Below the pieces are notes generated by a model that saw only the letters and a list, made by a program, of their open reading frames with translations, was not told the origin of the DNA and ran no database searches. From assembly GCA_030167865.1 (NCBI GenBank), contig JALAGF010004667.1, positions 1 to 39,648 on the forward strand: a stretch of DNA of 39,648 nt, given 5' to 3'. Positions 1 through 39,648 of the stretch are shown piece after piece. This DNA is from Craspedostauros australis. Its lineage: Eukaryota. A program made the position numbers and the translations under genes. Every line of letters begins with the position of its first letter. Positions within the stretch are counted from its first letter, which is position 1.

Positions 1-3000
1 CAGCTGCGCACGGAGCTTTCGCCTGTACATCCGCTTCTTCGTTTTCCTGTACATGGCGGATGCTGTCAAGCCTGTCATGTAGAAACGATCGCACACCAGA
101 ATGAATGTTTCGTTCTTGTCTCCTATGCTACGAAAAAGCTTCGCCAGTCGGTACGCATCTTCGTGTCTTTCGCCATAGTACGCCACGCAGGCCGAAGCAA
201 AGCACTCCAGCTTCAACTCAAGCTGTTGTGAAGGCTCTGGTGGATGCTGCGTTAGGTCTCTGGTTGATTGAGAATGGATTTTCGACCAATCCACCGTCTC
301 GATTCCGCTCAGAGACTGGGCGAGCCGGAGATAGGAATGGGAAACTCCATCCATCGAAGCGACCCGGTATATCCGAGACTGTTGCAGCGCGTGGCCGATT
401 CTTTTTCTCAGGTCATGTAGTGTGGAGTCCTGGAAGTAAAACACGGCGAATTGGCACTGCAACATTGTGAGACCAAGTTCAAAGTTGCCTGCCTGCATTG
501 AACGGTGGTATGCTTTCTGAGCGAAACGATCAACCTCTTTGGTCGAAAGACTGAATCGGAAGATGTATTCGTTCGCGCCCATATCTACCAGTCCGCCAAG
601 TTGTCCTCCGTGCGTCAAATCCATTATACGTTGCGCGATGTTGGCACATCGCATTGCCGAGGAGTAATCATTGAGAGGATTGTTCAATACCATTCCCAGC
701 CCAATGAAGGCGACCGCAGATGCTTCGCATATGCCGTACTTGATCGTCATCTTGACTGCTTTGCACGCTTCAAGAAGGAAAGGAATTGGATTGTTGAGTA
801 CAACCGATCGATGTCCGATTTCGCAACCGATCTGCATGGCCATATCCATGCGATAGTTATCCATCAGGGGCAACCCCAAGATCTCTTCATCCGTGTGCTT
901 CTTCAAGTACGACTTGATCTTCAACATGTCCCTCAGGATGTGCGCAACATAAAAGCGACGCGGGATCACACCCAACATTCGAGCCACGTTCACACTAAGT
1001 GACAACGACTCTGCGTGCTTGTTCTCTCGTCCCAGAGCACGCGCCATCAAGAGATACGTCTGCAGCTTCTCATCCAGCGTCACCGCCCTATCAATCACCT
1101 CATTGCCGAGCTTGTATCCAACCTCGAAGTGGCCCAGGGACAGCTCGACCTCTGCTCTCACTTGACACAGCCGAAGAGCGACGTTGTAGTGTTCGTCCCA
1201 TGGATTCCGGACACGCTTCAATGAATTGGATGCCTTGTGCAGATAGCTGGCAGCGGACGCAAGAGCAGCCATCTGCAGCGCCTTCTCTCCAACGCGCAGG
1301 TTCATGGCGACCGAGAACATGTGATCCTTGGTTTGGGCGCTGTTGAGGTGATCTGCTGCGACGAAGAGCAGTGTGTCATCTTGTGTGGAATAGTCTATTT
1401 TGGAGTAGTCTTGAGGGTCCTCCATTTGTAGTGGTTCCACGTTGGCCTCGCCACCTTGATGAGCATCTTGATGGTCGATACCAAGGCCTGTGTGATCGAT
1501 TTCTTGTGCTTGCGTGTACAGATCGAGGAGGCAATGGCCAATCCTCACCCTCAGCTTGTCCCTGACCTCGCCGTATGGAATGAGTCCGTATGCGGCCTGT
1601 TGGATGCGATCATGAGCGAACTGGTATATGTGCTTGGCAGTGGTGGACTTGATGATGAGCCGTTCGGTGATGGCCTGTTGAAGGATTGACATCACCTTGG
1701 ATTGGGTCCATGAAGATGCCCATGTGAATTGTTGAATGCTGTCAATTGTCTTGTCACCATCTGTTTGACTCGGCCCCCGATTGCTTGTGCCATTGGTACG
1801 ATTGGCATGCGCCTGTTCGCGATCCAGTACCTTGTGGAGAGTGGAGAGATCAAAACGAGCTCGGATGTATGATGCAATCGACAACACATGCTGCACATCA
1901 TCCGAGAGCTGTCTCAGCTGACTCTCAATGGCAGCAACGATGTTGTCACTGATGGGAAGATCATCATCGTCGTCGTCGCCGCCATCGTCTTGGCTGTCAC
2001 CGAAGGCGCTTGTGGTGCCGAAGCCAACTCGCGCGTTGGTGTTGGTGTTGATATTGCGGTTCTTGTTCTTCGTTGGCAGGTTCCACTCCCACATGAAGGT
2101 GATGCGGCTGAACACGATGATGTTCTTGCGCTTCAGCTCTTCGATGGCTTGGAGCGTGAAGAAGACATTGCCTTGAGTCTTCTTGTAGAGCTTCTTCGTG
2201 AGGACGAGCAGATCGGGATCATCCTGTGGACGATCGAACATGCCGGACAGCCAGTGCACTGTGTCATCCGGTGAGAGGTTGGCGATGGTGATTTGTTCGA
2301 GGTGCGGTCGTTGTTGTGGTCGCTGTTGTGACTGCTCCTGCGATTGCTCCTGCCCTTGGTTCTGCTGGTTCTGATCGCTGACGATGCGCCCTGCTTCGCT
2401 CGATCTCCCATCATTCCCATGACCACCCACAGTATCCTGATCGACGGTATCATCATGTGATACCAATCGATCCAGGAATGAGGTTCTCAACGCCGCATCA
2501 GCTTCCAGCTGGATGACCTCGTTGTTGTGAGGATCAGTGTCCTGTCGGATGGCACCAAGCAACATGAAGCTGTCCAGGTCAGGATCGGCGATCAATGTTG
2601 CAAGGAGCTCCAGTCCAGCAGATGATGACCACTGCAAGTCATCGAGGAACAGGTACACAGGCTTGGTCGGTGTGGAGATGGCCTTCATGAACTGGATGAA
2701 GATGTATTGGAGCCGATTCCATGCGTTTTGCGAGCTTCCGGCTGATGATTGGCCGTGCGCAATGGATCGCTGCGTGCTTGACATGACGGATGGTGAGATT
2801 GACATAGATCTGGATACCACGGATGCTTGATCATCCGATGGAGAGGGTATGATCGATTGCGAGATGACGGATGGAGTTGTTGTTGTGGCGTTTCCGTCGG
2901 TCAAGAGGATGGAGAGCGATGGCACCAACACAGTCAAACCTGACAGATCGAGTTGGAATCCCGTGCCTCTTCCTGTGCTTTGTGTCTTGGCTGTGCCATC

Positions 3001-3729
3001 GTCTTGGTCCGTCATCGCACTGGTGGCACCATCTCCTTGGGCACTGGTATTGCTTTCGTTGCTGAATGCAGTACCAATCAGCGACCGCATTCGATCGAGC
3101 TCTTCCGGTGGTCCGTGCTTGAGTTGCGTCGCCAGATCATCGAGAGCTTGGATGATGCCAGAGAAGGGCTCGCTGCCGCCAGTTCCTTCATCGTACTTCC
3201 CGCGCAGCACATAGCTGCATGAGCAGCATGCGTCATTGATGAACTGCTCCACCATACATGACTTGCCCGTTCCGCTTGTTCCCCACACGAGCACCGCTGG
3301 ATAGATGGGTGGTCGTTGTTGGTGGCCATCGCCATTCTTTTGTTGCGAGCCATTGCTCTTGATGATCGTAGTCTGGATGGACTTGAGCTTGCGCAGTTCT
3401 GCTGTCCTTCCGAAGAATGGTCGATCGGTCGTTCCCTCTGCCGGCTCTGTTGCGGCTACCGATGCGTTGTTGATGCTTGTACGTGCAGAGAGAGACGAAT
3501 CGTGTTGGTGGTGGAGCTTCGCCGCGTGGTTGTTGCTTGTCCCACTAGGAGCACCATCGCCGTCGGTTCCGCGAATGCTGCTGCGGAGGTTGGCGGAGTT
3601 GGGCTGGTACGTGGACGGCAGATCGACTGTATTCTGCTCCTCTTCGGTGTATCCATCATCGTAGAACTCGCGTCCGGACGTGAGGACATCGAAAGCAGCG
3701 ACAGTCTGGGATGGTCTGGTAGACTTCAT
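1..3729 (-). CDS. STAND-type P-loop ATPase (COG3899/AAA_16-like) with C-terminal TPR-like helical region, copy A; 3' end lies outside the window
   Basis: I read the minus-strand frame from ATG 3729 to base 1 and found no stop codon (1243 codons); an in-frame TGA sits 2 codons upstream of the ATG. Motifs: Walker A GTSGTGKS (3259-3282), Walker B YLFLDDLQW, TQGNVFF and FAHDRIQQAAY. Colinear with 5485..9687, so about 140 C-terminal residues are expected beyond the edge. Not in the supplied ORF track. Confidence 0.92.
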   Translation of the reverse strand, partial: MKSTRPSQTVAAFDVLTSGREFYDDGYTEEEQNTVDLPSTYQPNSANLRSSIRGTDGDGAPSGTSNNHAAKLHHQHDSSLSARTSINNASVAATEPAEGTTDRPFFGRTAELRKLKSIQTTIIKSNGSQQKNGDGHQQRPPIYPAVLVWGTSGTGKSCMVEQFINDACCSCSYVLRGKYDEGTGGSEPFSGIIQALDDLATQLKHGPPEELDRMRSLIGTAFSNESNTSAQGDGATSAMTDQDDGTAKTQSTGRGTGFQLDLSGLTVLVPSLSILLTDGNATTTTPSVISQSIIPSPSDDQASVVSRSMSISPSVMSSTQRSIAHGQSSAGSSQNAWNRLQYIFIQFMKAISTPTKPVYLFLDDLQWSSSAGLELLATLIADPDLDSFMLLGAIRQDTDPHNNEVIQLEADAALRTSFLDRLVSHDDTVDQDTVGGHGNDGRSSEAGRIVSDQNQQNQGQEQSQEQSQQRPQQRPHLEQITIANLSPDDTVHWLSGMFDRPQDDPDLLVLTKKLYKKTQGNVFFTLQAIEELKRKNIIVFSRITFMWEWNLPTKNKNRNINTNTNARVGFGTTSAFGDSQDDGGDDDDDDLPISDNIVAAIESQLRQLSDDVQHVLSIASYIRARFDLSTLHKVLDREQAHANRTNGTSNRGPSQTDGDKTIDSIQQFTWASSWTQSKVMSILQQAITERLIIKSTTAKHIYQFAHDRIQQAAYGLIPYGEVRDKLRVRIGHCLLDLYTQAQEIDHTGLGIDHQDAHQGGEANVEPLQMEDPQDYSKIDYSTQDDTLLFVAADHLNSAQTKDHMFSVAMNLRVGEKALQMAALASAASYLHKASNSLKRVRNPWDEHYNVALRLCQVRAEVELSLGHFEVGYKLGNEVIDRAVTLDEKLQTYLLMARALGRENKHAESLSLSVNVARMLGVIPRRFYVAHILRDMLKIKSYLKKHTDEEILGLPLMDNYRMDMAMQIGCEIGHRSVVLNNPIPFLLEACKAVKMTIKYGICEASAVAFIGLGMVLNNPLNDYSSAMRCANIAQRIMDLTHGGQLGGLVDMGANEYIFRFSLSTKEVDRFAQKAYHRSMQAGNFELGLTMLQCQFAVFYFQDSTLHDLRKRIGHALQQSRIYRVASMDGVSHSYLRLAQSLSGIETVDWSKIHSQSTRDLTQHPPEPSQQLELKLECFASACVAYYGERHEDAYRLAKLFRSIGDKNETFILVCDRFYMTGLTASAMYRKTKKRMYRRKLRAQL

Positions 3730-3735
3730 TGTTCA
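835..3735. repeat. Direct paralogous duplication, matching ~6755..9693
   Basis: By base comparison, 2501-2929 is identical to 8411-8839 (429 bp) and 3071-3457 is identical to 9029-9415 (387 bp). The rest is highly similar apart from in-frame indels and two unalignable loops. Confidence 0.95.
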
Positions 3736-4673
3736 ATCTGCGTCTGCTGTCTTTGTGGCAATGCGGCCATGTTCAGGTGGAGCATCCAACCTTCTGCTTG
3801 CGGGTGGAAGACCTCGATTGATCCAACTCCCAATTGGTCTGTTCACAGCGGCGCGCCCTCCTCCCGATCTATTCTTGCCTTGGTGTCAGTTTCAGAATCT
3901 CCGCGCGGGTCATCTCAAGTCGGGAACGGAGGGGTCCACGTTGGGTGATACTCCTGAGACCGAATTGGACGGAAGGTAGGGATGTGCCTGCCTGTACGAT
4001 CTCCGGGTGCTGATCGGAAGGCGTGGTTGCGCGCACCAAAAATGATTCGTGTGTGTGTCTGGGTGCTTTACTCTCCCTCTTGGTGTTGTGCTTGATACGC
4101 TTCGCCGCGAGTTGGTGTGCGGGAACTCTTTGCGCCGGTGGAACTCATCAGCGAGAAGTAAGGTGTTCATTTTCGCGCGTCCCCCAACGCAGAACCTTGA
4201 ACAGGGACAAGAACAGCGCCGCGAGGCTCTTTATGTTCTGTTGGGCATGATAGACACTCTTTCTGTCGTATCGTCGGGTCATTGATGGTCATCATTGGGT
4301 TATTGGTTAAACCGAAATCTATCAATTTGACGGCCTTTGGTGTGGACGGGCGGATGCAAAAGAGAGAATTTATCACGCCCAACTGTCACAACAATACGCT
4401 GTCACTGGAAGAGAGCCTCCGATAGATTTGCGTGTAAACACAGTCCTTTTGGATACGCGCTGACAGGACAACACAACAACTTGCAAAAAACTACGGCAGT
4501 GTGGCTGAGCGAGCGACTTGTCTTTGCAGGCGGCGGCGTGCTGTCCTTCCATCGCACATAGACACCTCATGCGATGTTTTGGTTGGTGTCCGATTTTGGA
4601 GACGGAGAGTTGTCCCAGGAAGAGAACGACGGCCAGGGCAGCGGCTCAAAATGATGTGCTTCTTCCAAATACG

Positions 4674-4716
4674 ACCCCATTCAGGGTTCGCCAATGTGCG
4701 AACCCCTGAATGGGGT
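4674..4716. repeat. Inverted repeat / potential hairpin between the two STAND genes
   Basis: ACCCCATTCAGGGTTCGC (4674-4691), loop CAATGT, then GCGAACCCCTGAATGGGGT (4698-4716): an 18-bp stem with one bulged base. Confidence 0.75.
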
Positions 4717-5484
4717 GACGCAACGCACTTCTCGCGACAGACAATCGATTCTGTTTCCTGCGCCACAGCTCTTTTGGCAAGCGCCACTTTCGGTGCGAGG
4801 GGTCTGTTTGCGAGCTCCGAGAAGTTGCAGCCTTCGGGCCTTCGTTGATGCATTTTCAAGCAATGGTTTGCGACGAGTGGGCAATGTTCTAACGATGGGC
4901 CATGGTGCCTGTCGTCGTGCTCGCAGTGTTATCGTTGCGCCAACACGGAGCTCTCTCCAGGCTGAGGACAGAAGTTGGTCCGAGTTTGCACACAAATAGA
5001 CGTCTTTGAAATTTCCAGTCGTGCAATAACTCGAAGATCTATTATCAGTCTGGCCGTCACATCGGCGAGTACTCCTATCGGTTCAGACGGTTAACAATCA
5101 GAGTTTGAACCCCTGGACAGCTCTTCTCACTCCCAACTCGCGCATGTGGACGTCCTGTCTCGACACGACCAGAGGATTCAAAACGCCGCTCGGCCGCGGG
5201 TTCTCGTGCGATCTACTGGTATGGTGCATCGTACGATCTAACATGCGCACTCTATGCAATTGTGCCACACTCGTGTTGTGGACGGCACAACCAGAGACAG
5301 CATACACCAACAGTCAATTCTATTCAGACAGGACTGTGAAAGGATCATTAACACACACTATTATGGAGATTTGCTCCACTTACAAATGCACCCAATGCGC
5401 TCTCTCTTGCCACAGACCAACAAGACTTGGAAATCCGAGCTTGACCATCCTTTCAGTCCGCCTCTACCGGTGGCCTTCTCGCTA

Positions 5485-8400
5485 TCATCGCCTCTTGCTA
5501 TTCGGCACAAACTCTTTCAGATACTGAGATCTCCTGTCTTGCATATCCTTCACTTTGGGCTGACAGCCCCATTCATCGTAGTGCCTTACCGCCTTCGTCA
5601 TGTAGTCGCTGACCGTGTCGCTTGACAACACATGGGCGGTTGGGATACTCACCTCGAACTTGGAATTTGATTGATTCAGCAGCTGCTCTTTCGTCGCATG
5701 CAGGTATTCAGCAGCAAGTTCGCATCCCAGCGCAACAAAATGCTTGTTGCCAGAGTCTTGTGCGTAGCGGATGGCCTTGTCGTATGCATCTTTGACGGCG
5801 ATGACTGGCTTGAAGGTCTTGCCTTGCTCCGCTAGAGACATGTGCTCGGCTTCCAAGAGCAATGTCATGGTTAGCAGAGTGTCTCCCATGTTGTCAATGA
5901 TGCTTCGAAAAGCAGCAACTTGCTTGGAGACGGCCCGTCTGTATTTTGCTTTCTTTGTTTGTCGGTACATTGCTGCTGATGTGATGCCCAGAAGTAGTCG
6001 ACCCATCGATGAAAGAATGAATAGTTCACTTTTCGGTCCGATCTTCTGAAACAGCCTTGTGAGTCGATGCGCCAGATTGAATTTCCTGAAGTATGTGGCA
6101 ATACTTGCAGAAGTAAAGTAGAATGGCTTTACCTCGTATATCTCACTTGGTTCCGGCATGTCTGTTTTCAGATCTCGCCAAGACTGCTGCTCAAGGGCTT
6201 CCCAATCAATCGGAACGGTCCCCGTGAGGTATTGTGTGAGAAGAAAGAAGCTGTCTGCCATGCCTCGTACTGACACGACGCGATACACTCGGAAATGGTT
6301 GAGAATACTCTGCACAGCATCTGCCAGAGAATGAAGCTCGTATCCATCGTGGTAGAGGGCGAAGCACCGACCTTGCAGATGTGCCATTCCTGTTTCAAAG
6401 TCACCTGCGCTCATTGAGACCCTGTATCCTTTGTCAAAATTCTTAATCAGATCTTCCGTCGGCAGTCTGTAGTGGTAGCTGTACATAGTCACCATCGCCT
6501 GGACTGATCCAGCGTAGTAATTGCCGTTGGTCTTTTCCAGGATCTGCAGTGCTATGTTGGCGCAACGCGCCCCCAATGCATATTCTGTCGTGGCATTGTC
6601 GTAGAACTGTCCCAAGGCTGCAAATGCAGTCGCAGAGCCTTCACATATTCCGTGCCTCAGAGTAAGCTTGATGTTCTTTGCGACATGAAGTATCCATTGT
6701 GAAATTGCGCCTGTGAGGAAGGACCTGAGTCCGAATTCGTACGTGAGGCAAGTTGCCATTTCCATTCGATAATTGTCCATCAGGGGCAATCCCAAGATCT
6801 CTGCATCCGTGTGCCTCTTCAAGTACGACTTGATCTTCCACATGTCCCTCAGGATGTGTGCCACATAAAAGCGACGTGGGATCACACCCGACATTCGAGC
6901 CACGGTTAGACTCATTGACAACGACTCTGCGTGCTTGTTCTCTCGTCCCAGAGAACGCGCCATCAAGAGATACGTCTGCAGCGTCTCATCCAGCGTCACC
7001 GCCCTATCAATCACCTCATTGCCGAGCTTGTATCCAACCTCGAAATGACCCAGGGACAGCTCGACCTCTGCTCTCGCTTGGCACAGCCGAAGAGCGACGT
7101 TGTAGTGTTCGTCCCATGGATTCCGGACACGCTTCAATGAATTGGATGCCTTGTGCAGATAGCTGGCAGCGGATGCAAGAGCGGCCATCTGCAGCGCCTT
7201 CTCTCCGACGCGAAGGTTCATGGCGACCGAGAACATGTGATCCTTGGTTTGAACGCTGTTGAGATGGTCTGCTGCGACGAAGAGCAGTGTGTCATCTTGT
7301 TGCGGCGAATGTGGATGGTATTGTGTGGAATAGTCTATTTTGGAGTAGTCTTGAGGGTCCTCCATTTGTAGTGGTTCCACGTTGGCCTTGCCACCTTCAG
7401 GAGAACCTTGATGATCACCTTGATGAGCATCTTGATGGTCGATGCCAAGGCCTGTGTGGTCGATTTCTTGTGCTTGCGTGTACAGATCGAGGAGGCAATG
7501 GCCAATCCTCACCCTCAGCTTGTCCCTGACCTCGCCGTATGGAATGAGTCCGTATGCGGCCTGTTGGATGCGATCATGAGCGAACTGGTATCTGTGCTTG
7601 GCAGTGGTGGACTTGATGATGAGCCGTTCGGTGATGGCCTGTTGAAGGATTGACATCACCTTGGATTGGGTCCATGCGGATGCGGATACGCTTGATGAGG
7701 CATGCGCCCGTTCGCGATCCAGTACCTTGTGGAGAGTGGAGAGATCAAAACGAGCTCGGATGTATGATGCAATCGACAGCACATGCTGCACATCATCTGA
7801 CAGCTGTCTCAGCTGACTCTCAATGGCAGCAACGATGTTGTCACTGATGGGAAGATCATCATCGTCGTCGTCGTCGTCATCGCCATCGCCATCGCCGCCA
7901 TCGTCTTGGCCGTCACCGAAGGCGCTGATGGTGCCGAAGCCAACTCGCGTGTTGGTGTTGACGTTGCGGTTCTTGTTCTTCGTTGGCAGGTTCCACTCCC
8001 ACATGAAGGTGATGCGGCTGAACACGATGATGTTCTTGCGCTTCAGCTCTTCGATGGCTTGGAGCGTGAAGAAGACATTGCCATGAGTCTTCTTGTAGAG
8101 CTTCTTCGTGAGGACGAGCAGATCGGGATCATCCTGTGGACGATCGAACATATCGGACAGCCAGTGCGCTGTGTCACCAAGTGAGAGGTTGGCGATGGTG
8201 ATTTGTTCGAGGTGCGGTCGTTGTTGCGGTCGCTGTTGTGACTGCTCCTGCGATTGCTCCTGCCCTTGGTTCTGCTGGTTCTGATCGCTGACGATGCGAC
8301 CTGCTTCGCTCGGTCTCCCATCATTCCCATGACCACCCACAGTATCCTTATCGACGGCATCATCATGTGATACCAATCGATCCAGGAATGAGGTTCTCAA

Positions 8401-9687
8401 CGCCGCATCTGCTTCCAGCTGGATGACCTCGTTGTTGTGAGGATCAGTGTCCTGTCGGATGGCACCAAGCAACATGAAGCTGTCCAGGTCAGGATCGGCG
8501 ATCAATGTTGCAAGGAGCTCCAGTCCAGCAGATGATGACCACTGCAAGTCATCGAGGAACAGGTACACAGGCTTGGTCGGTGTGGAGATGGCCTTCATGA
8601 ACTGGATGAAGATGTATTGGAGCCGATTCCATGCGTTTTGCGAGCTTCCGGCTGATGATTGGCCGTGCGCAATGGATCGCTGCGTGCTTGACATGACGGA
8701 TGGTGAGATTGACATAGATCTGGATACCACGGATGCTTGATCATCCGATGGAGAGGGTATGATCGATTGCGAGATGACGGATGGAGTTGTTGTTGTGGCG
8801 TTTCCGTCGGTCAAGAGGATGGAGAGCGATGGCACCAACGCAGTCAAACCTGACAGCTCGAGTCGGAATCCCGTGCCTCTTCCTGAGCTTGATCTGTTGG
8901 TGTTGACACTATCGCCGCTATTAGCGTGAGTGTGGTTACCAGGGTGTGTGATGTTGTCTGGTTTGGTACCATCATTGCTGTCACCGTACCGTGTACCGTT
9001 GGTTCCTGTTTGACGACCACTGAATTCGGTACCAATCAGCGACCGCATTCGATCGAGCTCTTCCGGTGGTCCGTGCTTGAGTTGCGTCGCCAGATCATCG
9101 AGAGCTTGGATGATGCCAGAGAAGGGCTCGCTGCCGCCAGTTCCTTCATCGTACTTCCCGCGCAGCACATAGCTGCATGAGCAGCATGCGTCATTGATGA
9201 ACTGCTCCACCATACATGACTTGCCCGTTCCGCTTGTTCCCCACACGAGCACCGCTGGATAGATGGGTGGTCGTTGTTGGTGGCCATCGCCATTCTTTTG
9301 TTGCGAGCCATTGCTCTTGATGATCGTAGTCTGGATGGACTTGAGCTTGCGCAGTTCTGCTGTCCTTCCGAAGAATGGTCGATCGGTCGTTCCCTCTGCC
9401 GGCTCTGTTGCGGCTGCCGATGCGTTGTTGATGCTTGTACGTGCAGAGAGGGATGAATCGTGTTGGTGGCGGAGCTTCGCCGCGTGGTTGTTGTTGTTTC
9501 CACCAAGAGCACCATCGCCGTCGGTTCCGCGAATGCTGCTGCGGAGGTTGGCGGAGTTGGGCTGGTATGTGGACGGCAGATCGACTGCATTCTGCTCCTC
9601 CTCGGTGTATCCATCATCGTAGAACTCGCGTCCGGACGTGAGGACATCGAAAGCAGCGACAGTCTGGGATGGTCTGGTAGACTTCAT
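5485..9687 (-). CDS. STAND-type P-loop ATPase (COG3899/AAA_16-like) with C-terminal TPR-like helical region, copy B, 1400 aa
   Basis: FFGRTAEL entry motif, Walker A GTSGTGKS, 'GKYDE...EPFS', Walker B YLFLDDLQWS, THGNVFF, YQFAHDRIQQAAY and C-terminal 'HYDEWGCQPKV'. These match the ATPase and helical parts of the 'trifunctional kinase/ATPase/histidine kinase' family. No kinase, GAF or HisKA domain is visible. Confidence 0.92.
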   Translation of the reverse strand: MKSTRPSQTVAAFDVLTSGREFYDDGYTEEEQNAVDLPSTYQPNSANLRSSIRGTDGDGALGGNNNNHAAKLRHQHDSSLSARTSINNASAAATEPAEGTTDRPFFGRTAELRKLKSIQTTIIKSNGSQQKNGDGHQQRPPIYPAVLVWGTSGTGKSCMVEQFINDACCSCSYVLRGKYDEGTGGSEPFSGIIQALDDLATQLKHGPPEELDRMRSLIGTEFSGRQTGTNGTRYGDSNDGTKPDNITHPGNHTHANSGDSVNTNRSSSGRGTGFRLELSGLTALVPSLSILLTDGNATTTTPSVISQSIIPSPSDDQASVVSRSMSISPSVMSSTQRSIAHGQSSAGSSQNAWNRLQYIFIQFMKAISTPTKPVYLFLDDLQWSSSAGLELLATLIADPDLDSFMLLGAIRQDTDPHNNEVIQLEADAALRTSFLDRLVSHDDAVDKDTVGGHGNDGRPSEAGRIVSDQNQQNQGQEQSQEQSQQRPQQRPHLEQITIANLSLGDTAHWLSDMFDRPQDDPDLLVLTKKLYKKTHGNVFFTLQAIEELKRKNIIVFSRITFMWEWNLPTKNKNRNVNTNTRVGFGTISAFGDGQDDGGDGDGDDDDDDDDDLPISDNIVAAIESQLRQLSDDVQHVLSIASYIRARFDLSTLHKVLDRERAHASSSVSASAWTQSKVMSILQQAITERLIIKSTTAKHRYQFAHDRIQQAAYGLIPYGEVRDKLRVRIGHCLLDLYTQAQEIDHTGLGIDHQDAHQGDHQGSPEGGKANVEPLQMEDPQDYSKIDYSTQYHPHSPQQDDTLLFVAADHLNSVQTKDHMFSVAMNLRVGEKALQMAALASAASYLHKASNSLKRVRNPWDEHYNVALRLCQARAEVELSLGHFEVGYKLGNEVIDRAVTLDETLQTYLLMARSLGRENKHAESLSMSLTVARMSGVIPRRFYVAHILRDMWKIKSYLKRHTDAEILGLPLMDNYRMEMATCLTYEFGLRSFLTGAISQWILHVAKNIKLTLRHGICEGSATAFAALGQFYDNATTEYALGARCANIALQILEKTNGNYYAGSVQAMVTMYSYHYRLPTEDLIKNFDKGYRVSMSAGDFETGMAHLQGRCFALYHDGYELHSLADAVQSILNHFRVYRVVSVRGMADSFFLLTQYLTGTVPIDWEALEQQSWRDLKTDMPEPSEIYEVKPFYFTSASIATYFRKFNLAHRLTRLFQKIGPKSELFILSSMGRLLLGITSAAMYRQTKKAKYRRAVSKQVAAFRSIIDNMGDTLLTMTLLLEAEHMSLAEQGKTFKPVIAVKDAYDKAIRYAQDSGNKHFVALGCELAAEYLHATKEQLLNQSNSKFEVSIPTAHVLSSDTVSDYMTKAVRHYDEWGCQPKVKDMQDRRSQYLKEFVPNSKRR

Positions 9688-11183
9688 TGTTCACCCGTTC
9701 AGCGTTGTTGTCCATTTCCTTTACGCTATTGTTGGTTCCAGCGTACCCACTGTTGTGCTTGCGTTTGACTTGACCGGCGTTGGCGTCTTCGTTGTGGATT
9801 GGGCTGTGGGTCTCCTCTTTGAGAAACAGGTCGGGGAGTTGCGTCAATCCATCTCACGCTTGCGGCAGTCCAGGGCACAAGGTGCGAGCGATGTGCCAAT
9901 GTTGGAGACCACCCCAAAACGAACATCAGAAACGAAATCATTGGCGTGGGTTTGTGCTTCGGTCATCTCCGCCGCGCGCTCCGACCCGCGCATTGCGGTC
10001 ATGGACGACAGAAAGCAAGTCGACAAGTACGATCACTCTTTGAATGAAACATAAAGGGAGTGCTGGACACATTTATTGTCACAATCTGTTTATAGTAGCG
10101 CTTCCATGCGGACATCGTCGCCTTTGTTTCCTCTCCAGGTTTATGCCCCTCCAAGTTCCAGACGCAGACACAAATATGACTGAATACGCGTAGGTCGTAC
10201 AACGACATTAGTCGATCTAGTCGAGATGACCGAAGATGGTCTCGAATCCGAATTGAGTCGATTGTCGATTAATCATGAAAGTCCAATCCCATTTCAGTCT
10301 TGTGAAAAGGTCATCAAGCATGGCCAATCAGACTCAAGATACCAAATGTTGTTTTCGGTCATTTGTGGCGCCCGAATCCAACAATTCAATTTTTTGGATG
10401 ATTCATGACACCTCGTTCGCTCGGGTGCGCGGCCAAGTCAGTCTTGGCGCAGCACATGTCGTCGCACGAGCTCCACTCGATGATGCTGTTCAACAAGATG
10501 CCAGTCGAATGACTCGTTATGCCGCCAACGCTTCGCTTTGCCGATACGACTACACACGGAGAGGAGAACACCGACAGCATCGAAAAGATACCGCCCATCG
10601 CCGAACGAAGTTTGGGGTGTGTCTCTGCGGAGACAAAGACCCACGGATCACGCCGACACACTCGTCAAGGGCGAGTTGGATGAACAACACCTCAATTGTG
10701 GCACTCACAGAGATAGCCGTAGGAGTACTCTCCCACCCGTTGAACCCATCCCAGTTTAATGGTCGCACGATCGCAAGGCACTCGTGTTGGAATCTCTCTT
10801 CGACTGACAACGAAACCACAAGGGTACCTGTGAATAGGCATACGATTGACTCGACAAGCCACCAACGGCATCTTTTTGTCAGCAGGTGCAAGGCGCAACC
10901 GCAGTTCCGCATCATCTGAAGGATACCACATCTGTGCGTAGAGTTAAGGGATCACGCCGTCGTTCTGACCGGTGTTTCAGCCTCTCACGCCGTCGCCATC
11001 GCGCGAGCTGGGTAGCATCTCATCGACACATTGATCGCCATTGTGCGCATCGCTGAAGGTCTTGATACAGCACCGTCGCCTTTCAAGGCTTCGATTCCAA
11101 TATCGCTCACACTTTGCCATCGGTGCCAGAAAGAACCGTGGAGTGCTTCTGCAGAGTCCCATACTGGCGTTCATTCAGACAAG

Positions 11184-14100
11184 ATGGCTTTCCGAATGGC
11201 CCAAAGGGCCAAGGCGGAGTGCGTCAAGCTCGAGCAGGAGGAAGAGACGTACACCGTCCCCCTGGTTTCCAATGCTGACAACGCGGGTGACGATTCCAGT
11301 CTTCCCAAGGATCTTTACGAATTCTTGGGAGACACCAAACGAACATGGAAGCTCAAAGCAGGTCAACGCGTGTCCATCCTCCACGAGAAGGCCAACGTCA
11401 GGGCATTCCACAAGTCGCTGGTCCAGGAATCGCAGTCCGTCACGGAGCAGGAGTTTTGGTATCGATACTTGTACCGTTGCGACGTCAATCGCATCATTGC
11501 AAACTTGAAGGCAGCAAAGAATCAGGGCACCATTCCCACCAGCAACAATAGCAACGGCAACGGCGAAAGTGTCGCCAGTCAGAACAAAAGCAAGGCAGCG
11601 CCCGTTGCCAAAGCTGCCGCTCCGTCAACGCCAAAGGCCAAATCAAGGGCTCCTGCAAAATTGGCGCAAGCCACGCAGCCAACAGTTTCGTCATCGTTAC
11701 CCTCCACATCTGGAGCATCTTCGTCCGGAGTGCCAGCTTCGTCTTCCTCACAATCCAACCAGATGTCTAGTGCGAGCTTCATGAACAATGCAAAACATCA
11801 GGCGGATCGGTTGCGGCAGGTCGAATCCACCTACACGGAGCCACTCCCGATGGCCGATGAAGTCGACAATCGCATGGCGCGGGAGATTTCAGACTTTCAC
11901 ACCGACTTCGATCGATCGTGGAACATGAGGCAAAGCCAACGCGAGCAGACGCTGCAGCAATACGAAAAGTCGGTCGGGAAGTTCCATCACCAGCTCGTGG
12001 TGGAAGCGCAGGCGATCAGTGAGAAGGATTTCTGGAAGCGATATCAGTTTCGCTGCGATGAACGGCGGATATTCCGACAGACGCAGCGCAACCAGATTGG
12101 CAGCAGCTCGAACAGATCGTCCAAGTCGAAAAAGAAGATGAAGCAGCAGTCTCGGGATTCCATCACCACCGATCCCGTTGTCACGCCATCTTCGAAAACG
12201 GACGCTGCTACCGCTGCTTCAGTGAAGGAATCGACGGCATCGGCCAATTCCTCCGACAACGCCAAATCCTCAGTATCTTCGATCAAGCGTCAACAACGTC
12301 ATCAGCAGAACCACAGCAGTCATTATCCTTCCGACATGCCAGTGGTATCAACGGGCGATTCTATCCAGGAACGGTTGAAGCGATGGGGACGCAAGGGTTC
12401 AACGGAGAACAAGGTATCAGCACCTACGCCGACATCCGCGCCTGCCCCTGCGCCTACCGCAACCACAACACCCATCACGAAGGCTAAATCCACCTCCTCC
12501 TCAGTCTCCGCGGGGTCCAAAAAAGCGACAGCACCGCAGCCGATCGCAACAACACAACGATCACCGAAGAAGCCGGACAAGCGGCAACAGGAGGAAGCGC
12601 CCGAACCAGCCCAAACAGCTTCGCAGTCGAAGGCTTCGGATGGAAGTGGCAGCAAGGATGGATCATCCAGCTCCAAGAAAGCCACAACACCAGTCGGCAC
12701 AAGCCTTAAGGATCGACTTAAATTGTGGGGTAAGGTGGCCACGAAATCAAAGCCTTCACCAGCGTCCACCCCAGCGCCGGCTCCAGAACCTACCCCTGCC
12801 CCTACCCCTACTCCAGTGGTAGCTCCTCCGCCGAGGGCAGCGGTTGCTCCACACTCCGTGTTTGCGAAGTCGCCTTCCCAGTCTTCGGTCGTCTCAGTGT
12901 TGACATTGGATTCTCAGTTCCCCATCAAGACGATCGTGACAACTTCGGACCATGTGTCGCATCCACCACCTCCTGTGACTGAGGAAGATGAAAGCACGCC
13001 ATCTACTGACGCTGGAAGGCAATGCATCGTGCCGGATGCTGGCCCATCGGTGCAGCGCGTTCCATCACCCAAAATATCAGGATCGTCCGTGCGTGATCGT
13101 CTCAAGAAGTGGGGCAAGAAAACAGCCGCGGTGTCTCCTCCACCACCGTTGTACAAGAAGAAATCCGCCGTTGCTTCTTCTACGGCTCCTACTTCTGCCA
13201 ACACATCTGGCGATGCGGGTGCCGCAATACCTGTTCAGAAAGAGGTTTCGGCGGTGAAGACTCCCACGGTTGTTGAGAAGCCCGTTGCGACCATGACATC
13301 TTCGCAGGCGGTGAATCGATCACCAGTCAAAGCCACAGTGGTCACACCAACGCCGACGAAACCAGCAACAAGCGTGGCATCCCCAACGTCAGCCCGCGCA
13401 AGTCACAGCGGAAGCAGTACCGGTAGCGGATTCAAGGGCTCGGTCAAGAAGAAGAAGGCGACATTGCTGAAGCAGGAAGCTCAACCAGAGGCGCAGCTTC
13501 GACGAGGCACAGAAGCCACGTACACCACCCCGTTGCCAAAGCACGGATCGTTGGATGATCCCGAGGAATTGCGTGAATTGAGCGACTTCGTGTTCAGCTT
13601 CAATCGCGAGTACCGCAAGCAAACTCCGGAGGAGCGATCCGCTCTCTTGGAGCAGCACCCCGACACGCTTGGGAAGTTTTACCATCAGCTGGTGGTCGAT
13701 GACAAGGAGGTGACCGAGAAGCAGTTTTGGGAACGGTACAGCTACAGATGCAACGAGGAGAGGATACTCCGAGAGTTGCAACGACAGCAACGTCGGCGGA
13801 CGCTCTCGCAAAAGATCACGAAGCAACGTCGATTGATATACAACGAACGAGGCGAAGTCATTGCCGAGGCTGAGAACGATGAACCAGAAGTTGTGGTTGA
13901 CTTGGCAGGAACGCACATCAGTCGGAGCGCACCTGTGACTGACCTTCCCGCCACCACCACGCCCATCAAGGATCGCTACAAGGCGAAGGAGCCGGCGCCA
14001 CAGGAACCGATCAGCAGTAAGCCTTCGGTCAAACAGCATCCGAAGGTCAAGACTGCAACGACGATTGACACATCCGATCATGCGTCAGATGGAAACAAGC

Positions 14101-17100
14101 AAGGCGCGCCTGAACTTTCCGTCACGTCACCTCGCGCAGTCGCAAAGGCGCGTGCGAAGGATCAATTCAGTGTTCGATCGAACAAGTACGCTCTGCCATC
14201 CAGGATCATCAGCCAGCGCCGCCTCGTAGAGCAGCAGCCAGCGCAAGAAAACGTCGGATCGCCGCCTGCTGGGACCCAGCAGACAAAGCCTCCGTCAGTC
14301 GTGGACAGAGCAGGAGCAGATACTGCTGCAAAGAAAGCCGCGCAGAAATCCAGCATTCCGTCAGATGCCGCTGTTGTTGTGCTCATCTCTTCGATGCCGA
14401 GCAAATTGGCGCAAAGGACGAATCAGGACCGCACGATGACCATGCTCCGAGCAGCTGAGGTGGAACCAGTAGTCGTGGACAGCGTGAAGGGGGCAGACTT
14501 CAACAAGCGCAACACTTTATTTGCTATCAGCGATATGCAAGGCATCTACCCGCAGGTGTTCGTGACACAGAAATCCAACCTGAAGGCCTTCAAGCCAAAG
14601 CATATTCAGTTCTTGGGTGACTTCAACACAATCGAATACCTCAGCGGTGGTGGCAACCTGGCCGATGAGATCGGCAAGAAGGCGCTGATTGTCTCCAAGC
14701 AAGCCGAAGGCGCCGAGATCGCTTCATTCCTTGACAGCGACAAGAAGCTCATCGCTCTGTACTCCAAGACGAAGGGCAACCAAGCGCAATCCGCAAACCA
14801 GTTCCGTGCTGATGCCATCCTGAAGGACCTCGGTGTGAAGCCCGAGGTGGTGGACGGATCTGATCCCATGCACAAGCAGCGGCGGGACCGTCTATTTGCC
14901 ATCAGCGGCCTTCCCAACAAGTACCCGCAATTCTTCGTGCAGCACAGCAAGGAAATGACCGTTTTCTTCGGCGATTACGACACCCTGAAGTACTTCAGCC
15001 ACAGCGGAAAGCTGGCAAAGAGCCTCAACGTCCAGCTCGACGTGTCTCAGCACTCGCAGTACGATGCCAGTCAGGTATCGAACACAGAAGACGACATCGT
15101 CCTTGTGGACAAGGCCACGGCGATGGAATGGTACGAGCAAACCAAGAAATCTGCAACCGATGAAGCACAAGCAAGACGAACTCCGATGGATGTGGTCGAT
15201 GCTGACTCTGGCCAGAAGCAAAGAGCTGACGAAATCGAAGACATCACTGAGATCGATGACACCGAGGCTGATAAGCACGTGGATACAGGAGCAGATACCG
15301 TTGCCCCTGCAGTCGAGCGTGGGCTACAGGCGGATGCACCGGCGGAGACGGTCAACTCTGACGAATCAGAGAAGGTGGACGCTGGCAAGGTCGAGGAGGT
15401 GGATGATGCTGGCATCGAAGAGACGACGGATGAAGCGCGAGTCGATGATGATTCCGAAGAGATCATCGAAGAGGTGATCGAAGAATTTGAAGAAGAGGTA
15501 GTCGAAGAGGTCATTGAGGAAGTTATCGAAGAGGTCATCGAAGATGACGCGCTCGAAATCAGCCCGATCGACGCAGATGATCAAGATAAACCAATCGATG
15601 ACAACGCCGAAGGTGCCGCTGAACAGGATGATGAGCCACCAGCGGAAGTTCCAACCGACGAAGACGGCCAGGAAGATACACAGGAGCAGCAAACGACGAC
15701 ACGGACGATTGACGTCGAACCTGGACCAAAATCGGAGGATGCACTTGTGGACGATGGTGAGGAACAAGAAGCTGCAGCAGCAGCAGAATCAGTCGATCAA
15801 GATCTTGCAGAAATGCAACCACAAGAAGAACTTTCCGAAAAGGAATCGTCACAGGAAGGTGCAGACGATACTGCCGATGCGCTTGATGCAGTGCCAGCAG
15901 CAATCGAGGATGCTGCGCTACCATCGAACGAGGAGGGAGCCAAAGACATCCAGGATGAGAAGGCTAATGAAGGTGTCGATGTCTACCAAGGAATCGAATC
16001 GGACATCCCTGCCGACGAAGATCCCCACGCACCATCTCCGCCTCCACGACCCTCTGACTCAGATGTGGCTCCCGTAGATCCGCAGACCGAAGAAGCCCTG
16101 GAAACGGCCGCACCTCATGCTGTTGCTGAGGAAGCGGAGGAGCCCGTGAATGAGCCAGACGCGGCCGTTGCCGATGGCGCAGCCGAAAAAACTCCATTGG
16201 ATTCCACACCACAAGCCGATGCTGCGAAGGATGATGACCACCAACCAAGTACATCTGGTGATGAGCGAACGGAAACCGTCGAGGATGATGCTGAATCCGT
16301 GGAGTCTGCTGAAGTCATTGAATCTGCTGAAGCTGAGACGAAAGCTGTCAGCGCCGGAGAGGCAAAGGAGCATGAAACAGCCGCCAACGAGGTCTCACCA
16401 ATAACTGACGTTGCTGATGTCGATGTCGATCCATCTGAAGAAATTGATCATTCTCCAGATGTTGATGGCAGTGCGCTTGTCGAGGCACCCGCAGCCGAGG
16501 TACCAACGGATGAGGCATCAACAGATCAGGCAGAATCTGATACTGGCAGCCCAACTGGAGCTCAGCAAGCTGATGAGGCCCACTCCCAAGCCCTTGCATC
16601 AGCTGACAACGCTCAGGATGATGTCAGCCCTGAGAGGGTCGATGAGGGCGTGGAAGGCGAACCTCAAATCAATACAACGTCTGAAGATGTCGACGAGCCG
16701 CGTGAAATCGATGCCGAATCTGCAGAACTCGAGACTGCAGAAGGCCCAGAAGACGAAGATCGAGCAGGAGCCAAGACAGCCGCTGCAATCGCCGCAGGAG
16801 CAGTCGTCGCAGGTACTGTGGCCGCTGTTGTCGTAGCATCCAATGAGCCTGATGCTGAACAAGACGATGACGCAGCAGAATCAGCCGAACCAGCCGCCAA
16901 CGTCGATGCTGAACAAGACGAGGTCGAATCAAGTCAAAGTGAGCAACCGGAGGCAGAACAATCAAAGCCAGCTGAGGTGATAGAAGCGGAAGTCATCAAT
17001 GAAGAATCTGTTGAGGAGGATAAGGAAGTACCGGTTACCGATAAGGCTGCGCAGCCAAGTATGGACGCTGACAAATCGTCGGAAGCCCACGGTGAAGCAT

Positions 17101-20100
17101 CAGATGAAGCAACCAGCGAAGTCCAAGAACCAACACAAGACGTCGCCGAAGAGGCCGCATCAGAGAAGACAGCTGAGGAGCATGAGGTGCAGCAATCAGT
17201 GGACGAGCCAACGGAAGCGCAGCCTGATGCTGAGGCGACAGCAAGCGAAGAAGCCGTTGTCGAGGCCGCAGATATCAAGCGGCAAGAGTCTGACGAACCA
17301 ATCGATGAGCAAGATTCACAGACTGCCACTGAGGTTGAGACTGAAGCTCGCGCCGTAGGAGGCGATGCTATCGCGACAACTGAAACGCAAGTGGAAGAGA
17401 GTTCGGAAGAGGCTGCGAATGAGTCAGTTGAGTCACACGCTGAGGCCACGGAGGTCGGAGCTACCGAAGCAGCAGTCGTGGGAGAACAGGAGACTTCGAA
17501 AGGTGCTGACAAACCTGCGGATTCGGAACTTGAACAAATCCCGACGGAAGAACAGGAAGATGCGGAGCCAGCGACTGACGAATCAGACGCGGTGGAGAGG
17601 TCTGCCCTAGAGATACTGACGGCTCCTGAAGATGACGAAGAAGCGACCGCCGAAGCCAGAACAGAGGCGGCTCCGGAAGAACCAGTCAATGCGCCTACAG
17701 ACATCACCAGCCCGTCACAAGTTGGCAAAGCGGATGCAGAGCAGGTGGATGAATCTACACGGACGATAGACGAGGCTGAAACAGCTAGTGAAGCTGCGGC
17801 ATCGGATATACCGGCAGATGAGAACGTTGAGCGTGCGACGGCAGCTGAGGCATCGGGCGAGGTGGCCCCAGAAGTTAATACCGAAACGAGAAGGGAGAAC
17901 TTTGTGGACGAAGAAGACGCCGCGGACGAAGCTTCGGAAGAAGCTGTAGACGACGACGCAGTCAAGGCCAACGAAACAGAGGCACAGCTGGAAGATGAAG
18001 ATGCTTCCGCACAAGCGGCCGCGCCAGAATTGATCACCCAAGAGGATGCAATCGCGGAGCGAACAACCGACAATGCCGACAAGGAGCTGGGCGATGAGGC
18101 TGCGCCGGCTGCAGATGTAGACGTGAACGCGGATGCGGATACGGATGCGGTTGCGGATACAATCGCTGATGAAACGGATGAGCAGGAGCCAAAGCCAATC
18201 AGCGAAGCCGCAGCAGACGAGGTGCAAGAGGAACCAGAAGCCGATTCGCACAAGGAGACTGGAGGGTCTGTGGAGACAGCTGAAGAGTCATCAGAACCAA
18301 GCCCGGATGAAGCCCCAGACGCCGACGCAGCAGTGGATGATAATGACAACGTAGTCGACGCAAGCGAGACCGGTGATTCTGAGGGAGCCACCCCAACATC
18401 CGAAACACCATCGCAACCAGAGATTGTTTCGGAAGAGGCAGATTCACAAGATGATGCAGAGGTATCAAGCAGAGACACAGCGTCGGGAGCAACAACCAGC
18501 GACGCGGCTGAACCAGCGGTGCCCGGTGTGGCTGAGCAAGCTGGAATACGAGATAATGAAGTCCAAGCGGAAGATCCTGTCGAACTCGAAGTGGACGCCT
18601 CTGATGCACAGAGTGAACCAGAAACAGAGACAAATGCAAGTGGGACGGAACTGGCGACTGAACCTGGTCAATTCAACGCTGTTGAAGATGCCAACGACGC
18701 AGAGGTATCAGGCAACAACACAGCTGCGGAACAACGACCAGATGCAAACCTTGCCGAGGCGTCGGTCGAACCGGTGGAAGAAACAGCAGCAGTTGCTGAC
18801 ACCGAAACCGAACCGGAAATCCAAGTCGGAAACGAAGCCACCGCCGCCGCAGCTGGAGCTGCCGACGACGAAGCACAAGCTGATAATGACAAGGAGACGG
18901 ACGTAGCGGATCCTGTGTCCGAGCCGACACCAATCGTCGGAGAATCGGAAGTGCAGGTGGGTGCAGGTGAAGTTGACGCTGAGGACTCTGCTGAAACAGA
19001 ACTTCTGAAGCAAACTGCCCAGGTTGAACTTCCCACGGAAGAGGAAGCGGAGCCAGATACTGTTGACGGCAATCGAGAATCTGCTGACGAGTCGGATAAA
19101 ACTGGCCCTGAATCGCAAGATGACGTGCCCAAGGATGGCGTCGAAGGGGAACAAGAAGAAGAGGAAGATGTCGAACAGCCCATCGCACCCGCTGCAGTAG
19201 CGATGACTGCTGCCGCAGCCGTAACTACTGCTGCCGTTGTTGCCACTGCATCTGAGACCGAAGATGCCGCATCCGAAGGTGAAGTCGATGACAACGAGGA
19301 GGGTGCATCCAAAGCCGAAACCGAGGACGCAGATGATGAAGCTGCGGGTGAGGCAGAAGCGAAAGAATTGAGCAACCAAGAAGACGCCGCAGCGGAAGTA
19401 AGCCAGGAGCAGGTCGACAGTTCGCCGACTGAAGATGCGGAGGTCCACGACGAGACTGCCTCACAAACGGAGGAAGTTTCAGCTGTAGAAGACAGTAAGG
19501 ATCCAGAAGTTGATTCACCTGCAGATATGGCGGATCCTGACACAGACGCCAAGGCTGACGTGGATTTCTCTGAGCCGCCCATGGAAACAGACGCAGGAGC
19601 GGGAGCAGGAACCGATGAAGCAGACACCCGCCAAGCCGAAAGTACTGTAGCTGCTGAAGAGGAACCTGAGGAGTCAGTCGCAGCGAACATTGCGCAGGGA
19701 GCTGACACCGAAGGAGACGAAGACGACGACAGAGTTACTGAGCAGGTTGTTCCTGTCGCCAAGGCCGTAGCTCCAGCGGTTGACGACGGAGATGATGCTG
19801 AAAGCGAAGTCAATGGTGGCGAAGCCGGCGATGAAGTGGAGGCGGAGCCCGCTGCAACAGCGGCAGAAGCAGCTGTGAACGCTGATTCCCAACCTGAAAC
19901 CGATGCCAACGCCAACGCTGATGTTTCCGAAGCTCCAGATGAAGCTGAAGTAGAGGCAAAAGCGGCAGATGCCGACGGTACGCCCGACTCGGCTGAAGAA
20001 GCAAAATCTGACGGATCGGAAGCAGCAGATGCGGAGAGTATCAATGATGAGGCAGCTGATCATGAGGCTGAAGTCAACACCGATAATGTGGTAGAGGTGA

Positions 20101-23100
20101 AGGTAGAGACGGCAGCCAACGTCACTGAAATCGAATCTGATGCAACCGACAAAGCAGATGTCTCTGGAGCTCCAGAGGAAGCCGATGCAGATGTGAAGGC
20201 AGAAGTCGAAGACACTAATCAAGCCGGTACTACCGATGCTGTCACAGGCGCCAAATCGGATTTGGCTGTGGAAGAGGACACGGACATGGCAGGCGATGAG
20301 CAGCCATCCGATACCGAGGCCAAGGAAGATGACCATGGAGGCGCCGATCCAGCGGATGCTGTCGACAGCGTCGGCATCACCGAGACCGATGCTCCTGCAC
20401 CTGAAAGTCAGGTCGACAAGGAAGAGGCCATTGAGGCTGAAGCTGCAGATGGAGTTGCACACCTGAAAGATCCTGTTGAGGCTGAAACGAAGGCTGCGAG
20501 CGTTGAAATCGAAGCCGATGCTGATCCCGATTCTGATACAGTCGATGCGTCACTCGAAGTGGAAGTGGAAGCGGAAGTGGAAACCGAAGAAGAGCCAAAA
20601 GATGTAGATGATGATCAAGTCGAAGATTCAAACGACAACCAGACAGACTCGGCTGTGAAGGGAGAAGCTGGGGAATCGAAAGAGGAAGAGGAAGAGGCGC
20701 AGACTCGAGGTCTTGACGTCAAGGAAGGTGACGAGTCTCAAACTTCTGGTGTCAGCGACGCTGAAGCTCCAACAACCGAAGCTGCGGGTACTGTTCCAAA
20801 TACTGCCGACGACAAGGCCGAGGCCGAAGCTCCCGTTGAAGACGAAGCTGACGCGTCACAATCGCAGACTGGCACCGAAGCAGAAGTAAGCAACATTGCG
20901 GCGGATGCGGCGGCTGAATTTGTAGAGGCTACCCTCGACGTGGTCGATGAGGCACCAACAGCGATAGAGACCGAAACTGAGACGGAAGAGGCACCTGATG
21001 CAATGGAAGAAGCTTATCAAGTGGACGAGGCTGAAGAGCCCGAACCTGCAGTGGCCACAGCCGAAGCCCAAGCTCCGGAAGAAGCCAAAACAGATGCAGG
21101 TGCAGATACAAACGAAACTGCCGAGGCGCACACGCAAGATCCGAGCGCAGAGACCGCAGCCGACAGCGAAGAGGGGGCACCTGTCCAACCGGCAGAAGTG
21201 GAAGTCGAAGCCGAAGAACTAAAAGATGCCACCGCCGAAGAAATTTCCGATCCAGAAGCGGCAGCCGAGCCAAGCTCAGATGCATCTGAGGCGCGGGACG
21301 TCAAGAAAGCAGAGCCGCAGATCGATGAATCAACCGACGAAGGAACAGCTGAACAGGACCCAAGCAAGGCGGAAGGAGCTGTCGAAGAAGAAGAAGAAGA
21401 AGAAGAAGAAGGACATGCGAGCGTCGAAGTCGAAGCACCGGAAGATGTCATCACCGAAGCACCTTCCAACCCAGAAGCAGCAGCTGAGCCAAGCCCAATT
21501 CCATCTGAGGTGCAAGACGCCAAGGAGACAGAAACTGCTGAGGCCGAGCCGGCCATGGACGTTGAGGCAGAAGAGACGGCCGAAGTGGACTCTACGAAAC
21601 CACAGATCGATGAATCACTCGACGAAGGAACAGCTGAACAGGACCCAAGCAAGGCGGAAGGAGCTGTAGAAGAAGAAGAAGAAGAAGAAGGACATGCAAG
21701 CGTCGAAGTCGAAGCACCGGAAGATGTCATCACCGAAGCACCTTCCAAGGCAGAAGCCGCAGCTGAACCAAGCCCAATTGCATCTGAGGTGCAAGACGCC
21801 AAGGAGACAGAAACTGCTGAGGCCGAGCCGGTCATGGACGTTGAGGCAGAAGAGACGGCCGAAGTGGACTCTACGAAACCACAGATCGATGAATCAACCG
21901 ACGAAGGAACAGCTGAACAGGACCCAAGCAAGGCGGAAGGAGCTGTCGAAGAAGAAGAAGAAGAAGAAGAAGAAGGACATGCAAGCGTCGAAGTCGAAGC
22001 ACCGGAAGATGTCATCACCGAAGCACCTTCCAAGCCAGAAGAAGCAGCTGAACCAAGCCCAATTCCATCTGAGGTGCAAGACGCCAAGGAGACAGAAACT
22101 GCTGAGGCCGAGCCGGCCATGGACGTTGAGGCAGAAGAACCGGCCGAAGCGGACTCTACGGAACCACAGATCGATGAATCAACCGACGAAGGAACAGCTG
22201 AACAGGACCCAAGCAAGGCGGAAGGAGCTGTCGAAGAAGAAGAAGAAGAAGGACATGCAAGCGTCGAAGTCGAAGCACCGGAAGATGTCATCACCGAAGC
22301 ACCTTCCAAGCCAGAAGCAGCAGCTGAACCAAGCCCAATTGCATCTGAGGTGCAAGGCGCCAAGGAGACAGACACCGTCGAGGCCAAGCCGGCCGTGGAC
22401 ATTGAGGCAGAAGAACCGGCCGAAGCGGACTCTACGGAACCACAGATCGATGAATCACTCGACGAAGGAACAGCTGAACAGGACCCAAGCAAGGTGGATG
22501 GAGCTGTTGAAGAGGAAGAGGATGCAAATGCAGAAGCTGAAGCCAACACAGAGCCGAAGCCAGATTCAGAAGCTGAAGCCGCCACACCAACTTCAGACTC
22601 GGTGGATGCAGTCACAAGCACAGACGTCAAGCCAGAAGGGGGAGGGGAAGGCGCACTTGATCAGACTGATGCAATGCCGGATCAGGATGCGGGGGATGCC
22701 AAGGCACCATCGACAAAGCCAGATGCTGCCGCCGCAGCGCACATCTCGAGTGACGATGAGGCTGCCGAAGAAGACAATGCAGGACTGTCCCCGGACAAAG
22801 AAGAAGAACACATTGAGGATCCAGCTGAAAGTGAAGCAGAGTCAGCAACAAACAATGCTCTCGACGATCAAGAGGCAGCCGGCGAGGTGGCAGTCGAGAG
22901 CCAGGGGGAACTGATCGAAGACCCAGACGATGCTGAAGTCGCCGATTCAGCCCACGAGGAAGAACAAGCCCAAGATGTCCCACGCGCTGCCTCCAATGAC
23001 GATCTTCCCGAGAATACTTCTCAGGAAGCATCGGTCGATGAAGCCCAAGCATTGGTTGAAGTCACGAAACTGGACGAACCTGCTGCACCAGACACGTCCC

Positions 23101-24035
23101 CTGATAATGAAGATGATGCCCAGGCAGCGGCAAAAGAATCCATCGCACCCGTGAGCGATAGAGACGTACAACCTGCATCAGACAGGGGCAACGCCGCTGA
23201 TGCCAAGAGTGCTTCCAGCGCACGAAGTGAACCGGCCCGGCCAAGACGCAAGCGTTCCGACGATGGCGCCTCGAGCACTATTGACAAAACGAATCCGTTT
23301 CACGCACTAGTCAACGACGAAAGCGAAAGCAACGTCGATAGCGATAGCGACAGCGACTCCGAAGATGCTGAAATCAAGCCCGAGCATGATGGCGACGAAG
23401 AACGTGAGGATCAGTTCGGCACCGCCGGTCCAATCATCGTGAGCGGCACTAACCATGCCATCGCCCCAGGCCAAGCGGTGAGTGAGGAGCAACTACTTGA
23501 TGGTAGCTGGCATGAGCTGACCAAGAAAAAGAAGGCAAACCCACCCCAAAAGAAACCAGCCATGGCCCGAAGCCTGCCTGTGCCAGCTCCATCAGTTCTC
23601 ACTGGACACAGCGCCACAAAACCAATGCCGAAGAAGAAGGGTGCCAACCCTGCCCAGGCACAGTCCAACCAGTCTCAACGAATCGCAAACAAAGCGCCTG
23701 CAGGCCCAGAGAAGTCGAACAAATCTCACCCCGTCGAGACCCAGATCGCAAAGGACGCCAACCGACGCAAGATCGTCGAGGCCATCAAGACAAAGAATCC
23801 GTACAACGCCTTAACGAGCGATGAAGACAGCGACAGCGATGAAGACGAGATCGTGCGTGCGAACGCAAGCGGCGAATCGAAAGACCGCGTTCGCGAGCTG
23901 CGAGCTTCACCGACGCTCGCCACGACAGCAAGTGGAGGCATTGTAGCACCGGCATCGCAAACACCCGGTGAGATGGATGAGAGCTGGCATGAGGTCGTGA
24001 CGAAGAAAGACCGTCGCGGCCGCAAGAGCAAGTGA
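11184..24035 (+). CDS. Giant (~4283 aa) single-exon protein: 3 BSD-like domains, 2 SH3BGR/glutaredoxin-like domains, very long acidic E/D/A region
   Basis: Uninterrupted 13-kb ORF; first in-frame ATG at 11184 (MAFRMAQ). BSD-like 'TYTxPL...LV...E++FW.RY..RC' at ~11247-11500, ~11828-12072 and ~13518-13770. SH3BGR-like 'V/IxxxS..NQ.R...L......VD....R..LFAIS....YPQ.FV...F.GD+' at ~14373-14642 and ~14745-14996. No signal peptide seen. Confidence 0.88.
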   Translation: MAFRMAQRAKAECVKLEQEEETYTVPLVSNADNAGDDSSLPKDLYEFLGDTKRTWKLKAGQRVSILHEKANVRAFHKSLVQESQSVTEQEFWYRYLYRCDVNRIIANLKAAKNQGTIPTSNNSNGNGESVASQNKSKAAPVAKAAAPSTPKAKSRAPAKLAQATQPTVSSSLPSTSGASSSGVPASSSSQSNQMSSASFMNNAKHQADRLRQVESTYTEPLPMADEVDNRMAREISDFHTDFDRSWNMRQSQREQTLQQYEKSVGKFHHQLVVEAQAISEKDFWKRYQFRCDERRIFRQTQRNQIGSSSNRSSKSKKKMKQQSRDSITTDPVVTPSSKTDAATAASVKESTASANSSDNAKSSVSSIKRQQRHQQNHSSHYPSDMPVVSTGDSIQERLKRWGRKGSTENKVSAPTPTSAPAPAPTATTTPITKAKSTSSSVSAGSKKATAPQPIATTQRSPKKPDKRQQEEAPEPAQTASQSKASDGSGSKDGSSSSKKATTPVGTSLKDRLKLWGKVATKSKPSPASTPAPAPEPTPAPTPTPVVAPPPRAAVAPHSVFAKSPSQSSVVSVLTLDSQFPIKTIVTTSDHVSHPPPPVTEEDESTPSTDAGRQCIVPDAGPSVQRVPSPKISGSSVRDRLKKWGKKTAAVSPPPPLYKKKSAVASSTAPTSANTSGDAGAAIPVQKEVSAVKTPTVVEKPVATMTSSQAVNRSPVKATVVTPTPTKPATSVASPTSARASHSGSSTGSGFKGSVKKKKATLLKQEAQPEAQLRRGTEATYTTPLPKHGSLDDPEELRELSDFVFSFNREYRKQTPEERSALLEQHPDTLGKFYHQLVVDDKEVTEKQFWERYSYRCNEERILRELQRQQRRRTLSQKITKQRRLIYNERGEVIAEAENDEPEVVVDLAGTHISRSAPVTDLPATTTPIKDRYKAKEPAPQEPISSKPSVKQHPKVKTATTIDTSDHASDGNKQGAPELSVTSPRAVAKARAKDQFSVRSNKYALPSRIISQRRLVEQQPAQENVGSPPAGTQQTKPPSVVDRAGADTAAKKAAQKSSIPSDAAVVVLISSMPSKLAQRTNQDRTMTMLRAAEVEPVVVDSVKGADFNKRNTLFAISDMQGIYPQVFVTQKSNLKAFKPKHIQFLGDFNTIEYLSGGGNLADEIGKKALIVSKQAEGAEIASFLDSDKKLIALYSKTKGNQAQSANQFRADAILKDLGVKPEVVDGSDPMHKQRRDRLFAISGLPNKYPQFFVQHSKEMTVFFGDYDTLKYFSHSGKLAKSLNVQLDVSQHSQYDASQVSNTEDDIVLVDKATAMEWYEQTKKSATDEAQARRTPMDVVDADSGQKQRADEIEDITEIDDTEADKHVDTGADTVAPAVERGLQADAPAETVNSDESEKVDAGKVEEVDDAGIEETTDEARVDDDSEEIIEEVIEEFEEEVVEEVIEEVIEEVIEDDALEISPIDADDQDKPIDDNAEGAAEQDDEPPAEVPTDEDGQEDTQEQQTTTRTIDVEPGPKSEDALVDDGEEQEAAAAAESVDQDLAEMQPQEELSEKESSQEGADDTADALDAVPAAIEDAALPSNEEGAKDIQDEKANEGVDVYQGIESDIPADEDPHAPSPPPRPSDSDVAPVDPQTEEALETAAPHAVAEEAEEPVNEPDAAVADGAAEKTPLDSTPQADAAKDDDHQPSTSGDERTETVEDDAESVESAEVIESAEAETKAVSAGEAKEHETAANEVSPITDVADVDVDPSEEIDHSPDVDGSALVEAPAAEVPTDEASTDQAESDTGSPTGAQQADEAHSQALASADNAQDDVSPERVDEGVEGEPQINTTSEDVDEPREIDAESAELETAEGPEDEDRAGAKTAAAIAAGAVVAGTVAAVVVASNEPDAEQDDDAAESAEPAANVDAEQDEVESSQSEQPEAEQSKPAEVIEAEVINEESVEEDKEVPVTDKAAQPSMDADKSSEAHGEASDEATSEVQEPTQDVAEEAASEKTAEEHEVQQSVDEPTEAQPDAEATASEEAVVEAADIKRQESDEPIDEQDSQTATEVETEARAVGGDAIATTETQVEESSEEAANESVESHAEATEVGATEAAVVGEQETSKGADKPADSELEQIPTEEQEDAEPATDESDAVERSALEILTAPEDDEEATAEARTEAAPEEPVNAPTDITSPSQVGKADAEQVDESTRTIDEAETASEAAASDIPADENVERATAAEASGEVAPEVNTETRRENFVDEEDAADEASEEAVDDDAVKANETEAQLEDEDASAQAAAPELITQEDAIAERTTDNADKELGDEAAPAADVDVNADADTDAVADTIADETDEQEPKPISEAAADEVQEEPEADSHKETGGSVETAEESSEPSPDEAPDADAAVDDNDNVVDASETGDSEGATPTSETPSQPEIVSEEADSQDDAEVSSRDTASGATTSDAAEPAVPGVAEQAGIRDNEVQAEDPVELEVDASDAQSEPETETNASGTELATEPGQFNAVEDANDAEVSGNNTAAEQRPDANLAEASVEPVEETAAVADTETEPEIQVGNEATAAAAGAADDEAQADNDKETDVADPVSEPTPIVGESEVQVGAGEVDAEDSAETELLKQTAQVELPTEEEAEPDTVDGNRESADESDKTGPESQDDVPKDGVEGEQEEEEDVEQPIAPAAVAMTAAAAVTTAAVVATASETEDAASEGEVDDNEEGASKAETEDADDEAAGEAEAKELSNQEDAAAEVSQEQVDSSPTEDAEVHDETASQTEEVSAVEDSKDPEVDSPADMADPDTDAKADVDFSEPPMETDAGAGAGTDEADTRQAESTVAAEEEPEESVAANIAQGADTEGDEDDDRVTEQVVPVAKAVAPAVDDGDDAESEVNGGEAGDEVEAEPAATAAEAAVNADSQPETDANANADVSEAPDEAEVEAKAADADGTPDSAEEAKSDGSEAADAESINDEAADHEAEVNTDNVVEVKVETAANVTEIESDATDKADVSGAPEEADADVKAEVEDTNQAGTTDAVTGAKSDLAVEEDTDMAGDEQPSDTEAKEDDHGGADPADAVDSVGITETDAPAPESQVDKEEAIEAEAADGVAHLKDPVEAETKAASVEIEADADPDSDTVDASLEVEVEAEVETEEEPKDVDDDQVEDSNDNQTDSAVKGEAGESKEEEEEAQTRGLDVKEGDESQTSGVSDAEAPTTEAAGTVPNTADDKAEAEAPVEDEADASQSQTGTEAEVSNIAADAAAEFVEATLDVVDEAPTAIETETETEEAPDAMEEAYQVDEAEEPEPAVATAEAQAPEEAKTDAGADTNETAEAHTQDPSAETAADSEEGAPVQPAEVEVEAEELKDATAEEISDPEAAAEPSSDASEARDVKKAEPQIDESTDEGTAEQDPSKAEGAVEEEEEEEEEGHASVEVEAPEDVITEAPSNPEAAAEPSPIPSEVQDAKETETAEAEPAMDVEAEETAEVDSTKPQIDESLDEGTAEQDPSKAEGAVEEEEEEEGHASVEVEAPEDVITEAPSKAEAAAEPSPIASEVQDAKETETAEAEPVMDVEAEETAEVDSTKPQIDESTDEGTAEQDPSKAEGAVEEEEEEEEEGHASVEVEAPEDVITEAPSKPEEAAEPSPIPSEVQDAKETETAEAEPAMDVEAEEPAEADSTEPQIDESTDEGTAEQDPSKAEGAVEEEEEEGHASVEVEAPEDVITEAPSKPEAAAEPSPIASEVQGAKETDTVEAKPAVDIEAEEPAEADSTEPQIDESLDEGTAEQDPSKVDGAVEEEEDANAEAEANTEPKPDSEAEAATPTSDSVDAVTSTDVKPEGGGEGALDQTDAMPDQDAGDAKAPSTKPDAAAAAHISSDDEAAEEDNAGLSPDKEEEHIEDPAESEAESATNNALDDQEAAGEVAVESQGELIEDPDDAEVADSAHEEEQAQDVPRAASNDDLPENTSQEASVDEAQALVEVTKLDEPAAPDTSPDNEDDAQAAAKESIAPVSDRDVQPASDRGNAADAKSASSARSEPARPRRKRSDDGASSTIDKTNPFHALVNDESESNVDSDSDSDSEDAEIKPEHDGDEEREDQFGTAGPIIVSGTNHAIAPGQAVSEEQLLDGSWHELTKKKKANPPQKKPAMARSLPVPAPSVLTGHSATKPMPKKKGANPAQAQSNQSQRIANKAPAGPEKSNKSHPVETQIAKDANRRKIVEAIKTKNPYNALTSDEDSDSDEDEIVRANASGESKDRVRELRASPTLATTASGGIVAPASQTPGEMDESWHEVVTKKDRRGRKSK
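21315..22520 (+). repeat. Coding tandem repeat: four full units (285, 279, 285, 276 bp) plus a partial fifth
   Basis: The marker CAGATCGATGAATCA occurs at 21318, 21603, 21882, 22167 and 22443. Unit length differences equal the GAA (Glu) tract lengths 9, 7, 9 and 6. Confidence 0.95.
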
Positions 24036-24416
24036 GGATATGACGCCTCCAAATACTTGCGTAATACGAGTACGGCATGTGCTTTATGTTGAGTGAAAAA
24101 GAGCCAGCAGCGTGTGTGAATGTAAGAGTGAAAGTAACCATCGAATCGAAATAAATGGAGTAAGAGTATAACGCTATGTATGTATACTAGAGCAGTAGCG
24201 GTAGTAATGTACAGTGCAGCCCATCATCATGGAGTTAGTGTATTGATGAGGAGGGGTGGGCAATGGTACAGTGTTGGTTGATTGGTTGGTGTTGGAAGTG
24301 AAGTGAAGTGTTGTTGTTGATGGCTTGGCGTTGTGTGGCGACATCGGTCATACCTGCATTCATAGAGTAGACCAGGATAGACTACTCTAGAGAGTAGTCC
24401 ACTGTATTTCGCCCCT

Positions 24417-26066
24417 TCACTCTGCGCTGAAATGCCATCTCATGGACCAGAGCCCAAACAACGGTCCAGGAAAGAGGAGGAGGAAGAGATACTGTTCACC
24501 GAACGGCACGCCGCCCAGCAGCTGGATGCTGCCGATCGTGATCGCGAATCCCAGACAGTTGACGATGGTGAGCGCCGTGCCTTTGTTCTCAGCCGGTGCG
24601 GTGAGCGCCACTAAGCATGAAAATTGTGGCGAATCGCTGACGACCGCCATGCCCCAGATGAGGTAGAAGGCCAGGAAGATTCCGGGTGGACAGTACATGT
24701 ATACGAGCGGAGAGAGGAGGCAGGCCGTTCCGGATATGATGAGGCTGCCGACTGCCACGGTCGCGGGTCTCAGGCGTTCCGCCAGCAGTCCGCCGAGGAC
24801 GCAGCCGACGGAACCGATCGCGAGGACGAGGAATGCGATGAGGGAGGGGCTCCAGTCGGCGCTGGGATTGCCGGGGTCCTCGTGCTCGATCTTCTCCAGG
24901 TACTTGCGAATGACAAGCGGCGACCACGTCCAGAATGCGTAGAGCTCCCACATGTGACCAAAGTAGCCGAATGCTGCGGAGCGGAACAGGCGCCCTTCGA
25001 AGAGGGTGTAGACGACTCGGAAATCCGCCTTCGAGGCCGCCTTGCGATGCGGGCCGTTGGGGACGACGAAGGCCATCCACAGTCCGCCGAGGGCCGCCAA
25101 CGCCGAAGTTTCCCACAGCAGGAAGGTCCAGTCCTGCTGTATCTGATTGAGAAGGAACGGGAAGGCGCTGCCGAATGCGAGGGCACCGACGAGCAACCCC
25201 AGGGCCCATCCCAAGCCCGTCGATGCGTACCAATCCGATGCGACCTTCATTCCGACCGGGTAGATGCCGGCCAGCGCAAAGCCCGTGAACAATCTGAGGG
25301 TGATGACGATGCCCAGGACGCCGTCCGAGTTGTTGTCATCGCCGTAGATGAGGTCGGCGAAGACCGGTAGGATTCCGTTCATGGTGGCGCCGATGAAGGA
25401 CATGATCCCGAAGAGGCGCGTTGGCGAGTACCGGTCTGCGAGGTTGGTCAGCGCCAGTGCCATGGTGCCCATGATGAAGCCCAGCTGGACGGCGGATGTG
25501 AGGTAGCCCAGCGACGTCGTGGCATCGAGGCCGTACTCGTCCATGAGGTCGTCCATGACGGCGTTTCCAGCAAACCAGAGCGACGTGCCGGCGAATTGGC
25601 AGATGACGATGGAGGGAAGGATGTAGAATGGCACGATGGTGCTGTCGTGTGCTGCTGCCGCTGCTTGCGGCATGGAATCAAACTCACCATCATCCAGTTT
25701 GTCCTTTTGACGCGAGTGGCGACGATGGCTTTGGCTATCGCTGCCGGTATGGCTTTGGTTGCCAGTGACATCAACGTCATCAACGTCAACATCATCATCG
25801 TCGGGCAACCTCTCGTCTTCGAGAGCCTTGGTCGGCTGCGCTTCGACGTCGACAACGGACTCGGATGGCGATGATCCATGCGTCGAGGAGAGGTCGAGGG
25901 AGTTGATGGTTTCCTGCGTGGCGTGCACCACGACGATGCCTTCATCATCGTCCATGATCCTTGTGGAAGGTGCTTGGCTGGTGCCCATACTTGTGGTCGT
26001 ACTCATGGGCATGGCTTCGATCTCTTCCAGTTCCGCTGTTGTTGGTTTTATGGCTGATGATGTCAT
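24417..26066 (-). CDS. Major facilitator superfamily (MFS_1-like) transporter, 549 aa
   Basis: About 12 hydrophobic helices after an acidic ~140-aa N-terminal extension. Motifs SLWFAGNAV, AVQLGFI, LADRYSP, LRLFTGFALAGIYPVGMK, GYFGHMWELY, GGLLAERL, DSPQFS. Confidence 0.88.
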   Translation of the reverse strand: MTSSAIKPTTAELEEIEAMPMSTTTSMGTSQAPSTRIMDDDEGIVVVHATQETINSLDLSSTHGSSPSESVVDVEAQPTKALEDERLPDDDDVDVDDVDVTGNQSHTGSDSQSHRRHSRQKDKLDDGEFDSMPQAAAAAHDSTIVPFYILPSIVICQFAGTSLWFAGNAVMDDLMDEYGLDATTSLGYLTSAVQLGFIMGTMALALTNLADRYSPTRLFGIMSFIGATMNGILPVFADLIYGDDNNSDGVLGIVITLRLFTGFALAGIYPVGMKVASDWYASTGLGWALGLLVGALAFGSAFPFLLNQIQQDWTFLLWETSALAALGGLWMAFVVPNGPHRKAASKADFRVVYTLFEGRLFRSAAFGYFGHMWELYAFWTWSPLVIRKYLEKIEHEDPGNPSADWSPSLIAFLVLAIGSVGCVLGGLLAERLRPATVAVGSLIISGTACLLSPLVYMYCPPGIFLAFYLIWGMAVVSDSPQFSCLVALTAPAENKGTALTIVNCLGFAITIGSIQLLGGVPFGEQYLFLLLFPGPLFGLWSMRWHFSAE

Positions 26067-27330
26067 GTTGGCGAATGTGCGTTTGTCTTTATTGCTGCTC
26101 CATGTAGAGCAGTTGTGACTGCCTCTGTGGTTGTTGTTGCTGCTGTTGTCGCTGCTATTGTCGATGTCGTGATTGGTGGGATGTTTGGCGTGATTGTTGT
26201 GATGGCGCTGATTGCTCTGGATGCATTTCCGCTTTGGTTGCCACGATGGTCGATACTGGCTCCAACGCTGCGATCTGCTGCTGACAATGACTATGTTGCT
26301 ATTGACAATGCTGCTCCTGATGTTTCTGCTACAAGCACCTGTAGCTGTTCCCTTGCTCGTTGTTCGCTGTTCGTTGTCTCTGCTCCCTGTGGTCTCGAAT
26401 GTCGCTTGCTACCGCCGCCTGCTACCGTCGCCATCAAGGCTGCTGCCACGCATGACAGATTCGGAACAAGGACCGCGCAGACCCCGAATTGCCGCCTCCT
26501 CGCGAATTTTGGAACAAACGAATTGGAGCACAACCATCCGCCATGATACGCCATGATACGCCGCGACGCGCCAGTGGTGGTGGTCAGACTTCAGAACAAT
26601 CCCAACCCTGCCCACGCAATTAGAATCCAATCATCGGACAGGTTGGCACGTGGATTGGGGCCACAACTGCAACCGCAATACTTCGCAAGAAGGATACATG
26701 TCGATTTCTTGCGTTCGCCCTTGATGACTTCCTCACCGCAGCGGTCATCAAGGAGGCTTAACGGCGACTTGATGGACGTGGGCGTCGCAACCCAGGTTGA
26801 TTTTGGAACAATGCTCGCGCAATTTTGTTCCTTTGGCGTGTGGTAGCGTCTATTCATTTTCTCCGTCGTGTTCATGTGGACGTTAAGTTGCCAGTATCCA
26901 TTCGCGTGTGTGAAGAAAAAGCGGCATGGCATTTCTTGTTCTGACGTCACCACCGATATAGCTATATTCTATTTTTTGTTTTCCGTGACTCCCAAAAGAT
27001 ATGAACAAACGGAAGATCTGTGTTGACAGCCAACATTGCGGCATAACAGGAACACAAACACCGACGCAGGACGTTCGCATCCCGTGACACGTTTGTGATT
27101 GTGCCTATTCGTTGATGCCTCCGTGTTCTCCAACAGCGTTCGCAGACAAACCTGATGTGTGGGTTTGTGAGGACACAAGTGTGTGCAGTGCGAATGCGAA
27201 TGCGGATACAGCCACAACCGCAATACCATGCACCATAGAGAACGACCAGAAGAGACAAACGATCACAGAGTATAATATTCTACAATACAATACTACGCAT
27301 AGTCGTACACACCAACAACAGCTGCGCGCC

Positions 27331-28896
27331 ATGGCCGATCCTAGCGAAAGCACCGCGACGGCGGCTGCCGCCAACCCACAACAACAGCGGCAGCAACAGC
27401 AGGAACAGCCGCAACTGCCCTCCATGGTCAACAACACCGACAACAATGAGGACTTCAAGATGATGTGCTTCCGTTGCACGGACACAACGCAGAAGCAGCA
27501 GGAGACGGAGCAGGAATGCACGCCGTACTTTGTCGACCTGAAGGCACTGCCGTCGCATCAGATCCAGGATCTGCAGGAGCTGGGATTGCTGCAGGATCGT
27601 CAGATCTGCCTGCTGCGGCAGAAGCATCAGGACTACCTCTCCAGGGTGTGGACGGCAGGTGGCGCCCTGAGCAGCAGCTTCGTGTCGCTGGATGCGAGTC
27701 GGCCGTGGATACTGTACTGGTGTTTGCACGGGTACGACCTCATCGACGAATCGGGCGGTGCGTTGCCGACCGAGGCTGAGCGCTGTCGCATGGTGGAGAC
27801 CATGGAGTGCTGCTGGTCCGTCGTCGATGAAATTAGGCTGTCGAGCGGCGGCCACGATTGGGATTTGGAGGTGGATCCCGTCCTTGGGAAAGACGTGCAG
27901 CAGACGAGCAAGGATGGAACTGCTCCCACCTTCGTCGGCCCGGGCGGTGGTTTCGGTGGCAGTCCGGGACAGATGCCGCATGCTGCGACGACCTACGCTG
28001 CCATCTTGGCATTGTGCATCCTGGCATCCAGCAAGGGGCAGGGTCAGTCGCCGTCATCGCCATCATTGTCGGTACCGTCGCATCAAAGAGCGTTGGAATT
28101 GCTGGAACGCATCCGAAAACCGCTCTACGTGTGGTTCTTGAGCCTCCAGCAACCCGACGGATCGTACCGCATGCATCACGACGGTGAAGTGGACGTGCGC
28201 GCCACGTTCACCATTCTCTGCTGTGCCAAATTGCTCAACCTCTGCACGCGCAATCTGAATTACGATGCCGTCGCCCAGTTCGTTGGCAAATGCCAAACCT
28301 ACGAAGGCGGCCTGGGAGGTGTACCATACAGCGAGGCGCATGGCGGATACGCCTTCTGCGGTCTGGCTGCGTTGCAACTGATCAATCGCACGGACGTGCT
28401 GGATATGGAGGCGATGCGTGGGTGGTTGGTGCGCAGGCAGACGGGCTACGAAGGCGGCTTCGCGGGGCGGACCAACAAGTTGGTCGATGGATGCTACAGC
28501 TTTTGGCAAGGCGGAGCGATGGCCATCGTGAGCGCCCTCTTCGATCCTGCGCGCAAGTCGCCCGCCGACAGCAACGATGATGCGGACCCGTGGTTAAACC
28601 AGAACGGCACGGATGTTCTGCCGTCGGCGTTGCTATTCGATGCGCCCATGCTGGAACGTTACATTCTCCTGTGTGCGCAGGATGTGCATGGCGGGCTGCG
28701 CGACAAGCCCAGCAAGCCGAGGGACTTTTACCATACCTGCTACAACCTCAGCGGACTCTCGTTAGCGCAACATTACGATCGCACGCAGGAGCACTACGGG
28801 CATACGACCGAAGGGAAAGTCCATCGCACTCATCCATGCTACAACATTCGAGTGGATCGGGTCAAGATCATCATGGATCATTTCTCGAAATTGTGA
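27331..28896 (+). CDS. FNTB: Protein farnesyltransferase subunit beta
   Basis: LDASRPWILYW, GGFGGSPGQMPH, GEVDVR, CQTYEGG, EAHGGY, GRTNKLVDGCYSFWQ (Zn ligands D and C) and GGLRDKP..RDFYHTCY (Zn ligand H). Start placed at GCC-ATG 27331; the ORF-track extension to 27112 looks like 5' leader. Confidence 0.95.
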   Translation: MADPSESTATAAAANPQQQRQQQQEQPQLPSMVNNTDNNEDFKMMCFRCTDTTQKQQETEQECTPYFVDLKALPSHQIQDLQELGLLQDRQICLLRQKHQDYLSRVWTAGGALSSSFVSLDASRPWILYWCLHGYDLIDESGGALPTEAERCRMVETMECCWSVVDEIRLSSGGHDWDLEVDPVLGKDVQQTSKDGTAPTFVGPGGGFGGSPGQMPHAATTYAAILALCILASSKGQGQSPSSPSLSVPSHQRALELLERIRKPLYVWFLSLQQPDGSYRMHHDGEVDVRATFTILCCAKLLNLCTRNLNYDAVAQFVGKCQTYEGGLGGVPYSEAHGGYAFCGLAALQLINRTDVLDMEAMRGWLVRRQTGYEGGFAGRTNKLVDGCYSFWQGGAMAIVSALFDPARKSPADSNDDADPWLNQNGTDVLPSALLFDAPMLERYILLCAQDVHGGLRDKPSKPRDFYHTCYNLSGLSLAQHYDRTQEHYGHTTEGKVHRTHPCYNIRVDRVKIIMDHFSKL

Positions 28897-29152
28897 TCCA
28901 GAAGTATGATGCAACAACAACGCCCACACCAACAATACGAATAATACTAATAATAGTTGGAGTACAAGCGAATTAGACAATGGAATTGTTCTTCACTATC
29001 TTTGTTTTTCGTCTTCATGGCAGCAATGCCGTCTGGATTTGCAAAATGATCGTTCTTGCCTTAGTCTCCTGCTACCAATGCAACCAATGTGAGTACTCCA
29101 TGGTGATCTAACATGCTCATCCATACGAATACGTGCGAGTACTCATGCGTGC

Positions 29153-31078
29153 CTACCAGAACGACTGCCCACCCTTGTCGATCGGTGGACTGTCCGTGCA
29201 AGGAATCTTGCTGGGCTTATCTCTGTAATGACAGATGACATTCGGCTCCGACAAGCAGCACGGCGCGATCATCGATTCGTGCCCCGATACGCCCAGCTCG
29301 TTGGCCGTCGTCCCCACGCAACGGTCGTCCAGATACCACTCGCCCATCTGCTGGAAGAAGAGCTTCTTGTTGTCTTTGTTGTGTGTCCAGCTCATGTGGA
29401 AGATGTACGGATGAACCTCGCCGCGCGCCAGCTCCTTCATGAAATCGCTCATGCGATGGTACGAGAACCCGCCAGGGAACTCCTCCGTGTGCCGTTCGAA
29501 GATCTTGACCCTCAATCCGTACATGCTGGCGTGCTCGTTGAGCAAGGCGATCAGCGCGTTCTGGTGGCTGTGCGTGCTGAGGATCAGGTCGCCGGCCAGT
29601 AGAAGGCTGTTGAAGAAGTACTGCGTGCGGTCGTTGTAACGGACGTAGTAGAATCCTGTGTTGGCGCTGTACGGGGCGTAGAACAGCGCGTGGTTGCCAT
29701 CATCCTGGAAGTAGATGTCGAAATCAGGATAATTGTCGTGGTTGTAGAAGTATTCCAGAGGGTTCTTGTACCACACCAGATCCACATCTTGAAAGAGCAC
29801 ATCGTATCCCAGCATGTTGACCATCTGGACGCAGTAGACCTTAGCGGCCATCATGGCCATGAAGGTTCGATCCGCGAACGCGCCGGCTGCCTGCTTCGGC
29901 ATGCTGCCAAAGACGCTTTCATCGTAGAAGGATCGGATGCCCAAACCTTCGCAAAGTCCCACCGTTTCTTCGTCCGTGGCAAAGACGAGGATGTTGGACA
30001 AGTCCAGATTCCTCGATTTGGCATGACAGACAAAGTTCATCAGCAATTCGCTCTGTCCATGGTTGCACACCATGACGACGATGCTTCCGTTTGTGACGGT
30101 AGTGCCAGCACCACCATCGCTGCTGCTCTTCGCGACAGACTCGGCGATGGGACGCAGCTTGTCGAGGGTAGATTCGAATGATTGGAGGTACCCCGTGAGG
30201 GTGCTCCAATACTCCAAGGTTTGCTCACGCGTGGGTGGCCTTGCAGATTTGCGACCGCTGGCCTGCGCACCGCGATTGACCAGCCGCAATGGAGCGTCCG
30301 CGTCGAGCCCCTTCGGCTTGCCACCGTCGACCTCGTCCGGTGGAAGTCTCATGAATTTCTGGATGTGGAATGCCTCGTACTGTCCCATGATTGCCAGGCA
30401 CTGATTTTCGCGTGAGAAATCCGTCAGAATGACATGCAGATTGTAGCAGTTCTGCACGGCATCTTCAACGGAGTCCATGAGCGGAACCTCCGCCATGGTA
30501 CTGGCCTGCTCCCGATAATGCGGGGAGGACGGCAACGAGCTCTTCCGGCCGTGCAGTATGACGACCTCGTTGTTGCCCACCTCGCTCTTGTCCAACGGCA
30601 CGCCCATGTCGAACTTGGCGGCGAACGAGTCGCGATCGACGCGGCTCATGCCCGTGGCAAACTTGCCCATGGATTTGGCAGGAAACCGAGGAACGGACTC
30701 CGTCGTGGAGGGTGCGTCCAGCAGCTTCTCTTGCTCTTGTTGCTGATGCTGCTCCTTTGCCTTGAATTCTTGCAGGTACTTCTCGGCTGCCTTTTCGAGC
30801 TTGGCAGCGACCTGCTCCTTCACGCGGCTTTGGACGATGGCCTCCAGTCGCCCATCCGTCGCGGACCAGCAGTCCCCTGCCGCGGGCAGCCCCCTTCCCT
30901 TGATGCTGTTCGCATGCATCGATGATCCCAGCAGCAATCCCAAGTAGAAGCACGCGATCCCAGTGATCGATGCGAACACGATGGACTTGGTCAACGTGAT
31001 CGGCCTGTTGGACCTCATCTGCCGATGGTGGAAGGCACTCCCACCGATGTTAGTCGTACTCGTGTTGGTTGGAAGCAT
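29153..31078 (-). CDS. Nucleotide-diphospho-sugar transferase (PF03407 / GT77-like), type II membrane glycosyltransferase, 641 aa
   Basis: N-terminal signal-anchor (IVFASITGIACFYLGLLLG) and coiled stem, then 'LVFATD', 'KVYCVQMVNMLGYDVLFQDVDLVWYKNP' (DxD motif), 'ANTGFYYVR' and 'FHMSWT..K..K'. Confidence 0.8.
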   Translation of the reverse strand: MLPTNTSTTNIGGSAFHHRQMRSNRPITLTKSIVFASITGIACFYLGLLLGSSMHANSIKGRGLPAAGDCWSATDGRLEAIVQSRVKEQVAAKLEKAAEKYLQEFKAKEQHQQQEQEKLLDAPSTTESVPRFPAKSMGKFATGMSRVDRDSFAAKFDMGVPLDKSEVGNNEVVILHGRKSSLPSSPHYREQASTMAEVPLMDSVEDAVQNCYNLHVILTDFSRENQCLAIMGQYEAFHIQKFMRLPPDEVDGGKPKGLDADAPLRLVNRGAQASGRKSARPPTREQTLEYWSTLTGYLQSFESTLDKLRPIAESVAKSSSDGGAGTTVTNGSIVVMVCNHGQSELLMNFVCHAKSRNLDLSNILVFATDEETVGLCEGLGIRSFYDESVFGSMPKQAAGAFADRTFMAMMAAKVYCVQMVNMLGYDVLFQDVDLVWYKNPLEYFYNHDNYPDFDIYFQDDGNHALFYAPYSANTGFYYVRYNDRTQYFFNSLLLAGDLILSTHSHQNALIALLNEHASMYGLRVKIFERHTEEFPGGFSYHRMSDFMKELARGEVHPYIFHMSWTHNKDNKKLFFQQMGEWYLDDRCVGTTANELGVSGHESMIAPCCLSEPNVICHYRDKPSKIPCTDSPPIDKGGQSFW

Positions 31079-31440
31079 GATGGTGGATGCGGAGGGCGTA
31101 ATGGGTGTGATGGCTCTGCAAGAGAGATGGAATGCAATCCTTCTCGGCTTGGTCGGAGGAGCATGTTGTGGGAATGTTGTGAGTGAGTGCGAAGCAGGTG
31201 TTGTCGTCCTCGTCTGTCGTCATCACCATGATGGACATTTGTTCGTTTGTGTGACTTCTGAATCTTGAGTGCGATCAGTCATGATTCGGTCGGTAGAAAG
31301 TCGACTAATACGATAACTCGAATTCTCTTTTTCGTGATCAGTCGTGTACAAACAACATGTGCATGCTCTCATTCCGCTTGTCCAGTTCGCGGACACCGCG
31401 CACCTCTCCCCAACGTATCTTGCTCACATTTTTCATCACG

Positions 31441-31488
31441 ACATCGCACAACATCACACAACATCGCACAATACCACACGACACACAA
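31441..31488. repeat. Degenerate 10-bp minisatellite (ACATCGCACA)n in a divergent intergenic region
   Basis: acatcgcaca acatcacaca acatcgcaca ataccacacg acacacaa. Confidence 0.6.
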
Positions 31489-31904
31489 GGAAGAGAGCCA
31501 TCAGCTGACCTGCGGTGCTGCTGTTGCTCGGTCCCACACTTCTAAACGTTCCCACCACACACGGTTCCATTCAATGCTCCAAGAGATCGTCACAACTAAG
31601 ACGAAAGTGGACAAAGTCGAAGGCTGAAGTGGATGCAGAGGCAGAGATAGCGAAGGTCGCAAAGCACCATCACGAGGGTGCGAGCATATCAACATCATCA
31701 TCATCATCACTACCACCATCCTTCTCTTGTCAATTCTTCGATACACAAACAAACTGGAGTGGGGCTTGGCCATACATGCGAGTGCATACCATAAGTAGCA
31801 ACCACTGAGCAAAGTACAAACTCCACTGTCGAAACAACCGCAAGACATCTCAACCACAAGAGAGCAACACAGAACAATCACTGCGCCTGACGGCAACAAC
31901 GATT

Positions 31905-34617
31905 ATGACGCAGACGACCAAGATGACAGCAAGGACGGCATCCACAAGCGGCATGCGCAACAAAGCATTGCAAGCTGTGCTTCTGCTTGCGACGCTGCTG
32001 GTTGAACCAGCCATGTCCGACACCAATGATTTCTATCCAAAGCCAACGGGAACATCCACGACGACGACGACGGCGACAACGACGACGACGATTGCTTCCA
32101 AACCTCCAACCACATGGAGTCCGACACAGGCACCCGCGCAAATTGACATCGTGTCCACCGTGGACTCCACTGCCGATTCCACATGTCCCATCCAATGCAT
32201 GCATGACACCAAGTGCACGAGAGGGAATCAGACTGTGGAAGGCCACGCGTTGGATCATCAAGGTGAAGCCATGGAGTTTCATCAAGACTTGAACGTAGAT
32301 GGGTGGCACTGTGACTGTCCACCGGGGATGACGGGACTGCGCTGTGGTAAGTCGACAGGATGGCAATATGTGTTGGTGTTGGGTTGGCATTGGTACTGTG
32401 ATTCGATTGTGCAGAATGGTTGAGCTCAGTGAAAAGGAGAGGTCTCAAATGGAGACAACAGAGAGGATACCGCAAGACCGTGCGAATGCCACCAGTGCCC
32501 AATCGATCTCTTCTCTGCACTAAAGTAACCGGCTTGTACTCACACTGTGCCAATCCAAAATCACCATCTCTAATCTCTAATTCCACTCCCTGTGGCAACC
32601 AATAGACCGACCATTCATGTCCTGCGAGATCGATGACGATCCAGAATCAGGTGTACCAATCTGCTATCACGGCGGTCAATGCCTATCAGGGCTGTTTGAC
32701 AACTACGGAAACAACCAGATGTTCTGCGATTGCTCCATGGCCACGCACATCGACAAGGACACCAATGCTGTCACCAAATACGCTGGAAAATACTGCCAGG
32801 ATGCCATCGACACCTCTCTTGCATCTTGTCATGCAGATGACGACAGCGTCTGCAAAAATGGTGGATTGTGCAAGATCCCAGAGAATCACGAAGATCCGTG
32901 CGACTGCGCAGAGGGCTTTTCAGGTGAGTATTAGTACAATGGCGAACCCGCGCTACGGTAGTGTGTGACGATGCTTCTCCTGGCAGGATGATCCATGCAC
33001 ACTGCACACTGCACACTGCAATTTACTTTGTACACAGGCAAGAACATGCCACTGTCGAACCGCCGCACTCAACTAATGATATCCTTCGTGTCCCATTCTC
33101 GTGTTCTTATTGGTTTCCATTACATCACAGGCAAATACTGCGAGTTTGCTGGCCACACGGTTCCAACCTGCACCAAGCAGTGTCAGAACGGTGGCAAGTG
33201 CCGTTTGGGCAACCGCGGTACCGAAACCATCGATGGATTGCAATACTGCGAATGCCCTGCGACGCACTTCGGTGACACCTGCGAGCACGAATCCGCACCA
33301 TGCGGCGACGACTACTGCCGTCACGGCTCCACTTGCATCGAGTTCGCCCTCACCGACGGCACCATGGAGCACATGTGCGATTGCACCGCGGCATACACGG
33401 ACGACGTGTACTTTGCCGGGCAGTATTGCCAGTATCCCAGCAACGTCTTCTGCACTGACGGCGATGATTGGAACGGTCGGCAGTTCTGCACCAACGGCGG
33501 GCTGTGTCCGCGCAACAAGCTGGATGGCTGCATCTGCCCGCAAGGATTCTCCGGTCCGCGATGCGACCACAAGGCCAAGGAGCAGGAGCAGTCGTACGCA
33601 TCGTGTTCCATCGATTGCATGAATGGTGGCGAGTGTCGCAAGGGGATGAAGAACATGACGTCGGTCAACGATCAGTTCTCCAAGGACCTTGAAGGAATCA
33701 ACCCTGATGGCGAAGATCATCAGCACGAAGGCATGGAGCATTGCATCTGCCCAGCTGGCTTCTTCGGACTCAAATGCGAGTACAGCGCGGAGAAGTGCGA
33801 GAACAGCGACCTCGTGTGCTATCATGGTTCGAAGTGCGTGCAGAAGGGAGATGAGACCATGTGCGATTGCAGAACATCGCACAGCAACGCCGCCGGCAAG
33901 TCCTGCGAATTCCTCGCATCCGAGACTTGCAAGGGTTCCTCCTTAGCGGGAACCAAATCGGTCCTCAATTTCGGCAATGAGAAGGACCCGCAGTACCATG
34001 GCTTCTGCACCAACGGCGGCGCCTGCATGCAGGACGACCGTGGTGTGATGCGATGCCGATGTCCCACCGGATACGAAGGCCCGCACTGCGAGTACAAGGA
34101 GACGGAGCCCGCCAACGCTCCATGGATCCCGTCCAACAGCGGGGCTGGCGATGGCACGAAGGAGGGCATGCTATCACCCACAACGCTGTCACTGATCGCG
34201 TTCATCGCCTTGGTCGTCGCGGCAACCTTCCTGTACACGAAGCGCGGCTTCACATTTGGTGGTTGTTCCAGAGGCGATGAAGAAGGCGATGCTAGCGCTG
34301 ATGATGGCGACGACGATGGCGCATTGGACCGTGCGAATCACGGAGCGAAGGCGGATACGGAACAAGATGAGTACTGTACGCAACAGGAGGACTACTACAA
34401 TGATCATCGGTACGAAGACGATGACGATGCGCACGCAGACGAGGAAGAGCAGGGTGGATACCTGGACTTTGATGAATCCGTCAACGACGATGTCGAATAC
34501 TGTGATGAGGACGGGGATCCTTCCGATGCATTCGAAGATGACGACCACTACGCCGACGAGGATCCAGGTCACGACAGGATGGAGATTGATGGTCAGGCAT
34601 TGTCACAGATACTGTGA
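31905..34617 (+). CDS. Type I membrane protein with 9 EGF-like modules; exons 31905-32346, 32606-32923, 33131-34617 (~748 aa)
   Basis: Signal-peptide-like ALQAVLLLATLLVEPAMS (alternative start 31953), Thr-rich stalk, nine EGF-like cysteine patterns, TM segment LSLIAFIALVVAATFLY and acidic tail. Three ORF-track pieces join in frame through two GT-AG introns. Confidence 0.88.
32347..32605 (+). other. Spliceosomal intron 1 of the EGF-like gene (259 bp, phase 1)
   Basis: Donor G|GTAAGT, CTAAT branch-like motifs near 32570-32581, acceptor AATAG|AC. Splicing gives ...GLRC-D-RPFMSC in frame. Confidence 0.85.
32924..33130 (+). other. Spliceosomal intron 2 of the EGF-like gene (207 bp, phase 1)
   Basis: Donor AG|GTGAGT, ACTAAT branch-like motif near 33072, acceptor CACAG|GC. 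Splicing restores the EGF end GFS-G-KYC. Confidence 0.8.
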
Positions 34618-36044
34618 AAGGAGCCTTGAGCAACGGGGAGGAAGTCTGTATTCGTGTGTAGCTCGTATAATAGTACTCAAGTATGCATAATACATAGTGC
34701 ACCATACGTACGTAAGAGGAAGGATGGCGTTCCATCGGTAGCTTGATGGTGTAAATGTAGGTAGAGCGCAGCAGACTTCATCTGAACTTGTCATCAGTCT
34801 ATTGGCAACACAAACACAACCAAGAATGCCGGAGAGGAGTCCTCTGCGAGTCCGTGGCTATCAGTCCTCCCAACGACGGAGTGGAAGATTCTCGTGATGG
34901 CGACTGCAATTTCAGAGGGCCGCTTCCGTCGTGGTCATTGTCAGTTTGGGTGCTTGCGGGTCTGCGTTCGCACGAAGATACGATGGAGAGCAGATCCTCG
35001 GTCACAGCTTTGGTGGAAAGTGCAACCGATTGGGGAGGGGCGATCTTCTCTTGTGACATTGCTGCCTTGAGTGGATTGGCAATGGAACCCCATCATGCTG
35101 CATCACCCCTGGTCATCAGTTGCTTCAATGTTTGCATCTCCGGCGCCGTCGATCGATCGAGATGATGACTTGCAGGCAGGCAGGGATGTCACCATGGTGT
35201 TCCCGGTTTTGGCAAAGATGCTCTTGTTCTCTTGTTGGTGGTCGAAGTTTGTGCGCGCATGGTTTCTCACAACGAAGATGTGAACCGCGTTGAATTTATG
35301 ACGACCAGGCATGATGTTGATGAGAACAACGACGATGGAGTGGAACGAAACGAGACAGGTGAACAGTGCGTGAAGTGTGGCCGCCATGCTCTGCGTGGAT
35401 TCGATTGGTTGGTCTCGTTGACAGGTGTTGTTTTGGATTCTGATCGACGATACGTCACGATTAGGTACAGGTCTCGCGCAGCCGCGCAGAATCAGCACTG
35501 ACGAATACTACGCTGGGACATATCAAAAGACAAAATACATTTAACAATGTAGTGAACTGTACTGCCTCTCTCGAATTCTCAACAGCACAACTTCCGGCAA
35601 TTGTATCGGAACAAGCGCGCCAACGCGATTCTGGTCCGCAAAATTCCTTTCTTCAACACAGAACGCAGCGTGAGCCGACAAAACCGCGCGTCTTGGCTCG
35701 ACCTGTCTTGTGACAACGTGGCGACTTGAGGGCATGCGCAGTATCGGCAGGTGGCTGCAGGGAACGAAAGCTCGCTTGCAGCTGTTACCTGCGTTGCCAG
35801 TATTGTGACGATGCGACAGTTCCATCGTCACACTGTGGCACAAACGTTCTCCGCTCCACCTCTCCGTCTCCGTCTCCATCTGTGCGTTTCTTTCCTTCTC
35901 TGTATTCACTCGCAAACCCATAGCCGATTCCTCCCCTTTGTGGTATTCTACTACTTACGATCTGCGACGTTGTGTGACAAGCTTCGGACGATCCACAAAA
36001 AGAGAAGAGAGCAACAGCAGACGGAGCAACTGAGTACCGCCGAC

Positions 36045-36071
36045 AACAACAACAACAACAACAACAACAAC
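36045..36071. repeat. (AAC)9 microsatellite
   Basis: Perfect trinucleotide run in the CA-rich region upstream of the 36936 gene. Confidence 0.9.
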
Positions 36072-36935
36072 GTCCACAAGGATCATTGTTTGCTGACATC
36101 AACATCTCAGAAACCACTGCTGCCATCATCACCCGTCCCACATCTACGAACAAAGCGTCAGGGTTCTGATCCTTTGCTATCCTCTGTGCATCAGACAGGA
36201 ACATTGATCGATCAAGGAGCATTGCGGTTCGCAGGACCATCCAAACGGTTGTCTCTGTCGTGCGAAGAGGATCGAAGAGAGGCGTTGAGCTCCCCGAGCT
36301 GAGCAGAGGAATCCGGTGCTGTTGGCCTCGAGCGAGAGTTGATACGCAATACCGTCACCGACGCCTCCATTAGCAGAATCGCAGTGCGGGCAGCAGAGAC
36401 CGAAGGACAGCACGCTTCGCGAAGGCCGCAGCCAACACTGAGATCGTCACAAGAGGACTCTACAATCTTTGATCACAATAACGACAAACAACAACAAACA
36501 ACATTGACAGATCAGCACACCAACAAAAACAAAGCGGTTGGAGACGATAATTGCCAGCGGAGCAAGAGAAGGAATCGAAGACCAAAAGTCGGGCACAAGA
36601 GCCAGGTTGCCAGCTGCTGCCTGCCTCCCAGTCATACCAATTCAATCGCCTTGATACGCTAGGGCGAAGCCAGACATCTGCCACCCTCCAGAGACTTGCG
36701 GCATAAGCATCACCTTCACTTGATCATCCAGCAACGCATTCACAACATCCACGACATCCACAGCATGCTAATCGGCGTCCAGATCACAAACACAACCCAG
36801 ACGCAACAGCAAACAAAGACATTGGCATCGCCGGCATCAACATCAGGAGCAGCACGAGAACTGCCGCAACAATCACCACTTCCACAGGGACAAGCAACCA
36901 TCAACACGGCCAAGGGTCGGAGTATCAGTGGCCAG

Positions 36936-37757
36936 ATGGGAAACATCGATCAAGAGAAGCACATGCCGAACGCTCACGCCCACACCAACACAACCAGCGG
37001 AAGCAGCAACACCAAGCCCTTCATGGATAGTAGCAACAGCGGCGGCGGCAGCGCTTCGGTGGAGAAGCAGCACAAGAAGCGGTCGCGCGGGTTCTTCAAG
37101 CGCAAACGCAAGGACACCGGCGGATCGACCGCTACCTACATCATCGATCCCGCCATGATCGATACCAGCGGCAGGCTGTCGGTGCACAGCGACGCCGGTG
37201 CACAGCACAATCAGCAACGGCGGATGGAAGGTGGCTGCATCAAGCTCCCGACGCACATCCTGTCCCTCGCGAAGCAGTACGACGGCCCCGCAGGCCACAA
37301 TAAGGCCGTCCAGTGGGGCGAGATCGAAGTGCGATCCCATAGCATACGGCTCGGCGACAACCCGTGCTGCCGCGGCCCGCCCATCACGACCCAATGGAAG
37401 GCCCACGAGACTGTGTCCGTCACGGTCGACCACTACGAAAGCACACGACCGCCGTACCGCGGCAAGAATCAGCTCATCATCCCCGTCAGCGCGCGCGAGG
37501 ACATGCTGCGCAACGCCGGCTATTCGCGTGGCGAAATGAAGGAGAAGGCGGAAGAGGGTGCCCTGATACGCGTCTACCGCAATCGCAACTGCAAGCTCAC
37601 GCCCAAGGAGCAGCTGTCGGCCTTTGTGGCGCGGCTGTCCGCGTCGAAGACCCACAAGTCGATACCCATCGACGTCGCCAAGCAGACGGAGGCGGGCAAG
37701 TCTTCGAATCGCACAACTAGAAAGATGAAGCAGGAAGCACCGACGAGGCGACAATGA
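36936..37757 (+). CDS. Uncharacterised 'V.W/F..IE.R...LGDNP...GPP...W' family protein (start uncertain: 36765 or 36936)
   Basis: Core KAVQWGEIEVRSHSIRLGDNPCCRGPPITTQW...VDHYESTRP..R...L..P...REDML...GYSRGE, a pattern I recognise from expanded unnamed diatom proteins. Basic NLS-like HKKRSRGFFKRKRK and GC-rich third codon positions. Confidence 0.78.
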   Translation: MGNIDQEKHMPNAHAHTNTTSGSSNTKPFMDSSNSGGGSASVEKQHKKRSRGFFKRKRKDTGGSTATYIIDPAMIDTSGRLSVHSDAGAQHNQQRRMEGGCIKLPTHILSLAKQYDGPAGHNKAVQWGEIEVRSHSIRLGDNPCCRGPPITTQWKAHETVSVTVDHYESTRPPYRGKNQLIIPVSAREDMLRNAGYSRGEMKEKAEEGALIRVYRNRNCKLTPKEQLSAFVARLSASKTHKSIPIDVAKQTEAGKSSNRTTRKMKQEAPTRRQ

Positions 37758-38238
37758 GGTCAGCGCGCGCAACGGTAGTGCTCCATATATTCATGGCACT
37801 ATTCGACTACTCTATAGCATATTATACTCAATTAGACTACTAATCTATTCTTACACAATAGACAAACGCCGTATGGGTACGACCCTTACCATCACAGACT
37901 GTCACATTGTGAGCAGCACGTCTGGAAGTGTCCTTAATGTTCTACTCGTTGGTATGGATGGATACATCGACGTGTACGTCCATGGGAGCTGCCTATCTGC
38001 CTGCCAACCTAAAGTACTCCACGAACGTGCCTAATGAATGGCACTGCTGTTGGATAGCTTGGATCAACATGAGGATGGAGCTCCTCTTCGCTCTGGAGAC
38101 AGGCAGACAGAGGGCGCTATGCCGTTCTTCTCTTTAGTACCATTGGCGCTGCCTTTGCTGCGAGCGCAACCTTCTGCTTCATCTCCACATCACCGAAGTT
38201 GTGCATTCGATTCGATTCGATCCGCAGCAATCAACAGC

Positions 38239-38658
38239 TCACCACCCCGGCGTCTCCTTCAGCTCCCAAATCGCCCCGGCCGTCGGTGAGATCGTCGTGC
38301 GCTTGACGTAATACGTCGACTGCAGCAACCGCTGCGCATGTTCGGGATCGCTGAGATGCACCACCTTGGCCTGCCCGGCGATCTTGAGGTCCTTCCAGGG
38401 ACGTGAGCATCCATCGAGACGGCCCAGACGGTACAGCTGATCGCGCTGATACCGCGAGCTGATGCAACGCGTCCATTCGTCCCAGAACAGGCCGAGGTTG
38501 GGCATGACCGTGTCTTCCTCTGTGAGCATGGAGCCCAACGTGTCTTGCGAGGCGCCGTCCATTGCGTTGGATGGTTCCGACGTGCTCGACTCCGTCGTTG
38601 ATGTTGTCGATTCCGACATGGGGGATGCGGCAGAGCCGTTCGATGACGCTGTGTTCAT
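38239..38658 (-). CDS. Emi1 / DUF3128 (C22orf39-like) small protein, ~139 aa
   Basis: 'WDEWTRCISSRYQRDQLYRLGRLDGCSRPWKDL' and C-terminal 'AIWELKETP' fit the Emi1/DUF3128 pattern (C.S...Q...YR.G...CS..W.D ... W..R/K..P). Start placed at ATG 38658. Confidence 0.72.
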   Translation of the reverse strand: MNTASSNGSAASPMSESTTSTTESSTSEPSNAMDGASQDTLGSMLTEEDTVMPNLGLFWDEWTRCISSRYQRDQLYRLGRLDGCSRPWKDLKIAGQAKVVHLSDPEHAQRLLQSTYYVKRTTISPTAGAIWELKETPGW

Positions 38659-39294
38659 GATGGCAAGGGAACGCAAAACTCGGAGAGGAAAAGGCAAGGC
38701 AAGGCAAGGATAGAGGATTGGAAGCGCTCTTGATTGACCTTGATCAATGATGGATGATGGATGATGGAGGTTGAGATGAACGATCTGGGCGCTTGTTGGT
38801 GCACGTTTGTGTGTTGCTCTTCGTTCAAATTCGAACCATCCGCGTTTCGTCATCGTCATTGTCTATTTTTTCCACGAGTTCTAATCGTCATGTGTTACGT
38901 CTGGCAGTCACACCATAGTCCCAACAGAAACTCTACGGACGTCACCGCCGATCAAATGACCATGATGCGCGACTCTGCCGCCTCCATCTCAATCATCCGC
39001 AGGCTAAGAGTTCGCGTTCCAAAGTCAAAAGTCGAAGGATCCGTTTGCGGACAAGGTGGAGGAACTCGGGTCTCGCATGGCAACGAAGGACGGAAGAGTT
39101 CCTTGACACCCTTGAGAAACGCACAGAATGTAATTTTTCTCGCTGCGTGAATAACGCAACGACAAGGGTGATGACAATGGTACTGGTCTCGAAATGGGCG
39201 TTCGTGGGTGTGAACCAATTAGTGCTTGCATACACGATGCGGTTAATACACCAATCTGCGATCTTCAAGTCCATAGCCATAATGAGGGTTTTCA

Positions 39295-39397
39295 TGTCTG
39301 TGGAGACAAACTCTACGTAGCTTGTCTCCACAGGCAAATTGAAGTCTCAATTTGCCTCCACAGGCAAATCGACCCCCATTTGCCTGTGGAGACAAAC
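39295..39397. repeat. Array of four ~18-bp quasi-palindromic repeats (TTTGCCTGTGGAGACAAA) in orientation > < < >
   Basis: Copies at ~39295-39311, 39322-39339, 39351-39369 and 39378-39397, with a 28-30-bp period and different short spacers. Confidence 0.9.
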
Positions 39398-39462
39398 CGA
39401 AGGTCGCCGAAAATGGCAACGTACTACTTAAGTCCCACATTCCTCCACGATGTCCCGTGTTG

Positions 39463-39518
39463 CAGAAAAAAAACCCGATTTCGGTCCGAAACCCGAAAGT
39501 GGGTTGTTTTTTTTTCTG
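39463..39518. repeat. Imperfect inverted repeat with poly-A / poly-T arms
   Basis: CAGAAAAAAAA-CCC-GA-TTTCGG ... CCGAAA-GT-GGG-TTG-TTTTTTTTTCTG. Confidence 0.7.
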
Positions 39519-39648
39519 ACTCCTTCGAGTAACTCATTTATTTGGCGATTTCAAAAAAAAAACGTCGCGATGCAGCACGGCGTCATTGGTCATGTCTCAG
39601 GGGTTCCTTTCCGTGCGCCTGTCTTGCTTTTCTGACGTCATGGGATCT

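Follow-up and report, generated by a model that had tools for sequence, protein, structure and literature searches.

ATPases of the STAND type that combine AAA_16 with TPR are a known kind of protein, and partial gene conversion between tandem paralogues belongs to textbook evolution. Walker A, Walker B (hhhhDD) and a GRxxE-type motif were reportedly put forward as STAND-defining by Leipe et al. in 2004. Proteins of the MalT/PH0952 type comprise a P-loop with Walker A and B, a helical domain, a winged helix and a TPR (SUPR) solenoid, and an AAA_16 domain with TPR_CHK1 occurs in bacterial trifunctional Ser/Thr kinase/ATP-binding/sensor histidine kinase and PknK-like proteins. The NLR and R-gene clusters of plants and fungi, which undergo interlocus gene conversion, hold tandem STAND mosaics that pair a homogenised module with a diverged repeat module. 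For the MalT/PH0952 type, a working scheme of the STAND/TPR switch is outlined in PMC6468293 and PMC4381067.

The two genes described here, A and B, belong to the diatom Craspedostauros australis and lie in a window of 39,648 nt, the whole stretch of DNA that was analysed. They are intron-free tandem paralogues, neighbours placed head to tail on the minus strand. Both had been claimed to be open reading frames in the initial annotation, and this was verified (Table 1). The last 139 codons of A are situated left of the window, and the missing end is given by P0126, a database protein of 389 aa that is identical to A in all 250 residues from 994 to 1243. Direct repeats in the window fall into seven families with a spacing of 5895-5964 nt, and blastn found no third copy elsewhere in it. 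The DNA upstream of A and B is unrelated between the copies, starting 6 nt before the ATG, which on sequence grounds suggests that the two genes are driven by different promoters. Mobile elements were considered as the driver of the duplication and rejected, since none of the nine spacer and other ORFs matched Pfam and no inverted repeats were found in the window. There were no tRNA genes in the window.

Table 1. Positions of the features of genes A and B in the window.
Feature	Position	Strand	Description and basis
Copy A CDS	1..3729	(-)	ORF, codons 1-1243 of 1382; open at the left end of the window
Copy B CDS	5485..9687	(-)	complete ORF, 1400 codons and stop
Homogenised segment, copy A	838..3735	(-)	ATG-6 nt to ~codon 964; blastn, boundary alignments, dS
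Homogenised segment, copy B	6754..9693	(-)	ATG-6 nt to ~codon 978; blastn, boundary alignments, dS
429-nt perfect tract	A 2501-2929 / B 8411-8839	(-)	spans Ser-rich insert and Walker B
387-nt perfect tract	A 3071-3457 / B 9029-9415	(-)	spans GRxxEL motif and Walker A
Diverged indel-rich island	8800..9030	(-)	B codons 220-296, separating the perfect tracts; disordered insert of the ATPase domain
A-type TPR tail, anciently diverged	1..837	(-)	continues left of the window
B-type TPR tail, anciently diverged	5488..6753	(-)	pS 0.77, dN 0.64
ATPase core of B	7288..9405	(-)	residues 95-800: P-loop alpha/beta, helical domain, beta-hairpin, winged helix; 5 disordered inserts
TPR-like alpha-solenoid of B	5488..7287	(-)	residues 801-1400, ~30 helices; AlphaFold2
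N-terminal FYDDGY	B 9607..9624; A 3649-3666	(-)	in ~100-residue disordered N-terminus
Walker A GTSGTGKS	B 9217..9240; A 3259-3282	(-)	translations
Walker B LFLDDLQW	B 8539..8562; A 2629-2652	(-)	translations; FLDDLQW is family consensus
FAHDRIQQAAY at winged helix	B 7552..7584; A 1588-1620	(-)	family consensus FAHDRIQxAA
Possible 3′ UTR of B	5364..5484	(-)	downstream of B stop; also covered by a contig from public run X1

The 5′ parts of the two genes align by blastn in three collinear blocks (A 839-1719 with B 6755-7683 at 90.9%, A 1804-2980 with B 7699-8890 at 95.6% and A 3062-3735 with B 9020-9693 at 97.8%). The near-identity over the N-terminal ~960 codons that had been noticed earlier, with its two perfect tracts, was reproduced down to the exact tract lengths, and it runs to about codon 964 in A and 978 in B. 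The 138 differences over 2805 aligned nt are clustered, as a perfect tract of 429 nt arose in 0 of 20,000 random placements of the differences, and each of the 7 indel junctions keeps the frame. The island between the perfect tracts has a dS of 0.48 and a dN of 0.36 (61 aligned codons); 51 differences fall there within one 150-nt bin, and the model has a pLDDT below 50. The 3′ border is sharp, identity being lost over ~10 nt at about A 838 and B 6754, close to the abrupt collapse first placed at ~835 and ~6755. The 5′ border is also sharp and coincides with the beginning of A/B similarity 6 nt upstream of the ATG. Beyond either border of the high-identity patch the DNA is paralogous but diverged, or unrelated.

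Divergence along the pair is far from uniform. Across the 935 codons compared in the 5′ part NG86 dS is 0.092, with values of 0 at codons 121-219, 0.01 at 297-430, 0.17 at 801-974 and 0.35 at 935-974, and dN/dS in this part is 0.17-0.42. The 3′ part is saturated at synonymous sites and its dN/dS is not estimable, because pS is 0.77. The tails of A and B form an ungapped protein alignment in BLASTP with 106 of 282 residues identical (37.6%) and a nucleotide identity of ~50%; per 40-codon window the identities are 43-56% for nucleotides and 33-56% for amino acids. Identity in the first 125 tail residues (45 of 125) agrees with the earlier count of about one third (42 of 120), and the peptides quoted for both copies are present in the translations. 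GC3 is 0.62-0.63 in the 5′ part versus 0.56-0.58 in the tail, and the weak/strong differences split 32 versus 39, giving no clear signal of GC-biased conversion. Conservation across the family is lowest in the tail, where the mean column identity in 47 distant rows is 0.27 versus 0.34, and among close relatives the tail changes at roughly double the rate of the region before it. Of the 32 tail columns with at least 80% conservation in the 47 distant relatives, B retains 24 and A 23. Taken with the open reading frames, the in-frame indels and the dN/dS of the 5′ part, these retained columns make both A and B look functional.

AAA_16 (PF13191) is the only Pfam family above its cut-off in either protein, at 65.7 bits in B and 67.4 bits in A against a gathering cut-off of 32.6. 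The model of the B core has a pLDDT of 73, with 313 residues at 90 or above, and its Foldseek and VIA matches are ORC/Cdc6, Apaf-1, CED-4, PH0952 (6mfv) and Avs3. VIA places ORC/Cdc6 first (Z 13.7-12) and generic AAA+ within 2 Z units, so that STAND and ORC/Cdc6-type folds are not separated by these scores (Z 13.7-11.5). Like the Walker A and Walker B motifs, the GRxxE-type motif FFGRTAELRKL upstream is present in both copies and in the family consensus. The histidine of FAHDRIQQAAY presumably has the role of the STAND winged-helix histidine. NCBIfam yielded a single, sub-threshold match (TOMM kinase/cyclase, 44 bits versus 706). The initial proposal of STAND ATPases is supported in part, by the AAA_16 P-loop, the Walker motifs, the GRxxE-type motif and the C-terminal repeats; as to an effector domain, Pfam detects none at either end of A or B, and the N-terminus holds only the ~100 disordered residues with FYDDGY.

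The C-terminus, suspected from the letters to be a helical repeat, is predicted to form an all-alpha TPR solenoid (pLDDT 93.9, pTM 0.90), and all its top Foldseek matches are TPR superhelices. Its best structural matches in VIA are peptide-sensing TPR receptors of the Rap/NprR/PlcR kind (Rap 4gyo_A, Z 18.0, rmsd 3.9, 269 residues; RapI, Z 17.1), although the likeness is one of fold only, at 7-12% identity, and helical repeats often reach such Z. MalT domain III (1hz4) matches the tail model of B with Z 17.0 and an rmsd of 4.9 over 333 of 366 residues. In the models the layout resembles that of the MalT/PH0952 type described above. Unlike those proteins, A and B are eukaryotic, lack a DNA-binding or other effector domain and contain five long disordered inserts, and they have no sequence similarity to proteins of solved structure, with nothing usable in a phmmer search of the PDB (best E 0.46). 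The helical array also bears on the initial view of an identical switch with different sensors: the 5′ part is homogenised and the tail diverged, as proposed, but the break lies ~175 residues inside the array, away from the ATPase/repeat border.

The only named relatives among the database matches are the bacterial trifunctional kinase and PknK-like proteins, and the core is alike from the P-loop to a C-terminal W-G-x-x-x-K-V. Residues 146-1390 of B are collinear with residues 2-975 of P0011, a cyanobacterial AAA_16-TPR_CHK1-GAF-histidine kinase protein (21% identity, E 8e-30). In contrast to the bacterial proteins, A, B and their nearest relatives are without kinase, GAF, HisKA and HATPase_c. 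TPR_CHK1 (PF25503) was matched in the bacterial P0011, P0005 and P0091 but not in A, B, P0003 or P0004, even though B is collinear over the TPR region of P0011. The family of A and B is apparently large and mostly of diatoms; its members stand alone and are related to the ATPase/TPR core found in bacterial kinase-GAF-histidine-kinase proteins. It counts 88 representatives at E<=1e-30, and a metagenome scan with B gave 15 pattern matches and 0 relatives. AAA_16 is above cut-off in P0003, P0004 and 35 of the 36 relatives scanned, and it is the sole such family in 33 of the 36; the exceptions are P0127 with none, P0161 with NACHT in addition and P0269 with a kinase model. C-terminal tails after the TPR are of 83 residues in the median and 295 at most (97 proteins). 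Among the 81 family rows with a Walker A, 11 carry FYDDGY at a distance of 56-165 residues before that motif, compared with 1 of 118 rows of the bacterial type. What makes the family noteworthy is that it is apparently diatom-centred, has no recognisable output domain and carries a short conserved N-terminal motif; no paper on this diatom AAA_16/TPR family was found in the literature.

The history of the pair was approached by separate trees of the tail (B 1008-1395) and of the region preceding it (B 801-974), built in a careful run on 11 rows, and the two parts proved incongruent. In the tail, A groups with P0123 (100/100), a 581-residue fragment outside the window, with B as their sister (99/98) and P0003 next; an (A, B) clade is rejected (AU p=0.00015). 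In the preceding region A groups with B (95/92), and the AU test rejects (A, P0123) at p=0.037, which is marginal for 176 columns. A 42-row quick tree of this short region gave an AU p of 0.60, its free search having missed a better tree. Identities follow the same pattern: between the preceding region and the tail they fall from 94% to 38% for A and B, from 74% to 56% for A and P0123 and from 64% to 31% for A and P0003. P0123 may represent either an orthologue or a paralogue not yet seen; the search for longer versions found no full-length P0123 at E<=1e-40, which is weak evidence. Because the parts differ in age by dS and their trees are incongruent, the history that fits best is an old duplication whose 5′ 2.9 kb were homogenised afterwards. 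The probable explanation is that these tandem STAND-type AAA_16/TPR genes arose by an old duplication and that a 5′ patch was afterwards subjected to non-crossover interlocus gene conversion. The duplication would predate the split of the A tail from its closest foreign relative, P0123. Conversion, probably in several events of different ages, would then have overwritten the segment that begins 6 nt before the ATG and ends near codon 964/978, and promoters, spacers and the last ~420 codons would have kept the old divergence. The tract may end where similarity becomes too low, that is, at the faster-evolving distal TPR part, at the unrelated 5′ flank and at the disordered island.

Recurrent conversion and a recent domain swap had both been named at the outset, and the dS profile and the trees favour the former over the latter. 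A swap would have required a recent duplication of the gene or of its 5′ 2.9 kb, after which one copy received its 3′ part from a distant third paralogue by ectopic recombination. This is unlikely: the sharp 3′ border would suit it and the large family could supply donor copies, but the tail of B stands as closest sister to the A and P0123 tails instead of being a remote member of the family, no relation is seen between the 5′ flanks up to ATG-6, unlike those of a recent segmental duplication, and the range of dS in the 5′ part together with the unconverted island suggests several events rather than one. Unequal crossing-over was rejected as the origin, since the 5′ flank of the hybrid would be homologous to the flank of the other copy, and the flanks are unrelated.

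Two further explanations dispense with conversion. Scarcely conceivable is a single recent duplication after which the 5′ part came under extreme purifying selection and the tail changed very fast by adaptation. The low conservation of the tail throughout the family points that way; however, synonymous sites agree with replacement sites, disordered low-complexity linkers are identical too, and the A tail is nearer to P0123 than to B. It is also very improbable that assembly produced the identical halves, as a chimera or by collapsing or expanding a repeat. The perfect tracts exceed short reads, and neither junction is bridged by independent reads among the contigs of run X1, which are absent over 818-5363 and 6443-11100, a gap that is uninformative on expression or junctions. 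Against this, the 138 differing sites and the in-frame indel junctions require two real sequences, both ORFs are intact, P0126 reproduces the tail of A, and X1 contigs carry both tails with 0 differences, although X1 may be the assembly's own sample. A switch within a perfect tract would at most exchange segments and not create the pattern. Partial conversion after an old duplication makes A and B a very clean, datable example of the process, with the limits of the patch at ATG-6 and inside the TPR array. Such a mosaic is not a rule of the family, because two other tandem arrays in it, L005 (2 copies) and L006 (3 copies), are uniformly 75-82% identical.

By analogy with STAND proteins of the MalT/PH0952 type, the products of A and B may at rest be ADP-bound and autoinhibited; binding of a ligand or partner to the TPR part would open the protein, and oligomerisation with ATP would come next. 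One switch would then be common to A and B, with the distal sensor surface and the promoters differing. A STAND switch with different sensors is a plausible reading, and if the proteins are ligand-gated switches, the pair is a natural chimera experiment of one core with two distal sensor halves.

The initial annotation went further and saw a candidate for a diversifying array of NLR-like immune or environmental receptors. Here selection would keep the switch identical, e.g. for co-oligomerisation, and drive the sensors apart, a view compatible with conversion and in our judgement quite unlikely. The STAND-like anatomy with a TPR tail, the faster tail, the expansion of the family with its tandem arrays elsewhere and the differing promoters would all fit. 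On the other hand, NACHT and NB-ARC are absent from A and B at E<=0.1 (nSTAND6 reaches 13.3 bits versus 27.7), and NACHT is above its 26.7-bit cut-off in only one of the 36 relatives (P0161, 29.7 bits) and sub-threshold in P0135 and P0146. Pfam detects no LRR family in A or B, there is no effector domain, and known anti-phage defence families (PADLOC-DB 2.0) gave 0 matches for all 4 proteins at E<=0.01. NLR/R-gene clusters differ accordingly in having NB-ARC or NACHT for AAA_16, LRR or WD40 for TPR and effector domains, and two copies are in view here. Furthermore, saturation leaves no estimate of dN/dS for the tail, the family-conserved tail columns are mostly kept in both copies as for a constrained scaffold, identity at synonymous sites reflects conversion and not selection on the protein, and the literature search returned no such diatom family. 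One may speculate, as an outright improbable case, that this effector-less AAA_16/TPR family with its conserved G-R-x-FYDDGY is the diatom counterpart of the NLR repertoire. A and B would then be a sensor-swapped pair in one hetero-oligomer, the core and N-terminal signalling motif being kept interchangeable and the distal TPR halves reading different ligands under separate promoters.

The possible 3′ UTR of B lies within an X1 contig (record 4) that covers 5364-6121 with 0 differences, X1 being only guessed as RNA. A farnesyltransferase beta is also encoded in the window, and its named best matches are from diatoms only.

The near-identical 5′ part and the diverged tail of the neighbouring AAA_16/TPR ATPase genes, copies A and B, differ in age. 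The genes lie head to tail, and blastn returned three collinear blocks shared by A and B and no further copy in the window beyond these. Seven families of direct repeats with spacings of 5895-5964 nt link the two units, and the repeat search of the window found no inverted repeats. Similarity starts 6 nt 5′ of the ATG, beyond which the DNA is unrelated, and stops near A 838 / B 6754 (codon ~964 / ~978), where identity drops from ~90% to ~45-50% within ~10 nt. Past this boundary the proteins align without gaps, with 106 of 282 residues identical (37.6%). The 138 differences over the 2805 aligned nt of the 5′ part are strongly clustered; none of 20,000 random placements yielded tracts as long as the two perfect ones observed, between which an indel-rich, diverged island is situated. 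The initial annotation had described the near-identical 5′ part, the perfect tracts and the abrupt collapse, and this description proved exact.

Coordinates of the features discussed, with dS and dN/dS between A and B estimated by the Nei-Gojobori method for regions given in B codons
Feature	Position	Strand	Measure
Copy A reading frame	1..3729	-	1243 codons, runs off left window end
Copy B reading frame	5485..9687	-	1400 codons, complete
blastn block 1	A 839-1719 / B 6755-7683	-	90.9%
blastn block 2	A 1804-2980 / B 7699-8890	-	95.6%
blastn block 3	A 3062-3735 / B 9020-9693	-	97.8%
Perfect tract, 429 nt	A 2501-2929 / B 8411-8839	-
Perfect tract, 387 nt	A 3071-3457 / B 9029-9415	-
FYDDGY motif	A 3649-3666 / B 9607-9624	-
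Giant reading frame	11031-24035	+	4334 codons uninterrupted, first ATG codon 52
5′ part overall	935 codons		dS 0.092, dN/dS 0.42
Region of 5′ part	B codons 121-219		dS 0
Island	B codons 220-296		dS 0.48
Region of 5′ part	B codons 297-430		dS 0.01
Region of 5′ part	B codons 431-974		dN/dS 0.17-0.32
Region of 5′ part	B codons 801-974		dS 0.17
Region of 5′ part	B codons 935-974		dS 0.35
Tail			dS saturated (pS 0.77), dN 0.64
Metagenome locus L005	6440-12877		two head-to-tail copies
Metagenome locus L006	1-8709		three head-to-tail copies

Since selection on a protein does not act at its synonymous sites, purifying selection cannot account for the identical 5′ part, nor can fast adaptive change account for the tail. 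The pair of two ages that had been proposed is borne out by dS, which is 0-0.35 in the 5′ part and saturated in the tail. The phylogenies point in the same direction. A word-based search returned only two close relatives, the database proteins P0003 (1400 aa, 40% identity, 89% coverage) and P0004, and an exhaustive HMMER search seeded with B 801-1400 recovered 3617 relatives (E<=0.001), 88 of them with E<=1e-30; these relatives include P0123, a 581-residue fragment. In the tail, A and P0123 are 56% identical, B and P0123 35%, and A and B 38%. Careful trees of 11 rows were built separately for the tail and for the 174 residues before the break. The tail tree joined A with P0123 (100/100) and placed B as sister to both (99/98) with P0003 outside, and the AU test rejected an A-B clade (p=0.00015). 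Just ahead of the break, A and B came out as sisters (95/92), and the AU test rejected the grouping of A with P0123 (p=0.037). A larger quick tree of this short region was uninformative. Among close relatives the tail diverges only about twice as much as the pre-break region (44% vs 26% for A and P0123, 69% vs 36% for A and P0003); for A and B the values are 62% and 6%. Trees and divergence therefore give an order in which the split from the P0003 lineage was followed by the duplication giving A and B, then by the separation of A's tail from that of P0123, and finally by homogenisation of the 5′ part. The evolutionary interpretation in the initial annotation is thus largely right, with respect to both the dS contrast and the incongruent trees.

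On either side the identical segment is bounded by DNA that is unrelated or of old divergence. A single unequal crossover would have brought the 5′ flank of one copy along; the flanks are unrelated, and this mechanism is therefore rejected. Such a bounded patch is what non-crossover gene conversion, or a double crossover, characteristically leaves. A dS that ranges from 0 to 0.35 and climbs towards the 3′ edge, and an island that has survived, argue for several conversion events with different end points. The tracts end at the unrelated 5′ flank, at the disordered, indel-rich insert and in the TPR part that is least conserved family-wide (mean column identity among 47 distant rows 0.27 vs 0.34). 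These are the places at which similarity is expected to be lowest, and such end points would fit homology-limited conversion for which no selection is needed. No clear GC-bias signal was seen, and no mobile-element reading frames were seen in the spacers. Partial interlocus gene conversion between tandem paralogues of STAND type is a known phenomenon, here met in an uncharacterised diatom family on which a literature search found nothing.

A metagenome scan identified eight loci of the subfamily resembling the database protein P0128, all from one metagenome. Two of these loci are multi-copy (L005 and L006), and their copies share a uniform 75-82% identity that extends over an upstream stretch and the tails; two others (L002 and L004) carry one copy each with ~10 kb of copy-free DNA downstream. 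Tandem duplication is therefore a habit of the family, and the sharp mosaic is particular to A and B. The reading frames of the multi-copy loci are split into two, suggesting an intron or a frameshift, whereas the genes in the window are intron-free.

Both copies look functional since their reading frames are open, every indel between them is in frame, and conserved tail columns are kept (24 by B and 23 by A of the 32 that are strongly conserved). The 389-residue database protein P0126 equals A residues 994-1243 at 250/250 positions and continues for 139 residues more, which gives a full-length A protein of 1382 residues. Both tails are also present without difference in contigs (records of 663 and 758 nt) of one public run, the kind of which was guessed and which may be the assembly's own sample.

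Both proteins match Pfam AAA_16 well above the cut-off and carry Walker A (GTSGTGKS), Walker B (LFLDDLQW), an upstream FFGRTAELRKL, GNVFF and FAHDRIQQAAY, all of which are family-consensus features. The model of B 95-800 (pLDDT 73; 313 residues >=90) comprises a five-stranded P-loop domain, a helical domain, a beta-hairpin and a winged helix, broken up by five disordered inserts. Foldseek matched it to ORC/Cdc6, archaeal ATPases, Apaf-1, CED-4, Avs3, the STAND-TPR protein PH0952 (6mfv) and plant resistosomes, and in VIA-align ORC/Cdc6 ranked top (Z 13.7-12), followed closely by generic AAA+ proteins. The predicted core is accordingly AAA+/STAND-like, and structure alone does not separate the two clades. 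The anticipated helical-repeat C-terminus was recovered as a predicted TPR superhelix: B 801-1400 was modelled with ~30 helices (pLDDT 93.9, pTM 0.90), the top Foldseek matches were all TPR superhelices, and VIA was led by Rap receptors (Z 18.0, 17.1), with MalT domain III (1hz4) at Z 17.0 over 333/366 residues. The proposed division into an NTPase half and a sensor half is plausible, but the break does not coincide with the ATPase/repeat border; it falls inside the TPR array, after the first seven helices and a ~40-residue linker. STAND-TPR proteins have an 'arm' (PMC6468293), to which the first helical block of B may correspond; the alignment with MalT domain III begins at model residue 8, and the register of such repeats may slip.

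The other rows of the word-based search are long bacterial-type proteins, named at source trifunctional Ser/Thr kinase / ATP-binding / sensor histidine kinase, or PknK. In one such protein the AAA_16-TPR_CHK1 core is collinear with B as far as a shared C-terminal W-G...K-V motif. The exhaustive search shows the nearest relatives to be stand-alone forms: of its 150 best representatives, 97 cover the region, and their C-terminal tails are 83 residues long in the median and at most 295. Among 36 relatives scanned, AAA_16 was found in 35, P0161 also passed the NACHT cut-off, and three had kinase matches, of which only the PK_Tyr_Ser-Thr match of P0269 reached the cut-off. An Atlas query with P0128 gave clusters automatically named 'Orc1-like AAA ATPase domain-containing protein', in which most of the members that have a record belong to Bacillariophyta. 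By eye, a C-terminal acidic stretch followed by a motif of the type D-[DE]-[IV]-S-[VC]-L-[ST] was seen in P0124, P0127, P0130 and P0004, and this motif is absent in A, B and P0003.

The motif G-R/V-x-FYDDGY occurs in 11 of 81 family rows with Walker A, 56-165 residues upstream of the P-loop, and in 1 of 118 bacterial-type rows. Besides A and B it is carried by P0003, P0004, P0128, P0130, P0133, P0149, P0167, P0175 and P0185, always within a disordered stretch, and it is kept among members only ~25% identical. It may be an output or docking element of these effector-less ATPases. The working scheme of STAND proteins, as outlined in PMC4381067 and PMC6468293, probably applies to A and B: an ADP-bound closed core would be kept shut by the helical array at rest, and a ligand or partner at the TPR part would free it, after which something would be brought together by ATP-dependent oligomerisation, perhaps via the N-terminal motif, as an effector domain is lacking. 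The NLR-like immune receptor envisaged in the initial annotation was not upheld, in that Pfam detected no NACHT/NB-ARC, LRR or effector domain in A or B and PADLOC matched no known defence family. Nothing supports a link of the locus to immunity, and the functional label is hypothetical.

The window is eukaryotic and intron-poor, and the neighbours of the pair include a giant reading frame with a BSD domain, an MFS transporter, farnesyltransferase beta, a nucleotide-sugar transferase, an EGF protein and a PANTS-like protein. The named best matches of farnesyltransferase beta are diatoms only (43-49% identity), the best unnamed match reaching 57%. The giant reading frame, divergently transcribed from copy B, carries its BSD domain close to the N-terminus (E 1.6e-07), is rich in Ala, Glu and Asp (15%, 15%, 10%) and contains 4.3 copies of a 285-nt (95-residue) tandem repeat at 21318-22519; its product resembles a very large, acidic protein of low complexity. 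The other neighbours listed, at 24417-38859, are ordinary eukaryotic genes for housekeeping or membrane functions. The GC3 of the ATPase pair (0.56-0.63) is far below that of these genes (0.69-0.77), and this may point to weak codon bias in the pair or to its low expression.
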